Virus record (IMG/VR): IMGVR_UViG_3300031576_000001
Span: 62,001-126,000 of that record
DNA length: 64,000 bases
Reading direction: 5' to 3' (one strand)
The notes under the pieces were generated by a model, which saw only the letters and a list, made by a program, of their open reading frames with translations, ran no database searches and was not told the origin of the DNA. Shown here piece by piece: positions 1-64,000 of this stretch (positions within the stretch are counted from its first letter, which is position 1; every line of letters begins with the position of its first letter). The position numbers were made by a program, and so were the translations under genes.

Positions 1-48
1 GTACTCAACCAACTTCTTCGTGGACTTGCCCGTAACCTTGGTGGTAAC

Positions 49-369
49 ATGACAACCAACACCTTCAGCATTGATTACGCCGCGCTAGAAAAGTCTGTGG
101 CCGGTTCTCCCTCTGACTTTGACCTGTCCACCATGGAGGTTGCCTCCTCCTCGGGTACGGATGCTTTTCTGGGGCGCCGTACCCCCAAGACTGCCTCGTC
201 GCACAGGCTACGTGTTGCTTCTATAGATCAACTCAAGGGGTTTATGCGGCTGTCACAGGAGTCTTTGGTACACATGAGCACGCAAGACCTTTGGTTTGCT
301 CGCCGCGAGGGTGACGAGCTTGTACTAGAGCGCCTCTTTGATGACAACGGTAGCCCCTTGAAGGTTTTA
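49..369 (+). CDS. Small hypothetical virion-module protein (106 aa), ending at in-frame TTA 367-369
   Basis: ATG at 49. Reads ...NGSPLKV then TTA; next gene GTG at 374. The ORF track reads through to 399 and overlaps the next gene. Confidence 0.6.
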
Positions 370-373
370 CCCC

Positions 374-1684
374 GTGAGACAGCGAACCGCCAGAGCTGAG
401 AGCTTTCTACCCGCCCCGCCCCAAGAGGAGGGGGCAGGTTTTGGTGCGCCCGTCTCTGCGGGTGAGCGCAAGATACCGAAGAACTTCCCGTTTGACCCCA
501 AGGCATTGCAGCCTCTAGCCAGGACCGTGTGGGCGTCGTCGGTAGCCTTGGGTCATGCTCTCACGGCGTACCGCAACTTCAACAGGGTAAAATCCTCTTC
601 GGTGTCCCCGGACGGCTTGCTAGGCGGGCGTGGTTACGTGCTCAAGGTCACGGACCTACGCACTCGACTCTTTCGAGCCTGTGAGGAGCTATCGTCGGTG
701 ATTGACACGTTGCACGACGAGATAAATGCGCCTCACTGGCAGCCCAAGCTAGCGGACCTGGACGCTAACTCGGCTGAGGACATCCTTCATCTTCTCGACG
801 AAGCCGATTCAACCATGAAAGACCCCGAGGAGGAAGCCGATGAGAAGATCGACGACCTGGAGTCTGAAAATGACGGTCCTGGGGGCACGTCTACCAAGGA
901 GCGCTTTGGTGATAAGGAGACCCCTGGCTCGGATCTGCCCAAGGGGGGCAACGCTGACGAGCTAACCAAGACGCCGGGTAGCTCACGCAACAAGCTAGCC
1001 TCTTGGGACTATCAGCCCGCGACCAACCCCAAGGACACCTGGACGAACATCCCCGGTGGACCCCGTGTGCCTTCTCTGGACAGGAATCTGATTGAAAACT
1101 CCCCTGGGGGCTCGGCTAACGTGGGCGAACCCTCTTCGGAGCGCAACAGGGAGCGCACCCGCGAAGAGACCGACGAGAACAAAGGTATCAAGTTTTACGC
1201 TGCCGTAGCCTACTCGGTACTACCAGACGGCTCCCTTGAGCCCCAAAACACGGTAGACGACTTCGGGCTTGGGTACGGCGCCAAGGGTCCAAACTACAAC
1301 CCCCCTCAGTCTGACGGCAAGGGTATTACCGGACCCACAAGCGGTCTACCCGCTGGACCCCCGGCAAGCAAGGTCAGTCCTTGGGATTCGGACTCGACCC
1401 TGGTAACGGAGCGCCAGGTAAATGACACCACGCGCCACGGACAGTCCAAGCTGCCCCAGCCCCCGCTGAACGTGTCCCCTGTCGCCAGGTCTGACTATTA
1501 CGAGGACAAGGGGCTCCAACCCCTTACCGCAGAGAGCACCCTACCCCAACCCCAGGACGCCATGACGCCAACCGATACCGATCTTCCTGGGGCGAGTGCC
1601 ATGTTTGACCCGCGCGATACCGGCTACCGTAGGTGGGACGTTATACCCGTGGTCAAGCCCGACCCCCTTACCAGTCGAAAGTTA
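374..1684 (+). CDS. Hypothetical Pro/Gly/acidic-rich head-module protein (436 aa), ending at TTA 1682-1684
   Basis: First part of track ORF 374..3907. In-frame AAG TTA CCC ATG at 1679-1690. Confidence 0.55.
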
Positions 1685-1687
1685 CCC

Positions 1688-3907
1688 ATGGGTGATCTAG
1701 GAAATCTTGCAGACTTTTTCGAGGAAACCGCTGGACCCGTGGATCATGAGTGGCTTGCGGTAGACCCCTCCGAGTACGGAGCGTCAGAGGCGCTCCCCCA
1801 GCAAAACCTGGACATGGTTCCTGACCTGAAGGCGCTGTGGAGTCATGCCGACCGTGACCCTTCGGTCTACGCGGTGCCTAACCGGGGGATGCTAGAGAAC
1901 TTCGGGGACGCCAGCCTACGCCATGCAGAGCCCCCTGCGTCACTTACCAAGGAGGCGATGACTCGCGCGGCTCGCCAGATTCTCTTGGTGAACCAGGAAC
2001 CCGCCGCATTCTTTGACGCGCTGCGGCGTAACCATGACCTCTCGACGCTTCGGGCGCACAAGGGGGTACTGGCAAGTGTACTGGCAGAGAGGGGTCTCCT
2101 GGGTCCGTTCTACCTGGACTCCTTGGATTTCCCGGGGTGTAACAAGCGTGAGGGTGTAGCCCTTGCGCATCAATGGTACGCCTCTACGCCCTACGTTCTC
2201 GCCAAGCCTGACTGCGGTGGCTGTGTCTTTGCGAGCAAGGAGCTAGGCAAGGATCACTGCTCGGTTTTTGCCAAGACGCTGGTAGCCACCCCTCCTTATA
2301 CCGAGGCTGAGGCTCTTCGCGTAGAGGGTGCGCAAGCGGCGAGGGGGGTACAAGCCTCACAAGCGAGCACGCCCAAGGAAAGAATTCGTCTTGCCCTTCT
2401 AGCCTCCCCGGTGGTGAGCCAGGCGCTCCCCGAGACCAAGCCGGTCGAGAACACTTCGCGTACCCTCACCCCTGTCAAGCCGGCGCCCGCGGTTACCGTC
2501 GCGGAAGACCTGGCGCTACCCAAGGCAGCGGCGCTGGTGGTACTCACAACCCAGGTTCAGTCTGGCAAGGTCGCCTTTGACCAAGCCGCGCAGTGGCACG
2601 CCAGGATACGGGAAGCCTCTACCTCAGCAACCCTCTCCGGTGTGGTGACTGACCTCACGCAAGCGACACCGCTCGCCAAGAGGGTTTACGAGGCGAACCC
2701 TCAAGCCCCCGTAGCCCCCCTGCCCTCCATGCCCGAGGTGCAGCAAGCCCTGGTTACGGCAGCCAACCTCACGAAGAAGCGTGACGCTGCGTTCAACCTC
2801 AAGGTGGCTCAGGAGAAAGCCAAGCCGGTACTGGCTCTTCTACGCCGGGAAATGCTCAAAGGTCGAAAGCCTGGTCAGCTAGAGCAAGCGTTGCGCGCTT
2901 CTTTTGACGTGACGGATCTGGCGAGCACAAAGCCTTTCTGGGCGCCCCTTGTCAAAGAGGCTGGGCTTTATGGTGAGGTGTACCTACCCCAAGAGGCTTT
3001 TGCTGACTGTCTCCGGGGTGCTGACATTGTAGCCTCGTATCAGCCCACGTTGAAAGTCATTGTCTCTGGGCAGAAGTGCGCGGGCTGTGTGCATAACCGG
3101 GTAGGGTACTGCAACGTGTACCGTCGCCCGCTGGTAGCCGGCAAGGAAGCGGCATTTACGCCCACGGTGGCTCGCTCTGTTTTTGACGACAAGCTAACCA
3201 GGGGCACGCTACCCGCCTCGTCTTGGTCGCGGTACGCCAGCCTCACCCCCCGTGACGCGGTACAGGCCATGTACCGCGAGGAACAGGCGCAACAAGCCAG
3301 GCGAGCGGACGATCTGTACACCGCATTTGCAGGCGCCTCTCAGGAGTACAGCACGTCAGACCTCACCAAGAGGGACGTGGTAAAGACCGCCCGTCTACAA
3401 CTAAACGAGGGTCTTTACGGGGATGACTTGCTCTCTGCGTTGCGGCTCAGGTTTGACGAGCGTGACCTACGGGCGAGCCTCCCCCTCCTTCGCCCTGTGC
3501 TAGCCGAGCAAGGCTTGCAAGGGATATACTACGTGGACCCCACGGTCTATGACGACTACGGCACGGGGTGTGATACGGCGTCTAGCCTTCACCGGACGAG
3601 GGGCGCCATCAAGTACGCCAAGGTGGGTCCAGCGTGCTTCGGGTGTCTATTCCAGACGCGCCCCGGGGTGTGCTCCAAGCTGGCAAAGACCCTGGTACAG
3701 AACCCCCCCTACACGGACAAGACCGCTCAGCAAAAAGCTATTCTAGCGTCGGGTAGGTCAACAGAGACAGATTATGCCTCTTTGCTGAACAATGGGGCTA
3801 ACGTGGTGGCAGAGTACCACCTACGTAGCCAGGGGGACATTGAGCTAGACCCGGAGAACCCCAACCCAGCCCCGATAGGGGTTCAACTCGGGGGTAACGT
3901 GATATGA
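1688..3907 (+). CDS. Hypothetical protein (739 aa) with three repeated 4-Cys modules
   Basis: ATG one codon after the TTA (MGDLGNLADFF...). Three GLxGxxY...C...CxGC...C...LV repeats. ATGA overlap with the next gene. Confidence 0.6.
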   Translation: MGDLGNLADFFEETAGPVDHEWLAVDPSEYGASEALPQQNLDMVPDLKALWSHADRDPSVYAVPNRGMLENFGDASLRHAEPPASLTKEAMTRAARQILLVNQEPAAFFDALRRNHDLSTLRAHKGVLASVLAERGLLGPFYLDSLDFPGCNKREGVALAHQWYASTPYVLAKPDCGGCVFASKELGKDHCSVFAKTLVATPPYTEAEALRVEGAQAARGVQASQASTPKERIRLALLASPVVSQALPETKPVENTSRTLTPVKPAPAVTVAEDLALPKAAALVVLTTQVQSGKVAFDQAAQWHARIREASTSATLSGVVTDLTQATPLAKRVYEANPQAPVAPLPSMPEVQQALVTAANLTKKRDAAFNLKVAQEKAKPVLALLRREMLKGRKPGQLEQALRASFDVTDLASTKPFWAPLVKEAGLYGEVYLPQEAFADCLRGADIVASYQPTLKVIVSGQKCAGCVHNRVGYCNVYRRPLVAGKEAAFTPTVARSVFDDKLTRGTLPASSWSRYASLTPRDAVQAMYREEQAQQARRADDLYTAFAGASQEYSTSDLTKRDVVKTARLQLNEGLYGDDLLSALRLRFDERDLRASLPLLRPVLAEQGLQGIYYVDPTVYDDYGTGCDTASSLHRTRGAIKYAKVGPACFGCLFQTRPGVCSKLAKTLVQNPPYTDKTAQQKAILASGRSTETDYASLLNNGANVVAEYHLRSQGDIELDPENPNPAPIGVQLGGNVI

Positions 3908-4293
3908 CGCTCTCTGAGAGGGTAGCCTCTCGGTATCACCAGGTTCTAGCTGACCGTGACAAGGGCGACCGAGCCAACGCCCGCAAGCTCTCTCAGCCTA
4001 TCAACACACCCAAGGGGATCGACCGGGGGGTTGTCAAGGACAATGGGCGAGTGGATCTCTCGCTGGAAGAGTCGGTTTCGCAGTCCAAGACAGACATACA
4101 CCCCAAGGATGTTTTCCCCTCGACCCCTAACAATGTGGGGATGCTCAACCTGGCGGAAACTGGCAAGGATCTGTCAAAGGCGCTAGAAACCAAGGTACCC
4201 AAGGACAAGGGGCACGACGCGGTAAGCAACCTCTCTCAGTACCTCATCGAGACCAAGGGGGGAGGGTCAGCCAAGCCAGCCGGGAGACGCTAA
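3904..4293 (+). CDS. Hypothetical protein (129 aa)
   Basis: ATGA-coupled to the upstream gene; TAA stop. Confidence 0.65.
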   Translation: MTLSERVASRYHQVLADRDKGDRANARKLSQPINTPKGIDRGVVKDNGRVDLSLEESVSQSKTDIHPKDVFPSTPNNVGMLNLAETGKDLSKALETKVPKDKGHDAVSNLSQYLIETKGGGSAKPAGRR

Positions 4294-4304
4294 CGGGAGT
4301 GTAC

Positions 4305-4835
4305 ATGCCACCAGATGAAAATGAACCAAAGACAGAATTGGTCGAGGACAAACGCCCCCCGGTTCTGGTGCCTATGTACCAGAGAACCCGAGCCGACCAC
4401 GTAAGCGCCCTAGTCAGAGCCAAAGATGCTCACGTTCGCACGGACCCTCTGGTCAAGACGGTAGCTGACAAGAGCCCCCCGAAAGACATACTCGACGGGG
4501 TGCTACTTGAGCTAGCCAAAGAGGCTGCCGCGCTGGGGTTCGCAATTCGCGAAGTGGACAAGACCGGGCGGGATAGCTCCAAGCTGTCCAGGTCAAGAGC
4601 GGACGTGCTTGGTAAAATAGCCGTGATTGCCGTAGACCGTAATCGCATGGGTACGGACGAGCTAGACCTCCGGTCAAGCAAGGTCCAACTCCTGTTCAAC
4701 CTCTGGATTACTAACCTGTCCAAGGTCGCCCGCGATACCATGACACGCGAGCAAGCTGACCTGTTCTTCTCCAAGCTGACCGCTGCCATGGCCGGCTGGG
4801 AGAATGAGGCAGAGTCCAACCTGAAAGGCGTATTA
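4305..4835 (+). CDS. Putative terminase small subunit (176 aa), ending at TTA 4833-4835
   Basis: Helical-looking protein directly upstream of terL; TTATG overlap with the terL start. Function inferred from position only. Confidence 0.45.
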
Positions 4836-6844
4836 TGCCCTCTCAGGACAAGCGACCTAACACCCCGTCCATGGCGTCTCTGCTCGCCAAAGCAGGGCGT
4901 GACGTGGTGCAATCCCAGGACGCTGACGTTCCCGTTGCCGACCCCTCGGGACGCCCAGCTACCGCCAGAATCTTCAACATCATAGATTACATTGAGGCTC
5001 CCTGGGGCTTGGATATGAAGGTCTTTCCTGTCCAGCGCTTCATTATCAAGATGTTCTACAATCTCCCGCTAGATGACACGCTACCCGCGGGCGAGACGCA
5101 ACGCATCACGGTAACGGATATGTTCCGTACTAAGACATACCACACATTTACCGAGCGTGAGTATCTGCAATACCTTTATGACGAGGGGCGTTGTAATCTC
5201 TCAGAGCAAGACAACGACCGAAGAGAGCTTATCTTGGTGTGTGGGAGAAGGAGCGGCAAAACCCTCATAGCTGGCATTTTTGCTTCTTATGAGATATATC
5301 GCCTACTCTCTCTAGTGAATCCGCAGAAGTATTACGGACTACCGCAAGGTGACCGTATTCAGATAATCAGCGTAGCTACGGACAAGGAACAGGCGGGCAT
5401 TCTCTTCAACGGAGTCACGGGACACATTACCAAGTGCGACTATTTCACCCCGTACCTGGCACGTAACACACAGAGCAATGTCACGTTCCGCACCCCCTTT
5501 GAGATAGAGAAATACGGGGACACGATACGGCAGGGTGACGGCAAGTTTGTCTCGTACAACGGCAAGGCTAGCCTACGGCTGGCGTTCAAGTCGTGCATCG
5601 CTAAAGGGCTTCGTGGTTCTGGCAACATTGTCATTGTGCTCGACGAGTTTGCACACTTTCAGGTAAAGGGGCAGGCGTCAGCCAAAGAGATATACGACGC
5701 CATCACCCCGTCAAAAGCAGCGTTCTCGCCTAAAGACCCTACAAACCCTATGCGACCAATAGGAGTGGTGGAGTCTCGTGTCATCCTGATTTCCTCTCCG
5801 CTCAACAAGGAGGGTAAGTTCTACGAGCTATTCCACCAAGCCATGGCAAAGGGTCCAGGCTCCGAAAACCTCTTGGCGATTCAGGTGCCGACCTGGGAAA
5901 TGAACCCCACGGTAGAGGCTGGTTACCTCAAAGAGAAGTACTACTCAGACCCGCCCGTGTTCATGGTGGAGCACGGGGCAGAGTTTTCTGACCGCCTCCG
6001 GGGCTGGCTAGAGCGCGAGGAGGACTTGCTTGCTTGCATCGACCCGTTGCACCGCCCCGTGGACCGAGGGGTGCCCCGTGTGCCCTACTTTATGGGTATC
6101 GACGTGGGGCTCATCCATGACGGCACGTCTATCTTCCTCTCGCGCCTCGACGGGGACCGCATTGTGGCGGACTACCACGAGACCTGGCACGCAGGCATCC
6201 CCTGGAAAGAGAGCAACCCTCACCTTCTTAGCCCAGGGACCATGTACGCCAACGGGCTCGACAAGGTAGAACGCCTTGACTTTGACGAGATCGCCAACTG
6301 GATCGTCTCTCTCTGCCAACGGTTCTACGTGGTCGGGGGTCTCTTTGACCGCTGGAATGGTATCCCCTTGGAGCAAGCGCTACACAAGAGGGGTCTCACC
6401 CAGTTTCAGTCTGATTTCTTCTCAAAAGACCAGCGCAGCAAGATGTACCAGGCGGCAAAGATGATGATTTTCGACAAGAAAGTCATCCTGTATGACTGGC
6501 CGCGCCCAGAGGGGGGTAAGGTGGGGAGGTCACCCTTCATTCGTGAGCTTCTCAACCTTCAGGCACACCAGTACACTGCCAATTTGGTGGAGGTCGCCGC
6601 GCCCGCGGTTCCTGGGGCGCACGACGACACGTCAGACGCTTTTACTCGCTCGGTCTGGCTAGCCACGGAGCAGTTGAAAAACAGGAAGATCGTGGCTAGC
6701 CCCTTTGCAGGGGGTGCGCGCCCCACGTCGCCCGGAGCCTCCACGGTGAGCTACGCCGTGCAGAAAGCACGTAACCACGGGCTATTCACGGATAGACTCT
6801 CCCCTAACTCGGCTCTGGGTCGGCGCCTGACGCGGCGTCGCTAA
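4835..6844 (+). CDS. terL: Terminase large subunit
   Basis: Walker A (LVCGRRSGKT), Walker B (IVIVLDEFAHF), motif III (ILISSP), RNase H-like nuclease (MGIDVG...HDDTSDA). Confidence 0.93.
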   Translation: MPSQDKRPNTPSMASLLAKAGRDVVQSQDADVPVADPSGRPATARIFNIIDYIEAPWGLDMKVFPVQRFIIKMFYNLPLDDTLPAGETQRITVTDMFRTKTYHTFTEREYLQYLYDEGRCNLSEQDNDRRELILVCGRRSGKTLIAGIFASYEIYRLLSLVNPQKYYGLPQGDRIQIISVATDKEQAGILFNGVTGHITKCDYFTPYLARNTQSNVTFRTPFEIEKYGDTIRQGDGKFVSYNGKASLRLAFKSCIAKGLRGSGNIVIVLDEFAHFQVKGQASAKEIYDAITPSKAAFSPKDPTNPMRPIGVVESRVILISSPLNKEGKFYELFHQAMAKGPGSENLLAIQVPTWEMNPTVEAGYLKEKYYSDPPVFMVEHGAEFSDRLRGWLEREEDLLACIDPLHRPVDRGVPRVPYFMGIDVGLIHDGTSIFLSRLDGDRIVADYHETWHAGIPWKESNPHLLSPGTMYANGLDKVERLDFDEIANWIVSLCQRFYVVGGLFDRWNGIPLEQALHKRGLTQFQSDFFSKDQRSKMYQAAKMMIFDKKVILYDWPRPEGGKVGRSPFIRELLNLQAHQYTANLVEVAAPAVPGAHDDTSDAFTRSVWLATEQLKNRKIVASPFAGGARPTSPGASTVSYAVQKARNHGLFTDRLSPNSALGRRLTRRR

Positions 6845-6922
6845 GAGACAGGCTCCTACAAACCTCGGTGTGCCTCTACCCGACGCGGCGTCGTTTAGTC
6901 CCCACGCCAGGGGGTACGAACG

Positions 6923-7177
6923 GTGTCTGCCTCTGACCCTGACCCCCTTGTGTTTGCCAACCGCATCCTTCACATGATGCTCAGGAACCTCTTTGCTGAA
7001 AAGTACAAGGTTGCGCCCCCTGACTACTTGCGAATGCGGGTGGTCTTTCGCAAGCTAGGCGGCTCCTGGCAAGACGTGTGGGATGGCGACCCCGACCAAG
7101 TACACCTCTTGCAAAGCATCGTCAAAGCCTGGGGCAACATGCCGGGTCATGCTAACCTGAGCAGTGAGGTTGTTTAG
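6923..7177 (+). CDS. Hypothetical protein (84 aa)
   Basis: Fills the gap between terL and the paralog triplet; TAG stop. Confidence 0.55.
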   Translation: MSASDPDPLVFANRILHMMLRNLFAEKYKVAPPDYLRMRVVFRKLGGSWQDVWDGDPDQVHLLQSIVKAWGNMPGHANLSSEVV

Positions 7178-7179
7178 TC

Positions 7180-7698
7180 ATGCCAGACTTCCCCCGTAAC
7201 CGAGACTGTCACGCCCTCTTTCGGGGGGACTCGTTTCCGTCCCTCATTGACAACAATCTTGTCAACGGGGGCTGGAGTGGGGGGTCTGGCGTAGAGTGGA
7301 CCACGCCGTTCAAGGATGAGCCTGTGGTAACCCGTACCGATGGGTACGCTTGCGGGTTCATCCTGTTTGGGTCGAGTGAGTCGTCGGACCAGTACACTGC
7401 CAGTACACACCAGAGCCTCACCTACCGCTACAGTGAGATTTGCTCCGGGGGTTGGCTTATCTCGACCCTCAGTTACGAGAAGTACACCTACGCCTCTCGG
7501 CTCATCCCCCCCTTGGTGCTCATCAATTACCTGCCCACAGACCGGCTGGTATTCTCCCTGAGAGGGTTGTGGACCAAGGAGGACGAGTGGACCCTCTCAG
7601 GTGACCCGAGGGCGCCTAACCAGTACTACGCCGGGGGTGTGGTACAAACACCCACACAAGCCACGTCCTTCTACCTCACCTTGCAGTCCTACCTCTTA
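7180..7698 (+). CDS. Paralog 1 of tandem triplet, possible capsid decoration/cement-type protein (172 aa, TTA stop)
   Basis: Shares YEKYTYASRLIPPL and FSLRGLWTKEDEWTLSxDPRAP with the next two genes; TTATG overlap at 7696-7700. Confidence 0.7.
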
Positions 7699-8213
7699 TG
7701 CCATCTACCTACCCCCCAAGAACCCGAGACTGCGTGGTCTCTTACCGTAGCGTCCGCTACTCGGTCAGGGTAGACCCTGCGGTCAAGTTCTGGCAGGGGG
7801 GTCAGGGCTTTCGGTGGGACGACTCCCCCCTGGACGAGATCCGGGTTACGTCCACGGACGGCTACGGGGCGGGTTTTGCGCTCTTCGGGTCAGATGAGGT
7901 CCATGACCAGCTAACGGCCATGTCAGGCAACCAGCCGTTGCACGAGTTCTTGACGCTGGGGGTGGGCACCTGGCTTATCTCGACCCGGACTTACGAGAAG
8001 TACACGCTGGCGTCGCGGACCATTCCCCCGCTCATTCCCTTGGTCTACGCGCCCAACGAGCCATTGTACTTCAGCCTGAGAGGGTTGTGGACCAAGGAAG
8101 ACGAGTGGACGCTTTCACTGGACCCGAGGGCGCCCTCCCCGGTGGTGGCTCGCGTACAGATGCCCCCCTCTTTGCTAACCGATGACTACCTCTCCCTTCA
8201 CACGGCGCTTTTA
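7698..8213 (+). CDS. Paralog 2 of tandem triplet (171 aa, TTA stop)
   Basis: Same motifs; TTATG overlap at 8211-8215. Confidence 0.7.
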
Positions 8214-8716
8214 TGCCTGAGATCGCTCGCACCCGAGATTGTGTCCTGTTTTACAAGGGCGATGTGTACGCCGTGGAGACCAACCTCACGTTCTGGCTAG
8301 GAGGTCAGGGCGCCAGGTGGGTACAGTCCCCGGGAGACCACCGTGTAGTCACCACGTCGGACGGTGGTTTTGGGGGGTACTTCCTCTGGGGCAGTGATGA
8401 GGCGTCAGACCAGTACAACGCAATGACCGGGCAGTTCTTGCGGTATGGTTACGCCGTGTTCTCTGCGGGTGGTAGTGTCTTCTCGACCACGACGTATGAA
8501 AAGTACACTTACGCCTCTCGACTCATCCCACCCCTCGTCCCTCTGATTTACAATGCGGGGGAGCCTCTGTACTTCAGCCTGAGAGGGTTGTGGACCAAGG
8601 AAGACGAGTGGACGCTTTCACTGGACCCGCGCGCTCCGGCGTCCGTAGCTGGGTACTGTGTGCAAGTACCCAAGACCGTCAACCGCTTCTTCCTGGGTGT
8701 GTACACCACCCTCTAG
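8213..8716 (+). CDS. Paralog 3 of tandem triplet (167 aa, TAG stop)
   Basis: Same motifs; its TAG aligns with the TTA of paralogs 1 and 2. Confidence 0.75.
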   Translation: MPEIARTRDCVLFYKGDVYAVETNLTFWLGGQGARWVQSPGDHRVVTTSDGGFGGYFLWGSDEASDQYNAMTGQFLRYGYAVFSAGGSVFSTTTYEKYTYASRLIPPLVPLIYNAGEPLYFSLRGLWTKEDEWTLSLDPRAPASVAGYCVQVPKTVNRFFLGVYTTL

Positions 8717-8725
8717 GCAATCTAC

Positions 8726-9091
8726 ATGAAGACCACGGAAGAACTACACAGGGAGCTGCGGGTTCACCTTGGGATGGTTCAGCATCACAGCAAAGAGGCG
8801 CACATTCTCGCCTCTCAGCTAGGAGAGCTATACACCCAAGAGGCACGGACTCTAGCCTCTCAACAAGGAGACCCCTATGCCCGCGAGCGTACACAGGAAG
8901 CTCGCCAGTCTGCTCGCATGATGCGTACCCTAGCAGACACCGCCAAGGGAGTGTACCTGCGGCTGCGCGCCCTGGCTCGCGTGGAAACCAGGCTAGCGGA
9001 GCGACAACCTGTCAAGCAAGAGCCCCCGAAACCAAAGCCGGCACCCATCGTGCCCTCCTCTGACCCCATGGCAGAGCTAGGCTTCAAATGA
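8726..9091 (+). CDS. Hypothetical helical protein (121 aa)
   Basis: ORF tiles between the triplet and the portal gene. Confidence 0.55.
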   Translation: MKTTEELHRELRVHLGMVQHHSKEAHILASQLGELYTQEARTLASQQGDPYARERTQEARQSARMMRTLADTAKGVYLRLRALARVETRLAERQPVKQEPPKPKPAPIVPSSDPMAELGFK

Positions 9092-9106
9092 GCATGAGGT
9101 TACCCT

Positions 9107-10930
9107 ATGCCCCCAGAAACACCGTACTACAACCCCCTCTCACGCACCGCTCCGGTAGTGGAGCGCCCCCGCCCCTACATTTCCAAGCTGGCTGGCGGCA
9201 AAATCTTCCCCCTCACAGAGAAAGAGCGCATCGTTCGCAACGCACAGCGAACCGCTAACTTTGGGGGGTTTGGCTCGTCGGACGGTGGCGGTGGGGGCTA
9301 CGGCGGCTCTTTTGGGGGGAACACTGCGGTATCAGGGCAGGGCGCGTTCTTTAGCCCTCAGCTATCGACTGACTTCCTTGAGCTACCTCAGTCGGCAAGA
9401 GAGCGCAGGGAGGTATACCTGCACTATTACCGTGCAGATCCCATTGTAGGTCAGGCAATAGACCTCCTCAGTGAACTGCCTATCTCCAAGATTAGGCTAG
9501 CCAAGCCAAAGCCCAGGACGTGCCCCGAGGGCTTTGAGTCTCCGTCTGATTACGGAGACTACATCCTGCACTTCTTCAACAAAATGTGCAAGCGTATCAA
9601 GCTCTTTCAGCGCTTGCTCATGCTCTCGCACCACACCTTCCTTGACGGCAGTGTGTTTCCGTTCTGTGAGGATTCCGAGGTCGAAGTACCCTCTAACATC
9701 ACACACAAGCGAGTGATGAAGAAGGAAGCCTATCTCTCCGAGGAGGGTGAGCCTATTACCAGGGACGCCCCCTCAGAGGAGCCGTACCCTGACGCCGATG
9801 AGCGCCAGGACGCTTATTTCAAGAAGCACTACCAGGGCTGGTCCAAGATGCTGGTCCTTCCCTTTGACCAGATCAAGCTCACCACGTTTTCGTTTACCGA
9901 CGAGGTGCGTATCGAGCTGATACCCAGCGAGCGTGACCGGCAGATTGTCGAGCTAGCCAAGCAAGGCGACCCGGTAGCCGAGGAAATGTACCAAGCAATA
10001 CCCGCAGAGGTCCGTGAGTACCTCAGCGAGGGGAACCTGATACCTCTGGGCACGGACCCTAACGAGGGCTCATTTGTCTATCACTTCAGCAATCGCAAGA
10101 ACGCTGGCGAGGATATGGGGCACAGCCTTCTCGACCGGAACATTAGGGCGCTCTCGCTGAAGGAGAAGCTACGGCAAGCACAAACGCAAATAGCCTCGCG
10201 TGCAATGACCCCCAAGAGACTAGTGTGGGGTGAGAACCTCTCCGAGGTAGACGTAGAAGACTTGCGTGAGCAAGTCGATATGGCTTTGGTGGACCCTGAC
10301 TACTCCATTGTCACCAACTACGAGGTACACTGGGAAGAAATGGGGTCCGGGGACCGCCTCTTGGACCCTAGCTCGGAATACGAGCAAATTGACAAGGGGC
10401 TCATGACGGGCTTTGGGGTAACGGAGTCTCTTATGAGCGGGGAGTCCCTGTTCTCTGGCGACCGTATCAAGCTAGAGGTACTCAACAACAGGTTCATGCT
10501 CTTCCGCGAGCTAGTTCAAGAATACGTAGAGGAATACGTTTTTCGACCCGTAGCCAGGCGCAAAGGCTTTGTCGAGAAAAACAAGTGGGGCGAAGAGGAG
10601 GAAATCTTTCCGTCGTTGTCCTTTACGCGCCTGGCGCTCAAGGACAATCAAGACCTCTTTGACGCCCTGTTCAACCTCTACCAAAAGGGCAGCATCGACG
10701 TAGGCGTCATCCTTGAGCTGTTCAACATTGACCCTGACTCTACGCGCGAGAAGATTGAGCGGGATATGATGACGGTCAACGATAGCGCGTTCAATGAGAT
10801 TGTCCGAGGGGTCTACGGAGAGGTAGGACGTGGCTTGGCTGAGAAGACGGACATTACCGAGCGGATCGCCAAGTACATGAAGCTGAAGATGGCACCCGCC
10901 CCCGCTGAAGGCGCCGAGGGTCGGTTCTAA
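9107..10930 (+). CDS. Portal protein
   Basis: 607 aa after terL. YYRADPIVGQAIDLLSELP N-terminal helix, GHSLLDR...EKLRQAQ, and FGVTESLMSGE core typical of portals. Confidence 0.8.
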   Translation: MPPETPYYNPLSRTAPVVERPRPYISKLAGGKIFPLTEKERIVRNAQRTANFGGFGSSDGGGGGYGGSFGGNTAVSGQGAFFSPQLSTDFLELPQSARERREVYLHYYRADPIVGQAIDLLSELPISKIRLAKPKPRTCPEGFESPSDYGDYILHFFNKMCKRIKLFQRLLMLSHHTFLDGSVFPFCEDSEVEVPSNITHKRVMKKEAYLSEEGEPITRDAPSEEPYPDADERQDAYFKKHYQGWSKMLVLPFDQIKLTTFSFTDEVRIELIPSERDRQIVELAKQGDPVAEEMYQAIPAEVREYLSEGNLIPLGTDPNEGSFVYHFSNRKNAGEDMGHSLLDRNIRALSLKEKLRQAQTQIASRAMTPKRLVWGENLSEVDVEDLREQVDMALVDPDYSIVTNYEVHWEEMGSGDRLLDPSSEYEQIDKGLMTGFGVTESLMSGESLFSGDRIKLEVLNNRFMLFRELVQEYVEEYVFRPVARRKGFVEKNKWGEEEEIFPSLSFTRLALKDNQDLFDALFNLYQKGSIDVGVILELFNIDPDSTREKIERDMMTVNDSAFNEIVRGVYGEVGRGLAEKTDITERIAKYMKLKMAPAPAEGAEGRF

Positions 10931-10969
10931 GTTAGCGTGGCTCTAATCCCTCCCTCTCGGGGGTAGACT

Positions 10970-13900
10970 ATGATGGACGGGAGACTAGCGACCAAAGACA
11001 AGCCCGAGCGTGAAGACGAGGAGGTGGACCGCCTTCATCGCCCCTCGCCTCACGTCAAGCCCCCCCGGCACGACAAGCGCCGTGAGCAAATACAGCCCGA
11101 CGCTGACCCGGACCTGGACGAGTCTGATCCTGACCTCTCCCTCAACCGCCGAGAGGTAGGGGGCTCATCCGTAGCCCAGCGCGTCTTGGCTCGTCTACTG
11201 CAAGCCAAAGGCGCCGAGACGGACAAGGTAACGGTACGTAACACCGAGACGGACAAGGTAGTCCAGGTCAACCCCGAGACCGTTCAAGAGAACCCCGGCA
11301 AGTACGAAGAGGTCAAGGACGACGGCTCCGAGGCAGAAGAGCCCCACCTGACCACGGCGATCCGTGAGAGGCTCAAGTCTGACCCTGGCTTTGCGTCGAT
11401 GGCCAAGGCGCTGTCAGACCCCAAGAGCATGGGGAAGATTGACGATGGGAAGCCCCTGCCGGAGACGCTGGCTAAAGTCTTTCCAGGGCTAAAGACCTTC
11501 GGTGAGGCACGCAAGACGGTTTCCGAGGCTAGTAAAGCTAGCCCGCCCGCCAAGAAGGTGCCTCCGGTCAAGCTACTCGACGACGCCAAGCCAAAGCCTG
11601 TCCACCCCCCGCGCCCTCCCCGCCCTCAGAAGCCAGCCAAGCCGGCGCCCCCGGACGTGCCCAACAAGGACCGCCCCGACAAGGACGCCCCCAGGGATAC
11701 CTACGACGGCAAACCCAAAGAGGAGGGACCAAAGCCACCCTCCAAGCGATACCTTGACGACGAGAAGCTAAAGCCCCCTGGCGCACCGTCACCCGGACCC
11801 AAGCCCGCACCCTCCTCTAAGGATGAGCCTGCCAAGCCGCCAGCGGAACCAGCTAAGCAAGAGGGTCAAGAGAAACCCCCTACCCAAGCGGAACCAACTA
11901 GGCAAGAGGGTCAAGCTAAGCCTACCCCCAAGGCGCAGACCCCTTTTGATGACTGGGTTGCCAAGGGGGGTCTCTCTGACCCTGGCTTTCAAGAGTACCT
12001 GGACAGTGCGCCGGAGAACCTACGGACTCCAGGTACTCCTGTCTTGGTGTGGAACCCCCAGAAGAAGACCCGTGAGCCCTTTGCAGACCTCCCTCCTGAG
12101 CAACAGAAGGCTCACTTTGAGGAGTGGTCCGCAGACACCAAAGCCAAGCAGCAAGAGGCTGAGGCTAAGGCAGAGGAGCAAGCCACCCTACAGCGAGACG
12201 CCCTCTACACGGAAGCCTTCAAGAAGAACCCCAAGGTCGCCAAGCTACTGCAAGCCCTGTCGGACCCTGCCTCTGAGCCGTCCAAAAGACTAGCCGAGCT
12301 AGGTAAGAAGAAGGGTGTGGGGGCTCTTGTGCCCGAGAAAGTATTCCCTGAGCTAGCCGGGCTGCCCACCCTTGAAGTGACCAATGACTTGGACCGCCTT
12401 GCCTCTTTCGCCAAGAGGACCAGGAAGGACTGGGCGCCGGACCCCTACGAGGGCAAGTCTGACCTGAAGGAATTTGTGGACGGGGTAGCCAAGGAGGAAG
12501 AGACCTATTTCCTAGAGTACGCTCTGACCCCGAAGAACAAGCCTCGGATCAAAGTACCCAAGGGTAAAACCCTCAAAGGGTACGTAGCCTCCCTTCCGGT
12601 CGCAGACCAAGAGAAGCTGTTCAACGACTTTGCGAAGCACCTCGACCAAAAGAACCTGAGCACTGACGTGCAAAAGCTGTCTGCCGGCTCCCCAGAGCTA
12701 GCCAAGACTCTGCAAGCCATGTTTGACCCTCGCTCCCCTCTCAGCAAGAAAGCTGCGGAGAATACACAGCTACCCGCTAGTGAACTGCACCCTAAACTAG
12801 CGCACTTCAAGAATGTAACCGTAGGAGAGCTTCTCAAAGCCAGTAAGCCCCTCTTGGTGCCCCCCAAGCTGCCTACGCGCGAAAACTTCACCTACCGACA
12901 GCAGCTAGACGCCCTCAACCTCTTGGACCGCACGTTCCCTGAGAAGACCGCCAAAAGACTCTACGAGCTACACCCAACAGACATTGCCTCGGTCGTAGCC
13001 GCGTACAAGGCTACGCAGTCCAAGGGCGCTACCCTCCCTGAGAAGCTGTTGAAGTCGGGTGGGTTTCAGACTGACATTAATAAGGTGCGACCCCCCTTGA
13101 CGTGGGAGGTCTCAGGTAAGACGGTCCCGTTCTCTAGCCTGGACGAGAAAGCCCAAACTGACGCCTACCTACAGCACAGGGCGATGGTTGTGGCTGCCAG
13201 CCTGCAAGCTGAGGACACACTAGCCTCGACCTGTGAGAAGGGCGGCGTCCCCAAAGAGGCTAGCCGGCTCTTCGCCAGGGTCAGGATGGACACCGTGCCT
13301 GGGGAGTCCCCGGAGGAGCGTACCGAGCGTGCGACGGTCATAGGACGCAAGGCTCACGACCACGCGGTAACCACGGCTGCCCCTGTCATTGAGAACCCCA
13401 AGGAAGCCCTGTCTATCTTCGCCCACGGTAAGCTCAGGGACGAGGCGACCCACAAGATCGCCCTGCAATACAGCAAGGGGGCAGATTATCGCTCCTTTAT
13501 TGACCGGTTCCTGTCACGCAAGGCAAAAGACCCCCTCTCTGAGCACGACACGGTGTCTGGCGCCATGTTCAAGGTCAAAGCCCTCTCCGAAGAGGTAGAC
13601 CGGCGCTCCAAGCAGTACCCCAAGGAAGACCAAGGCTTCTTTCGCACCATGAAGGGTGACCTACGGGCGTTCTTCATGGAAAGGCTAGCCAACCTGAGCC
13701 CCAAGAAGGCGGACCTTCTAAGCGTTGCCCTTGAGGACTCGCGTAGCTCTCCCTGGGCAGAGGGGCTGTTGCCGCCCAAGCCCCAAGCCAAGGGAATCAA
13801 GTCCTGGCTAAGCTCCCACCTGAAACTAGCCTCTTATGCCGGGGCTGTAGGTACACAGTTGACCGAGAGAACTAGTAACTACCGCGGGGTCGCCCCCCTT

Positions 13901-14473
13901 CCTCGCACTCCGTACCCCCCGTGGCTCCCCGTGGACCACGTAACGGAGGGTGACGCTACCCGCCTCTTGGCTGACGCCAGGAAGCGCCTGGACCTCTCCG
14001 TTCCCGGTCGCGTACCGGACAGTGCGTACCGAGAGGCTCTAGACCTCGCGGTCTACACCCTGGATAACGGTGCCTTCTCTCGTGGTCTGCACCCCACCGT
14101 GTACAACGCTCTCCTGGCAAAACTCTCTGGGCAACCTGTAGCCCCTACCGACACCCTCTTGACCGTACAGAAGAAAGCCATGCTCACACAGAAACTCGCC
14201 TCTGACCTTCGCGCCCTGGCTACCAAGGTAGCCGAAGAAGCCCCCCAAGCAGCCTTTGAGATCGTGGAGCTAGCCGAGAAGGTAGCCCAAGACCAAGGCG
14301 AGCAGGATCAAGCTCCCGAGCAGAAACAAGCTCAGGACCAAGAGCAAGGGCAAGGTCAGCAGCAGAAGCAAGCCTACCTTACGCTACGGTCCCTAGTCAT
14401 CAAGACGGCTCATGCCTCTCAGGACAAGGCACCCTTCCTGCCTATACTCCGGCACCTCAAGGCTCAGGGCTTA
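10970..14473 (+). CDS. Large Pro/Lys-rich head-associated protein (1167 aa, TTA stop)
   Basis: Between portal and protease; low-complexity linker; only in-frame TTA found is at 14471, 8 codons before the track stop. Confidence 0.6.
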
Positions 14474-14514
14474 TTTCTATCCCCAGCTTCTCAGTAGAGG
14501 ATCACGAAAACACC

Positions 14515-14889
14515 ATGGCTTTCAAGCTAGCAACACAAGACGCAGAGCGTATTCTTTCCAACCTGGACCAGGCGTCACAGGTCATCCAAGCCGGCGTAGA
14601 GGCAGGAACCCTCAAGCTGGCTTTCGAGGATGCCAAGGCGATTGTCAACTCACTGGATCAGATTGCCGACCGTATTGAGTACGGTACGTTTGGCAAGCAG
14701 TCCTTTGAGAAGAGGATGGCAGAGGTCATCAAGCGTGAGCCTGACGAGAAGTACATGGACACGTTCAAGAACCCCATGCAGCCCCACGTCACGGACAAGG
14801 ACGAGCCGTACATGGCCGCCTACTCGGATGACCAGTCCTCTGCCATGATTCACGGCAAGAGCACCACAGGGCGCCCGCTCGCTCCCTTA
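14515..14889 (+). CDS. Hypothetical head-module protein (124 aa, TTA stop)
   Basis: Ends GRPLAP-TTA, which leaves AGGAGG (SD of the next gene) in intergenic space. Confidence 0.65.
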
Positions 14890-14915
14890 CACGTCTCGAC
14901 CAGGAGGGTAGCCAA

Positions 14916-15614
14916 TTGCTAGATTACTGGGCACTCGCCAAAGACTTTCACCAGGGGGACGCGGTTCAGAAGATCAACCCCGTCAACGGGAGTCTTGGTC
15001 CCTACGTGGGCGTTATCAAGCACGCTCACCCGGGGCTGGGGGTGCTTGACATTCAGTGGCCCTTTGGTGTCGAGCGCATTCACCCGGACGAGGTAGTCAA
15101 GGTCAACCCTGAGTTGATGTTGCACCTACCGCCCACGCTCAACCAAGTTTACGGTACGTGGGACACCCGGAGGCTGGCGTCCGCGAGAACCTCTTGGTAC
15201 CCCTTCCCGCCGGGCATCTATACGGACATGGCTCAGGCTTGGCACCACGGCAGGGGTGCTGTGGGCGTGTACGACGACCTTTACCGCAAGTACTCGGGGC
15301 TAGACGACCTAGTGCTGAGAGGCGAGGTCAGCAAGTTCTACACTGCCGCCAAGGTCTTTGGTGACTATCGTGTAGCTCACCACGCGGTAAGGACCGCGAG
15401 CTACTGGGTAGCCGAGAACCGGCAGTACAGGGTCACGGCGGACGAGCTAGACGCCCGTAAGCCCAGGTGTCCCAAGTGTGGGACACGGATGCGCAAGACC
15501 ACCTACAAGATGAAGAAGGGTGAGCGTCACCGCTTGCTAGCTTGCCCCAAGGATCTCTTCTTGGTGAAGACCACGGACATGCTTGGACCCGACGGAAAGG
15601 CAGTGGACTGGTTA
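14916..15614 (+). CDS. Hypothetical protein with C-terminal CxxC Zn-ribbon (232 aa, TTA stop)
   Basis: TTG start with AGGAGG upstream; RCPKCG...LACPKD; ends VDW-TTA at 15612. Confidence 0.65.
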
Positions 15615-15630
15615 GCGCCAGCCTGACACC

Positions 15631-18552
15631 ATGGCATTCCTCAAGTACGCCCGCTCCACGGTGCTGAAAAGCGACGTGAACTTCGATTCGTGGAACGATA
15701 GCCACAAGGGCAATGCGTTTCAGAATCGAGAGGCGCGTCGTATTGTGGTGGACCGCGTAAGCTCCAAGGACTACCTGCTTTCGCACTGTACCATTGTCGC
15801 CAGCGCCGACGCAGAAGAGTCAGGACTACCTCTGGGTAGGCACCTTGTTGACGGCTTTGAGGTCAATCGCCAGTTCTCTGACTTCTACGTAAAGCAAGAC
15901 TCTGAACTTTTTTTCAACAACAACCATGATGGGTGGTCTCGTCCGTTGATCCTGGGGACGTACAAAACATTTATAGGCTCCCCCTCATACATTGAGCACT
16001 GTCAAATACCAGAGTACGCTAAGGGTAAAATCCTAGACGCTGTAGCCAGGGATGTTGGCCCCTCAGTTTACGTTGACATTCTTGTGGGTACAGAGCGCAA
16101 GCACAAGCCGCTTATCGCTGCAATTCTGTCGAGAAAGATCAACGCCCTCAGCATGGGGTGTAGCATCCAATTTTCTTGCTGCACGCAATGCGGTAACGTG
16201 GCTGCGGACGAGACCGAGCTTTGTTTTCCTCCTGGGACTAGAGTGCTTAGGTCGGATGGCCTCTACACTCCGATAGAAGAGTTGGTCTCTGGTGATGTGG
16301 TTCTAACACACAAAGGAAACGCGCGTACTATCACTGAGACCACTTCTAGAGACTACTCTGGGGAACTAGTGCAACTCCGTGTTGACGGCGTGCCCACACC
16401 ACTACGATCCACACACTCCCATCCGTATCTTGTTTTCCGCCCGAAGACTGTTTGTGCTTGTGGTTGCGGTCAACCCCTAGCAAGAACGGTAGAGCACAGG
16501 AGAGGAGCCGCTAAGGCATTTGAGAGAATGTATCTTCCTGGGCACAACACTCATGAAGGCATTGCACAACACAAGCTAGTTTCTATCACTCCTGAATTTG
16601 TAGCGGCGCGAGACATAGCGGAAGGAGACTATCTAGCCTTTCCTGTGACTGGGGAGTTCTGCAATACGCCGGATGGCACCGAAGAGAAAGCTAAACTCAT
16701 AGGTTACTTTGCGTCAGAAGGCTCATTTATTAAAAGACGAGGTAAGCGAGTCGGGGTTTCATTTGCTTTTGGGGCTCACGAGTCAGAAACTTTGGTAGCT
16801 GATGTTGTAAAACTTTTGGAGTGCGTCTTTGGTGGGGTTAGAAAGGCGCCCGTTGTGCTCTGGGAGGATGCTGTCCAGAGGGATGGTACACTGCCTGTAA
16901 AACGACGCTCAACTAGCCGGGTGGTCCCTGAAGACCTTACTTGCCCATCGTGCGCAGCGCCCTCTGTGTACTTGAGAAACGCTTCATTCAAAAAAGGATC
17001 TCAGTGCTACCAGTGCAAGGTATGCCACAGGTCTTTTGTACTCGGTGCAGAGCGATATAAGCGGGCGCGTGTGTACCAGAGTGGAAACTCCTGTGACGTG
17101 CGTTTCTTGTGCGACAAGGCCGCCGACTTTTTCTATCGGCACTGCGGCGAATACGCCTCGACGAAGAGACTATCACCCGAGGTGATGTCGTGGCCACAAG
17201 AGCTACAAAGACACGTTTTGTGGACTTGGTTGTGTGGTGACGGCTCCCAAACTTCTGGTGAGGGTGTGAAGGGCACGAGCGTATCCTTTAACTTGATAAG
17301 TCAAATGCACCTCATCGCGGCAAGGTGTGGTCTTTATGCTAGGCGCGCTGTTGTCTTTGGTGGGCGTAGTGTTGCCGTGGGGGATGTCGTAGGGTCAGAT
17401 GGGATTGCAAGATTGCGGGATGCACGGGGGTGGCTGCCTACTTTTGTATTGGTCCTTCCGGCGCCTCAAGACCTCAAAGGAATTCTACGGTTCACAGACA
17501 AAGCACGTAAAACTCTTGCTCGCGTTACGTCGGGATACAAGCGGGTGGGTGATTACCTGCTCTATCGTGTTCGTAAGAAGTCTTGCGTTCCATACTCTGG
17601 TAAAGTTTACAATGTGGAAGTGGCTGATGACCATTCTTATGTGGTTGATGGTGTTGCAGTACACAACTGTAACCATATCAAATTCTTCAAGGGTAACTAC
17701 TTCATTGACCCTTACGGTAAGAGGCGCCGCGTAGGAGAGTTCTGTGGACACGCCTCTGACCTTGAGTCTAACAAATTCGTTGAAGCCTCTTGGGTGGGTA
17801 ACCCCGCTTTCGATGGCGCTGTGCTCAGGAACATCCTCAACGCCAGTGACTTTGATAAGACCGCCTACGGCAACCCCGACACGGTGTTCTCGTTCCCGTC
17901 CGTGTCCTTCGTACCCCCCGCAGGCGTCAAGCTAGCTAATCAGCAAGACGACCCCTTTGCTACGCCCTCTCAGGGTGACGCTGGTGCGGGCGACAGCAAA
18001 GCCAAGACTGAGAAGCCACCCCTAGAGGACGCCGTGAAAGACCTTCACGACACCCTCAAGGAAAAAGTGGTCGAGAATGTGCGCAAAGAGCTAGACGACG
18101 CCACGGGGGACGCCGCGCTCAAAGTCACTCAGTCTCCGCAGAACGAAAACGAGAACCTGATCAAGTCAGCCGCTAGCTCGCCCCTCTGGCGTAAGCGGGT
18201 GGCTTTCCTCTCCCCGTACCTCAAGAGCTACACGCCCTCCTTTAATAGGAGGCTGCTGGCGGGCTTGATTAGGGTACAGGCTTTTGGGTGGGGAAATCTC
18301 AAGACCGCAGGCTACGCACCCGAAGAGGTCTTGGTTCTGTCCTACCTCGTTGACCGAATGAAGGGCAAACCAGCCTTTGCCGGGGAGCGTAGGCTTTACG
18401 CCGCGCTTAGCAAGGCTGACCTGAACGCCCCTTGTCACTCGGTTTCCCTCTCTCTCGGTAGACCGCTGACCGCTACGGAGCAGTCCCTTGTGCTTGAAAA
18501 GTGCAACCTCCTCCAAAAAATACACGCAAACTCACTGATACAATCAACCTTA
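15631..18552 (+). CDS. Putative prohead (maturation) protease precursor containing an intein (973 aa, TTA stop)
   Basis: Between portal and scaffold/MCP; LSMGC and FVEASWVGNPA motifs resemble assemblin/HK97-type proteases; only in-frame TTA is at 18550. Confidence 0.65.
16222..17667 (+). mobile_element. Intein (482 aa) with LAGLIDADG endonuclease and extra Cys-rich inserts
   Basis: Starts CFPPGTRV, block B STHSHP, LIGYFASEG and LWTWLCGDG motifs, ends VYNVEV...VAVHN followed by Cys+1. Confidence 0.92.
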
Positions 18553-18569
18553 GAAGAGGCACTCTGACC

Positions 18570-19802
18570 ATGACTCGTCGTCGCACTACCTGGGCTGCTT
18601 ACCAAAAGACAGCCGACCCTTACCTCATGAACCAAGATCACGTCAACCAGCAACCCGGTGCGGGCGACTACCTCACGGGTGACCCCTCTTCGTGGAAAGA
18701 GGACGTGAACCCCGAGAACCGTTGGGAAGATGAGTACAAGGGCGACCAAGTAGCCCGTGACGAGATTGGCATGGGCGAGATGCGCTCCGAGACGTTCAAC
18801 CACCCCGAGAAAACTGCTAACATGGATCGTGACTACCTCCTCAAGAAGGCCAGCGTTTGTGAAAAGGTAGCCCGCCGTATGCTGGGCAGGACCGCCTCGG
18901 ACGCGGCTATCGAGGACCAGAGCCTAGCCCTCATGGACCTCTCCGATGCTGACCTCCTCGGCACCTATGACCGCCTTGCCAATGACCAACAGGGTCAGGG
19001 TCAAGAGGAGCAGAAGCAAGCTCAGCAGCAAATGCCCGCTCAAGGGCAACAGCAACAGGGTCAGCAAGCTCAACAGCAGCAAATGACCCAGGCTCAGCAG
19101 CAAGAAATGCAGGCTCAGCAACAGGCAGAGCAAGCCATGCAACAGGCTATGCAAGCCATGGCTCAGGGCGACCAAGTTGTCGCTGACCAAGCCATGCAGC
19201 AAGCTGTTGACGCACAGTCGAAGTGCGCCGGCATGACCGTAGCCAAGGCTGCCTCATTCGTGGCTCGCAAGTTTGCCACCCTCATGGTCAAGGCAAACCA
19301 GGGTCAGCAAATGCCCTTCCAGGGTCAGCAACAAGCTCAGCAGGGGCAACAGCAGCAAATGCCCGCCCAGGGTCAGCAGCAACAGGCGCCCGCGCAAGCC
19401 CAGCAGCAGATGCCTGCTCAGGGTCAGCAGCAGCAAATGCCGGCTCAAGACCAGCAGCAGCAGCAAGGTCAAGACCAGCAAATGCTGGAGTCGATGCTCA
19501 TGGAGGGTGACCCCGAAATGGCAGAATTTGACGTTGAGCTAGAGGCTCCCGAAATGGGTCTCGACGTGATGGACCAAGACCTTTCGATGGTCTTTGCGGG
19601 TCAAGAGGCTCAGGACGCTCAACAGGGTCAGCAAGCTCAAGAGGGTCAAAACAAAGAGGCTCGTGGCAAGACTGCCTCTCGCAAGCCCGTAGCCAAGCTA
19701 GGCGGCGCCCCCTCTTCGCAGACCATGCCGACCGACGTAGGCAACCTCTCTTCCATGTGGAAGTCGGCGCCCGACGTAAGCAAGGTCTTCTTCGGAGGCT
19801 TA
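18570..19802 (+). CDS. Gln-rich scaffold-like protein (410 aa, TTA stop)
   Basis: Between protease and capsid genes; QQMPAQGQQQQ repeats; ends MWKSAPDVSKVFFGG-TTA followed by a hairpin. Confidence 0.55.
18985..19480 (+). repeat. Imperfect intragenic tandem repeats encoding Q-rich (QQMPAQGQQQQ) units
   Basis: Repeated cagcaaatgcc(c/g)gc(t/c)ca(a/g)gg units; boundaries approximate. Confidence 0.8.
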
Positions 19803-19812
19803 CCCTCCCCCT

Positions 19813-19843
19813 GGGCTAGCAAAGCTGAACCCTCTGCTAGCCC
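19813..19843 (+). terminator. 8-bp stem-loop right after the TTA stop of the scaffold-like gene
   Basis: GGGCTAGC (19813-19820) and GCTAGCCC (19836-19843); no clear U-tract. Confidence 0.35.
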
Positions 19844-19998
19844 GCCAAGTGCAAAACGCACTCAGACACGATTTCTCACATGATGCGTTTATCCTAACGA
19901 CAACAGGTGAGATACTAGCAACACCCAGCTAGGAAAAAACTGCGTAGGGTGCTTAAATGTGAATGAGTTAGTTGCCCCCCGTGGCAAGGAGCGAATTC

Positions 19999-20625
19999 AT
20001 GTCCCTCTTTGGTCAATCGTCGGGTGACTTCAAGGAAACGTCGGGTCGAATCCAACTTTTCCACGTTGTCACTCGCAATTCCATAGGCTCACTGAGCCCG
20101 GATGCCTTTACACAGGCTAACCCTCCCGTCGTCGTAACCGTGGGCAATCTGTCCACCACCCTCTCAGCCTTGAACGGCAAGCGTGGTGTGTTGGGTAGCA
20201 CGGTGGCCTTTACACGTCCTGACATTGGTAACAACTACCTTGGTGGTCCGGTTCTGGTTGGAGGTCTCTACTCCGCTACGATCAAGCCCCTGGGTATGTT
20301 CATCAACGACTCGCTGGGCAACGCATTCGAGAACACCCCCGGGGTAGCCTCGAACCGTGGACCCTACGTGGCGGGCTCGGGTTCGTGTCTCGGTCTGAAG
20401 ATTTACGAGACGAAGCAACAGATCGGTGGCGCTGCCAACTTGGTCTATTCGGCGGGTCAGTGGGTTTACGCCTCGGTCAACGGTCTCATCACCAACCGTA
20501 TCGAGGACGCCTACGAGTACAACGTGGCGGGTCAAGCAGACCCGGACTTCGTAACCGTCATGGGTATCATCAAGCGCGTCCCAGACGCCAGCAACGACAT
20601 CATGGTCATTGACGTGAGGGCTTGA
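19999..20625 (+). CDS. Putative capsid decoration protein (208 aa)
   Basis: AAGGAG SD; directly upstream of MCP; Gly-rich beta-type sequence. Function inferred from position. Confidence 0.55.
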   Translation: MSLFGQSSGDFKETSGRIQLFHVVTRNSIGSLSPDAFTQANPPVVVTVGNLSTTLSALNGKRGVLGSTVAFTRPDIGNNYLGGPVLVGGLYSATIKPLGMFINDSLGNAFENTPGVASNRGPYVAGSGSCLGLKIYETKQQIGGAANLVYSAGQWVYASVNGLITNRIEDAYEYNVAGQADPDFVTVMGIIKRVPDASNDIMVIDVRA

Positions 20626-20637
20626 AAGGAAACTACC

Positions 20638-21528
20638 ATGATACAGCAACAGACCCAAGTATCCAACGCTTACAAGCAAAAGGTCATCGGAGAGCTGATC
20701 AAGACCGCCGCCGGTCGCTCCAAGATCGCAGCCTCCATGATCCAGCCCCTCCGGCTGCGTAGGGACTACACCTCGGTCAACCGCAAGACGTACCTCGTCG
20801 AGCAGCTACCGGACGGCGCTCTGCCGATCTACGACAAAGACCCGGACGTTACCGCCTACGTGGTAGGCGAAGAGGGTGAAAGCATCCTGGCAATCCAGAA
20901 GCCCCGCAGGGTCATCTTCCCCCTGTTCGAGCTAGCCAGCAACCCCGAGATCCCCCTCACCCAGATCAAGGAGCGGCGTTTCGATCTAATCGAGCGCGCC
21001 CAAGACCTCGGTAAGGCTCAGATCCAAGCAGCAGAAGACGAGCGTGGCTTTGCCATTCTCGACAGCATAGCGGTCAACGGGTTTGACACACTGCCCGGCC
21101 AGACCAACCCCGACGTGAACGTGGTTGCCCCTCTGAGCCCCTCGGTGCTGGCAGACGCCTTCGCAGAGATCGAGCGTCACGACCTGCGTGTCGCCCGTAT
21201 CTTCATGAACGCCACGGATTACGCGGATATCCGTAAGTTCGGTCGCGACATTCTCGACATCGAGTCGCAAGCCAACCTGCTCAAGACCGGTCTGCAAGCC
21301 ACCCTCTGGGGAGCCCAGATCATCACCAGCCGCTTGGTCCCGGTGGGCTTTACCTACCTTTGCTGCGAACCGGAATTCTTCGGGCGCATCCCCGTGAGGA
21401 CCGAGCTCTCGGTTATCAGCGCCGACGATCCGAAGGCTCGCACGATAGGCTTCTCTATCTTCGAGAACCTGGGGATTGGGGCATTCAATCCGCGGGGCGA
21501 GTGCCGCATGGTCATCACCCGCGCGTTA
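20638..21528 (+). CDS. Major capsid protein (HK97-like fold, 296 aa, TTA stop)
   Basis: GAAAGGA SD; FELASNPEIPLTQIKERRFDLIERAQDLGKAQIQAAEDERGF pattern and position; ends VITRA-TTA-GGG-TGA. Confidence 0.8.
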
Positions 21529-21540
21529 GGGTGACCATAG

Positions 21541-21601
21541 CAGCCTGAAAAGGCTGTGAAACAAAACGAGGGGGGTGCTTCCGCAAGGGGGTGCCCCCCT
21601 C
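21541..21601 (+). terminator. Two GNRA-tetraloop hairpins downstream of MCP
   Basis: CAGCCT-GAAA-AGGCTG (21541-21556, perfect) and a G/C-rich stem with GCAA loop (about 21568-21601). Confidence 0.5.
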
Positions 21602-21708
21602 GTCTATTTGTCCAGCCTGATGGTTTTGTAACGTGTAGTAGTCTAGCCCTGACAAGGTTACGAAACCTGTTGACAGAGCATCTTGGGCAGTTTACTACAC
21701 ACTCCAAG

Positions 21709-24387
21709 ATGAACACCGAGCACAGTTACGGGCTAACGCGCGAGCGTTTGGTAGACCTTTACGTTACCCAAGGTCTAACGGACGTTGAGATTGGGGAGTC
21801 CCTGGGGGTAAGGTACTCTGCGATCTCCCGGTTGAGGGAGAGGTGGGGGATACGCAACCTGTTGGCGTCGGAGAGGTTGGGGTTGCCTGAGACCCTCACG
21901 GAGAACCAGCAACAGCTTTTGCTGGGCACCATGCTAGGTGATGGTAGGTTGACGGGTTCTGGGTCGGAAACAGCCCTACTTACCGAGTACCATTGCCTCA
22001 AGCAGTCAGACTACCTCATGTGGAAGGTTGCCCAGTGGGGGAGCTTCATCAACAGGGTTTCTGACCGTACCAACGGGGAGTACCGTGGAAAAGTGTACTG
22101 CACTCATGCTAGCAGGGTTTTTCGCCCCTACTGGGAGATGTTTTACCCAGAGGGTAAGGGGCACAAGACCCTGAAACTGCTGGACCCTAAGAGGGTTGGA
22201 CCGTTGGCGTTGGCGGTGTGGTACCTGGATGACGGTAGCAAGAGCAACACGGGTACATTTCGTTTTTCCCTGGGTCCGCCCGACCCGGAGAGTTTCGAGG
22301 TTGCCTTGGGTATTTTCCGCAACCTTGGGATGCACCCCGCACGGTACGGGGAGGCTGGGGACAGCACAATCATTGTGCAGACTCGTAAGGACATCACTCT
22401 CTTTGCAGAGCTAGTGTCCCCACACATTCCAGATTGTATGAGCTACAAGATGGAGTTGAAAGCCAAGCGTGGCGGACCCCCCCCTAGAGACTTGTTGACC
22501 CCGCAAGCCTTGCAGCCTTTGATTGATCGAGACTTGTCAGCCATGGAAATGGCTGAGATTTTCTCAGTTTCTAGGAATAGCGTGGGGCGAGCCTTGGACC
22601 GGATGGGGGTGCCACACCAGCCTACCGGGCGACCCGCGGGTAAGCGTGGTTTTGACTTGGGGGTATCCGAGGCACGCATTCTCAAGATGGACCCTCTCGC
22701 CCCAGACTATCGTGAGAGAGTGTTGGGTGTGCTTTCGATGACGGAGTTCCCTGGTAAAGAGCCCACTACGCTTGAGGCTCGCAAGGACATTGCCTCCTTG
22801 AAAACTTCCCCTGTGCGTGTTCAAGACGGTAAAATTGTGGGAGCGTCCAAGCTGGGTCAGCGGGCGTGCTTGCACTTCTTCGGTTACCGTTTGGATGGCA
22901 CGTACCGTGATAACCTGTCGGCGCGTAGGGGGTGGTACGATACCGAGACTCTTGTGAGGGCGGTGAACTTTCAGATAACCCACCACGACCCCGTGACCCC
23001 TAAGAGGGTCTGGCGGGCGGTGCAAGCCATTCTTCGAGCGCCTTGCAACTTCCGCCCCACAATTGCTAAAGCTCTGGTGGACGCTTTCTGCCCTCCCGGT
23101 GGGGTGGTGTTGGACCCTTGTGCTGGTTACGGGGGTCGAGCCCTGGGCACTCTGGTCACGGGGCGCACCTACGTAGGCGTGGACCCGCACCCCAAAGCAA
23201 AAGAAGCCTACCACGGCTTGTTTGCCTTGTTGGGTGGTAATGCCACGTTTCACCACGCGCCTTATGAGGAGGTAGCCCTGGGGGACTTGCAGGCTGACTT
23301 GGCGTTGACCTCACCCCCATACTTCTCGGTTGAACGGTACTCTGACGCCACTACTCAAAGCTGGGTACGGTACAAGACGTGGATGCTGTGGGTCAACGGT
23401 TTTCTGCGTCCCTTGCTGACCAAAACGTACCAGCACTTGAAGCCGGGCGCTCTTTTCTTGTTGAACGTCAAGGACATTCGCAAGGGTAAGGACACCTACC
23501 CCTTGGTTAGCGAGTCCCGGCGTCTTGCCGAAGAGGCTGGGTTTGTATCTGAGCCAGACCTGTCTTTGCCTCTTGGTAGGCTCGGTCCAAAGGAGAAGAG
23601 TAGTGAGCCTATTCTTGTGCTCAGGAAGCCTGGACCTGGCACCCCTCGACCTGTTGAACGCTCACAGCCTGTGGTCGCTACCCAGATGGCGCCAACGGTT
23701 GCAGAGCCTCCACGCCCGCGCAGGTACGTACACCCTGAGAATGCTGCAAGTAGGGAGGTCGTTTGCAAGGGGTGTGGGGTTACATTCACCGCGCACCGCA
23801 GTGACCGAGAGTTTCACAGCGAAGCCTGTTACGTCAAGTACCGCAGGCGTCAGGCTAGAGAGGAGGTGCCCAACAAGACCTATCGTACCTTCACCTGTGA
23901 GAAGTGTGGGGTCTCTTGGGACACGGAAGCCCTGGGACGCTTTACCCTCTGCGAGGGGTGCAGAGCCACACACACCAGAGAGAGTACAGAGGGTAAGCGT
24001 GAAAAGACGTGCCACTACCGCCACTGCCAGAAGACCTACACGGATACCTCTCGGTTGAACGGCACCAAGTTTTGCTGCGCGGAGCACCAGCGCCGTGAGA
24101 AGCTGTTCAAGTCGGGTCAAGTAACCTCGGAAGACCAGTTCAGAGACCCCAGCAAACCTACGTACCGCACCTGTAAACTGTGTAAGACCCAAGGCACCGA
24201 AGAGGAGATCCTTGGCGGTGTGTGCCTCCTCTGCCGTGCCAAGCTGCGCGAGAAGACGTGCAAGAAATGCAACGCGACCTACACAGACGCCTCTGAGCGA
24301 AACACGAGGCGGTACTGCTTTGCTTGTCGCCCCGACGACACCCTACCCGTGACCCCGCCTCTGGGTATACTGCACGACCTGGACTAG
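21709..24387 (+). CDS. Fusion: LAGLIDADG-like endonuclease + SAM-dependent DNA amino-methyltransferase + CxxC Zn-finger repeats (892 aa)
   Basis: LLGTMLGDG and LAVWYLDDG motifs; VLDPCAGYGG (motif I) and LTSPPYF (motif IV); many CxxC/CRPD units at the C-terminus. Start set at ATG 21709 because an in-frame TTA lies upstream at 21658. Confidence 0.8.
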   Translation: MNTEHSYGLTRERLVDLYVTQGLTDVEIGESLGVRYSAISRLRERWGIRNLLASERLGLPETLTENQQQLLLGTMLGDGRLTGSGSETALLTEYHCLKQSDYLMWKVAQWGSFINRVSDRTNGEYRGKVYCTHASRVFRPYWEMFYPEGKGHKTLKLLDPKRVGPLALAVWYLDDGSKSNTGTFRFSLGPPDPESFEVALGIFRNLGMHPARYGEAGDSTIIVQTRKDITLFAELVSPHIPDCMSYKMELKAKRGGPPPRDLLTPQALQPLIDRDLSAMEMAEIFSVSRNSVGRALDRMGVPHQPTGRPAGKRGFDLGVSEARILKMDPLAPDYRERVLGVLSMTEFPGKEPTTLEARKDIASLKTSPVRVQDGKIVGASKLGQRACLHFFGYRLDGTYRDNLSARRGWYDTETLVRAVNFQITHHDPVTPKRVWRAVQAILRAPCNFRPTIAKALVDAFCPPGGVVLDPCAGYGGRALGTLVTGRTYVGVDPHPKAKEAYHGLFALLGGNATFHHAPYEEVALGDLQADLALTSPPYFSVERYSDATTQSWVRYKTWMLWVNGFLRPLLTKTYQHLKPGALFLLNVKDIRKGKDTYPLVSESRRLAEEAGFVSEPDLSLPLGRLGPKEKSSEPILVLRKPGPGTPRPVERSQPVVATQMAPTVAEPPRPRRYVHPENAASREVVCKGCGVTFTAHRSDREFHSEACYVKYRRRQAREEVPNKTYRTFTCEKCGVSWDTEALGRFTLCEGCRATHTRESTEGKREKTCHYRHCQKTYTDTSRLNGTKFCCAEHQRREKLFKSGQVTSEDQFRDPSKPTYRTCKLCKTQGTEEEILGGVCLLCRAKLREKTCKKCNATYTDASERNTRRYCFACRPDDTLPVTPPLGILHDLD

Positions 24388-24390
24388 TTT

Positions 24391-24864
24391 GTGCTACAGT
24401 CACCTTGTACCATGGTTGACGACCGCACTTACCCTAACGTACTTCAAGCCCTGTTGTCTGACATCCTGGCGATCCTACCCGGTGTGGCGGTTCACGTTAC
24501 GGACCACGGTAAGACATGGTGGGCCGAAGCCTCACACGGTAAGCACACGGTAGCCATAGAGGTCTTCCCCCACGGAACACCCACCTACGGTTACAGTGTA
24601 GTCAACAGTGAGACTGTGGCGGGCGTTGGGCACTCCTACGGGTCAGATACCACCCTCTCCGTGGTTTGCGATATAGGAGACCTCTTGGAAGTTCGGGGTG
24701 ACCTCCTCACCCTACTCAACCGTGTACCGGAGGCTCAGCGTGCTTACGAGCGATACGGGGAGTTTGTGGGCTGGAAAAACTACGCGGGGCTACGTATGCC
24801 CTCTTGGGATGAGGTTCCAAGCAAGATCAAGCTGGCGTGGTGCTACTCTCTTGGGTGGGACTGA
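24391..24864 (+). CDS. Hypothetical protein
   Basis: 157-aa ORF; start may be ATG 24412. Confidence 0.5.
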   Translation: MLQSPCTMVDDRTYPNVLQALLSDILAILPGVAVHVTDHGKTWWAEASHGKHTVAIEVFPHGTPTYGYSVVNSETVAGVGHSYGSDTTLSVVCDIGDLLEVRGDLLTLLNRVPEAQRAYERYGEFVGWKNYAGLRMPSWDEVPSKIKLAWCYSLGWD

Positions 24865-24926
24865 CGGGCTTGTACTAAGAGGCGCACTGGCTTACGGACC
24901 ACGGGTGCGCTAGACTGACGCCAACC

Positions 24927-25181
24927 GTGAACATGAAGATACACCCCCAGACCCTCCAAGAGCTAATCCACCGGTTCTTCAGTTTTCTGTCGGAAGACCC
25001 AAGCGTGAAGAGTGCTCTTCTGCACACCACCCCGCCTCTAAGGGCACAAGCGGTCTTTACCTCCCTGGTCAGTGTGGCAATTGCCGTGGGCAAGCGTACA
25101 GGGCTAACCAAGGAAATGATGATCGAGGCAGTGAGCATCGGTTACGACCGTACCGAGACCACGAACCCCACGTTGAACTGA
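24927..25181 (+). CDS. Hypothetical protein (84 aa)
   Basis: ORF tiling only. Confidence 0.45.
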   Translation: MNMKIHPQTLQELIHRFFSFLSEDPSVKSALLHTTPPLRAQAVFTSLVSVAIAVGKRTGLTKEMMIEAVSIGYDRTETTNPTLN

Positions 25182-25332
25182 CCCCTTAGAGGGTTAGTAG
25201 TAGCCCCAAACTAAGGTACCACCTCCTTAGAGGCTGCCGTACCCGCGAGTTACGCCCTAGCCTTCTATCCAATGGGACTCTCTTGGTGCATCCTTTTCTC
25301 CCCGAAGCTAAGGCTGTTCGAGGAGATAACAG

Positions 25333-26274
25333 ATGCAAACCATCACGTTCAAGTCGGGTGCTTTCCAAAACTTCGTTGCTGCTCAGAAGTTCCAACTGAA
25401 GTTCGCAGGGTCGGATGTTACCCTGGTACCGGGTGAGCCTTTGCGGTTTGATGGTATGAACGCAGAGATCAACGGGGCGATGGCGCCGTGCCCGACGTTG
25501 AAGGGTGCTCTCAAGTCGGGGTGGATTGTGCCGGAGGGCTCGGAGCAAGAGGTTGTGCGCCCTGTGTCGGGCAACATAGCGTTTCGCCCTACCCAGCAAA
25601 CGGGGAACAGTACGACGCCCCCTCTCAGGCGTCCAGCGGTTACCACGGAGGCTGATGAGCGTGAGGTACTCCGTGTGTCCCCTCGGTCGGCGGCGGTAGC
25701 TCAGAACAACCGAGACAAGCGAGCACAGACCTTTCAGAAGGGGCGCCTAGTCACGGACGAGAACGGTATGGAGGGCGTAGAGGTACGCTCTTTGCTCACG
25801 CCAGCCAAGCAACGCACGGAGCTAACGGCGACCAACGCGGGCTCGCGAATCATGCAGGCAGCAGCCCCCGTGACCGAGGCAGGTAGAGGCGTTTCCGAAG
25901 ATGAAATGCTAGCCCGGATGAGCCCCGAGGCTGCCTCTGTGTACCGTGAGAAGGTGGACGCGGCTCGCCAGCGGGTTGCCGTGAGAGAGGGTATCGAGCT
26001 AGAGGGGGTCCGTTTTTCCACGTCACCCAAGCCCCTCAATCAGAACCCCCTGGCGACCTCGGACCCGAAGATTCTGGCGGCGCGTGCCGCGTGTCCGCAG
26101 TTTCCCACGGACTACCCCCTCCTGGCCTCGGTACGTAAGAGGGTAGCCAGGCTGGTTTCTGACTTTGAGGATGACCACGCGGTTCTACGTGCGGCGCACG
26201 CCATCGAGGATGACGCTGGCAAAGAGGCGTTGGTCAAGGAGTTCCCTGACGTGTTCCCCTCGACTGGCTTCTTA
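25333..26274 (+). CDS. Hypothetical protein (TTA stop)
   Basis: AGGAG SD; TTA at 26272, 4 codons before the track TAG. Confidence 0.65.
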
Positions 26275-26347
26275 GTGCGAGGCTAGAGCCCTCTCGGGTG
26301 GTTTTCTAGCTTAGCCTCCCTAAGCATTATTCCCCGGGGTGCCTTGT

Positions 26348-27622
26348 ATGAGCCACCCCATAGGGCGAATGGTCGTCTACCTCATGGAAGAGTTGGGGGA
26401 CGCACGCCTACGTTGTGAGGACGTGAAGGGCTACGTGGACCGCGCCCGTGTTCTGTGTGACAACAGCACACACAGGGACCACCTTATCGAGGTAGCGGGG
26501 GACATTGTACACGGGCTGCCGGAGGCGTTGCTCAAGCTGGACAAGGCTTTGGCAGCAACGGCAATGGCGGCGGCTCGAATGGATTACGAGATCATGGCTT
26601 CTGAGCTACGCCCGCAGAAGGCGGACGAGCTAGACGCTGTGATGACGGACTTGCGGCAAAAAAGACTACCGAGGAAATCAGCGATCATGAACAAGCACGA
26701 GACAAGCAAGAGACTCAGCGTACTAGCCAAAGTTATCCGGGCGTGCAACTGCATGGCTCCAGCGGGAGCCCTTCTGGCTCACGAGATCAAGGGGCTAGAG
26801 GGTGGCGTGGTAGCCTCTTTGGGTGAAGCGCCGGAAGGTATGCCAGTGGCGTCCAACCCCGAGGTCGCCTCTCAGGTAGTGGAACAGATTGCGGGGACAC
26901 TGGCTAATGACAGCCCTCCTCCTCCCCGTGAGGTAGCGGCTGCTTTGCGTAAGGTTCTCTCGGATAGCCACGATAACCCCTTGAACCGCAGTGCGGCTCG
27001 TCTTTGGAAGCTGGCTACAACCAAGAGCGAGCTAGGCGAGGGTCTAGTCAAGCTGGGGTGTACCGTTGACCAAGCCAAGGTGACGGTACGTGCTCGATTC
27101 CACGCGGGCAAGCCGGCGGACCCCACTAGCCAAATGAGCGAGGAGGATGCTCAGACCTGGCGTGAAATGAACGACAAGTACAAGGATGTTGTCAAAAACA
27201 TGCACCAAGCCTCTGAGGGCTCCAGTCAACAGCAGGCTCAGACTGCACAACCGCAAGAGCAGAAGCAGTCGGGTGCGGGCGAAGAGTTTCAAAAGCACAA
27301 CCCGGGCATTGACGACGAAGAGGCTGCTGAGATTGACCGCCAGCACGAGAAGAACAAGGACGTTGTGAAGGACCAGCACAAAGAGGCTGCCTCGGACGAC
27401 AACGCCTCTTCGCTTGAGAAGATTGAGGCTGACTTGTTCTCTATGGACGTTGCGGTCAAGGCCATGGTCAAAGAGGCTGGTAAGCTCTCTGACGCCTCTG
27501 GTTTGCAGGGTGCGTTGAAGGCACTGAGTAAGTGCTACGCTGACGTAGAGAGCGAGCTAAAGAAGGCTCAGTCTGCCAAGAAGAGCGCCTCTGCACAGCA
27601 GCCTTACCGCTACGGTCGCTTA
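26348..27622 (+). CDS. Hypothetical head-associated protein (TTA stop)
   Basis: Long ORF with Q/E-rich C-terminal half; TTA at 27620 and again at 27629; start uncertain. Confidence 0.6.
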
Positions 27623-27636
27623 GCCAGATTACACAG

Positions 27637-28062
27637 GTGACCCAGCCTCTCCGCTCACGACCTGATTACAGCACCGACACCCCCCCGGCGCTACCCCGAG
27701 GGGCTGAGTCCAAGCTACCCGGGGGTAGCCCTGGGGGTAAGGGGCTACCCCTCGACTCCGGGCTCCCTGGCACCCTCACGTTTGCTCAACCCACGGACAA
27801 CCACCGTGAGCCTACGGTAACAGACACGCACCCCTCTAAGGTAGAGAACGCTGACGACCTTCTCAAGGACCGGGGGCGTATTGACGTGAGAGACCTCGGA
27901 GGTGACGTACCCTCGTACTACGGCAAGGGTCCATCTGACGCGGGCAACCCAAAGACCAAGTACCCTTACCGTGACGGTCTGCCCAACGAGAAGAACGCCA
28001 GCCTGACTGAGAGGGTAGCCCGGCGTTACCTCTCTCGCCTCCCGGTGCTACGCTCACGGTAA
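27637..28062 (+). CDS. Hypothetical Pro/Gly-rich protein (141 aa)
   Basis: TAATG overlap with the next gene. Confidence 0.55.
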   Translation: MTQPLRSRPDYSTDTPPALPRGAESKLPGGSPGGKGLPLDSGLPGTLTFAQPTDNHREPTVTDTHPSKVENADDLLKDRGRIDVRDLGGDVPSYYGKGPSDAGNPKTKYPYRDGLPNEKNASLTERVARRYLSRLPVLRSR

Positions 28063-28493
28063 TGCCGACCTACACGATCAACTGTCCCTGCGGCTACCAA
28101 GGCGACCTCCGTATGACTTTCGGGGAGTATCGTCAGTCGATAACCCAGCCCACGGTACCCTGCCCAGACTGCCAGGCTACAGGCTACACGCTGGGGTTTT
28201 CGAGACCGGGTAACCTGGGGTTCATTCTCAAAGAGGGTGATACGGGCGGGTGGGCTTCCAAGGGGATCAAGGAGAACAAGTGGCGAGCCACGCACAACCA
28301 AGAGATAAGCCGGCGCCAGAAAGAGCACGCTGCCCCTCCTACCCGGCTCATCCCTAACTACCAGGGGCAAGAGGCAGACCGGTGGTCCGACGTACAGGAC
28401 CACGTACACACGACCAAGGGTAAAGAGGCTGCCTCTACGTACAACGCTCTTGTATTCAAGGAGAAGGGTGAGTCACCATGCCCCGTAAAGTAA
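28062..28493 (+). CDS. Zn-ribbon protein (FmdB-like N-terminus)
   Basis: MPTYTINCPCG...CPDC pattern. Confidence 0.55.
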   Translation: MPTYTINCPCGYQGDLRMTFGEYRQSITQPTVPCPDCQATGYTLGFSRPGNLGFILKEGDTGGWASKGIKENKWRATHNQEISRRQKEHAAPPTRLIPNYQGQEADRWSDVQDHVHTTKGKEAASTYNALVFKEKGESPCPVK

Positions 28494-29119
28494 CTACAGC
28501 CCGCCGTCGTAACGACCTCTTTGACCTGTTCTTCCAACCCGAGCCCGCCAGTCCTGCCGGCGTGGACACCTACCGGTTTGAATGGGCTACCAACTTTGAC
28601 GCTGCCCCGGTAGCCCTCTTTACTATCCCAAGGTGGGGCTTTTCTGACCCATTGCTGACACCCCTGGAACACTCGGCGCTCTCGGTCTTTAACAACCCAA
28701 ATCAAGCCAGGGTGGCATTCAAGGGGTTTAGCTACTCTATCCCTCAGACCGCCCCGGTGTGGCTACGGGTGGTGTACCTCCTCAATGGGGTAGACACTAC
28801 AACGAGCGGGTGGCAGCTTTTGCCTGCCTATGACACGTCCTATCGCCCGGTTGTCGTGCTGGCGGGCGTTGTGCCTTCGGCGGCTTCGCTGGCTACTTCT
28901 CTTGAACTGAACCTGCCGTACCAGCTTACGGGCTGGACGGTGACCAACCTCTCAGCGACGGCATTGAAGATGGCTTTTGCACCTGGGGGACCGGAGCTAA
29001 CCGTACCGCCCCTGGCGACTCAGTATCCCACGCAGGGCACGTCGGGCGTGGTTTATGTCCGGGGTGATGGTGCGCCCGTAACGGTGTCGATCCAAGCGGC
29101 GTACCCCTACGGGCTCTTA
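28478..29119 (+). CDS. Hypothetical beta-rich virion protein (TTA stop)
   Basis: Within the structural run; TTA at 29117, 5 codons before the track TAA. Confidence 0.55.
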
Positions 29120-29160
29120 TTCCCAAGCCTCTAACCAAGAGGACGGCATAGAGACAACCA

Positions 29161-29751
29161 ATGCTACGAGTCATTCACAGTCAAACCGTGACGGGCGCCA
29201 TTCTGATCGATGATATCGACGATGGTTTGCCCAACAAGACCGCAAGGCGTCTAGGGGGGACTGCGGACCCCAAGGCTTACGAGCGTGACGGTTACGCCAA
29301 CGCTCGTAAGCAACCTTGCTACGTGAAGAGGGTCAACCCGGCAGACCCCACCGTGGCGGGCTACATTGACGTAGAGGAGACGGCTCGCGTAGCCCTCTCA
29401 GCGGATAAGGGTAAAATCGCGGGCTTTCGTAACGCTGGCTTGGTTACCTTGGTTAGCTTTACGGCTGCTGACGTTGCGGAGCCTACGGTGGCTTCTGCCG
29501 TGCTGGCGGCTTTTCTTAGCATCACGGGGACCAACCTTACCAGCGTGGCACCCAACCTTACCCGGGTGACCCTCACCGGTACGGGCGCGACCACGCTTAC
29601 CCAGACTCAGATCATTCTGGGTGGCGGCACCGTGACCCCCCTGTCTATCACGATCCCTGCGGCCATGGTGCCCGGCGTCGCCGTGGCAACGTCTTTCGTA
29701 ACGGTCACCGCAGACCTTCAAACTTCACCCATCGCCGTAGCGGTCACCTTA
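29161..29751 (+). CDS. Putative virion fibre/decoration protein with Ig-like C-terminus (TTA stop)
   Basis: T/V/A-rich; C-terminal SITGTNLTS... resembles the next gene; ends AVAVT-TTA-GAG-TAG. Confidence 0.55.
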
Positions 29752-29775
29752 GAGTAGGGAGCCTAGAGAAAACCC

Positions 29776-30528
29776 ATGCGTATTGGAGTCATTCGAGCCG
29801 ACATAAGCAAGTCGCTCTTCATCGCGGACGTTGAGCCTACGTCACAGTACAACCCCATGACGGACGCCGAGGGGCAAACGCGCTACGTCTACCGTCCAGA
29901 CCTCGCCCGCATTCAAGCGTATCTCAACGCTCAGGGTCTAGTAGCCTCTGCGGCTGCCCTGATTCTGGCGACCGTTCCTGTGGGTGGACCCGTCAACGTG
30001 TCCTCTGCGGCGATCACGGGCGTAGCTGGTCTGGGTGCAGCAACCGTTGCACAAGTTCGAGCGTTGCAAGACCTCCTAGCCCCTCGCCTGGTAGAGACAC
30101 GGGCAGCACGGGAGAGCTTCTTGGTAGGCAACCTGCGGGGCTTCCTTGCACCCACCTTCAACCCGGACCCTCACCGTATTCCGGCGCTAGCCAACGGTGC
30201 GGCCATCGGGGTTGTAGCGGACGACGGTGTTTCGGCGCTGACCTACACGGCACCGGTACTGGCGCTGGCGGACCTGGGCACCCCCAACGTGGGGGACGTT
30301 ACGCTCACGGGAACGGGCATGTTCTTCGTGGACTCCCCTCTTTTCGTGAAGTTCACGGGCGTTCTGACCAAGAGGCTAGAGCGCAGCACCATCGAGCAAG
30401 CGGGCGGCACCCTCTCGGCTACCAGCACGGTTATACCGGCTGTGCTCTTGCCAGGGGCTACGCTGGCGACGACGAGCGTGCGGGTTCAGGTGGGCTCGCT
30501 CTTGTCCAACTCGCTGGTCTTGACCTGA
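29776..30528 (+). CDS. Putative virion protein, C-terminal part paralogous to the previous gene
   Basis: VTLTGTG...GGTLSATSTVIPAVL matches ...GGGTVTPLSITIPAAM; ends SLVLT-TGA. Confidence 0.55.
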   Translation: MRIGVIRADISKSLFIADVEPTSQYNPMTDAEGQTRYVYRPDLARIQAYLNAQGLVASAAALILATVPVGGPVNVSSAAITGVAGLGAATVAQVRALQDLLAPRLVETRAARESFLVGNLRGFLAPTFNPDPHRIPALANGAAIGVVADDGVSALTYTAPVLALADLGTPNVGDVTLTGTGMFFVDSPLFVKFTGVLTKRLERSTIEQAGGTLSATSTVIPAVLLPGATLATTSVRVQVGSLLSNSLVLT

Positions 30529-30547
30529 GCGAGATTAGGGACCACCC

Positions 30548-30790
30548 ATGGCTAAAGATGAAAATGAATACAAGACCCCTGACCTGTACTTCGCCGCCTA
30601 TCTCAAGGTGGCGGGGTGTCCCATGCCCAAGACAGACAGGGTGGGCAAGCGGGTCTTCTTCTGCTTTGACGTGGGTGTGTCCAACGTAGAAGAGCTAAAA
30701 CGGGGCTACTTCTCAGGTCAGTCCAAGGTGCCCGCCCTTGGTTACGCTAACGAGATCAAGACCCTCAAAGCGTTGTGCCACATGGAGTGA
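30548..30790 (+). CDS. Small hypothetical protein (DUF5659-like)
   Basis: YKTPDLYFAAYL...RVFFCF pattern; recalled similarity, not searched. Confidence 0.45.
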   Translation: MAKDENEYKTPDLYFAAYLKVAGCPMPKTDRVGKRVFFCFDVGVSNVEELKRGYFSGQSKVPALGYANEIKTLKALCHME

Positions 30791-30821
30791 CCTCCCTGAG
30801 AGGTAGCCACGCCTAGTCACC

Positions 30822-31208
30822 ATGCCTTACTACCTCTCAGCCCATACCGTTGCACCGTCTACGCTCGTACAGGAGCAAGTGGACGTGTTTGCCGTGGATG
30901 GCTTTACCCGAGTACCCGCCCTGGTACCGGGTTTGGTGACGCTGAGGTTGACGTACAACAACACGGTGCTGGCGTGGTCCTTGGTTTCAGGTATCGGGGT
31001 AACGGATACCTCCGTGGTCGCGGGCTCTGTCTTCTGGGATGAGGTCTCTCCAGGGTACTACCGAGTGCGGTTCTTCCCCAACGCGCCCGGGGCTTGGCGC
31101 CTGGAGTTTGTCTACCCTCCCTCTGGGCAGAGAACCGTGCTTGTTTACGACGTGACTCCCCCAGCCCCGACACCAACCCTAGGTCTACACGCCTCATTCA
31201 CCGGATAA
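30822..31208 (+). CDS. Ig-like domain protein
   Basis: EVSPGYYRVRF...GAWRLEF beta-sandwich pattern shared with 32468 and 37683. Confidence 0.5.
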   Translation: MPYYLSAHTVAPSTLVQEQVDVFAVDGFTRVPALVPGLVTLRLTYNNTVLAWSLVSGIGVTDTSVVAGSVFWDEVSPGYYRVRFFPNAPGAWRLEFVYPPSGQRTVLVYDVTPPAPTPTLGLHASFTG

Positions 31209-31215
31209 AGTACCC

Positions 31216-31848
31216 ATGTTGACAGAACGCATCGTTACCCGTTACCTCACCGCTGCAAAGAAGTCCGTAGACACCAAAGCTATGCGGGCTCTTCTGATCG
31301 ACAAGATGGACGAAGCGCGAGACTTGCAGAGCAAGACCTACGCTGAGGGTTTCAAGCCGCTCCTTGAGATGCGCAATTGGGCTCAAAAGGCTTTCGACCA
31401 AGTGTACGCTACGGCTAACGAAACCCCCAAGATCGACTGGGCTGCGGGTGAGAAGATCGCCCAGGAAGCTCTCAGTGTAATGCCGGTTTGGCAGTCACAC
31501 TTGAAGGGGGTGGCTGCCCTGGCAAAAGCCCTGTCTGCTGTGGATAAGGACCAGCGGGTAGTGTCCAAGCCCGACGTTGAGAGCACCAAAGAGAGTGTCG
31601 AGGCTATCAAGGTGCTGGTCACCCGGCTAAAGGGGGACTGGGACATTTGCAAGGACATCAAGAAGTGGAACCTCAAGCAAAAGAAGACTGAGGACCAGAC
31701 CAGGGAACGGCACGACGCAATTGAGAGCCTCGACGAACTGCGTAAGGTGACACACGACGCCTGGGAAGCCGCCTATAACATTCGCCCTGCCCTGGTTCAA
31801 GGACTCACGTCTGAAATCGACTCGGCGCTCAAGTTCACTTACAAGTGA
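31216..31848 (+). CDS. Hypothetical helical protein (210 aa)
   Basis: Clean ORF; N-terminal ERIVTRY resembles the ERVAxRY motif of other genes here. Confidence 0.6.
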   Translation: MLTERIVTRYLTAAKKSVDTKAMRALLIDKMDEARDLQSKTYAEGFKPLLEMRNWAQKAFDQVYATANETPKIDWAAGEKIAQEALSVMPVWQSHLKGVAALAKALSAVDKDQRVVSKPDVESTKESVEAIKVLVTRLKGDWDICKDIKKWNLKQKKTEDQTRERHDAIESLDELRKVTHDAWEAAYNIRPALVQGLTSEIDSALKFTYK

Positions 31849-31850
31849 CC

Positions 31851-31886
31851 GTGTAGTGCTCCCCGTAACCCCGGAGAGTGCTACAC
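31851..31886. terminator. Hairpin between convergent genes
   Basis: GTGTAGTGCTC / GAGTGCTACAC, 11-bp stem with two G-U pairs. Confidence 0.5.
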
Positions 31887-32213
31887 ACCTCTCGGGCGGG
31901 CTGACGGGCGGGGCGCTCGCTTAGGTCGCAGGGCGTGTGCTTTCTCTTGCCAGGCGGGCTGTAGGTCGCCATCGTTCACGTAAGTCTGCCCACACTCCTC
32001 GATCTGAGCGATAGCCTCACGGAGGGCGTGCAGGATGTACGCCGCGTCCCCCTCCAGGTGAATGTCCTCCGGCGCCTTGGTGAAAACGTCCTCGGTCAGG
32101 AAGGTCAGGCGCACCTTCATGCTGCGCGCCATGTGCTCCCCCCTCCGCACGGGCGTCAATGAAGCCCCCAGGCAAACCTCAGCCTTGCTATTGATGTCGT
32201 GTACGATCCTCAT
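31881..32213 (-). CDS. Hypothetical accessory protein
   Basis: GC3-rich; start at ATG 32213 or at ATG 32132 (GGAGG upstream). Confidence 0.5.
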   Translation of the reverse strand: MRIVHDINSKAEVCLGASLTPVRRGEHMARSMKVRLTFLTEDVFTKAPEDIHLEGDAAYILHALREAIAQIEECGQTYVNDGDLQPAWQEKAHALRPKRAPRPSARPRGV

Positions 32214-32467
32214 GGTGCCTCTTAGTACACCGGGGCAGCTAGACGCACCCAAAACTACCCCCTCAACCTATATGGAAACCAGGAGCGTTCAATAGTGCCA
32301 ATTTGAGGATTTCTCGATGTTTTTGATCATCCAGCCCCAGGGGCGGATCGACCCTCGTTTCCATATAGTTCAATAAGAGTGTAGGGCTCCTCCATACACA
32401 AAGAGGGTGGGTCACCCAAGACCCTCCAAGGGGTCCGGTTTTAGTTTCACTCCCCGGGGCTTCTGGC

Positions 32468-32884
32468 ATGGCGTGTACTTGTTCGTGCAACCCGACGTAT
32501 CCCGGGGGTTTTGCGCCTGCGGTGTCCCCTGGGGTTTTCGTAGTGTGTGCCGTGTTTTCGCGGGGCGACTTGCCGATCTTCTTCAAGGACAGCAGCGGTA
32601 ACCCTACCAGTCCGTACCTGGTGGCGTACAGTCTGTACCAGCAAGGCGCGTGTGGGGCTGTCTTGGTGGGGTGTGCAGACAGGACGCCCGTAGAGGCTGC
32701 TGTGGGGGAGTATTACGTCTCGGGGGTCGCGGCTTCGCCTGGGCAATGGTTCGTGGAATGGACCTACCAGGAGACCAGTACCTCTCCGCTAACCGGGGTC
32801 ATCTTTGCGTTCACGGTGTTTGACCCGGCTCGCTACTGCCCCAAGTGTTGCGGCTCCCCCTGTCTCTGTCCCTCTGGGTGGTAG
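32468..32884 (+). CDS. Ig-like domain protein with Cys-rich termini, paralog of the 37683 N-terminus
   Basis: RTP...GEYY...W...ET..SPL pattern shared with 37683. Confidence 0.6.
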   Translation: MACTCSCNPTYPGGFAPAVSPGVFVVCAVFSRGDLPIFFKDSSGNPTSPYLVAYSLYQQGACGAVLVGCADRTPVEAAVGEYYVSGVAASPGQWFVEWTYQETSTSPLTGVIFAFTVFDPARYCPKCCGSPCLCPSGW

Positions 32885-32899
32885 CTAGCGGTAGTGTCT

Positions 32900-33103
32900 T
32901 AAGGGCGTCTCGCGCCAGAGAATGAGAGCCGCCTTGGTGATGAGGAAAGCCTCCTCGGGGCTGACGCCCTTTGCTGCCAGGTACGCCGGCAAGTCCTGCG
33001 GGTCCACGCCGTAGTCCAGAGCCATCCTGGCGCGGCGCATGAGCCTCTCGGTGTCCCCATTGTCTTCGTGAGCGAGGGGGCACGGGGAAATTTTGAGGTA
33101 CAT
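32900..33103 (-). CDS. Small hypothetical protein (TTA stop)
   Basis: MYLKISP...RETP-TTA; ending at TTA removes the overlap with the convergent gene. Confidence 0.5.
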
Positions 33104-33107
33104 CGGG

Positions 33108-33311
33108 TCAAACCTCTTCGAGGAGATCCGCACGGAGGGGGTAGGCCACGCACTCGGGACTCAGCGTGACCGAAAACTCGGCGCGCTTGGGTGTGGTGGG
33201 GTGGTGGTAGACTTCAAGCACCGTGACCACAGAGCCCACAGGGAGGCAACACACCCCCGTGACTTTGAGGGTGGCGCCGCGCTTGACTAGGAGAGACTGA
33301 GAGGGAGTCAT
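33108..33311 (-). CDS. Small hypothetical protein (67 aa)
   Basis: ATG directly downstream of a bipartite motif copy. Confidence 0.5.
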   Translation of the reverse strand: MTPSQSLLVKRGATLKVTGVCCLPVGSVVTVLEVYHHPTTPKRAEFSVTLSPECVAYPLRADLLEEV

Positions 33312-33316
33312 AACCC

Positions 33317-33347
33317 CTCTTACGTACAACCCTCCCCGGGATTCACG
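33317..33347 (-). promoter_or_regulatory. Bipartite motif CGTGAATC-N15-CGTAAGAG (copy 1)
   Basis: Exact 8+8 match, 15-nt spacer, 5 nt upstream of ATG. Confidence 0.75.
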
Positions 33348-33379
33348 ACATTTCAGAGGATGCCCCTCCCCGTCACCTG

Positions 33380-34009
33380 TAACCAAGGGGGCTCCTGGGG
33401 CTCTTGGTTTTTCTTGCTTCGCCGGGCGGGCTTCTCCGTCACGACCCAGGCAGCACAACCGAGGGGGCTCCGCTGTTGCAAATCCTGGTAGACACGCTCG
33501 CCGGCTTGCTCAGCCTCGCTCCCCTTGCCGTAATCGTACAGAGCGTCCATCTGACGCACCGAGAGGTGGTTGGGGTAGCGCCTCTCCTCGTCCTTCTGGT
33601 TAAGCCACTCTTCGATCTGCGCCTTGATGCTCTTCTTGAAGTCGCCCCGGGGGTTGGTACGCATACAGCCCCAGCACAGGGCGTACAACTCCTCGAAAGG
33701 CAGCGTGAAGAGGGAGCGCTGCCAGTGCTCGCTCCAAGAGGGCATGACGCCAGCCGACCACGCGAAGTGCCAGGACGAGGCATTCTCAACCCACTCCTCC
33801 ACGGAGAGCCACGCGGGCAGCGTGACGGGCAGAACCTCGTAAACCTTCTTCTCGACGAGACGGTCAGCACAGGGGATCGTGACCGTCTCGTCGAGGTTGA
33901 CTTCGCCCTCGACGTAGACCCCCATGGGGCTGCGGGGGGTAGAGGCGTTCTCCCCGTGGGCACGGAAGATGACTTGGTGGGTAGCGAAGAGGTTTTCGGA
34001 TGTGGACAT
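33380..34009 (-). CDS. Hypothetical protein (209 aa, TTA stop)
   Basis: GC3-rich ORF; ends EPPW-TTA. Confidence 0.65.
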
Positions 34010-34015
34010 ACCAAT

Positions 34016-34046
34016 CTCTTACGCACAACCTCGCCCACGATTCACG
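34016..34046 (-). promoter_or_regulatory. Bipartite motif (copy 2)
   Basis: CGTGAATC-N15-CGTAAGAG, 6 nt upstream of ATG 34009. Confidence 0.75.
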
Positions 34047-34054
34047 AAAATCTG

Positions 34055-34366
34055 TTAGGGCTTCTCCAGCCTGGCTTTGGTGTCCAGGTTCTTAGCTACC
34101 CGTTGTAGGACAAGGTAGCCAAGCAAGTCAAGCTCAGCATCTTCGTTGTCCGGGCTCCCTGACTCCGTGGCATGTTTGATGCGTGAGAGCTTGTCGTCCA
34201 TCCTGACCTTGATTTGATCGGTGGGTGAGGCGGACGAGAACACGCGAAGAGGGTCAATGGCTGCGTTACCGTACCGTTGGTTCTTCTCGGTCAGCAGCTT
34301 AGCTACCTCTTCGCAGACAACCCGGATCTCGGCTTGAACTTCGCTTAGTGTGGGCATGGCGTACAC
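34055..34366 (-). CDS. Nucleotide-modification-associated domain 1 (DUF1599-like) protein
   Basis: EKNQRYGNAA...VRMDDKLSRIK...DLLGYLVL signature. Confidence 0.65.
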   Translation of the reverse strand: MYAMPTLSEVQAEIRVVCEEVAKLLTEKNQRYGNAAIDPLRVFSSASPTDQIKVRMDDKLSRIKHATESGSPDNEDAELDLLGYLVLQRVAKNLDTKARLEKP

Positions 34367-34370
34367 CTTT

Positions 34371-34709
34371 TCAGGGGTTTAGAGGGCAACCGAGGGTCGT
34401 GGCAGTCTTGGCAACCTCTTCGGGTGTGGGGGTACCAGCCCTCCAAAGCCAAAGGGTCGTGTTGACGTGCCAGTCCCTTACCCCAACGATACTCACGGGG
34501 TCACCCCCGCTGACCTTACAGTAGTTCACCTTGTCGGGCGTGGTGAGGTGTTTGTAGGAGCACCACGACCCAAAGGCTAGCAGGGTAAGGGCTACCGCCA
34601 GACTCCAGAAAGCCCAGGCGTCACCATCGTACAGGACAACCGAGGTTGTGTGGGGCAAACCGTCGTGCTCACAGTGGGGGCATTTGGCTGTGGTTTTCTG
34701 TACTTGCAT
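34371..34709 (-). CDS. Small membrane-anchored protein (C...LGC family)
   Basis: Hydrophobic AWAFWSLAVALTLLAFG segment, then YC...ATTLGC; start uncertain. Confidence 0.5.
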   Translation of the reverse strand: MQVQKTTAKCPHCEHDGLPHTTSVVLYDGDAWAFWSLAVALTLLAFGSWCSYKHLTTPDKVNYCKVSGGDPVSIVGVRDWHVNTTLWLWRAGTPTPEEVAKTATTLGCPLNP

Positions 34710-34902
34710 GGTACGAGAGTACACCGAAAGCCACCGCGTAAGCAGCCTCTTCCCAGAGAGCGTCATAGCCCCTCGCCACGCACAGTGCCTTCTCGGTCCC
34801 CTTTGCGTCAACCGCTACGACCATGAGCCCTCTTCGGAAAAGAGCGTAGCCCAGCGTCAGGGCAGTCTTTATTGCAGCCTCTTTGGCTTGCTGAGAGGTC
34901 AT
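34669..34902 (-). CDS. Hypothetical protein (77 aa)
   Basis: ORF tiling only. Confidence 0.4.
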   Translation of the reverse strand: MTSQQAKEAAIKTALTLGYALFRRGLMVVAVDAKGTEKALCVARGYDALWEEAAYAVAFGVLSYHASTENHSQMPPL

Positions 34903-34939
34903 ACAAGGGCTCAGCCTTCCAAGGTTATCAGGCTAAAGA

Positions 34940-36175
34940 TAACCAGGAACCGTCCCGTATACCCTCGGGTTTCGTAGCCACGGGCGCGCTCGCCCCGGGG
35001 GACAGCCTTTGGTTGTCCGTGATCAGGTGCCACCCCTTTTGAAAGCCTAGCTCGGTCAGGGTTTGCAGGTTGGCTAGCAGCACGGAGCCCTCCAACGCCT
35101 TGCTGTTCTCTTGGTAGTGCTCGAACCAGCGGACCCCGTACTTGCCATACACAGAGGCAGGCGTGGGGGTGTAGGGTGGCTTCTCGCCCGTGACAATCTG
35201 ATAGCCCAAAGAGTTACACAGGTGGACGTAGACCCTCTCCGAGTTTTCCGTGTCCCACACGTCCAAACCAAACTCGTCCTCTTCGATAGCCTGGGTCATC
35301 TGACCCCCAGCCGCCATCCCCATGTCCACGTTGAGCGACGCCAGCATGAAAGCACTGGTCTCTTCTGTGCCCCGCTCCATGTCGCAGTTGAGCCTGGTGT
35401 CCAGGGTGTAGTCACTGAGAGCTATCGCCCCCTTGGTCACGTTCTCCCCCCAGGCGCACCCAATGGGTACCGTGCTCGACTCGAAAGCGCTGTAGTTCAC
35501 GGTCATGCCCCCGCTACTCTCTGAAATGGTTGTGATGCCACCCTCGAAGGACTGACCCGTACCCCCCCCCTTGCGACTCCTGGTAAAGCCCCGGAAAGTC
35601 TGAGCCATGACAGGGAAGCGAGCCTCGTAGACTTCGCGCTTCATGGGGAAGACTTCGATCTGAAGACCCCCGAAGCTCTCTTTGCCCGAGAGTTGAGACT
35701 CCACCGTCCAGCCTTGACCCAAAGGCGCCGCTACGAACTGGCGGATCTTCCCCTTCTCTACGCAGAAGCCGTCAATCCAGGGCTGCTTGGGGGCGACCAT
35801 GTAGTCCTTCTCACGCAGCCCCGCGGACCACTCTTCCCCGGTCACGGCTGACCTCATACCCGCCGCCACCTTGATCGCAAAGGGGTAGTGCGCCCTGCGG
35901 TCACCCGCGTACCCTGCCTTGAAAGCGATGTAGAGCGCCTCCGCTTGGTACATGGGTAGGAAGATACCCCCGTGTTTGTTCCACTCGGGGGGTACGCGGT
36001 CCTTGTAGCGGTCAACCTCCCTGAGAGGGAAGGCGCCCAGCCCGGGAGGTAGCCGGTGGGTCTCGTCGTTGTCGGGGAGCCTCAGCGTGCGTTGAAAATC
36101 CAGGGTGAGGTTTGCGTTTGCGTGCCCGACCTTACCGGAGAGGTCAAAAACAAGGGTTTCATTGTGTATCCTCAT
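34940..36175 (-). CDS. Conserved hypothetical protein (TTA stop)
   Basis: FQRTLRLPD...LPPGLGAFPL...LPMYQAEA family recalled from bacteria and fungi; ends RDGSW-TTA. Confidence 0.7.
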
Positions 36176-36229
36176 CTTGGGGGCTACCCTACCATGGAAC
36201 CCACCCCTTGTCTAGCCTGTCAACCCTCC

Positions 36230-36433
36230 TCACCACGACGTTACACCAGAGTCCCCCGGGCTTAGAGTGTGCTCGATCCTAGCCCGGAGGGCATAGGCAC
36301 GGTCAGCCTCTTGGTGTCGCTCTGGAGTCAAATTTGGGGCACCCAGGTTGATCCGGTTCAGGATGAACGCTGAGAGGGACTGAACGAGAAGTTGACCCTC
36401 ATCGGGCGAGAGGGTGATGGTGATGCTTAGCAT
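36230..36433 (-). CDS. Hypothetical protein (67 aa)
   Basis: AGGAAGG upstream; tiles with neighbours. Confidence 0.45.
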   Translation of the reverse strand: MLSITITLSPDEGQLLVQSLSAFILNRINLGAPNLTPERHQEADRAYALRARIEHTLSPGDSGVTSW

Positions 36434-36447
36434 GGTGCTCTACCTTC

Positions 36448-36768
36448 CTAGGCGGGCCTTCCGCCCTTGAACTTGAGTTTCAGGTCGTTGTGCTGCAACA
36501 CAACCTTGTCGTGGTCGCTGTAGCCTAGCTGAACCCACTCCAAGAGTTGAAGCTGTACACCCTTGCCAGAGGTGCTCACCTTGCGTGTAGGTCCACGTAG
36601 GCTGTTGATGACCAACAGCGCACACCAACCCTCTTTGCCAGGCTGCCGCAGGTACCGGTGTGCTGCTCGGCGGGCGCTAGTCTTGCTACGCCAGTTACCC
36701 AGGACAGCGCTACCGACCCAAGTGTCAGCCCGGCAGCCTATCACGGCGTACCAGTAAACGTGTTGCAT
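36448..36768 (-). CDS. Hypothetical basic protein (106 aa)
   Basis: GGAG upstream; tiles with neighbours. Confidence 0.45.
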   Translation of the reverse strand: MQHVYWYAVIGCRADTWVGSAVLGNWRSKTSARRAAHRYLRQPGKEGWCALLVINSLRGPTRKVSTSGKGVQLQLLEWVQLGYSDHDKVVLQHNDLKLKFKGGRPA

Positions 36769-36794
36769 GAGGCTCCGTTACACCGTGGCAAAAA

Positions 36795-37172
36795 TTACCG
36801 TCCCTTGGTGCCAGGGATACTGATCTCGTGGAGGCAGCGTGCAGCGGTACTCACCGCAAGGTAAAACTGCGACACGGCAAAGGCGCGCTCACCAGGGATG
36901 GTAGTCGGGCTGAGATCGATCACGGTTTGGACCCCCCCGTGTGAGGGCAACAGGTTGATCGTAGCCGTAGCCCAGTCAGGGATACCGGCGGCGGGCGAGT
37001 AGCCAAAGGTAAGGGAGGTCTTCTCACCCCTCTTTAGCCGGGCTTCGCAGAGAACAGCCAACTCCTCTGCGAAAGGAGCCCCCTCAAGGTACAGGTTGTA
37101 CCCCAAGTCAAGGAGGTCAAGGGCTTGCGTGGCGATCTGGTTCGCCAACTTGTTGAGTCGAGGTTTTTTCAT
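36795..37172 (-). CDS. Hypothetical protein (125 aa)
   Basis: AGGAGG SD and ATG just after an in-frame TTA; second half of track ORF 36795..37388. Confidence 0.65.
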   Translation of the reverse strand: MKKPRLNKLANQIATQALDLLDLGYNLYLEGAPFAEELAVLCEARLKRGEKTSLTFGYSPAAGIPDWATATINLLPSHGGVQTVIDLSPTTIPGERAFAVSQFYLAVSTAARCLHEISIPGTKGR

Positions 37173-37190
37173 GTGGCCCCTCCTTCTACG

Positions 37191-37388
37191 TAACGAGTAG
37201 ACAGTGACCGGCTGGTCGTACCCCACGGTCACGTCGTAGCGCTTTGTGCCGTCGTGCAGGGTGAGGTACACTTTGCCCTGGCTCTTGTAGACCTCCAAGA
37301 CTTCGCCCTTGGCGACGCCCTCGGGGAGGTACATCTTTACGATCTCAGCCTTGTAGACGTGGGCGGCACAGGTTTCGGTGGTGTTCAT
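37191..37388 (-). CDS. Small hypothetical protein (65 aa, TTA stop)
   Basis: First half of the same track ORF; ends TVYS-TTA; downstream of motif copy 3. Confidence 0.6.
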
Positions 37389-37393
37389 AACCC

Positions 37394-37424
37394 CTCTTAC
37401 GCTAGTCCACGCTCAAGATTCACG
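37394..37424 (-). promoter_or_regulatory. Bipartite motif (copy 3)
   Basis: CGTGAATC-N15-CGTAAGAG, 5 nt upstream of ATG 37388. Confidence 0.75.
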
Positions 37425-37677
37425 CCTTATTGAGGGCACCGCAGAGAACCTCTTTGCGACACTTGGGGCACACCCTGTAAGGACTGTACGCCGGGTGTGC
37501 CTCAACGGGGTCAGAGGTGGTTGGCTGTGTGCAGAGCCCGCAAACCTCTGGCAAGGGGGGCAGATGTCCCTCTACTTGTAGCGCCAGATGTAGGATCTCG
37601 TCCGCCACCGTCCTGAGAATCTGAGCGAACCTACGCATGACGCGGGCACTACACCCTTTGCTCCCCTCTCTTAGCAA
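37420..37677 (-). CDS. Small Zn-finger-like protein
   Basis: CGLC and CPKC pairs; start may be ATG 37638. Confidence 0.45.
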   Translation of the reverse strand: MLREGSKGCSARVMRRFAQILRTVADEILHLALQVEGHLPPLPEVCGLCTQPTTSDPVEAHPAYSPYRVCPKCRKEVLCGALNKA

Positions 37678-37682
37678 GAACC

Positions 37683-38189
37683 ATGTCAGGGGTACTTTTT
37701 TACCGCGGTCAGCAGCTAGGGCGTAACGACCTCAACCTCTTCTTGACCAACGCCAGCGACCACCCCACGCAAGCCGCTGAGATTTGGTACGCCCTCTATG
37801 ATTTCACCACGGGCTTTGAGTGCCTCGTAGGAGACGAGCGCCGTACTCCCCTCATGCCCAGCCTGGGTGAGTACTACGCCTCGGTCGTGATCCCTACGGA
37901 CGCCAGGATCGGGGGCTACAGGGTACGGTGGTTCTTCCGAGAGACCGTGGGCTCACCGCTGCAATCCGTGGTCCAAGAGTTTCAGGTTATCGACAAAAAC
38001 CAGTTCAGTCCGTCCGTATTCAGTGACACCATGACGGATTTGATACGTCGTCTGCGTATTCTGGTCCGAGATAACTGCTTGGATGGGGCAGAAACTATTG
38101 AAATTGTGATTGACCAGGACCAGAAAGAGATTACACTGGAGGATCTCTGGGACGCACTTCATGACCTCTCCCCCCTCCCCCCATCCTGA
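37683..38189 (+). CDS. N-terminal half of a fractured neck/head-tail gene fused to a 37-aa N-intein
   Basis: Ig-like domain, then LRILVRDN|CLDGAETIEI...ITLEDLWDAL (intein block A) from 38076; TGA stop. Confidence 0.75.
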   Translation: MSGVLFYRGQQLGRNDLNLFLTNASDHPTQAAEIWYALYDFTTGFECLVGDERRTPLMPSLGEYYASVVIPTDARIGGYRVRWFFRETVGSPLQSVVQEFQVIDKNQFSPSVFSDTMTDLIRRLRILVRDNCLDGAETIEIVIDQDQKEITLEDLWDALHDLSPLPPS

Positions 38190-39075
38190 ACTGGTACCCT
38201 ACTTGGAAAAGCACCAAATTACTTGGGAAGTGTTCTCGAACACACGTCTTAAACCACGTAGCGTGGTAGCTAAGAGACGCGCGATTGTCACTGAGATACA
38301 CGAAACTGGAGCAACCTGGGCGCACATGGTGGCGATTACGTGTTTGAGTCAAGGGTCGATTCAACGCTTGAGTCAAGCTAAAGGTAACCCTCTAGTGAAG
38401 CAACGAAAGCAACAAATTGCAGCAGAGCTTGGACGCCAAGGGAAAGGTGCTAAAAAGCCGTGGTTGACCTTGAAGCTCCAAGCTGATTGGGAATCTGGAA
38501 AGTTCGACTTCCACAAAGGGCGTATTCGTCCACAGTTTGAAGTAGACAAGATTCAAGCGTCTTGGGCGGACCCTGCACGACATGATAACCAAGCTCAAAT
38601 GATGAAGTCTTGCTGGCAAGACCCTAACTTTCGAGACAACCTTCTATCTTTTCACCGATCTGACACAGAACGGGTAAAACGCTCCCAGGCTCAGGCCCAG
38701 CGTATGCTCGATCATCCTGCAACTTACATGGGGGGCCGTGGCGAGTATGTTTCAACACAAAAAGCTACAGTATCTAAAACCTGGGTGCGTAGTTCTTTTG
38801 AGAAGCGGTACGTTGAAATACTAGAACGCGACCCAACTGTTCTTTCTTACGAGTATGAGCCTCTTTATGTTTTGCCGGATGGTAGGCACATCCTTCCTGA
38901 CTTTCTAGTGCGCTATCGGGACGGAAAGCAAGAGCTTGTTGAGGTTAAGGCTAAGTGGGTACTTGCTATGCCTGTCACATATAAAGCACAAGTGCGCCTA
39001 GCACTAGCGCGAGAGCTTGCAAATAGAGAAGCACTTGCCTTTAAAATCGTTACGGAGAATGACCTGTGGCCTTGA
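38161..39075 (+). mobile_element. Free-standing PD-(D/E)xK (TnsA-N-like) endonuclease gene between the split-intein halves
   Basis: SSFEKRY...YEYEP...LPDFLVRY...ELVEVKAKW; AT-richer than the flanks. Confidence 0.75.
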
Positions 39076-39941
39076 CTACTATTGAACGTAACCAAATACG
39101 TGCAGCATACCGGACAGGGCGACTAACCACCTGGGCTGTAAATAAAGAAGGGCAACGAGAGCTTCAACCTATCCAGGCTGTACACCAACACAACTTGCAG
39201 TCTGATGACTTGTACGCCGTTACCACAACACGGGGCACATCGTATATGACTGGGGGTCACCGGGTATTTCGCACCCCCACATTGAAGGTAGAAGCGTGCT
39301 CTTTGACGCAAAACTTCACTGTCCTTGGCGAAACCATCGTGACCTCAAGACTTGTCGGTAAAGCCAGAACGGTCTATGACTTGACTGTAGGTGTGTGGCA
39401 CAACTTCAGGTTGTGCCGTAGTGGGTTGGTGGTGTCAAACTCACCGGACCAAAACTACCGCTTCGTCCCCCCCTCTAGGGAGGCTACTATCTCTCAGTTC
39501 AATCGTGTCTTTGGTTTTCTGTGGGAGGATTACGAGATGGACGAGTATATTCAGCGCTCGCTCGACCTGATCATCGCGTCCCCACCTCGTACACCTTTTG
39601 CCAGCGTCGAGCAAATGATAGTGCAGAAGAGGGAATGGACAACACTGTTGCTTACAGGTGCGGCAACATTTGCAATAAGGGCAATGATGCTAAACTGGAT
39701 TGCGAATGAATTTGATTTTTCCGTGGGGGGTATCTCTCTAAACATAGAGAAGTCGTCTAAGTACGAGAGTGCGAAAGGTAACTTTGAAGAGGAGTTTACC
39801 CGCCAGCTAGAACAAAGTAAAAAAACGGTACTGATTATCAGAGGGCTACAGCAGCCCCGTTTCGGAATCGGCGTGAGATCCTCCTTCGGGAGTTTTGTGG
39901 GTAGAAATGTGGTAACCCCTCGTAAATTCATAGGTTTCTTA
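39066..39941 (+). CDS. 125-aa C-intein fused to the C-terminal half of the fractured gene (TTA stop)
   Basis: TGGH (block B), VYDLTV..WHNF (block F), VVSN|S junction at 39440/39441; ends PRKFIGF-TTA. Confidence 0.78.
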
Positions 39942-39994
39942 GCTCTGGTATTGGGGCTATTGCACTTACACTACAGTGGTGCTACCGTACTGGT

Positions 39995-41362
39995 GTGTCA
40001 ATAAAAGGCTCCTGTTTGTGCCCTTGCTGTGGAAAAGACATGGCACCCCATGCAATACATGGTCACACCGCGGTCTGTGAGGCTTGGAAAGCGTCTCGTG
40101 GGAAACCCTGGCCCCAGTTCAAATACAGTTACAGTCGTGCGAAGTACCTACCTGGCTTGGTGGAGGGTGTAGACTTTCTTCGATGCCACGTTTGCCTAAC
40201 CAATGGTTGGGACTTCAGGTTCAATCGTCTAGTGCAGCACTTGGCAATCCACGGGTTGTCTGAGTCGGAGTACTTGAGCCTATTCCCAAGTAAGCTCGTG
40301 CGTTTGGCACTGACCAACGAGCGTCGCAAGGCTTCTGTTCGTGCGAAGTACGGAGTAGACTTCATCGCGCAAGTCGAGGAATGTAAAGAGAAGTCGAGGA
40401 ACACCATGGTAGAACATTATGGTGTTCCCTCAGCTATGCAGTCCGAAGATGTCCGAGCGAAAGCCACTAAAACCAACCTTGAGCGGTATGGTTCGGAAAA
40501 CCCGTTTGGTTCCAAAGAGGTTCAGAAGAAAATACGAAAGACCCTTTTGTCTAAGTATGGGGTTGCGAATCCCCAACAAGTGTCTGACATACGAACCAGA
40601 ACGCTACAGACTAACAAGGAACGGTACGGGTCGGAGCACTTCTTCCAAACGCCTGATTTTGACACGGTACGAGCGGCAACGTGCCAAGAGCGTTATGGTG
40701 CTCCTCACCATATGCAATCGGTTGAGGGTCGGGCCAACCATGAAGCGGCATTCATTGCAAAGTACGGGGTACCTAACCCATTTCTTATCCCTGAGATACG
40801 GGACCGTGCTTATGCCACTAATGTAGCTAACCATGGGGGCGTACACGCCCTTGCACACCCGGACGTGATTGCAGCACGGAAAAGAAACCTCTTGGCACTC
40901 TACGGCGTGGATAACATATCTAAGGTGCCTGCAATCAAGGACAAAATCATAGCAAAAGTGCGTGCCAGCTTCTCTGGTGCCCCTAAGAGAACTACACCCG
41001 AGCGGATAGTTGAGGGGTTCTCACCTGAATGTGTGGTTTATTCAGGTGATTGGTCCTACTGGGTTACATGGGCTAACGGCTACCATAAGAACCCAGACTT
41101 TGTGATTCTCACCCCGCAACAGTTGGAGGAGTACAAGGCTGGCGCAGTCCTGAATGCCCTCCGTACTAGTAAGGTTATTGAGGTCAATGGGGACTTTTGG
41201 CACACTAAGTACAGAGGTGTGACACGAGAGGAGCGGGAACAACAATTCTTTGAGGGTTACGCTTCCATAGGGGTAACCTGTCTCATTCTTTGGGAGTTGG
41301 ATCTTTACGCTTCAACGTCAGACGCTATACGTGCCAAAGTTGAGGCATTCTGTTGTTCCTAA
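39995..41362 (+). mobile_element. Putative homing endonuclease (Zn fingers, KYG-type repeats, Vsr/PD-(D/E)xK-like C-terminus)
   Basis: CPCC and CHVC, repeated (K/R)YGV units, KNPDF...VIEVNGDFWH; flanked by a duplicated host 3' end. Confidence 0.75.
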
Positions 41363-41382
41363 GTAAGAGATCCCAAATCGGG

Positions 41383-41406
41383 CCTCGCAAATTTATAGGT
41401 TTCTTA
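41383..41406 (+). repeat. Orphan duplicate of the last 8 codons (PRKFIGF-TTA) of gene 39066..39941
   Basis: CCTCGCAAATTTATAGGTTTCTTA versus CCTCGTAAATTCATAGGTTTCTTA (39918-39941); the two differences are synonymous. Confidence 0.85.
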
Positions 41407-41423
41407 TCTGGTAAGCTGTCAGC

Positions 41424-41591
41424 TAAGCCTGGTCTGTCAGTGCTAGCCGTCACGGGGCATACCCCGCCTCTACGCAAAGCGTGCTTGGTCTCTCTGCGTA
41501 GCCACCTGTGGGCTTGTCTCTTCAAGAAGCCCTTGGTCTTGCTACCACACCCCCGGCACATTTTGCAGCTACAGCTAACGTAAGCTCTCAC
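41424..41591 (-). CDS. Small Cys/Arg-rich protein (55 aa, TTA stop)
   Basis: VRAYVSCSCKMCRGC...KRQAHRWLRR; bounded by in-frame TTAs at 41610 and 41424. Confidence 0.45.
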
Positions 41592-41704
41592 GTCCCAAGC
41601 CCCTGTGGATAACTTGAAGCCGTGTGCGCGACGTAGTGCTTGGTACTCAGGTCCATCTTTCAGGGAGCATCCTGTCTGGTCATACGCTCCGGTAACAGAA
41701 GAGT

Positions 41705-41962
41705 TCACGGCTCTTTTGCTTTCACGGACACACACCCTTTTACAGTGGAGGCGTACATCGCCCGTACCACGTCTTCCGACCTGGGCACGTTGAAGGTCAT
41801 CACCGGCTTACCTGCTAGGTCAAACTGCACATGACCTACAGGACCACGCCTGTAGGTCATTGTACACACCCCCTCACTTGTAGCCCTCTTGGTGTGCCCT
41901 GAGAGCGATGACAGCGTAGCCCAGAGGGTTACATGGTAGAGGAGGGTACGGGGTGTCATCAC
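41705..41962 (-). CDS. Small exported/membrane protein (C...GC family)
   Basis: GVCTMTY...TVKGC. Confidence 0.45.
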   Translation of the reverse strand: MMTPRTLLYHVTLWATLSSLSGHTKRATSEGVCTMTYRRGPVGHVQFDLAGKPVMTFNVPRSEDVVRAMYASTVKGCVSVKAKEP

Positions 41963-41994
41963 CAGCTACCCTTAGCCTCTGGGAACAGAAGGGG

Positions 41995-42303
41995 TTACAA
42001 TGCACCTCCCACGAGAACCTCTTTGCAGCCGAGCCGCGTCTTGGCAATCTCGACCACACTGCTAAGCCCTTGGGGGTTCTGCACAGCAAACTCGGCAATC
42101 GTCTGGTCAAGGTAAACGTAGCGGTGGGCGTAGACTGTGAGCCCTCCCCCAGTGTAGACGAGGGTACACACGCCCGTAGAACGTGAGAGGTAGTGTGACA
42201 GACGAACCAGACCGATAAGTGTGCCCACGACGAGGCTGAGGCATACCAGGATGGCGAATAGGTCACGGGCGACGGTAGAGGGGGTGTCTTTCATGCTTGT
42301 CAC
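41995..42303 (-). CDS. Small membrane-anchored protein (C...LGC family)
   Basis: Hydrophobic LFAILVCLSLVVGTLIGLV; GVCTLVY...KTRLGC. Confidence 0.55.
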   Translation of the reverse strand: MTSMKDTPSTVARDLFAILVCLSLVVGTLIGLVRLSHYLSRSTGVCTLVYTGGGLTVYAHRYVYLDQTIAEFAVQNPQGLSSVVEIAKTRLGCKEVLVGGAL

Positions 42304-42324
42304 AGTACACCCCTGTGCTCTTCG

Positions 42325-42579
42325 TCAGCCTACCTGGCACCCTTGCGCTAGCTCTTCGTAGCTCTTGACGGTTGAGGGTACCCATTTGAAGGCTACCAGC
42401 GTGCTCCCCATGATGATGCACTCCGTGTAGGTTTGCCCTGGTACCATGTGCTTCTTGACCCAACCGTTCGCCCCCGACGTGAGGTAGATCCCGGTGCCAA
42501 GCACGCCAGCGAAGCCATCAGCCTTCCAAGCCTCTTCGGTTTGATCGTCGATACCATTTGTAGGTGCTGGGTTGTCCAT
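42325..42579 (-). CDS. Hypothetical protein (84 aa)
   Basis: ORF tiling only. Confidence 0.5.
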   Translation of the reverse strand: MDNPAPTNGIDDQTEEAWKADGFAGVLGTGIYLTSGANGWVKKHMVPGQTYTECIIMGSTLVAFKWVPSTVKSYEELAQGCQVG

Positions 42580-42591
42580 AGTGTATCCCGC

Positions 42592-42906
42592 TCAGAGGGG
42601 GAGCACCGTGCCAGCCGAGAGGGTCACGCAACCCAGCGCCTTAGCGCCCGCTACCACGGACTGTATGTCCCCCAGCGTGCTTGTCTGCGCTGTCAATGGG
42701 TGTATGTAAATAGGCGTCGTCCCGTCCCCCCTGGATGTCGTGACCACGTAGTACGAGCCTGTTGTCCGTAGGACTAGCTCAAGGGTGCATGTGGGTGTAG
42801 CAGGTACCGTTCTCTCAGAAGCCGTGGAGAGTAGTATCGCCAGGTTGGCCGTGCCCAGAGATATGCCAACCCCGAGCCAGACGAACCAGAGGATGAGGCG
42901 TGTCAT
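42592..42906 (-). CDS. Small membrane-anchored protein (C...LGC family)
   Basis: Hydrophobic N-terminus; TCTLEL...AKALGC. Confidence 0.55.
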   Translation of the reverse strand: MTRLILWFVWLGVGISLGTANLAILLSTASERTVPATPTCTLELVLRTTGSYYVVTTSRGDGTTPIYIHPLTAQTSTLGDIQSVVAGAKALGCVTLSAGTVLPL

Positions 42907-42910
42907 GCGC

Positions 42911-43237
42911 TAACCCCCGTGCCCGCTTCTCAACCGAGCGTCGCTTCTTCCTGCGACGCTCCATCTGGGTCATCTCCACGTCCTCCAGGCGAGCAAAGAG
43001 GGCGTCGTCCACCTTGACCTCCTTGAACCTGTCGGTCTGGTCACCCTTACAGCCGTGCAGAAATACAGCACCACGGTAAAGCGGGTTGAGAAAGAGGTAA
43101 AGGGTGGTATCGGGTTCGTTGTCGGTCCACGCTGCCCAGCGTGATAGCGTCCCTTCGGAGGCGAGGTCTACTTCCATGGCGAGGTCCGGGTGGAGGTTGC
43201 CTGTTAGCACAGCGTCTACTATACCCCGGGACAGCAT
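42911..43237 (-). CDS. Hypothetical protein (TTA stop)
   Basis: Ends KRARG-TTA, 4 nt before the ATG of the next gene; start at 43237 or 43177. Confidence 0.5.
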
Positions 43238-43550
43238 GACAGACGACAGCGCACCAAAGGCCCTGCTAACCCCCCTCGACCCGGAAAGCCTCATGGCGCT
43301 ACAGAGGCACCAAGAGATCCGAGCCAAGATCGCCCACGATATGCTTGAGCTTGAGCAAGAGAAGGTCCGTTTGCTTGTCCTAGCCCAGGGCTTCGATAAG
43401 GAGGCACACTCCCTCTTCGCCAAGCTGCTTACCGAGAGGGGGCAGAACGCCGACGCCAAGGTCTACGTAGACTTCAAGGACGGTCTACTCAAGCCTGTAG
43501 GCGAGCCAAACGTCCACTCCTTAGCTAAGCCCCCCTATCCCCCCCTCTAA
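43236..43550 (+). CDS. Small coiled-coil hypothetical protein
   Basis: MTDDSAPK...; restarts the + strand structural run. Confidence 0.55.
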   Translation: MTDDSAPKALLTPLDPESLMALQRHQEIRAKIAHDMLELEQEKVRLLVLAQGFDKEAHSLFAKLLTERGQNADAKVYVDFKDGLLKPVGEPNVHSLAKPPYPPL

Positions 43551-43553
43551 GGC

Positions 43554-44891
43554 GTGGTTTACGCCAGGGACAGAAACCCACCCCCCACCCTAGAGTACCG
43601 AGCTACCCCGTGGCCGCTCCCTCCCCTTGAGGTATTTATGACTGGTGGGGTACCAGGGGTGTATGACCTACACTGGACACCCCCAGCGATACTCACCGGC
43701 AACGGGGGCTTCTGCCTTGTGGGGGTCAACGTCTACCGTAGCTTTGACTCGGAGTATGGCCCGTACCATCGGATAACGGAGCTACCTGTGGGCTCCCTGT
43801 ACTGGCAGGACCGGACGGGTAACGAGCTGGTTATCGAAGAGGACGTGACCGACCGGGTGACCCTCAAGGGTGACGCCGGTTCTTTCCCTCAGAACCCACG
43901 GTGGGCTTTCCAGGTCAGGTACCCTCCCATTGTCCGAGAGGGTAGCCAGGCTACGCCTACCCGCATACCACAGGACGTGAGAGCCTTCGTGGACGGGGTA
44001 GAGACTGCCGTGCTAGCCGTCTGGGGTGACACGGGGGAGGTCGAGATTGACACCCACCTGTACCCTAACGTGACGTACCAGACCCTCGACAAGCCACTAC
44101 TGCCCTCTCCGGGGTCTCGGGTGACCGTGACCTACCGCAGGAACCGTTCTCTCTTGCGGACGGACTTGAACACAAGGGTCTTTTACCGTGTCACCTCGGT
44201 AGCCTACCCGGCTTCTTGCTCCGCGCCTCACCAAGAGGACTTGCTAGAGACCCCTTTGGACCGTGCCCCGATGGCTTCTACACAGGAGACGGAAAAGCTG
44301 GACTGGGTATGGCGCGACGCGATTGAGCGCAACCGGTGGATTCTAGAGCAAGGCGGGGAGCGCGTGAGGGTCTTTATCAAGAAGACCGTGGGCGTGCCGT
44401 GTTTCTGCTTCCAAGAGCCCAGACACAAGCAGCCTCTAGCTGACTGCCGGGACTGTTACGGGTCAGGAATCCTTGGGGGTTACGAGGGACCGTGGGATAT
44501 ACTCATTGCCCCTGACGACGCTGAGCGACGGAAACGACAGAGTGAGAGGGGCAGGACCATTGAGCACAGTTACGAGACCTGGACAGGGCCGTCACCTCAA
44601 CTGGACCAGCGAGATTTCCTGGTCAAGTTGAACGGCAGGCGATACTCGATAGGTGCCGTGCGTACCCCCACAGCAAGGGGGATGGTCTTGCAACAGCACT
44701 TCACAATGAGTCAGCTCGACGAGAAGGACATACGCTACAGCGTCCCTCTAGGTAACCCCGTCAAGCACGTAGCTACGACGTTCACGCCGCTTTTCGCGCC
44801 ACCACCCCCAGACATTACCAACCACCCCACCGTGCCCGAAGAGATTGAGCTAAAAGGGCGCACCCGGGCGTGGGTTAACACCTCGTACTTA
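43554..44891 (+). CDS. Putative neck/head-closure protein (TTA stop)
   Basis: FnIII-like start, CFC...CRDCYGSG Zn motif, DQRDFLV...YSIGAV OB-like segment; ends WVNTSY-TTA. Confidence 0.55.
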
Positions 44892-44931
44892 CGACCGCTG
44901 GCTTATCACTCATTGCGCTTAGAGGCACACC

Positions 44932-45381
44932 ATGGCTTTCCTATCTGGTTTCAAGTTTGATCGCACGTTGCACCTCCTACGTAAGGAAATGCAGCGTCAG
45001 CTACGCAAGGCGCTCTTTCGTAAAGCGTTCACGCCACGCGAGCAAAAGACGCTCGCCCGAGCCCTCTCCGTGGAAAGTCGCGGTGGACAGCTACAGGTTG
45101 TCGCCCGCGACCCCAAGTACTTCTACCTTACCAGCAAGCGCAGCCGCACCTCTATGCGGTGGCTCCTTGGTAAGACAATCGCGCTCCGTACCCCATCGGG
45201 GCTAAAGTTTCGCAGGGCGACGGCACGTTCAATTGCCAGGGGCGGGTGGGTCTATCCCGCCAAACCTGCCCGCGATTACGTGCAAACCGCGGCGCTCCAA
45301 GCCAAGAAGATCATTGCCAAGGAGATCAAGGCAGACCTACGAGACATGCTCATGTCCGAGCTAAAGAAGGGCTTTCATTGA
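44932..45381 (+). CDS. Basic putative neck/tail-completion protein (149 aa)
   Basis: Position in the structural run; TGATG overlap with the next gene. Confidence 0.45.
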   Translation: MAFLSGFKFDRTLHLLRKEMQRQLRKALFRKAFTPREQKTLARALSVESRGGQLQVVARDPKYFYLTSKRSRTSMRWLLGKTIALRTPSGLKFRRATARSIARGGWVYPAKPARDYVQTAALQAKKIIAKEIKADLRDMLMSELKKGFH

Positions 45382-45890
45382 TGAGCGTTACGGTGCTCAA
45401 CATTGACGGCGACGTGGTAGTTGTCCATGACATCGGGGAGTCCCTTGCGCCCGGTAGTCAGGCTACCATTGCCGACGACAAGGCGCTCAGGTCCACCGAC
45501 CTCTGGCGAGCTATCTCTCAGCGGAGGCTCTATCAGCTAAAGACGGAGATTGCGATAGCCCCCTCGCCCACGCCTAACAAGCCGGCGCCCGCGAACCTGC
45601 AAAAACCCCCTAGCCTCTCCGACGTGCTTTCCCGCCTGGATACCATCATTGGGCTACTGAGAGAGCTACCCCTGTCTACCCAGGCGCCCCCCACGCAACC
45701 CAGCCTCCGTAGCCGCACCCCCCGGTCTGAAGAGGAAGCTGCCCCGGCGCCAGCGCCCTTGTTCCTACCTACACTGACCACCCCGGAAAGCTCGCGCGTG
45801 CAAGGGGAAGGTCTAGCCAAAGAGGGTGGGGGCTCGTCCAGTGTCACTGAAAACGCCTCTAGACTGCGCGCCCTCCGAAACCTCCAATGA
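45381..45890 (+). CDS. Hypothetical Pro-rich protein
   Basis: TGATG-coupled start. Confidence 0.55.
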   Translation: MSVTVLNIDGDVVVVHDIGESLAPGSQATIADDKALRSTDLWRAISQRRLYQLKTEIAIAPSPTPNKPAPANLQKPPSLSDVLSRLDTIIGLLRELPLSTQAPPTQPSLRSRTPRSEEEAAPAPAPLFLPTLTTPESSRVQGEGLAKEGGGSSSVTENASRLRALRNLQ

Positions 45891-45900
45891 GACCCCTGAC

Positions 45901-46482
45901 ATGACACACCCGGTATGGAATGACCCTCTAGGTTTTGACCCTATCTTGCACGGACCCCCCTACCTACGGGTCAACAAGCAGCACCCCACGGGAATGTACC
46001 CCAAGGTCGCCTCTTTGCCCCGGGCGCTCAACATGGGGGCGTTGGGCTCCTTGGTCGCGTTCCTGCGGGCGCTGGCGCTGGTCCACCAAGGGCACCACTG
46101 GCTAACCCAGGGGGCGCACTTCTACGCTGACCACCTTCTCTTTGACCGCCTGTACGAGGGCGCAGTCAAGCACGTAGACCCTCTAGCGGAGCGAGCCGTA
46201 GGGGAGGGCGCTGGTGCTTCGCTGTCACCTTTTCTGCAAGCCAACCTCGTCGCTCGCTACCTGGGCTTCTTTTACGGTACGCACCCCATCAATCCCACGC
46301 CGGACCAGATGGTCATGGCCTCTCTTGACGGGGAGGATGCTTTTCTGGCTCACCTGAGAGAGTGTCGCACCCTCTTGCCCAACCTCAGCTCAGGGACGGG
46401 CAACCTCTTGGACGAGACAGCGGACTTGCACGAGAGTCACGTTTACCTCTTGCGCCAGCGCGCCCCCTCCGTGCTAAAGTAA
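45901..46482 (+). CDS. Dps/ferritin-like four-helix protein
   Basis: HQGHHW..QG.HFYADHLLFDRLY...D.LAER...HESHVYLL matches the Dps-type pattern. Confidence 0.65.
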   Translation: MTHPVWNDPLGFDPILHGPPYLRVNKQHPTGMYPKVASLPRALNMGALGSLVAFLRALALVHQGHHWLTQGAHFYADHLLFDRLYEGAVKHVDPLAERAVGEGAGASLSPFLQANLVARYLGFFYGTHPINPTPDQMVMASLDGEDAFLAHLRECRTLLPNLSSGTGNLLDETADLHESHVYLLRQRAPSVLK

Positions 46483-46488
46483 ACCAGC

Positions 46489-46545
46489 ATGACAAAGAGC
46501 GAATTTCTTCCGGGCGTTGGGCTGGACATCGGAACCATGCCGTGA
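46489..46545 (+). pseudogene. Orphaned original 5' end (MTKSEFLPGVGLDIGTMP*) of the actin-like gene
   Basis: The DIGTM phosphate-1 motif is duplicated at 47462-47476 on the far side of the endonuclease gene. Confidence 0.8.
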
Positions 46546-46563
46546 TAGCGTTAGGGAGAAGCT

Positions 46564-47439
46564 ATGCCCAGGCGAGAAATACCAAAATGTGTGTTGGAAG
46601 CAGCACTAGAGTCAAACCCTATGATTACTCTTGTGGGCTTGGCAATTGTCTGTCAGTGCTCTGCGACATCTGTAGCTAGGAACTTGGCGAGACATAGCCT
46701 GCGAACGAAACGCTGGTCCGAGAGGCGACACAGCGACGAAACTAAGCAAAAGATGCGAGATAGTGTACCAGACAGATCGGGTGCTCGTAATCCCAACTTT
46801 GGGGTGAAGGACCGTCCTTGGCTAGAAGGGGATAAGAACGCTTTGCGACAATGGCACAAGGCTAACCCTGATTTCGGAGAGAGGCAAAAGGGAGAAAATA
46901 ACCCTGTACACAAGGTAAAGCATCTCTACAATGATGCCAGCTATGTGCTCCGCATAACGTCTGGGATACGTGCTCATGCTAAAGCTAAAGCCGGGCACAC
47001 TTACGAGGAAACCTACGGTGGGGCGAAAGCAGAAGAATATAAGGAACAACTGCGCCGTGCGTCCCCTGCTAGAATGGCAAAGTTCAAGCGAAAAGTCACG
47101 GCACCTGAAGCAGCCGTAGCGGTTATGCTCCAAAGTCTTGGGGTGTGCTATGTGGAGCAAGCGCCTTTGGGTTACTACACTGTTGACTTCTTGGTTCCTA
47201 ACGTGAAGCTGGTTATCCAAGCTGATGGGGACTTCTGGCACGGACACCCCGATAAGTATACCGTAGAATCGCTTACTCCCACACAAAAGAAACAGAAGCG
47301 TCTGGACTCCTCAACCAACTCTTACCTCGTCTCGCGAGATTATCGCGTGCTACGCCTTTGGGAGAGTGACATCAAAGATAAAGCTGCGGAGTGCCTGGCA
47401 CGTATCAAACAATACCTGGAGGTCACAAATGGAGAATAA
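46564..47439 (+). mobile_element. Putative homing endonuclease (HTH/NUMOD3-like + DUF559/Vsr-like domain)
   Basis: HSDETKQKM; EQAPLGYYTVDFLV...IQADGDFWHG...VLRLWESD. Confidence 0.78.
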
Positions 47440-48430
47440 CTACAAGCTAGGCTGCGCAATTGATATAGGAACAATGAATTTGGTTTCTGCTAGGCAAAAC
47501 CAGCAAGGAAAGGTGGTTACCAAGAGCATCCGTGACTGCTTTCTCGACCTTGAGCCAGACGCCAAGAAGACCCTCAAGCTCTCCCGCGTACCGTACACGG
47601 AACAAGCCGGGCAACTGGTCGTCCTGGGGGAGGCGGCATTCCGGTTTGCCTCTCTGTTCAAGAGGGAGGTACGGCGCCCCTTGCAGCGTGGGGTGATTGC
47701 AGCCGGCGAGCTAGACGCTCAGAAAATCCTGTCCCTGCTCATCTTTCACGCACTGGACGTGCCGCTCACCGCCGGAGAGGCTTGCCACTACAGCGTGCCC
47801 GCGGCGCCTGTGGACGACACCACACAGGACGTGTTTTACCACCAAGAGGTCTTCCGCAAGATCCTGACTGACCATGGGTACAAACCTACGCCCGTCAACG
47901 AAGCCATGGCTATCCTGTTCTCGCAGTGTGCCCAAGAGAACTTCTCCGGGGTGACGATGAGCTACGGGTCTGGTCAGGTGAATGTGGCTCTTGGTTACCA
48001 GACTATCGAAGGGCTAACCTTTAGCCACACTCATGCCGGTGACTGGGTTGACATTCACGCCGGTAAGGCTGTGGGGCTCACCGCTCAGAGAATGTGTGTC
48101 ATCAAAGAGAAGGGTGTGGACCTCCTCGCCCCGAAAACCAGGGAGGAGGAGGCTTTGGCGCTCTACATGCGAAGCGCCATGGACTACACCCTTTTTCACT
48201 TGAAGCGTGAGTTTGATAAGGTACGGGCCACGCTGGACATCGCTGAGCCCTTGCCGATCATCCTCTCAGGGGGGATGACAAGAGCGGGTAACTTTCTACC
48301 CATCTTCCAAGAGGCTATCAAGGGCGTCGCGCTACCCTTTGAGGTCAGCGAGGTCAGACTAGCCACGGACCCCATGACTTCGGTAGCTGAGGGCTTGCTG
48401 GTTCTGGCTCAACAAGAGGCTGACGGCTGA
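47429..48430 (+). CDS. Actin/FtsA/ParM-superfamily ATPase
   Basis: GGAGG SD; AIDIGT (phosphate 1), MSYGSGQVN (phosphate 2), IILSGGMT (adenosine), VAEG (connect 2). Confidence 0.75.
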   Translation: MENNYKLGCAIDIGTMNLVSARQNQQGKVVTKSIRDCFLDLEPDAKKTLKLSRVPYTEQAGQLVVLGEAAFRFASLFKREVRRPLQRGVIAAGELDAQKILSLLIFHALDVPLTAGEACHYSVPAAPVDDTTQDVFYHQEVFRKILTDHGYKPTPVNEAMAILFSQCAQENFSGVTMSYGSGQVNVALGYQTIEGLTFSHTHAGDWVDIHAGKAVGLTAQRMCVIKEKGVDLLAPKTREEEALALYMRSAMDYTLFHLKREFDKVRATLDIAEPLPIILSGGMTRAGNFLPIFQEAIKGVALPFEVSEVRLATDPMTSVAEGLLVLAQQEADG

Positions 48431-48475
48431 GCCTCGCCCTTTCCACCTCTCTTAAAGGAGAAGGCTTAGCCCACC

Positions 48476-49615
48476 ATGTACGCCTACCTCCTCTCCCCCT
48501 TGAAGCGTAGACTCCTCTTGGAGCTTCAAGAGAGCTTCACAAGACACCCGGTCTACCACAAAATAGTCCCCTTTATCCAGAACAGGTTCGCTTTTGATGA
48601 GCGCCCTCAGTACGGGATCGTCATGAAGGGCGGCTCTGTCACCCCGGTTCAGCTAGCGGCAGACCACCATTTGGGGACCGTCGTGAGTCACGTCATGCTG
48701 GCGTACTTCGGTCAACCGGTCTTCCCTCTGGAGTGGGTCAGGGAAGACACGGGGGCAATACGAGCCAACCGCAACGTCATGCCTACCCTCCCGGGCGTGT
48801 ACTACCTGGAGGTTCTACAAGCACCCACCGACCCTCAGCGCCCGGGTCAGTTCATCATTGACCCCTTGTTGACGGTGACCGATGAGTTTCTCTTGCAATT
48901 CGAGACGGGGCTGGAAACCAGCGTCACCCTAAAGCACCCACCCCTCTCAGGGACGCTCCGTGTGTGGGAGAACCGCAGGACTCTTCTCAGAGAGGGGGTG
49001 GACTACACGGTAGACTACCCCACGGGCACCCTTACCCTGTTGACCCCCTACCGAGCCCGAGCGTACCTCACGGCGGACTATCGTTACCCTGTGGCGAGCA
49101 TTGGGCCCGTAGACTTCTATTGGAACCGAGCGGACGTGTCCACGCTCCCCGGCGTGGTCCTGGCTTTTGGCAAGCGTGCCAAGAAGGGTGACAAGGTGGG
49201 CGTGGTTGTCTACCCAGACCGAGTAGACACCGCCAGAGCCTACGGAGGGCGTATCGACGCCAACTTTGACCTCGACGTGATCGCCCGGGACAGTAACCAA
49301 GTCGAAGAGATAGCCGACTACGCCCTCATGGCCTTTTGGTATGAGAAGCGGTCCTCACTGTCTTTTGAGGGTATCGAGGTCATGGAGTGCAGCATTTCCG
49401 GGGAAAGTGAGGACGTGTACGACGAGGCGGGCGATGACTACTATTACCAAGCCTCTCTGTCGCTCAGGGTTCAAGCCGACTGGGAAGTACACGTACCGCT
49501 GCCGCTCACAATTTCTCGCGTCACTCCCGAGCCAAAGCCCCTCGCTGGCGCTGGCTTGTACTTTGCCGCGCACCCCGTGATCGTCGGGCGGAATAACGAC
49601 TACGAGCGCCTATTA
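48476..49615 (+). CDS. Putative tail completion/terminator-type protein (TTA stop)
   Basis: Upstream of sheath; FDLDVIARD...EEIAD pattern; ends YERL-TTA-GGG-TAA. Confidence 0.5.
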
Positions 49616-49688
49616 GGGTAACCTCCCACAGGTGTCCCCTGAAGAGTGCAGACAACCTAGAGACGGTAACTCTGCTACCGTAACCACC

Positions 49689-50126
49689 ATGCCCAAGTAC
49701 ACCTTCGCGTGCCCGGATTGCGAGCTACTCTTTGACCGTACCCTCAAGCTAGCCAGCCACTCAGAGCACCCCTGCCCTCTTTGCAAGAGGCTAGCCCCAC
49801 GCCAGTGGTCAGAGCAAAACTTTGCAGCCTCTTTCGCGGTCCCTGCTAACAAGCCTACAGGGAACACGGGGGTACACGACCTGGATAACCCTACCGCAGA
49901 CAAAGCCGTGGGACGGTCTGCTTTCTCTCGGTGGGAGTCCTACGAGGGGCGCAAGGAAGTCAAGGAAAAGGCTCGCCAAGAGGGCGGTACACACGCACTC
50001 ATCCGTCACGACGACGGGCAACACACCGACTACGAGCCAATGACCGCCCTTGGGCTTGACGCCCATCGTAAGCTCGCCAGGGAAGCCTACAGCAAGGCAA
50101 AGAAATCTTCTATCCTACCCAGCTTA
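49689..50126 (+). CDS. FmdB-like Zn-ribbon protein (TTA stop)
   Basis: MPKYTFACPDC...CPLC; ends ILPS-TTA-GGG-TAG. Confidence 0.6.
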
Positions 50127-50248
50127 GGGTAGAGAGCACGCTGGGCGCCTTCTTTGTGGAATAAACGCGGCCCTGCCTCTCTAGATGTACACCCAAACCC
50201 AAATGATCATGAAGATAACCCACCTTTCCACAAGGGTTACCCAATACC

Positions 50249-53200
50249 ATGGCTTTTGGACCGTTTCCGACCTACGCCCCTCCTGGGGTGTATACTCGCA
50301 CCACCCGCGACGCTAACCTTCAAGGCGTGCTCGCCAACCTCAGAATCCCCTTCGTTATCGGGGTGGGTCAGGAGGAGCTAGAGCAGCTTGACTATGAGCT
50401 AATCCGCGGGTCTAGCTCGACCTCGGACACCCCTGTCTTCAACGAAGACCCCAGTGAGCGTTGGGTTCTGGACGAGATCAACCCTGCTAACCCCACGTTG
50501 GGCGCTCAGACGGGCGCCTTGACCAAGCTCCGGGTCAGAAACTTCCCCATTGTGGACGGTCAGGGGTTCGGTATCACGACCAATGACGCTCGCAAGGTGA
50601 CGGTCAAGGTCAACGGTGTCCCTGTCACGGTGGGAGCGGTACAGGGCAGCACGGGAATGGTCACGTTGCAAGTGCCCACCCAGCCCACGGACGTGGTGAG
50701 GGTGACTTACCAGTTCCACCGGGGGGACACGGCGTTTCAGGATGACGTGTCTGCCCAGGTCACAGCGGACTCGGCGGTACTTCTCAGCCCCGGCGTAGAG
50801 CCGTACAACATTCAGGCTGGCACGTCGGACCAGTTCAAGCTCAAGGTCAACGGGACGAGCCGCACGGTGGTTTTTGTGGCGAACCCCGCAACCACGGCGG
50901 CATCCGTCAAGAGCCAGATTGACGCCGCCATGCTGGGTACGGGGCTATCCACCTCGGTCTTCACGGACAACCAGGGGCTAAAGCACCTACAGCTAAACGC
51001 TCAGGTCTCTCTGGAAATCGAGGACGGCACCGCCAACGGTATCCTGGGTTTCACCCAGGGCAACAAGACGACGCGCAACCAAGTCTTTCAAGTTTTCCAG
51101 CGCCCCGTGGTAGACGGAACCAGCGCCGGTCTGACCACCACGGACCCCTCTAAGGTCGTGGTCAAGGTCAACGGGCTGCAAGTCCTAGCCTCTGCGGTGG
51201 ATGGCACCAATGGCAAGGTTACCCTACCCAGCGCGCCACCCCCAGGGGCGAGCGTGACGGTAGCCTACTTCTCGAACACCTGGCAGGACACCTTTGACTA
51301 CCTCCCCAACACGGCGGTAACCACGGTTCTACGTTCGGGTATCTCTCCCGGGCGTAGTGATTACATCCAGGGCCCTGACTTTGTAGTCAGTAACCCCTCC
51401 CCCGACGTGAGCATCATTCACTGGGGAGCCTCGGTCTCGGTAGCGTCTGACATTCGCACGGCGGGCGCAGAGCTTTTTGACGGCACGCAGGTACTTCCAA
51501 CCCTGGTTGACGAACGGCGCTACCTGGCAGAGTGTGAGCGGTTCACGGATACCACGGTGGTCCCGAGCCAGGTTTCCTCGACCGTGTTCCTCCTGCCCGA
51601 CGTGCCTACGCTGGGTAATGGCAGGGATACCCCTCTCGGTCAGACCCTCTACAACTCGATTTCTAACGCCAGGGCAGCCCTGGACAGCAACCGCCCAGAC
51701 CTTGTAACCGTGTACACCGGCAGAACCCTCTCCGATGCTCTGGGTCGGAGCGCCGCTACGGTCGTTGCTGTGGACGGCGTGACCCGCAAGGTGACGCTGA
51801 AAGACCCTGTACCCCCGGACCACCTGGCGTTTGCTACCTTCTACTACAACCGGCTTGTTGACGACACCTACGTCCTGACCAACAGGGTAGCTGGTCCGGT
51901 AGGCACGGGACAGTATGAGGTTCTCTCGGCTCTCCGGGCGGTGAACCTCTTCCAAGTCAAGTTTGGCACCAAGGTAGGCTTTGCTCAGACCCTCCAGTGG
52001 CCCCGCGGCGTAGAGAACATCCCCGATGCTTTCCACACCGGGGACGGCACCCCCGTGTCGGAAATCGTCACGGTCACCTTTGCCACGGCGCCCGCGACCA
52101 ACGCGGTCTTCACCAACGACGGCGCCGCGCCTTACAACTTCTATGTACCCAGCGCCACCTGGGTAACGAAGCTCAACCTTGTAGACCAGACAACCAACCT
52201 CGTCACCGCAACCCGTGGCGTCATGGTCTCGTCCCGTGTCCCCCTCACGGCGGGCATGATCACGGTCCCCGTAGCGCCAGATAACATTCTGGAACTCACG
52301 GTGGACACGGGCAGCATCACGGGCACAACCAACTCAGAGATCCTCTCCGTGTCGGTAGCGTTGCCCACGGGCGCTCAAACCCCCGTGGCTCTGGTCACCG
52401 CCATCAATGCCGCGATTGACGCCGCGCTGACAGCGGAGCTTGGACCCACGGTGGCTACGCTCTGCTCGACCGTGACCATTGGTACGGACGCCGTGTTCAT
52501 CATCCGGTCGTTCACTACGCCCGCAGCCTTGCCGTCAGGCTTTGACACCAAGAGCACGGTGAGCATTGCACAGGGCACCGCCGAGACCCTTCTAGGCTTC
52601 ACCACCTTCCAAACTGCCTCTGGGTCGCCCCAGTCGATCAACAAGCCCGCCACCTTGGTTGGCTCCCTCGTTGGACCCTACAACATCACGGCTGGGCTCA
52701 ACGACACCTTCAGGGTCCGGGTCAACGGGACAGACTACACGATCTTCCTGCCCACCGGACCCGCCGTGACCACGGCAGCCATGGTCGCCCAGATCAACCT
52801 GTCCACGGCGCTCTCCCTCGCCAGCGTGGGTACGTTGTCCAACCTGGGTAAGGTCCGGCTTACTGCACCTAGCAACACGGACCAAAGCTCCCTGGTCATT
52901 CTGAACGGCTCCAGCAACACCGTACTCGGCGTCACAGAGAACGATACCGCCTCTCAGGTGAGGGTCACCAACCAAGAGGTAGTCAACTCCCTCATGGCTA
53001 CGGCAGGCTTCGCTGCGAGCGCGATTGCCTACCCCCAGACCTTCTCGGGTCAGGGGTCGTTTGTCACCATCGAGACCCTGAGCACGGGCGCGGGCGCAAG
53101 CATTGCCTTTGCAAACTCGGCTAACTCAGCCTTCAACCTCCTGGCGGGCACCGGAATTCGCCCTGGCATTGACGGTGACAACGGAGAGAATGCTCACGAC

Positions 53201-54538
53201 ATTTTCAACGTGACCAGCACCAACGTAGAGGGTTCTGCGGGCACAGGGACACCGGGTCAGACGTACACGGACGTTCAGACCGGGCTACGGTTCAGCGTGC
53301 TACCGGCTAGCTCCGGGGGGTACACGCCCGGCGGCTCGTTTACCCTCTTGGTGAGCCCTACCTTTGACGTGTCCCCCAGCATCCCCTCTTACTCGGTTCC
53401 TGGGTTGGAGCTTCTGGTCACCAACACGGTGGGCGTAGGAGCCAACGACACGGCGAACCTGCTCACGTTTGACCCCAGCGGAGCGGAGCCCAACGTAGGG
53501 GATTTCTACTACATAAGCTACCGCTACCTCAAGCAAGACTTTGACGCCAGGGTCTACCAGACGTTCAAGACCATCGAGGCTAACTTCGGTCGTCTGGGCG
53601 CTGATAGTCCCGTGACGCTGGGCGCTTACCTGGCTCTTCTCAACGGCGCCGTGCTGGTGGGTATCAAGCAGGTTCGTAAGGTGGTCAACACCGCAGAGGG
53701 TTCTACCCAGGACTACATTGACGCGATTGCGGACCTGGCTACGCCCCTCCCCGGCAACATCAAGCCTGACATTCTGCTGTCGCTCAACCCCAACGTGCAG
53801 ATCACGACCTACCAGGCTCAACACTGCGAGGTCATGAGCAACGAGCGTAACCAAAGCGAGCGCATGGGCTTCTTTGGGTTCGCATCCGGCACGGTGCCCA
53901 CGTCAGCGCAAGCGGTAGCCAAGAGCATCCTGTCTACCCGAATGGTGGGCTTCTACCCCGACTCGGCGGTTATCACGCTGACCAACGAGCTAGGAGAGAG
54001 CTTTGAGTCCCAGGTCAACGGCACCTTCCTCGCGGCGGCTGCCATGGGGGCGGTAGTCTCCCCCACCGTGGACGTGGCTACGCCCTACACAAGGCGCCGT
54101 ATCGTTGGCATTACCCGGCTGCCCAGGATTCTGGACCCCGTGGAAATGAACCAAACGGCCGTCTCGGGGCTAACCGTGCTTGAAGACCTGGACCCCATCA
54201 TCAGGATTCGCCACGGTTTGACCACGGACATGAGCAGTATCCTCAACAGGCTGCCCACCGTGACCCAGATTTCTGACCACGTTCAGCAACAAAGCCGGGC
54301 TACGCTGGACCCCTTCGTGGGCACCAAGTTTCTAGAGACACGCGCCAACGAGGTTGAGGTCAGCATGACCTCCCTCTTCCGCGGGTTGAAGCAAGCTGAG
54401 ATCGTAGGAGCCTTCAACGGCTTCTCCGCTTTCACGGACCCTGACGACGTAACGTCGCTCATTTTGGAGGGTTTCTACGCACCCATCTTCCCATTGGAAT
54501 TTTTGCAGCTACGGTTCAATTTGAGAGCCAGGTTGTAA
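50249..54538 (+). CDS. Contractile tail sheath protein with large beta-rich insertions (1429 aa)
   Basis: N-terminal YAPPGVY; C-terminal sheath domain (AVSGLTVLED...IRHGLTT...APIFPLEFLQLRF). Confidence 0.85.
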   Translation: MAFGPFPTYAPPGVYTRTTRDANLQGVLANLRIPFVIGVGQEELEQLDYELIRGSSSTSDTPVFNEDPSERWVLDEINPANPTLGAQTGALTKLRVRNFPIVDGQGFGITTNDARKVTVKVNGVPVTVGAVQGSTGMVTLQVPTQPTDVVRVTYQFHRGDTAFQDDVSAQVTADSAVLLSPGVEPYNIQAGTSDQFKLKVNGTSRTVVFVANPATTAASVKSQIDAAMLGTGLSTSVFTDNQGLKHLQLNAQVSLEIEDGTANGILGFTQGNKTTRNQVFQVFQRPVVDGTSAGLTTTDPSKVVVKVNGLQVLASAVDGTNGKVTLPSAPPPGASVTVAYFSNTWQDTFDYLPNTAVTTVLRSGISPGRSDYIQGPDFVVSNPSPDVSIIHWGASVSVASDIRTAGAELFDGTQVLPTLVDERRYLAECERFTDTTVVPSQVSSTVFLLPDVPTLGNGRDTPLGQTLYNSISNARAALDSNRPDLVTVYTGRTLSDALGRSAATVVAVDGVTRKVTLKDPVPPDHLAFATFYYNRLVDDTYVLTNRVAGPVGTGQYEVLSALRAVNLFQVKFGTKVGFAQTLQWPRGVENIPDAFHTGDGTPVSEIVTVTFATAPATNAVFTNDGAAPYNFYVPSATWVTKLNLVDQTTNLVTATRGVMVSSRVPLTAGMITVPVAPDNILELTVDTGSITGTTNSEILSVSVALPTGAQTPVALVTAINAAIDAALTAELGPTVATLCSTVTIGTDAVFIIRSFTTPAALPSGFDTKSTVSIAQGTAETLLGFTTFQTASGSPQSINKPATLVGSLVGPYNITAGLNDTFRVRVNGTDYTIFLPTGPAVTTAAMVAQINLSTALSLASVGTLSNLGKVRLTAPSNTDQSSLVILNGSSNTVLGVTENDTASQVRVTNQEVVNSLMATAGFAASAIAYPQTFSGQGSFVTIETLSTGAGASIAFANSANSAFNLLAGTGIRPGIDGDNGENAHDIFNVTSTNVEGSAGTGTPGQTYTDVQTGLRFSVLPASSGGYTPGGSFTLLVSPTFDVSPSIPSYSVPGLELLVTNTVGVGANDTANLLTFDPSGAEPNVGDFYYISYRYLKQDFDARVYQTFKTIEANFGRLGADSPVTLGAYLALLNGAVLVGIKQVRKVVNTAEGSTQDYIDAIADLATPLPGNIKPDILLSLNPNVQITTYQAQHCEVMSNERNQSERMGFFGFASGTVPTSAQAVAKSILSTRMVGFYPDSAVITLTNELGESFESQVNGTFLAAAAMGAVVSPTVDVATPYTRRRIVGITRLPRILDPVEMNQTAVSGLTVLEDLDPIIRIRHGLTTDMSSILNRLPTVTQISDHVQQQSRATLDPFVGTKFLETRANEVEVSMTSLFRGLKQAEIVGAFNGFSAFTDPDDVTSLILEGFYAPIFPLEFLQLRFNLRARL

Positions 54539-54570
54539 AAAGCCCACGTTTTCGGTGGGGGTGAGCATAG

Positions 54571-54624
54571 TTCCTTGACGTGATTAGAGAAGTGGCGTAG
54601 TGACACTCTAATCACGTCAAGGAA
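54571..54624. repeat. Perfect 19-bp inverted repeat, 16-nt loop, covering the RBS of the downstream endonuclease gene
   Basis: TTCCTTGACGTGATTAGAG (54571-54589) and CTCTAATCACGTCAAGGAA (54606-54624). Confidence 0.8.
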
Positions 54625-54626
54625 GA

Positions 54627-56384
54627 GTGCATCGCATGACCACGCCAGAGGATACCTACGCAGACTTCGAGGGTAACGAGTCCTTCAACAGTCTGGTCAA
54701 GAAGCACCACGTAGCTCCCACCACCCTTCGTCAGTGGTGGTTGGCGCACTTTGGGGCAGTTCTTGTAGCTGAGAGGGGTAAGCGTATCCAAAGTGCCAGT
54801 GCCGTGATCACAGGGCGCTCACGTAAGGGCGCTACCCTTGTTTACAAGACGCTCACGGACACTTGCTGCCGCTGCGGGGTGGCTATGACCCTGACTGTAC
54901 TACAGAAGGCGATGACCAAGAGGGTCATCTGTGAGCCTTGTGAAGCTCAAGAGAGGGGCGTGGACCGTTACTGTCCGGTGTGTGGTTTCGGCTGCATCGG
55001 TAACAAGGGCTTGTCTACCCACATGCACCGTCCAGGGGTGACGGACCCAGAGGGTCATAAGCAGTACCTTGAGCAGAAGTCACAAGAAGAGGAGGCTGCT
55101 CGGTTCGAGGGTAAGGAGGAGGGCACGGATTACGTGGTGTGTCGTCTCTGCGGTCAGCGCGACACTTGGCTAGGTCGGCACCTCAAGGCGGCGCACCAGA
55201 TGGGAGCCGAGGACTACCGCATCCAGTTTTCCGGGGCGCTAGTCAGCTCCAAGAGTACCTCCGAGAAGCGTTCCAAGGCTCTTGTGGCTTACAGCCGAGC
55301 GCACCCTACGGCGGGTCAAAAGAAAACTGTACTCTGCTCCTCGTGTGATCTGCCGCATGACGTGGGGTGGTCGTTCTCACTTATTATACACGATAATCGG
55401 TGCGACGACTGTAAGGCGCGCGAGGAGGAGCTTGCAGAAGAGACCTACTGGGAAGGGAAAACGGAGCGTGAGGATTACGCAGTCTGTCAAGTCTGTGGGC
55501 ACAAGGCGAACAACCTCAACTCCCATATTATGTCGGAACACCCGGAGTTGGTGGGTAAGTATGTCGTGGTCTACCCTGGTAGCCTCATCTCCTCGCTCAA
55601 GAGTCCGATCCGTGACAAATCAAAAAACGTAGGTTCGCAGCACACCGCAGAGACCAAGCACTTGATGAGTGTGAACGCTGGACGCTGGAATAAGGGACTC
55701 ACTAAGGAGACGGATGAGCGTGTAGCCTGTGGTGCTGAGGCTCGAAAGGGGTATCCAGGGTGGGCTAAGGGCCTTACCAAGGAAACAGACCCACGGATAG
55801 CAGCACTAGCTGAGAAACTGTCTGCGTTGAGGCTGGGGGTACCACACGAAGCGGCTAGAGTTGTCTTGACTACGGAGGACTTTCTCCCTTACCGGCTAAA
55901 GAATGGTAAGGTGGTGGTAGGTTGGGCGTCAGCGGGTTTGGGCTACAGCGTACCCACAGTCACCCGCGAGGCAAAGCGGCTTGGGTTGCCCACCTATTCC
56001 AAGTGCGTTACGCAGACCGCTCTCGTCGCTCAGTTGGCTATCCTCTTGGGTGGTGCCACCTTTCAGCAAGAGTGGTCCTCCTCATGTTACCGAAATCCTC
56101 CCACGGACCACCCTTTCCGGTTTGATGGTTACTTCCCAGACCACAAGCTCTTGGTGGAATTTGAGGGGTTTTGCCACTATACCTTTCCGTCAGTTTACTT
56201 CCCTCTTGGTCGAGAAGTCGAGTACGCAGCCATGCAAGAGCGTGACCGTGAGAAGGTACGTCAGGTAAAGAAAGCCGGTGAGTTCCAACTCCTTGTCATC
56301 CATGAGTCGGAACCCTTTGCAGACCCCGGGTACCTCACCCAACGTCTACGTGACTTGGGTTTCCAAGTCACGCTCCCCGAGTAA
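54627..56384 (+). mobile_element. Putative homing endonuclease (Zn fingers, WNKGLTKETD repeats, PD-(D/E)xK-like C-terminus)
   Basis: Repeated DYxVCxxCG...HL units; WNKGLTKETDERVA twice (variant); FRFDGYF...LLVEFEG. Start may be ATG 54636. Confidence 0.72.
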
Positions 56385-56402
56385 ACCGCACCTAAACTTT
56401 CG

Positions 56403-56433
56403 CGTGAATCCTGTAGTCCCCTCTACGTAAGAG
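56403..56433 (+). promoter_or_regulatory. Bipartite motif (copy 4)
   Basis: CGTGAATC-N15-CGTAAGAG, 5 nt upstream of ATG 56439. Confidence 0.75.
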
Positions 56434-56438
56434 GGTGC

Positions 56439-56663
56439 ATGACTACCAAGGTTTTCAGCATCGAGTTCGAGGTCCACGGGCTCAACCACGTCATCAACGG
56501 CACGGTCGAGGGCACCGCCGTTACGGTCGAGGAGGTTGGTGTCGAGTCGAGGCGCACCAAGACCGACAGGTACGTCTCCTGGTACAACGAGTTCACGAAG
56601 GACGCCTTCGTCGCGGAGTTCTCCGACAAGATCGAGCCGCTGGCGCGCAAAGCTGCCAAGTTA
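56439..56663 (+). CDS. Small hypothetical protein (74 aa, TTA stop)
   Basis: Very GC3-rich up to ARKAAK-TTA; ending there removes the overlap with the next gene. Confidence 0.6.
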
Positions 56664-56691
56664 CCCGCCCCCCGGTGTACCGTAGGCTCCC

Positions 56692-57339
56692 ATGGCTAAG
56701 AAGCGCGTCACGGACTGGGCGGAACCCGCCATTGTTCACCTTGACCAGTGCGCGGGGCGACAAGTCATGGGGTACTTTGTGCGCCCCTCGACTACCTTGG
56801 TAGTGACCCGCCAGGAGTGGTGCGTGGTCCCCCAGAGAGGGTGTTACGCCAATTTCCTCATGAAGGACTACGTAGTCCTACACGACATGGGCAACGAGGA
56901 CAGGTCACACCTTACCCCCCTCCTACAGCGAAAGCTGGGTCTCAACCTGAAAGCCTCTTCGCTGGCGGTTCACAAGGAGACGGGGCATGTTTTCCAGTGC
57001 GAGTGGACGCACGAGGGGGACGAGACCTGTTGTGCCTACCTGGACCCTCTACCCTCCAGCCTCATCGTACCCGCCCCATACCGGAAGGGGCTCCTTGTGA
57101 GGGTGGATACCAAGCGACCCTGGGGGTGGTGGTTGCACGAGAGGGAGCTACACGACTTCATGAACCGAGAGATAGGCTACCGTGACCTACGCCGGTCTCT
57201 TGGTGTCAAGCTCTACGTGGACCAGATCACGGTTTGCGTCGAGCCGGTGTACGACGCTCACGAGCGGATCAATTTTCAAACCGTCACGCATGACAGCGCG
57301 GACCAAGGCACGGGCAAAGAGGGCTCTGTATGCCTCTGA
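56692..57339 (+). CDS. Hypothetical protein (215 aa)
   Basis: Clean ORF. Confidence 0.55.
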   Translation: MAKKRVTDWAEPAIVHLDQCAGRQVMGYFVRPSTTLVVTRQEWCVVPQRGCYANFLMKDYVVLHDMGNEDRSHLTPLLQRKLGLNLKASSLAVHKETGHVFQCEWTHEGDETCCAYLDPLPSSLIVPAPYRKGLLVRVDTKRPWGWWLHERELHDFMNREIGYRDLRRSLGVKLYVDQITVCVEPVYDAHERINFQTVTHDSADQGTGKEGSVCL

Positions 57340-57899
57340 GCCCCTCATTTCTCAAACCAGTGGGCGTAGCGCCCAAGGAGGGTGTAGCCGTGGGTGTTGA
57401 CTTTACAGCCAAGTTGTACGTGGGTTTCATCGTGTACGAGGAGGACTTCTGGACACACGCGACCGGGGAGCCTCACTGTCCCGAAGAGGGTCACCCTACA
57501 CCCAGGGGGGGCGCTATCTTCTGTGACCAGTGCGGGCGCAAGCTCATGCGTACCGTGGGTGCGAGTATACCCACCCCAGGGTTTCAGTATTACCTCTCGC
57601 TAGACGGGTTCAGTGCTGAGGAGGTCTGGCGAGGGTGGGCTACGGTGTCGGACAGTGACCTACACTTTGTTGACGTGCGCTATAGAAATCAGGAGCCTGA
57701 CAAGAGGTACCTGTGCCTCTTGGTGGGGTCCACGACGGCTTTCTACTACGAAAACTCGGGCAACGTGGTACACCCCCGGGACATGGTAGCGGAGGGCTTC
57801 ATGGTGTCGGGGTTGGCTGAGAGGGTGAGAAACCTCTTGGCGTGCCTGGGCAAGCCGGTGAATGACTTGCGGTGGGTCTTGTCGGCGGACGTGCTTTTA
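57330..57899 (+). CDS. Hypothetical protein with Zn-ribbon (TTA stop)
   Basis: HCPE...FCDQCG; ends SADVL-TTA; start may be GTG 57390. Confidence 0.55.
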
Positions 57900-57963
57900 C
57901 TTGTGCCTGTAGTCAAGAGCAGGGTAAAAACCCTCTCCATACCCCCCGAGACTGTAAGCTAAC

Positions 57964-60900
57964 ATGACACAACCCTACACTTACAACCGCCGCCGAGAAG
58001 CCGCTGTCGAAGAGCCTACCGAGGAGAACATCGGAGAGGTGGTGGTAGCTGAGTACATTGTATTCCTCTGGGCGGTAGACACTTACCTACGGTACCTGGA
58101 GGAGTCCGCTGGTGGTGTGGCTGACGATATAGCGGGCGCTGGACTGCGCATCCTACGCAGTCTGGAGGGTGCGGTAGCCGAGGGTGTCAAGACGCTCTTG
58201 ACCTCTGGCGTGTCCACCCCTGGGGCAAAGGCACTCCTAGAGGCTGCTTTTGCAAAGGCGGTAACCAACGAGGATGGTGTGTCGGCGCGGGCGTACAAGA
58301 TTCGAGCCGTGATTACCCGTGGCGGCGCTGCCCTCATCAAGCACATTTTTGGTACGAGCCGTAAGGCAGCCAAGGAAGTGTGGGACGGTCTTGCTGCGGT
58401 TCGTCAGGACGACCCTGACATGGCGCTAAGTAAGCTAGACATCATCACGCTACAGAACAAGCGGCTGGACAAGTGGATTAGCGTAGCCTCCGAGAGTGCA
58501 AAGCCTCGGTCGGCGCCGCCCATGAGTGCGGTAGCAGAGGCGGCGGCTGTGGCCACGGAAGCAGCTACGTCTCTCATGGAGAGCAAGCTCAAAGAGACGG
58601 GTTCTGTACCAGGCTCACAGGCTAGTGCGCAAGCTCAGGACGCCCACACCGCCAACGTGAAAGCCGTGGAGGACGACGCAAAGGCCGCCGCGCAAAAGGT
58701 GATGAAGCAAACCGGCGAGGAGGATAAGCCGGTTACCAAGAGTGAGGCGATTGCGATTGCTACTGCGGTGGCAGCGGCTACCAAGGCAGCGCCCGCAATA
58801 CCGGACAACATCCCGAAGGCTTTCACCAATAACGGTCGCCCTCTTGACCCGGAGCAAATGGCGGCTGCGTTGACGGACGGCAAGGTGCTTGTAGCAGCCG
58901 GCGCCGGTAGCGGCAAGTGTGTCCGCGGGGACACACTCATCGGGACATTGGGCGGTACCATCCGTATTGATGGGTGTCAACATAACCCACTGGTGCGCGC
59001 TGTACGCTCGGATTCCCTTAGTGTGGAGGCTAGGGCGGGGCAGTGGCTCGACATGGGAACGGACTTCGTTACCGAGGTAGAAACTCGGAGTGGAATTCGG
59101 ATTCGAGCCACTAAGGAGCACCCTCTTTTGGCGTGGAACGGCGCTGCTACCTGGGTCAAGGTGGGGGACATGCTAGGGGGGGAGCACCTCTTTATTCTTC
59201 CTGGGTACGCCCTCGGGACCGGGGCAGAAACGGTGGACCCCGATGAGGCATATCTTATAGGTCTCTTCATGGGGGATGGGTGTACCTCGAAGTACACCGT
59301 TTCGTGGTCTCGTGGGGGAGAATATCTACCCAAGCACTTTCATGCACTAGCCAGGCAGTTCTGGGGTGTGGATACGATCAAAGTCTACCCGAGGGCGGGT
59401 AGCTTGAGTGTGGAGCACCGTATTTCATCAAAAGACCTCGTGGACCGGCTTGTCGCACAAGGGGTCGCGTATCCCTCTGCGCGTGTGAAGGAGGTACCCT
59501 CTTGGCTCTTGCAAGCAAGTGATGCAGAGCGCATTCGATTCTTGCAAGGGCTCTTTGATACAGACGGGACCGCAGCCGGTTCAAGATGTGTGGAATGGGT
59601 CTCTGCATCCGAGACCCTGGCTCGTCAGGTACATCAAATGCTCATCGGGCTTGGCGTGGTGGGAATGTTGAAACCTAAACACGTTGAGGGGTACGAACAC
59701 ACCTACTGGCGCGTGCTCATTGGCTCTGAACAGATGCGAAACTTCAGAGCTGTAGTGGGTTTCAGGTACGAGTTGTCCAAAGTGGCGGCAGTTGATGACC
59801 TCTGTGACCGAGAGTGTAACCCAAACGTGGATGTTTACCCACACACCGCAGACCTACTTAAGAGAGTGCGGGAGTCGTGGAAGAAGCAAGGGCGCTGGCA
59901 AGGACACTCGCAGTCTCTTTTGATGGATGACCGTTGGGTCGTGGTCAAAGACTACCTGCTAGGGAAGAGGAACCCGTCTCGTCAGAAGCTACTTGATTTG
60001 ATACAAGGCTCTGAGAGCGACGAGGCACATCTTTTGGAGGCTCTGTCCCACTATTACCTGGACGAAGTGGTGACTGTGCGTAGGGACGTAGAGCGGTGCC
60101 AGGTTTATGATTTTCATGTGCCAGAAGCCCACAGTTTCGTGGCAAACGGGATCGTGTCGCACAACACCACCTGTGTGATTAGCCGTATTGCTTATCTCAT
60201 TCAAGACAAGAATGTGCGTCCAAAGCGCATCATAGCAGTAACGTTTGCCAAGAAGGCTGCTGGTGAAATCAAGGAGCGTGTTCACGCCAAGACCGGGCTT
60301 ACGGACAAGACTGGTCCCTTCATGGGGACGCTAAACTCCATGGGGATGCGTTTCATAACAGGCTCTCCTGATGACGGTGTGCCTACCTTCGGCACGCCTG
60401 AAGAGGCTGCCATGATGCGTCGCCCTCGCTTCATTTCGGGGAAGGGGGGGATCAGCCCGTCTGTCTTCACCAAGACCATTACGGGCATCTTCAACGAGTG
60501 TAGCCCTGACGCGCTGTCTAAGCACACCGGTTTCGCCAAGGCTGTCTTTGCTAAGGGTGCTCCCAACGCGAAGAAGATGGGCACGTTCATTAGCAAGTGG
60601 CGTGGTAATCAGATTACCTGGCAGGACGCCCGCGCTCAAGCCACCTCCAAGTCAGAGAGTCAAGCTGCTTTCTGGTACGAGTGTTACATGGGCTTGAAGG
60701 GTGATATTCCCGGGTGGCGTCCTCCCTGTCCGACCAAGCTGCACACCAAGTTCATGGACCGCTACCGTCGAGGTGGTGAGCGTCTAGGGGACATGGACGA
60801 TCAGCTACAGATTTTCCATAACATTCTCAAGAGGGACATTTCAGCACGCAAGCTGGTTCAAGGCATGTTCGATCACGTCATCGTCGATGAGGGTCAGGAC

Positions 60901-62772
60901 ATGAACGTAACCCAGATGGGTGTCTTTGACCTCATGACCGAGCACGTTGGGGATGGTAGTGACGGGCGCTCCGCGTGGGTGGTGGGTGACGCAAATCAGG
61001 CAATCTTCCAATTTCGCGGGAGCAAACCGGAGCAGTTTGAGGGTTTTTACGACAAAGAAACTTGGAAAACTCGGATGATTCAGACCAACTACCGTTGCCA
61101 GCCTGAGATCATCGCAGCCGCGAACAAGCTCATTGCTGACAAGCAGTCTCCGATACCCTTCAAGGCTCGTCCTGCCCCGCACAAGGTCAACGGGGAGGCG
61201 TCTATCACGGTAGACATGCCGGAAGACCTCACGCAAGCGGCTCTGGTTACGATGCGAGGGGTGCGTAAGGACATGGACATGGGCGGTCAGCCCATGGACC
61301 ACGCGGTTCTCTCGCGCACCAACCGTGAGCTAAACGACTTTGAGACCGCGTGCATCATCAACGAGATCCCTTACACAAAGAGGGGGGGTAAGGCGTTTCT
61401 TGACGCCCCTGAGATCCAGGCTGTCCTTGGCTATCTGCGCCTGGAAACGTCAACCTCTTTCGAGGAGCGGAAAAAGTCTCTGGTTGCCATGATGATGAAA
61501 CCCAACCGTGGGTTCTACGGCAAGCCCGAGGAAATTATGAAGGCTGTCGAGGACACCATGGACACCATGGCCAGGATGAAGCGCACCGACGTTAGCCTCA
61601 TCGACCCGGCAGAAATCCTGAAAAACCCTAACTTCAGGTCCATGTTCGCCAGTGCCTACCTCGGACCCAAGAAGGCAGACTTCCTGGTGCAGTACCGCGA
61701 CAACCCTTACAAGGGTGAGGCGGCTTGGAAGTACAAGGTGCAAGACCTTGTGACCAGCATTTCCGCGGTTCCTGGCGACCTGGCAAAGATCAACGCCTTT
61801 GTTCAAACGGAGCCTACTACCGAAGCACTGATGAACTTCGTGCTTGACAACGTAAGCTCGACGCAAAGCGAGTGGGACAAGCAAACACAGCAAAAGGTGT
61901 GGACCAAGACCACCCTGCGTCAGCAAATCAGCAATGACGTTGCTATGTTCTCAGGTGATGACGAAGAGGCTACGGACACTAGTGAGGAGGAGTCCTCGGT
62001 AGAGCTTGGTCCTGATGGTACACCCGTACAGAAAGCACAGGCGGCGGCTGGGTTGGGCTCCGTGGCATTCTTGTTTGAGCTTGCGACACCCAACGCCAAC
62101 GACACCAATGAGGGGCTCAACCCCACCAAGGCCAAGGACTTCTTGACCAAGGTGGATCGTTTTGCGCAGAAGGCTGAAAAGCTCTACATCAACCTGGAGA
62201 AATGGGAGACCGAGCAAAAGCAACTGCCCCCTGACCAGCGTGAAAAGAAGCCAAATTGTGTCACGCTTTCAACTTGTCACTCGGTTAAAGGTCTCGAATG
62301 GAAAAACGTCACGGTGTCCATGCCTACTGGCAAGTTTCCGCTCCCTCTTCGCGTGGACCCGGATGACCCCCCTCCGACCCCTGAGCAAGTGGCAGAGCAC
62401 AACACCGCCGAGCTAAACCTCGCCTACGTAGCCATGACCCGCGCCGCAGAAACCCTGAAGATTGTGTGCCCCATGCACGTTGACGGTAAACCCGCAGGCC
62501 CCTCTGAGTTTGTGTTTCAAGCCGGTCTAGAGAGGGGCGAGAACGTAGCCAAGGTTAGCCAGGGCAGCGCCGAGGACAAGCTGCCCCCGGGCTACTTTGA
62601 AGATACGGAATGGTCTGACACCGACTTTTCCGATACCACCCTCACGGCAAGCGAGGCTGACTACTACGCCCGTATGGAAAGGGAGCACCCTTCTCAGCTA
62701 GCCTGGGATGCCACGCCTGGCGAGCTTGGCGTAGTGGAGCCCACCGTAACCGCTACCAAGTGGGACGCCTGA
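57964..62772 (+). CDS. uvrD: UvrD/Rep/PcrA-family SF1 helicase with long N-terminal extension and an intein in the P-loop
   Basis: VAAGAGSGK|TT, AVTFAKKAA, VIVDEGQD, VVGDANQAIFQFRG, TNYR, LSTCHSVKGLEW, LAYVAMTRA. Confidence 0.9.
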   Translation: MTQPYTYNRRREAAVEEPTEENIGEVVVAEYIVFLWAVDTYLRYLEESAGGVADDIAGAGLRILRSLEGAVAEGVKTLLTSGVSTPGAKALLEAAFAKAVTNEDGVSARAYKIRAVITRGGAALIKHIFGTSRKAAKEVWDGLAAVRQDDPDMALSKLDIITLQNKRLDKWISVASESAKPRSAPPMSAVAEAAAVATEAATSLMESKLKETGSVPGSQASAQAQDAHTANVKAVEDDAKAAAQKVMKQTGEEDKPVTKSEAIAIATAVAAATKAAPAIPDNIPKAFTNNGRPLDPEQMAAALTDGKVLVAAGAGSGKCVRGDTLIGTLGGTIRIDGCQHNPLVRAVRSDSLSVEARAGQWLDMGTDFVTEVETRSGIRIRATKEHPLLAWNGAATWVKVGDMLGGEHLFILPGYALGTGAETVDPDEAYLIGLFMGDGCTSKYTVSWSRGGEYLPKHFHALARQFWGVDTIKVYPRAGSLSVEHRISSKDLVDRLVAQGVAYPSARVKEVPSWLLQASDAERIRFLQGLFDTDGTAAGSRCVEWVSASETLARQVHQMLIGLGVVGMLKPKHVEGYEHTYWRVLIGSEQMRNFRAVVGFRYELSKVAAVDDLCDRECNPNVDVYPHTADLLKRVRESWKKQGRWQGHSQSLLMDDRWVVVKDYLLGKRNPSRQKLLDLIQGSESDEAHLLEALSHYYLDEVVTVRRDVERCQVYDFHVPEAHSFVANGIVSHNTTCVISRIAYLIQDKNVRPKRIIAVTFAKKAAGEIKERVHAKTGLTDKTGPFMGTLNSMGMRFITGSPDDGVPTFGTPEEAAMMRRPRFISGKGGISPSVFTKTITGIFNECSPDALSKHTGFAKAVFAKGAPNAKKMGTFISKWRGNQITWQDARAQATSKSESQAAFWYECYMGLKGDIPGWRPPCPTKLHTKFMDRYRRGGERLGDMDDQLQIFHNILKRDISARKLVQGMFDHVIVDEGQDMNVTQMGVFDLMTEHVGDGSDGRSAWVVGDANQAIFQFRGSKPEQFEGFYDKETWKTRMIQTNYRCQPEIIAAANKLIADKQSPIPFKARPAPHKVNGEASITVDMPEDLTQAALVTMRGVRKDMDMGGQPMDHAVLSRTNRELNDFETACIINEIPYTKRGGKAFLDAPEIQAVLGYLRLETSTSFEERKKSLVAMMMKPNRGFYGKPEEIMKAVEDTMDTMARMKRTDVSLIDPAEILKNPNFRSMFASAYLGPKKADFLVQYRDNPYKGEAAWKYKVQDLVTSISAVPGDLAKINAFVQTEPTTEALMNFVLDNVSSTQSEWDKQTQQKVWTKTTLRQQISNDVAMFSGDDEEATDTSEEESSVELGPDGTPVQKAQAAAGLGSVAFLFELATPNANDTNEGLNPTKAKDFLTKVDRFAQKAEKLYINLEKWETEQKQLPPDQREKKPNCVTLSTCHSVKGLEWKNVTVSMPTGKFPLPLRVDPDDPPPTPEQVAEHNTAELNLAYVAMTRAAETLKIVCPMHVDGKPAGPSEFVFQAGLERGENVAKVSQGSAEDKLPPGYFEDTEWSDTDFSDTTLTASEADYYARMEREHPSQLAWDATPGELGVVEPTVTATKWDA
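58918..60165 (+). mobile_element. Intein (416 aa) with LAGLIDADG endonuclease
   Basis: CVRGDT start, TKEHP block B, LIGLFMGDG and FLQGLFDTDG, ends IVSHN followed by Thr+1. Confidence 0.93.
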
Positions 62773-62786
62773 GAGGAACAGAACCG

Positions 62787-63188
62787 ATGACCACTACAAC
62801 ACCCAAGAAAGCCGCTGCTACATTCGTAGGCTTCACCCTTGAAGAGTTTGACAAGTACATCAAACGCGCCTTCCGGGCCTTCAAGCCTACCCAGGTGAGA
62901 CTAGGCAACGAGTTTGCCTACGTCCTTCACCTCTCAGAGCGGATCAAGATCCTCATCCAGTCGAGTATACACTCCTCGGGGTACGCCGCCGGCTCTGGTA
63001 CGGACCCGATCCGTGTGGGTTTTATGTACGCTGAGTCCAAAGGTGGCTCGCTCAGACCCCTCAAAGGCAAGAGCTTTCCCATTGTCAAGCGCACCGAAAA
63101 CTGGCGCGACAACCTGGAAGACCGCGTGAATGACTACCTAGAGGAGTACGAGTCCAACCGGGGCAACTACAAGGACACGTTTGACTGA
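62787..63188 (+). CDS. Hypothetical protein
   Basis: GAGAGGA upstream of ATG. Confidence 0.6.
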   Translation: MTTTTPKKAAATFVGFTLEEFDKYIKRAFRAFKPTQVRLGNEFAYVLHLSERIKILIQSSIHSSGYAAGSGTDPIRVGFMYAESKGGSLRPLKGKSFPIVKRTENWRDNLEDRVNDYLEEYESNRGNYKDTFD

Positions 63189-63269
63189 GAGGGTGTCCTA
63201 CTGGGGTGGTTCCGTCTACGCTCCCCCTGAGCGTGCTGAGCTAGCTGCCCCTGTGCTACCCTCCCCAGG

Positions 63270-63989
63270 GTGACACCCTCCTACGCACCCCTCCCCTTGC
63301 ATTTGCGATACGACCCCATTACTCGCCCCTCACCCCAAGAGGCGGACACCGGGGTCGTGGTCTTTTCAACGCTGCCCGCGTTGTACGAGAGCCTCATCCT
63401 CGGTGCGCCCCTACCAAGCACCCTGGTCATCCGGCACTTGACCACGCCCACCCTCTTGGCAGGTACCCTCTTCCTTCACCGGGAAACGCTACTCTCACCC
63501 CTCACGCTGCCCCTGGTTTACGGTCTCGACCTCGCTGAGCGTGAGGGCTTCCCAGCGACGGCTCACCTACCGTCCCTCCCCGAGCTAAGGCTACCCTATG
63601 CCTCTCAGCCCAAGCCAGAAATCACTGCCCGCATAGGGGCTACCGTCGCCACGCTAAGAGACTACCTCGCCTGTCCACCCCCAGAACTACCCAAGGGCGC
63701 CTCTGTGCTTGACGTAGGCTCCAACGGGTTCGTTGTGGCTGAGGGTCTACGCACGCCCCTCCCCCTCTACCAGCAAGGCTACCTGCGGGGTGTCATCTTC
63801 CCCGTAGCCCCCTTCACTACAGTCACCATCTTCAAGAAAAGCCGCCTCGTCCCCATGGACCTTGGCTGCGCGCAACGCTACCTCAAAGCCCTCGACTCTA
63901 GCCTTGGTGTCGCCTTTGACCCCCTCTCCCTCTTGGTGCAAACCCGGCTCACCCGCGAAGAGGTAGTCAAGGTGCTCACCTACTGCTGA
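63270..63989 (+). CDS. Hypothetical Leu/Pro-rich protein (239 aa)
   Basis: Long ORF; start uncertain. Confidence 0.5.
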   Translation: MTPSYAPLPLHLRYDPITRPSPQEADTGVVVFSTLPALYESLILGAPLPSTLVIRHLTTPTLLAGTLFLHRETLLSPLTLPLVYGLDLAEREGFPATAHLPSLPELRLPYASQPKPEITARIGATVATLRDYLACPPPELPKGASVLDVGSNGFVVAEGLRTPLPLYQQGYLRGVIFPVAPFTTVTIFKKSRLVPMDLGCAQRYLKALDSSLGVAFDPLSLLVQTRLTREEVVKVLTYC

Positions 63990-64000
63990 CCCCCCCCCTG

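What the first reader, a model, noticed from the sequence alone, without database searches (positions are those of the whole stretch)
37170..37193. TTA followed by a perfect Shine-Dalgarno and in-frame ATG splits a minus-strand ORF
The minus strand reads TCG TTA CGT AGA AGG AGG GGC CAC ATG AAA. A textbook AGGAGG lies between the TTA and an in-frame ATG, in the middle of what the ORF track treats as one 197-aa protein.
Basis: seen in the sequence. Interest (0 to 1): 0.6.

Follow-up and report, generated by a model that had tools for sequence, protein, structure and literature searches.

The report
TTA used as a stop codon
In this huge phage from a cave metagenome the leucine codon TTA behaves as a fourth stop codon, so the flagged 197-aa "ORF" is really two small genes; this kind of code change was previously known only from organelles.

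Summary
The sequence is exactly as described: the minus strand reads TCG TTA CGT AGA AGG AGG GGC CAC ATG AAA inside ORF 36795-37388.

The rest of the genome (a 322.6-kb piece of a huge phage) answers the question instead:
- **Position of TTA:** in-frame TTA is 28-fold enriched in the last 15 codons of ORFs (p=3.5e-48). Out-of-frame TTA is not enriched, and no other codon exceeds 2.2-fold.
- **Coding signal:** it collapses after TTA just as it does after TAA, TAG and TGA.
- **Homologues:** in 12 of 14 genes with alignable homologues, the relatives' stop codon lies within 2 codons of the TTA, mostly at exactly the same position.
- **Sister phage:** TTA and canonical stops interchange at orthologous gene ends.
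- **tRNAs:** the 38-tRNA cluster covers every Leu codon except UUA.

About 30% of genes end in TTA. The 197-aa ORF is therefore two genes: 65 aa (37191-37388, TTA stop) and 125 aa (36795-37172, with its own strong SD and ATG).

UUA-to-stop was previously reported only in organelles. The releasing factor and the host remain unresolved.

The parts
37191..37388 (-). Gene A: 65 codons followed by a TTA terminator. A small beta-rich protein of unknown function.
   Evidence: ORF listed with TTA=*. Coding potential is positive in this frame. Its own start carries a GAGGGG SD-like motif. In the ESM Atlas model, residues 1-65 match stand-alone proteins of about 70 aa at TM 0.73-0.78.
37191..37193 (-). 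In-frame TTA, read here as the stop codon of gene A.
   Evidence: Genome-wide, TTA sits at gene ends, coding signal stops after it, and it aligns with the stop codons of homologues.
37179..37184 (-). Shine-Dalgarno sequence AGGAGG of gene B, 6 nt upstream of the ATG.
   Evidence: The SD duplex of -12.2 kcal/mol is stronger than at 99% of chosen starts and is the strongest of 898 deep internal ATGs.
36795..37172 (-). Gene B: a 125-aa alpha/beta protein of unknown function. It starts ATG AAA AAA and ends in TAA.
   Evidence: ORF listed with TTA=*. Coding potential is positive. Local RNA folding around the start is as weak as at real starts. Atlas structural neighbours include a 125-aa family at TM 0.51.
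34940..34942 (-). TTA terminator of the gene three genes downstream in the same operon (415-aa ORF, 411 aa when TTA is a stop).
   Evidence: Homologues in two other huge phages end ...GNW* and ...GKW*, where this gene has ...GSW followed by TTA. The sister-phage orthologue also has TTA at exactly this position.
1682..1684 (+). TTA that splits a 1177-aa ORF (374-3907) into two genes, followed by CCC ATG. The architecture is the same as in the finding.
   Evidence: Relatives have a stop codon at or beside this position, followed by a conserved M[AG][DE]LGD start. In LR745208.1 the two parts are separate ORFs in different frames.
367..369 (+). TTA terminator of a 106-aa gene, with a 10-codon non-coding tail before TGA.
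   Evidence: The LR745208.1 orthologue ends ...GSPLKV followed by TAA, and this gene has ...GSPLKV followed by TTA. In 63 of 65 relatives' HSPs the stop is at exactly this position.
7696..7698 (+). TTA terminator of a 172-aa gene, with a 25-codon tail.
   Evidence: In 121 of 122 relatives' HSPs the stop codon is at exactly the TTA position. The sister phage has TGA there.
14887..14889 (+). TTA terminator of a 124-aa gene.
   Evidence: In 31 of 43 relatives' HSPs the stop is at exactly this position. L085 ends ...GRKLAP* where this gene has ...GRPLAP followed by TTA.
15612..15614 (+). TTA terminator of a 232-aa gene.
   Evidence: In 32 of 41 relatives' HSPs the stop is at exactly this position. 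The sister phage has TGA there.
14471..14473 (+). TTA terminator of a 1167-aa gene.
   Evidence: In 5 of 6 relatives' HSPs the stop is at exactly this position.
21526..21528 (+). TTA terminator of a 296-aa gene (82% identical to its LR745208.1 orthologue).
   Evidence: The orthologue ends ...ITR followed by TGA, and this gene has ...ITRA followed by TTA GGG TGA. The sister phage has TTA at the same place.

Best explanation
The window comes from a huge phage (a 322.6-kb record, estimated 68% complete, from a cave metagenome) in which TTA is not a working leucine codon. It marks the end of translation and serves as a fourth terminator in about 30% of genes.

The flagged 197-aa ORF is therefore two adjacent co-directional genes. 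Gene A has 65 codons and ends at TTA (37193-37191). An 18-nt spacer carrying AGGAGG follows. Gene B has 125 codons and starts at ATG 37172. The two look like one ORF only because they share a frame and the spacer holds no TAA, TAG or TGA.

Shown here:
- TTA sits at gene ends.
- Protein-coding signal stops at TTA.
- TTA is positionally homologous to the stop codons of relatives.

Inferred:
- The nascent chain is actually released at UUA.
- By analogy with organelles, release is most likely done by a class-I release factor (RF2-type) with altered codon recognition. That factor could belong to a still unknown host or be an unrecognised phage factor.
- The change followed disappearance of TTA under GC pressure and loss of UUA decoding (codon capture).
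For: **Enrichment.** In-frame TTA occurs 56 times in 3990 tail codons and 38 times in 76094 body codons, an odds ratio of 28.5 with p=3.5e-48. The effect is frame-specific: 30x in frame, 1.08x and 0.78x out of frame. The next most tail-enriched codon reaches only 2.2x.

**Coding signal.** The coding log-odds is +0.28 per codon before the first TTA and -0.07 after it. Canonical stops give -0.10 to -0.11 after, whereas eight control sense codons give +0.21 to +0.25 after.

**Body TTAs.** All 25 TTAs lying more than 25 codons before a canonical stop are followed by one of three things: loss of coding in that frame, a switch of coding frame, or a nearby in-frame start codon (an ATG 2-17 codons on in the ten clearest cases)..

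**Homologues.** In 12 of 14 TTA genes with alignable homologues, the relatives' stop lies within 2 codons of the TTA. Only 1 of 14 fits the canonical stop. Every alignment that crosses a TTA and was inspected has a stop in the subject at or within 3 codons of it.

**Sister phage (contigs C1 and C4 of MAG G006, TerL 68-69% identical).** It shows the same signal, with odds ratios of 13.9 and 13.3 (p=2e-19 and 7e-15). At orthologous gene ends, G000's TTA aligns with TTA in 16 cases and with a canonical stop in 12. G000's canonical stops align with TTA in 19 cases.

**Domains.** A ThyX domain lies before a TTA and a CxxCxxCC domain after it. The sister phage has TGA at exactly that position.

**tRNAs.** The 38-tRNA cluster holds Leu anticodons GAG, UAG, CAG and CAA but not UAA. 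The non-TTA relative LR745208.1 has a class-II Leu(UAA) tRNA.

**Controls.** LR745208.1 and 80 related IMG/VR loci show no tail enrichment of TTA.

**The site itself.**. The two halves resemble stand-alone proteins of about 70 aa and 125 aa.
Against: - There is no protein or RNA evidence. No RNA run holds this phage.
- The 197-aa ORF itself has no homologue, so the split at this particular site rests on genome-wide behaviour.
- No RF-1 or PCRF domain was found in 322 kb of this phage or on the 332 kb of sister-phage contigs. No conserved GGQ-bearing candidate was found either.
- The bacterial contigs of the MAG that holds the sister phage use TTA as a sense codon and carry canonical RF1 (PAT motif) and RF2 (SPF motif). 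Either that MAG is not the host, or the phage terminates at UUA by an unknown route.
- The sister phage carries a 76-nt class-I tRNA with a UAA anticodon, which could read TTA under some conditions.
- The record is only 68% complete, so the absence of tRNA-Leu(UAA) or of a release-factor gene is not proven.
Confidence: 0.85

Rival explanations
1. TTA is a conditional terminator, in the manner of bldA-type control. Usually the ribosome stops or stalls at UUA. When a tRNA with a UAA anticodon is supplied by the host or the phage, UUA is read as an amino acid. This locus then also yields a 197-aa fusion of A and B, and other genes gain C-terminal extensions.
For: The sister phage has a class-I tRNA(UAA) outside its main tRNA cluster. 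This phage and LR745208.1 likewise carry lone suppressor-type tRNAs, with CUA and UUA anticodons respectively. The candidate host MAG reads TTA as sense. About 10 TTA junctions, including this one, keep the downstream gene in frame. A role for UUA as a regulatory rare codon in Streptomyces and its phages is discussed in PMC10732093.
Against: The tails after TTA carry no coding signal and no homology, so read-through products are not under selection. The number of in-frame junctions is about what chance predicts (one third of TTA-ended genes times the chance of a stop-free spacer; my own estimate). No tRNA(UAA) was found in this phage's 322 kb.
Confidence: 0.2
2. This is one ordinary two-domain 197-aa protein. 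TTA is simply a rare Leu codon in a basic linker (SLRRRRGHMKK) whose AGA AGG AGG codons resemble an SD by chance.
For: There is no canonical stop and gene callers call one gene. A few internal AGGAGG-ATG sites are expected by chance.
Against: The genome-wide behaviour of TTA argues against it. The junction is among the least coding-like windows of the genome, and most other such windows lie at gene ends. The site is the strongest internal translation-initiation region out of 898. The Atlas model splits into two parts, residues 1-67 and 77-195, that match different stand-alone folds.
Confidence: 0.04
3. Artefact. The TTAs are really TAA or TGA, miscalled through sequencing or assembly error or through a modified base.
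For: Only one sample holds this phage, at about 12x depth, and only contigs could be checked, not raw reads.
Against: Two assemblers agree. The effect is confined to the reading frame, which no chemistry or assembler could know. A second phage from a different project shows the same effect. Out-of-frame TAA and TGA occur in ordinary numbers.
Confidence: 0.01

Closest known systems
UUA (Leu) to stop reassignment in organelles: labyrinthulid (Thraustochytrium) mitochondria (NCBI table 23), peDinoflagellate plastids (UUA/UCA), and Marsupiomonadales and Pseudoscourfieldia mitochondria (UUA/UUG). Source: PMC12574857.
   Same: The same codon becomes a terminator. It is diagnosed in the same way, by the codon occurring only at positions where homologues have stop codons. 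It is used alongside the canonical stops for a large share of genes.
   Different: Those are organelle genomes, where the change is tied to substitution of a conserved Ser (Ser204) in organellar RF2 or to a remodelled mtRF1a. Here the genome is a tailed phage of bacteria. No altered release factor has been found, and the only candidate host has a canonical RF2. The 2025 paper calls the plastid case the first sense-to-stop change outside mitochondria.
Stop-codon-recoded phages (code 15, TAG to Gln; code 4, TGA to Trp), such as Lak megaphages and crAss-like phages. Sources: PMC9523058, PMC8346664 and PMC7886860, as listed.
   Same: A phage whose reading of one codon may differ from its host's. 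It has a large tRNA complement that includes a suppressor-type tRNA. Standard gene callers give wrong gene models.
   Different: The direction is opposite. Here a sense codon becomes a stop, whereas in those phages a stop becomes sense. TAG and TGA behave as stops in this phage. The annotation symptom is fused or over-long ORFs rather than fragmented ones.
Rare UUA codon and bldA tRNA regulation in Streptomyces and its phages (PMC10732093).
   Same: TTA is extremely rare in a GC-rich setting, and the outcome at UUA depends on whether a cognate tRNA is available. The TerL gene has distant similarity to actinophage genes, and two of the three related contigs found in bacterial MAGs lie in Actinomycetota MAGs.
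   Different: In that system UUA is a Leu codon inside conserved coding sequence. Here it never lies inside alignable coding sequence, and it replaces stop codons.
Nested in-frame internal starts that give two products from one ORF. Examples from my own knowledge: lambda C/Nu3, T7 gene 4A/4B, phiX174 A/A*.
   Same: A strong SD and an ATG lie in frame inside a longer open frame.
   Different: In those genes the upstream part is translated through the internal start. Here the upstream reading most likely ends at TTA, before the SD.

Membership tests
Genetic code with UUA as terminator (table-23-like Leu-to-stop reassignment) | The codon is absent from conserved coding sequence and strongly depleted from gene bodies. 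| tested here: met
   TTA occurs at 0.5 per 1000 in gene bodies, against 16.5 for TTG and 15.3 for CTA. No inspected alignment with relatives runs through a TTA without a stop in the subject.
Genetic code with UUA as terminator (table-23-like Leu-to-stop reassignment) | The codon occupies positions where homologues have stop codons. | tested here: met
   This holds for 12 of 14 genes against 81 relatives. TTA and canonical stops interchange in 47 orthologue pairs with the sister phage.
Genetic code with UUA as terminator (table-23-like Leu-to-stop reassignment) | Protein-coding signal ends at the codon. | tested here: met
   The coding log-odds falls from +0.28 to -0.07 across TTA, as at TAA, TAG and TGA. 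Control sense codons show no change.
Genetic code with UUA as terminator (table-23-like Leu-to-stop reassignment) | No functional cognate tRNA-Leu(UAA) is available. | tested here: inconclusive
   None is among the 39 phage tRNAs. However, the record is 68% complete, the host's tRNAs are unknown, and the sister phage has a class-I tRNA(UAA).
Genetic code with UUA as terminator (table-23-like Leu-to-stop reassignment) | A release factor with an altered codon-recognition region (RF2 Ser of SPF, or remodelled RF1). | tested here: inconclusive
   No release-factor gene was found in either phage. The RF2 of the MAG binned with the sister phage has a normal SPF motif and its RF1 a normal PAT motif. 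The true host is unknown.
Genetic code with UUA as terminator (table-23-like Leu-to-stop reassignment) | Proteins end at the residue before the codon. | not testable with these tools
   This needs proteomics. No RNA or protein data exist for this phage.
Stop-codon-recoded phage (code 4 or code 15) | In-frame TAG or TGA lies inside genes and is read as an amino acid. | tested here: not met
   Coding signal ends after TAG and TGA. Same-frame downstream genes restart with their own start codon.
Stop-codon-recoded phage (code 4 or code 15) | A phage-encoded suppressor tRNA. | tested here: met
   A tRNA with a CUA anticodon lies at G000:307803-307877(-). Its role is unknown.
Nested in-frame internal start (two products of one ORF) | The long form is translated through the internal start site. 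| tested here: not met
   The TTA lies 18 nt upstream of the ATG, and TTA ends translation genome-wide by the tests above. Direct proof is lacking.
bldA-type UUA regulation | UUA encodes Leu inside conserved coding sequence of regulated genes. | tested here: not met
   No TTA was found inside alignable coding sequence.

The most novel reading that the evidence does not exclude
The code change may be imposed by the phage rather than inherited from its host. The host would read UUA as Leu, as the MAG binned with the sister phage does. During infection the phage's near-complete tRNA set, which lacks a UUA decoder, would take over, and an unrecognised factor would release chains at UUA. Lone class-I tRNAs such as tRNA(UAA) in the sister phage would then act as suppressors of the new stop. 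That would be a phage-private four-stop genetic code working by a release mechanism that has not been described.
Probability: 0.3. Interest if true: 0.95.

Novelty: new variant of a known kind. Interest (0 to 1): 0.9.

Why it matters
Sense-to-stop codon reassignment has been documented only in mitochondria and, since 2025, in one group of plastids. A phage lineage that ends about 30% of its genes with TTA would be, as far as I could find, the first such case described in a bacterial virus. It runs opposite to the known phage recodings, in which a stop becomes sense.

The change is nearly invisible to standard annotation. It produces only short false C-terminal tails and occasional fused ORFs such as this one, so similar codes may have been overlooked elsewhere. 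The simple tail-versus-body codon statistic used here could be run across IMG/VR and GTDB to look for them.

It also opens a concrete mechanistic question: what releases the chain at UUA when no altered RF2 is in view? And it bears on how phages separate their own translation from that of the host.

Tried and rejected
- **Homologues of the 197-aa ORF or of either half.** None were found by phmmer over 1.84 billion representatives, the word-indexed search of 5.8 billion clusters, IMG/VR, Pfam or PHROGs, the phage's own genome, LR745208.1, G001 and G002 or the G006 MAG (best E=0.67).
- **Synteny through the neighbouring 415-aa gene (L003, L004).** The gene order is not conserved there, although the C-termini of those homologues proved useful.
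- **AlphaFold2 on the single sequence.** Mean pLDDT was 45.8, too poor for a fold search. Only the Atlas model (pLDDT 0.61) was used, and only as a weak lead.
- **Reads.** Only contigs from the source sample were available, so minor variants and expression could not be examined.
- **TerL of this phage used alone against IMG/VR.** It found nothing. A two-sequence alignment was needed.
- **Release-factor domains in both phages.** None were found. A scan for GGQ motifs conserved between the two TTA phages gave no candidate.
- **TerL relatives in 300 other genomes of G006's family.** None were found, so host assignment gains no support there.
- **+1 slippage onto the TAG of TTAG as the real terminator.** Rejected, because half of the TTAs are followed by C or T.
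- **TAG read-through by the tRNA(CUA).** No sign of it.
- **Shadow ORFs or an opposite-strand TAA as the cause.** Rejected, because the effect lies at the 3' ends of ORFs whose strand is confirmed by Pfam hits, start-site motifs and homologues.
- **Literature.** Seven searches found no report of TTA/UUA as a stop in a phage or bacterium.

Full report
**The observation.** On the minus strand the window reads TCG TTA CGT AGA AGG AGG GGC CAC ATG AAA AAA.
- TTA (37193-37191) is codon 66 of the 197-aa ORF 36795..37388.
- AGGAGG is at 37184-37179.
- The ATG (37172-37170) is codon 73, in frame and 6 nt after the SD, with no TAA, TAG or TGA in between.
- A second assembly of the same sample agrees base for base.

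**Where the window lies.** It is bases 62001-126000 of a 322,633-bp IMG/VR virus record. CheckV estimates the record as 68% complete. It is JGI Ga0247727_10000022 from sample 3300031576, a cave metagenome. It encodes a large terminase and a portal and 39 tRNAs.

Nothing comes back.
- The ORF is an orphan in 1.84 billion representative proteins, in the 5.8-billion-cluster index as a whole or as halves, in IMG/VR, and in Pfam and PHROGs.
- It has no paralogue in its own genome.
- The gene caller used for the public record calls it as one gene.

**The junction itself.**
- Coding potential is positive in the same frame on both sides and dips exactly at the junction.
- An SD before an internal ATG is not rare in itself: 3 of 846 deep internal ATGs have AGGAGG.
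- TTA is the rarest codon of the genome, at 1.2 per 1000 and 1.2% of Leu codons.
- The five codons from TTA to the second AGG are among the 0.013% least coding-like 5-codon windows.
- ATGAAAAAA occurs nowhere else in 322 kb.
- On a start-site model trained on this genome, the site beats 97.7% of chosen starts, and only 2 of 898 deep internal ATGs (itself included) score as high. It has the strongest SD pairing of those 898 and has start-like weak local folding.
- The other extreme low-coding windows turned out to lie mostly within the last 25 codons of ORFs, and nearly all contain TTA. That observation led to the main result.

**TTA behaves as a stop codon throughout the genome.** The analysis used 266 confident ORFs.
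- In-frame TTA occurs 56 times in the last 15 codons (3990 codons) and 38 times in the bodies (76,094 codons). That is an odds ratio of 28.5 with p=3.5e-48.
- The next most tail-enriched codon reaches 2.2-fold.
- The effect exists only in frame: 30x, against 1.08x and 0.78x in the other two frames. Base composition and nearby DNA motifs are therefore excluded as causes.
- The mean coding log-odds per codon is +0.28 in the 20 codons before the first TTA of an ORF and -0.07 in the 20 after. For TAA, TAG and TGA the value after is -0.10 to -0.11. For eight control sense codons, before and after both lie between +0.21 and +0.27.
- 79 of 266 ORFs contain an in-frame TTA. Counted as a stop, it would be the second most used: TGA 111, TTA 79, TAA 39, TAG 37.
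- TTA is usually followed by G or C and then by C-rich positions, and almost never by A.
- TTA-ended ORFs occur along the whole record on both strands.
- The 25 TTAs lying more than 25 codons before a canonical stop fall into two kinds. In one kind, coding in that frame collapses or another frame takes over. In the other, coding continues in frame behind a nearby in-frame start codon. Several of these have the compact form TTA-NNN-ATG. These look just like the junctions after canonical stops.

**Comparative evidence.**
- The nearest GenBank relative is LR745208.1, a 485-kb uncultured huge phage with TerL 46% identical. An alignment-based scan gave 80 related IMG/VR loci with TerL 45-63% identical.
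- None of these shows TTA tail enrichment, so the method does not create the signal.
- For 14 TTA-containing genes whose homologues align to within 6 codons of the TTA, the relatives' stop codon lies within 2 codons of the TTA in 12. Only one of the 14 fits the downstream canonical stop.
- In the best-sampled genes the match is exact in 121 of 122, 63 of 65, 32 of 41, 31 of 43 and 5 of 6 alignments.
- For example, the LR745208.1 orthologue ends ...GSPLKV followed by TAA where this phage has ...GSPLKV followed by TTA.
- Every alignment that appeared to cross a TTA and was inspected contains a stop in the subject at or beside that position.

**Three cases close to the finding.**
- The 1177-aa ORF at window 374-3907 has the same architecture as the finding (TTA CCC ATG). 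Relatives have a stop at or beside the TTA position, followed by a conserved M[AG][DE]LGD start. In LR745208.1 the two parts lie in different frames.
- A ThyX domain and a CxxCxxCC domain lie on either side of another TTA.
- The 415-aa gene three genes downstream of the finding ends ...GSW followed by TTA where its homologues end ...GNW* and ...GKW*.

**A sister phage.**
- The one scan of GTDB genomes found a 127-kb contig with TerL 68% identical in a MAG labelled Lysinibacter sp. EUL_204.
- That contig (C4) and a 205-kb contig (C1) of the same MAG are phage DNA about 50% identical in protein to this phage.
- Both show the same signal. The odds ratios are 13.9 and 13.3 (p=2e-19 and 7e-15), and the coding log-odds falls from +0.20 and +0.28 to -0.05 and -0.13 across TTA.
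- Between the two phages the terminators interchange at orthologous gene ends. This phage's TTA faces TTA 16 times and a canonical stop 12 times, including TGA at exactly the end of ThyX. Its canonical stops face TTA 19 times.
- A four-stop model of the sister phage fits 76 of 109 orthologue ends within 2 codons. A three-stop model fits 43.

**tRNAs and release factors.**
- This phage's cluster of 38 tRNAs has Leu anticodons GAG, UAG, CAG and CAA but not UAA. A lone tRNA with a CUA anticodon lies elsewhere in the genome.
- LR745208.1, which uses TTA normally, has a class-II tRNA-Leu(UAA).
- The sister phage has no class-II Leu(UAA). It does have a 76-nt class-I tRNA with a UAA anticodon, outside its tRNA cluster.
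- Neither phage shows an RF-1 or PCRF domain. No GGQ-bearing protein is conserved between the two.
- The bacterial contigs of the MAG use TTA as a sense codon, with no tail enrichment and coding continuing after it. They encode canonical RF1 (PAT motif) and RF2 (SPF motif).
- Whether that bacterium is the host is not established. It rests on binning only, and 300 other genomes of its family hold no related terminase.

**Reading of the finding.**
- With TTA as a stop, the locus is a 65-aa gene (37191-37388) and a 125-aa gene (36795-37172), separated by 18 nt that carry the SD. This fits the spacing and small gene sizes of the operon.
- In the ESM Atlas model (pLDDT 0.61), residues 1-65 match stand-alone beta-barrel proteins of about 70 aa at TM 0.73-0.78. 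Residues 78-193 weakly match alpha/beta proteins, including a 125-aa family at TM 0.51.
- The functions of both proteins are unknown.

**What is shown and what is inferred.**
- Shown: TTA marks the end of coding sequence and is homologous to stop codons.
- Inferred: the chain is released at UUA, and by what.
- In organelles, UUA-to-stop goes with substitution of a conserved serine in RF2 or with a remodelled RF1 (PMC12574857). That paper describes its plastid case as the first sense-to-stop change outside mitochondria.
- GC-rich relatives of this phage have almost no TTA at all. That fits codon disappearance followed by capture as a stop.
- Seven literature searches found no report of TTA as a stop in a phage or bacterium. 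The library does not hold subscription-only papers.

**Verdict.** The cause is a lineage-specific change in the meaning of TTA, seen here in two related huge phages. The mechanism and the host remain open.

Noticed in passing
G000:307803-307877 (-), outside the window: A lone 75-nt tRNA with a CUA anticodon (amber-suppressor type) lies far from the 38-tRNA cluster at G000:21.2-31.3 kb. TAG nevertheless behaves as a stop in this genome.
   Followed up: partly
G006:C4:121826-121901 (+), sister phage: A 76-nt class-I tRNA with a UAA anticodon and an encoded CCA end lies outside the main tRNA cluster of a phage that also ends genes with TTA. It would act as a suppressor of the new stop.
   Followed up: partly
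LR745208.1 (W01): 7629-7705 and 142332-142406: The non-TTA relative carries an ochre-suppressor-type tRNA (UUA anticodon) and a tRNA that ARAGORN reads with a four-base anticodon (ttta). It also has a 197-aa open frame with an RF-1 domain at 63516-63839(-).
   Followed up: no
window 38000-40000: GC falls from about 0.59 to 0.46-0.50. This stretch covers a TnsA-like endonuclease ORF (38110-39075; Pfam PF08722, E=5e-8) and the neighbouring ORF, with a DUF7487 protein just beyond it. It looks like an inserted mobile or homing module, divergent from the operon that holds the finding.
   Followed up: no
window 21556-24387 (+): A 943-aa ORF combines a LAGLIDADG endonuclease domain (residues 120-237) with a DNA methylase domain (residues 581-644). 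It has a TTA at codon 35. It may be an intein, a homing-endonuclease insertion, or several genes read as one.
   Followed up: no
window 34928-36175 (-), and L003 and L004: The 415-aa protein has 40%-identical homologues in two other huge phages (452 kb and 427 kb). In both it sits directly after an XRE-type HTH gene, which suggests a mobile two-gene module. No family match was found.
   Followed up: partly
G006:C5:1-40000: A further contig of the MAG shows an intermediate TTA tail enrichment (odds ratio 5.2, p=6e-4), but coding continues after TTA. It may be a mixed contig or another phage piece.
   Followed up: no
G000 tRNA cluster 21.2-31.3 kb: All four tRNAs labelled Leu by anticodon are short (74-81 nt) and so apparently lack the long variable arm of bacterial tRNA-Leu. 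Their amino-acid identity is uncertain.
   Followed up: no

Follow-up and report, generated by a model that had tools for sequence, protein, structure and literature searches.

Fractured genes, in which the halves of a split intein are parted by an intervening free-standing homing endonuclease gene, have been described previously (Dassa et al. 2009, PMC2677866), and in 15 of the 26 published fractured loci the 3' end of the endonuclease gene overlaps the downstream intein gene by 6-69 bp (PMC2677866). Canonical split inteins consist of an IntN of ~100-130 aa and an IntC of ~35-50 aa (PMC13014065). In naturally occurring, atypically split inteins the IntN measures 15-37 aa (PMC13014065); the 'S1' split lies after strand β2 (VidaL and PolB16 OarG, with IntN of 16 and 15 aa; S1/S2 definition in PMC13014065) and the 'S2' split after helix α1 (AceL TerL and GOS TerL, with IntN of 25 and 37 aa; PMC13014065, PMC10189870). 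Few natural short-IntN split inteins have been described (AceL TerL, GOS TerL, VidaL, PolB16), and they are valued because the short fragment is accessible by peptide synthesis (PMC13014065, PMC10189870). The first-pass annotation of the present locus took fractured genes with split inteins and short-IntN inteins in terL to be established, which the literature confirms (PMC2677866, PMC13014065, PMC10189870). It also regarded a structural gene as a less usual host, for which a precedent does exist in the inteins of mycobacteriophage portal proteins (PMC5050341).

The window, by which we mean the whole stretch of 64,000 nucleotides that was analysed, very probably contains an uncultured huge phage's fractured gene for a neck protein, the head-to-tail adaptor, where a selfish nuclease gene separates two intein-bearing genes. 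All three genes lie on the + strand. The N-gene runs from an ATG at 37683 to a stop codon at 38187-38189 and encodes 168 aa in the list of open reading frames. Its 131-aa N-extein (37683-38075) is an Ig-like β-sandwich with the first helix of the adaptor domain and ends in ...RILVRDN, the RDN codons being at 38067-38075. The 37-aa IntN (38076-38186; 38076-38189 with the stop codon) contains Cys1, encoded at 38076, block A, helix α1 (..TLEDLWDAL..) and a 7-residue tail. The homing-endonuclease-like gene follows at 38161-39075 (304 aa counted from the ATG). Its frame is open upstream to a TTG at 38110 and the database gene call starts at the ATG at 38161, giving an overlap with the N-gene of 80 nt or 29 nt respectively. 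The C-gene extends from a GTG at 39066, within the 3' end of the nuclease gene and with a GGAG 10 nt upstream, to 40004; the two genes overlap by 10 nt (39066-39075). Its 312 aa comprise a 125-aa IntC (39066-39440) with an N-terminal helix and blocks B (TGGH, 39249-39260), F (VYDLTV, 39372-39389, and WHNF, 39396-39407) and G (VVSN, 39429-39440), a 166-aa C-extein (39441-39938) that forms a helical adaptor domain with a β-hairpin and reaches from Ser+1 of SPDQNY, encoded at 39441, to PRKFIGF, and a non-native tail. The coordinates and sequence statements made at the first pass for the N-gene, the IntN, the nuclease overlaps and the IntC all hold; the IntN length also stands, with the refinement that conservation extends over only ~30 residues, the final ~7 (..LSPLPPS) forming a tail derived from the overlap with the nuclease gene.

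With the fractured genes of Dassa et al., the locus shares two same-strand genes of extein plus intein, a free-standing nuclease between them, a phage or metagenomic setting and a proposed origin by invasion of a mini-intein, and its 10-nt overlap between nuclease gene and C-gene lies in the published range. It differs in the nuclease, which has a TnsA fold whereas the published ones are GIY-YIG or Vsr-like, and in the host, which is a virion adaptor instead of a DNA-metabolism enzyme or terminase. Fractured genes and atypically split inteins are already known; the adaptor host and the TnsA-fold nuclease family are new.

The identity of the host protein can be approached by joining the two exteins in silico. 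The join gives 318 aa with the junction RDN-SPDQNY and no indel there relative to intein-free alleles; it is 75% identical to one relative (P0019) without gaps and 63% identical to the intein-free allele P0067. Compared separately with intein-free alleles, the N-extein shows 55-67% identity to their N-terminal part and the C-extein 53-64% identity. In the structural model of P0067, residues 1-101 form strands and residues 115-127 a helix, and an exhaustive structural aligner matches residues 115-273 (Z 8-10.9) to phage head-to-tail adaptors of known structure (Pa223, KHP30, A4, GP4, SU10, VP1, PhiM1 and DEV, and also the T4 gp13/14 neck). A Foldseek search of the host-protein model against the PDB gave no match at E <=0.001, and a PHROG match of the C-extein to the 'head-tail connector' phrog_17327 (E 1.4e-4) adds weak support. 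By the modelled fold of its helical domain with a β-hairpin, the host is a virion neck, or head-to-tail adaptor, protein, in agreement with the virion-gene host proposed at the first pass. The mycobacteriophage portal inteins have in common with it a host from the virion neck or portal region and a tolerated non-His penultimate residue (Kelley et al. 2016, PMC5050341); unlike the window's, they are contiguous, many with an endonuclease domain of their own, and the host protein and the phage group differ (PMC5050341).

The two intein halves can be compared with a profile of the contiguous inteins found at the same site. The IntN matches columns 1-31 (hhalign E 1e-8) and residues 7-125 of the IntC match columns 32-158 (hhalign E 4e-25), and together they tile the profile end to end with neither gap nor overlap. 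The profile itself matches solved inteins, namely that of Pyrococcus PolII (5bkh, E 7e-10) and over 15 further structures, including Mja KlbA, Pho RadA, NrdJ-1 and DnaE; VidaL (6vgv) matched a contiguous allele at E 0.88 only. Because both halves match a profile that in turn matches solved inteins, their likeness to inteins is not due to chance. The split between columns 31 and 32 of 158 leaves an IntN of 37 aa and an IntC of 125 aa, and the break in the IntN follows the ..TLEDLWDAL.. segment, which aligns with ..TLKELYELF.. of 5bkh and which, from this alignment and general knowledge of the fold, we take to be helix α1. These alignments support the atypically split intein of the first-pass annotation: the two halves can be read as a class-1 intein whose N-proximal split lies at the 'S2' position after helix α1, otherwise known only from AceL TerL and GOS TerL. 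The 37/125 division departs from the canonical proportions, and a natural short IntN that ends after α1 is what the S2 type describes. AceL TerL and GOS TerL share with the window the natural split after the first helix, the short IntN and the metagenomic-phage origin, and Cys1 of the window family is shared with AceL, which has been described as cysteine-dependent. The window family is set apart by its host gene (adaptor, not large terminase), by Cys1/Ser+1 with a penultimate Ser, and by a full allele series with a fracturing nuclease. VidaL and PolB16 OarG are likewise short-IntN natural splits of biotechnological interest, but theirs is the S1 and not the S2 position.

We turn to the gene between the halves. 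It matches Pfam PF08722 at 33.7 bits (cut-off 26.5, E 5e-8), and its AlphaFold model (pLDDT 82) superposes on TnsA (1t0f_A) with Z 13.2 and an rmsd of 1.9 Å at 24% identity over 109 residues, the next-best structural match having Z 7.9. A phmmer search against PDB sequences gave no match, and it was the fold search that revealed the TnsA likeness. The TnsA-type PD-(D/E)xK domain occupies the C-terminal part (residues 192-304), and its catalytic residues E214 (38800), D247 (38899), E261 (38941) and K263 (38947) are invariant in two sets of homologues (n=9 and n=15); the N-terminal part consists of helices that weakly resemble HTH DNA-binding domains. A Vsr-like, or EDxHD, homing endonuclease was considered and rejected, since 3r3p_B (Z 6.1) and Vsr 1cw0 (Z 6.8) match less well than TnsA does (Z 13.2). 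Profile and model together indicate that the intervening gene encodes a TnsA-fold PD-(D/E)xK nuclease, homing-endonuclease-like, and the TnsA-like assignment of the first-pass annotation is upheld. With TnsA of Tn7 (1t0f) it shares the catalytic fold and the E / PD / ExK motif. An identity as the transposase subunit itself was rejected: the model ends at the catalytic domain, without the TnsA C-terminal domain, and the neighbours are intein halves and not TnsB/C/D. The nuclease also has an N-terminal helical, DNA-binding-like region of its own and is located within an intein and not at the end of a transposon, so it would work like a homing endonuclease rather than like a transposase subunit. 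All homologues examined, including the two most distant of 9, lie between the same intein halves, and the word-based search that yielded these 9 proteins, a search of limited sensitivity, revealed no other host gene. LR745208.1, a huge phage, is the only GenBank phage with the family, and its order of N-gene, TnsA-like gene, C-gene and DUF7487 matches the layout of the window.

The relatives provide a series of alleles in which every stage is represented: intein-free, contiguous mini-intein, split with nuclease, and split where the nuclease gene has been lost by deletion or has given way to an HNH gene. The cultured relative Tunturi_5 belongs to the intein-free ones. The first-pass annotation had suggested looking for intein-free alleles with a contiguous RDNxPDxNY, and these do exist, reading RDN-NPD(R)NYHF; RDN-N is found in 85 intein-free sequences, and the extein join is colinear with P0019 and P0067, as for an in-frame insertion. 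Contiguous mini-inteins occupy the same site in 8 sequences (P0017 and P0024 among them) and split C-genes in 57, the split alleles being 30-50% identical; all 166 representatives found with the C-gene are in the adaptor host gene. For four relatives (P0028-30 and P0040), whose genes seem to start at block F, a 23-aa IntC or a canonical split was considered; these starts are gene-call artefacts, because the frame of L003 is open through the full IntC with an upstream Met. In relatives, a second site in the adaptor gene carries a Ser1/Ser+1 split intein with an IntN of 28-35 aa (P0132/P0144 with P0192/P0201).

Could the nuclease be a stranded relic which has lost homing, with the arrangement inherited vertically as an ordinary two-gene operon? 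The split does outlast the nuclease: one relative (L008) differs from another (L009) by the clean loss of 771 bp that hold the nuclease gene, L003 and L005 retain only 96 aa of it and L015 a 27-residue trace; split alleles persist without it. The 322-kb record also holds no paralogous nuclease copy elsewhere. The nuclease of the window, however, is full length with its four catalytic residues invariant, and its 40-45% identity to homologues is a pattern of purifying selection. In the intein tree the contiguous alleles are interspersed with the split ones, and well-supported branches require at least 3 changes of state, which speaks for invasion or loss having happened repeatedly. Composition points the same way. 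GC3 is 0.71 in the N-extein, which resembles resident genes, falls to 0.57 in the IntN and 0.40 in the nuclease gene, is 0.54 in both IntC and C-extein, and returns to ~0.7 downstream; the nuclease value, far from the genome's, suggests a recent arrival, and the dip from IntN to C-extein is the pattern that import with co-conversion would produce. We therefore consider a relic unlikely, although it deserves to be weighed, and favor a nuclease that is still mobile.

The next question is whether the halves still splice. Cys follows RDN directly in the window (block A), and Cys1 is present in 34 of 34 natural N-genes, whose IntN lengths are 29-37 aa. In block B, T62 and H65 are invariant in 32 split alleles, and TxxH occurs in 64 of 66 sequences. 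Block F is present in 65 of the 66, with Asp F:4 (D105) and His F:13 (H112) each kept in >=90% of the 32 split alleles. In block G all 32 aligned split alleles have the terminal Asn, and the window has Asn125 and Ser+1; at the +1 position intein-bearing alleles have Ser (66) or Cys (17) and intein-free alleles Asn. The penultimate residue of the window is Ser and not His, which was at first thought less usual. It is not very unusual: Ser is the family norm (63 of 83 members) with the block-F His conserved, and phage inteins often lack a penultimate His, whose role the block-F His can take over (PMC5050341). Active inteins without it are documented (PMC5050341, and, judging by their titles, references 74 and 87 of PMC4031507); a search of PDB sequences with a 30-residue query for the penultimate residue of DnaE split inteins returned nothing useful. 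Residue conservation across the family fits an active intein. The structure prediction of the complex that had been suggested as a check, with IntC(1-135) and N-gene(120-168), scores 0.76 against 0.02 for the best of 3 controls; 51 of 78 solved complexes attain the mark for this score, as do 2 of 108 mismatched pairs. The model supports association of the halves, and its score may reflect the predictor's memory of solved split inteins.

It is conceivable that the halves no longer splice and serve as a non-covalent clamp for the adaptor fragments, or that the fractured gene is dead in the phage of the window. Aeh1 NrdA, split by mobE, is a fragmented phage protein assembled without splicing (PMC3045599). 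The window intein sits on a long branch of the family tree (length 1.75, where the median is 0.67), it has the penultimate Ser, it departs at one nearly invariant position (Leu33 where >=90% have Trp), and the C-terminus of its gene is altered by a second nuclease gene. Against this, the window retains every nucleophile and assisting residue (C1, T62, H65, D105, H112, N125 and S+1), as do 57 split alleles as divergent as 30-50% identity, and those contiguous alleles that share its penultimate Ser need splicing to make a working adaptor. Both frames are open with exteins 53-67% identical to intact alleles, and the adaptor gene is single-copy in the locus, within a neighbourhood of conserved structural genes. 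The loss of splicing is accordingly judged quite improbable, and trans-splicing is preferred. That a contiguous intein with an in-frame endonuclease domain was made to look split by faulty sequencing or assembly has next to no probability. A single metagenome sample is the source of the window, but the nuclease gene is read in another frame than its neighbours and overlaps each of them, no family member has it in frame, and the three-gene layout recurs with differing overlaps in over 15 contigs, all independent and from other samples. Nor is the locus an assembler artefact: the independent Logan assembly of the same cave-metagenome sample contains a contig identical to the window over 37600-41500. 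Among the assembler contigs of the source sample there are no nuclease-free or intein-free variants and no joints.

Combining the anatomy, homology, residue conservation, allele series and compositional foreignness of the segment, all of which the analysis establishes, we propose that in all likelihood a mini-intein in the adaptor gene, between Asn131 and the +1 residue, was cut by the TnsA-fold nuclease gene and that trans-splicing restores the adaptor. The free-standing gene would have landed in the loop after the first helix, halving the intein, and two polypeptides would be made, N-extein-IntN (168 aa) and IntC-C-extein (312 aa), the GTG start of the C-gene probably being coupled translationally to the end of the nuclease gene. 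The 37-aa IntN, with its ~30 conserved residues, would dock on the IntC to complete the HINT fold. Class-1 trans-splicing is then predicted to proceed from an N-S acyl shift at Cys1 through attack by Ser+1 and cyclisation of Asn125, aided by the block-F His instead of a penultimate His, to the O-N shift, and would yield the 318-aa adaptor with RDN-SPDQNY at the junction. The nuclease may promote its own spread: upon co-infection it would cleave intein-free or contiguous-intein alleles that lack it, and repair would copy its gene plus flanking intein and extein sequence.

The window opens a new, large natural family of rare short-IntN split inteins whose splicing is predicted; its members include at least 57 different split C-halves, together with 34 N-halves that are 29-37 aa long. 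The matched contiguous and intein-free alleles form a comparative set for what makes an S2 split work, and the origin of the split is visible, with the nuclease still in place and comparable with pre-invasion and post-loss alleles. For the gene-breaking model of Dassa et al., the locus provides a test that involves a family of nucleases with no previous link to inteins. Beyond replication enzymes, a stoichiometric virion part may also depend on trans-splicing, in relatives maybe on two reactions. More tentatively, the TnsA-fold nucleases may be an unrecognised homing-endonuclease family specialised for a single target, the α1 loop of a mini-intein, and their repeated invasion may have made the S2 family in huge-phage adaptor genes; we hold this as a possibility that falls somewhat short of probable. 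If true, some relatives would build one virion protein from three polypeptides via two trans-splicing reactions, with Cys1/Ser+1 at site 1 and Ser1/Ser+1 at site 2, and there would be dozens of candidate short-IntN inteins, cysteine-independent ones included.

Rfam searches around either nuclease gene gave no group I or II intron and no other RNA, at the gathering threshold or at E <=1, and in a scan of 37300-43700 promoter and terminator sites were no more frequent than in shuffled sequence. The ORF at 41383-41580, after the second nuclease gene, was compared with the C-terminal extension of P0019, the nearest relative, and homology was dropped since only the repeated RKF(I/V)GFL motif aligns. 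The extension of the C-gene itself (39939-40004, 21 codons plus stop) begins where homologues terminate, at ..PRKF(V/I)GF, and is the product of insertion of the downstream, second nuclease gene, whose start at 39995 it overlaps. This 21-residue non-native tail of the C-extein might impair the adaptor.

The locus at window positions 37683-40004 is very probably a fractured adaptor gene with an S2 split intein and a TnsA-fold nuclease; its anatomy is solid, and the splicing and the homing are inferred. Three genes are closely packed here on the plus strand. Gene 1 (37683-38189, 168 aa) has the terminal sequence ...LIRRLRILVRDN, followed by C-L-D-G-A-E-T... and a stop 37 residues on. The frame of gene 2 is open from 38110 and ends at 39075, and the ATG at 38161 is the most likely start (304 aa) because the database gene call uses it. 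Gene 3 (312 aa) runs from a GTG at 39066, with GGAG 10 nt upstream, to 40004, and on the same strand carries the motifs TGGH (39249-39260), VYDLTV...WHNF (39372-39407) and VVSN (39429-39440), the last directly followed by SPDQNY. Gene 2 shares 29 nt with gene 1 and 10 nt with gene 3, which bears out the layout proposed in the first-pass annotation, an endonuclease gene overlapping both halves of a fractured gene; on re-reading the sequence, every coordinate and residue given there is correct. No Rfam family or tRNA is found in the locus region. The source record is a virus of 322,633 bp (positions 62001-126000 taken here; CheckV completeness estimate 68%) from a cave metagenome, and a second, independently built contig from the same sample is identical across 37600-41500.

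We consider next whether the tail of gene 1 and the head of gene 3 belong to one intein, as had been claimed from the sequence alone. With the C-gene (gene 3) as the query, a word-based search gives 615 homologues and an exhaustive search 166 representatives at 50% identity; the relatives' contigs are nearly all 100-620 kb, and these are therefore huge phages. The homologues form three groups: proteins of about 295-306 aa with the N- and C-extein regions joined (...RDN|NPD(R)NYHF...), the intein-free alleles that the earlier reading had called for; proteins of about 450 aa with a contiguous insert of about 155 aa exactly at the RDN| junction; and proteins of about 290-315 aa that start with the C-part of the insert. 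A profile built from seven contiguous inserts matches solved inteins, including the Pyrococcus PolII intein (5bkh, 7e-10), Mja KlbA, Pho RadA, TFIIB, PI-PfuI, NrdJ-1 and DnaE. The 37-residue tail of gene 1 covers profile columns 1-31 (E 1e-8) and residues 7-125 of gene 3 cover columns 32-158 (E 4e-25); therefore the two halves abut with nothing missing, and the claim stands. The exteins joined in silico give 318 aa, colinear with the intein-free alleles (75% identity and 0 gaps to the homologue P0019, 63% identity to P0067).

The window split comes after ...TLEDLWDAL..., which aligns to ...TLKELYELF... of the PolII intein, and on this alignment it is the S2 position, after helix alpha1, in the nomenclature of PMC13014065. 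Apart from the AceL TerL and GOS TerL inteins, none has so far been seen with an S2 split; VidaL and PolB16 break at S1, behind strand beta2, and natural short IntNs range from 15 to 37 aa (PMC13014065). Across 34 homologous N-genes the IntN is 29-37 aa with Cys first in all, the window's being the longest; the conserved core is about 30 residues, and the final 7 or so are a tail encoded where the nuclease gene begins. The segment after alpha1 is variable in length among the contiguous alleles and absent from two, which fits an insertion-tolerant loop.

The residues expected for splicing are well kept in the family: TxxH in 64 of 66 sequences and block F in 65 of 66, with T62, H65 and N125 invariant and D105 and H112 nearly invariant in 32 aligned split alleles. 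In the 83 sequences with an intein, the position just ahead of the terminal Asn holds Ser (63), His (9) or another residue (11). The penultimate Ser, part of the combination that seemed less usual at first reading, is therefore the family norm, including the contiguous alleles. The penultimate His is often missing in phage inteins, where the block-F His can substitute (PMC5050341); the block-F His is conserved in the adaptor intein family. At +1 the same 83 sequences have Ser (66) or Cys (17), and all 85 intein-free alleles, a set chosen by their junction motif, have Asn. The complex modelled from IntC (residues 1-135) and residues 120-168 of the N-gene product scores 0.76 against 0.02 for the best control; 51 of 78 solved complexes and 2 of 108 mismatched pairs attained that mark. 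Part of this score may come from resemblance to solved split inteins. The window intein presumably splices, with two mild cautions: it is a long branch in the family tree, and its position 33 is Leu where at least 90% have Trp.

The gene between the halves belongs to Tn7_TnsA-like_N (Pfam, over the curated cut-off). The motifs VRSS(F/Y)E, LPDF and (V/I)EVK are invariant in alignments of 15 locus-derived sequences and 9 database homologues, corresponding to E214, D247, E261 and K263 in the window. For its AlphaFold model (pLDDT 82) the best structural match is the catalytic domain of TnsA (1t0f_A; Z 13.2, rmsd 1.9 A, 24% identity); the runner-up has Z 7.9, and the Vsr-like homing endonuclease I-Bth0305I only 6.1. 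The TnsA-like PD-(D/E)xK assignment made at first reading is thus well founded. The first 190 residues are helical and weakly resemble (Z 6.6) DnaA domain IV, an HTH DNA-binding domain. Unlike Tn7 TnsA, gene 2 has neither the TnsA C-terminal domain nor Tn7 partner genes, and all nuclease homologues with visible context lie between the same intein halves; it would therefore work like a free-standing homing endonuclease. This putative role would add a family absent from the fractured-gene nucleases listed in PMC2677866 (GIY-YIG, Vsr-like, HNH). LR745208.1 is the sole GenBank phage with the nuclease. The PD-(D/E)xK domain (38734-39072) is also matched by phrog_218, "head closure / connector" (E 1e-9), a label that looks misleading and may have been transferred from neighbouring structural genes.

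We turn to the host protein. In the AlphaFold model of the intein-free homologue P0067 (58-sequence alignment, pLDDT 82), residues 1-101 form an Ig-like sandwich, and there is also a helical domain that includes a beta-hairpin. Residues 115-273 match solved phage head-to-tail adaptors (Pa223, KHP30, A4, GP4, SU10, VP1, Carin 1, PhiM1, DEV) and the T4 gp13/14 neck with Z 8-10.9, in agreement with the structural-gene host proposed earlier; Foldseek on its own gives no significant match for the model, and PHROG support for the adaptor identity is weak. An intein-free homologue, gp319 of Tunturiibacter phage Tunturi_5, carries the annotation head-tail connector. Within the adaptor domain, the insertion point of the intein comes directly after the first helix. 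Virion proteins with inteins are already known from mycobacteriophage portals (PMC5050341), and our literature search turned up no description of such an intein in adaptors or huge phages. Most relatives have a paralogue of the N-terminal Ig-like domain just upstream, at 25-33% identity (for example at loci L003, 2010-2306; L012, 2177-2515; L048, 3160-3501); no match to it is found in window 33001-44000, where the upstream genes are on the opposite strand.

The alleles surveyed, from 80 IMG/VR loci (a set biased to intein-bearing alleles, as the query included IntC) and other contigs, are in the majority intein-free. Contiguous mini-inteins occur at L016, L042 and L047. The split with a full nuclease gene is found in the window and at L001, L004, L006, L007, L009-L012, L019, L029, L044, L055/56, L062 and L088-L090, with a shortened or broken nuclease gene at L013 and L018, and with a remnant only at L003/L005 (96 aa) and L015 (a 27-residue trace). 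The split allele L008 is L009 minus the nuclease gene, by a clean 771-bp deletion. The split thus outlives its nuclease, which argues that the two-piece adaptor gene is functional. A different nuclease gene can also take over the gap: at L014 an HNH-motif ORF (3180-3995) lies there in place of the TnsA-like one. A maximum-likelihood tree built from 65 sequences of the IntC-equivalent region does not group the 8 contiguous alleles together: they fall in different places among the 57 split ones, and its well-supported branches require a minimum of three state changes. As the sequences are short and the tree is unrooted, we conclude no more than that invasion or loss happened more than once. Along the window, GC3 is 0.71 in the N-extein, 0.57 in IntN, 0.40 in the nuclease, 0.54 in IntC, 0.54 in the C-extein and 0.53 in the next nuclease gene, returning to about 0.7 downstream, at 43197. 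The whole block 38076-41362, C-extein included, therefore looks imported, the pattern expected from homing with co-conversion of flanks.

The arrangement matches the fractured genes of Dassa et al. (2009), including the overlap of the nuclease stop with the downstream start, and the window intein, like AceL and GOS TerL, is of the atypically split S2 type. It differs from these systems in its host, a virion adaptor, in its nuclease family, the TnsA fold, and in that its natural alleles cover every stage, before, during and after.

Relatives have a second intein site, located in the C-extein: ...(D/E)EF|S...HN|SY(S/N)IGG.... The intein there is contiguous in P0020, P0049 and P0128. In other relatives it is broken at the corresponding position, behind the first helix, has Ser1 and Ser+1, and its IntN measures about 28-35 aa (carriers P0132, P0144 and P0279, paired with the IntC carriers P0192, P0201 and P0202). 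P0150 is also listed as carrying this IntN, and locus L089 for the second site. Judged by the N-extein, P0279 is the relative nearest to the window (83% identity); it has no intein at site 1, the RDN| junction, and is split at site 2. At L088 (2633-7794) the adaptor gene is in three pieces interleaved with TnsA-like and DUF559-like genes, followed by a DUF7487 gene. The site-2 intein is a candidate natural cysteine-independent short-IntN split intein; PMC13014065 names PolB16 as the sole natural atypically split intein known to lack cysteine, so the site-2 inteins would be worth testing.

At the extreme 3' end of the adaptor gene lies a second free-standing homing-endonuclease-like gene (39995-41362, 455 aa), which contains DUF7487 repeats (E 1e-33) and has a PHROG "homing endonuclease" match; its C-terminal ..EVNGDFWH..LWELD bears a weak resemblance to the Vsr/DUF559-type gene at 46564 (pairwise E 4e-4). 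Its insertion has displaced the native stop after ..PRKFIGF, extending the C-gene by 21 foreign codons, and a 27-nt direct repeat encoding PRKFIGFL (39918-39944 and 41383-41409, 24 of 27 identical) lies on either side. The family is found downstream of the adaptor in many relatives, with or without the intein (for example L012, L026, L032-34, L060, L076). The following 1.8 kb or so (41363-43196) has a resident-like GC of 0.58; neither strand has a convincing ORF, Pfam and Rfam give no match, and none of the 80 related loci has an equivalent stretch; common to the relatives nearby are only the last 350 nt or so before 43550, a small conserved gene. Elsewhere in the window, three ORFs (15631-18567, 21556-24387, 57964-62772) have intein or LAGLIDADG matches: the first, of 978 aa, matches Hint_2 and Intein_splicing over residues ~198-679, and the set includes a 1602-aa UvrD-type helicase with a LAGLIDADG_3-containing intein (~367-734) and a 943-aa ORF with a LAGLIDADG_2 domain before an N6/N4 DNA methylase domain. 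A further free-standing nuclease gene (46564-47439; Vsr, DUF559 and NUMOD3 matches, PHROG endonuclease families) overlaps with its 3' end the start of a Volactin-family gene (47366-48430).
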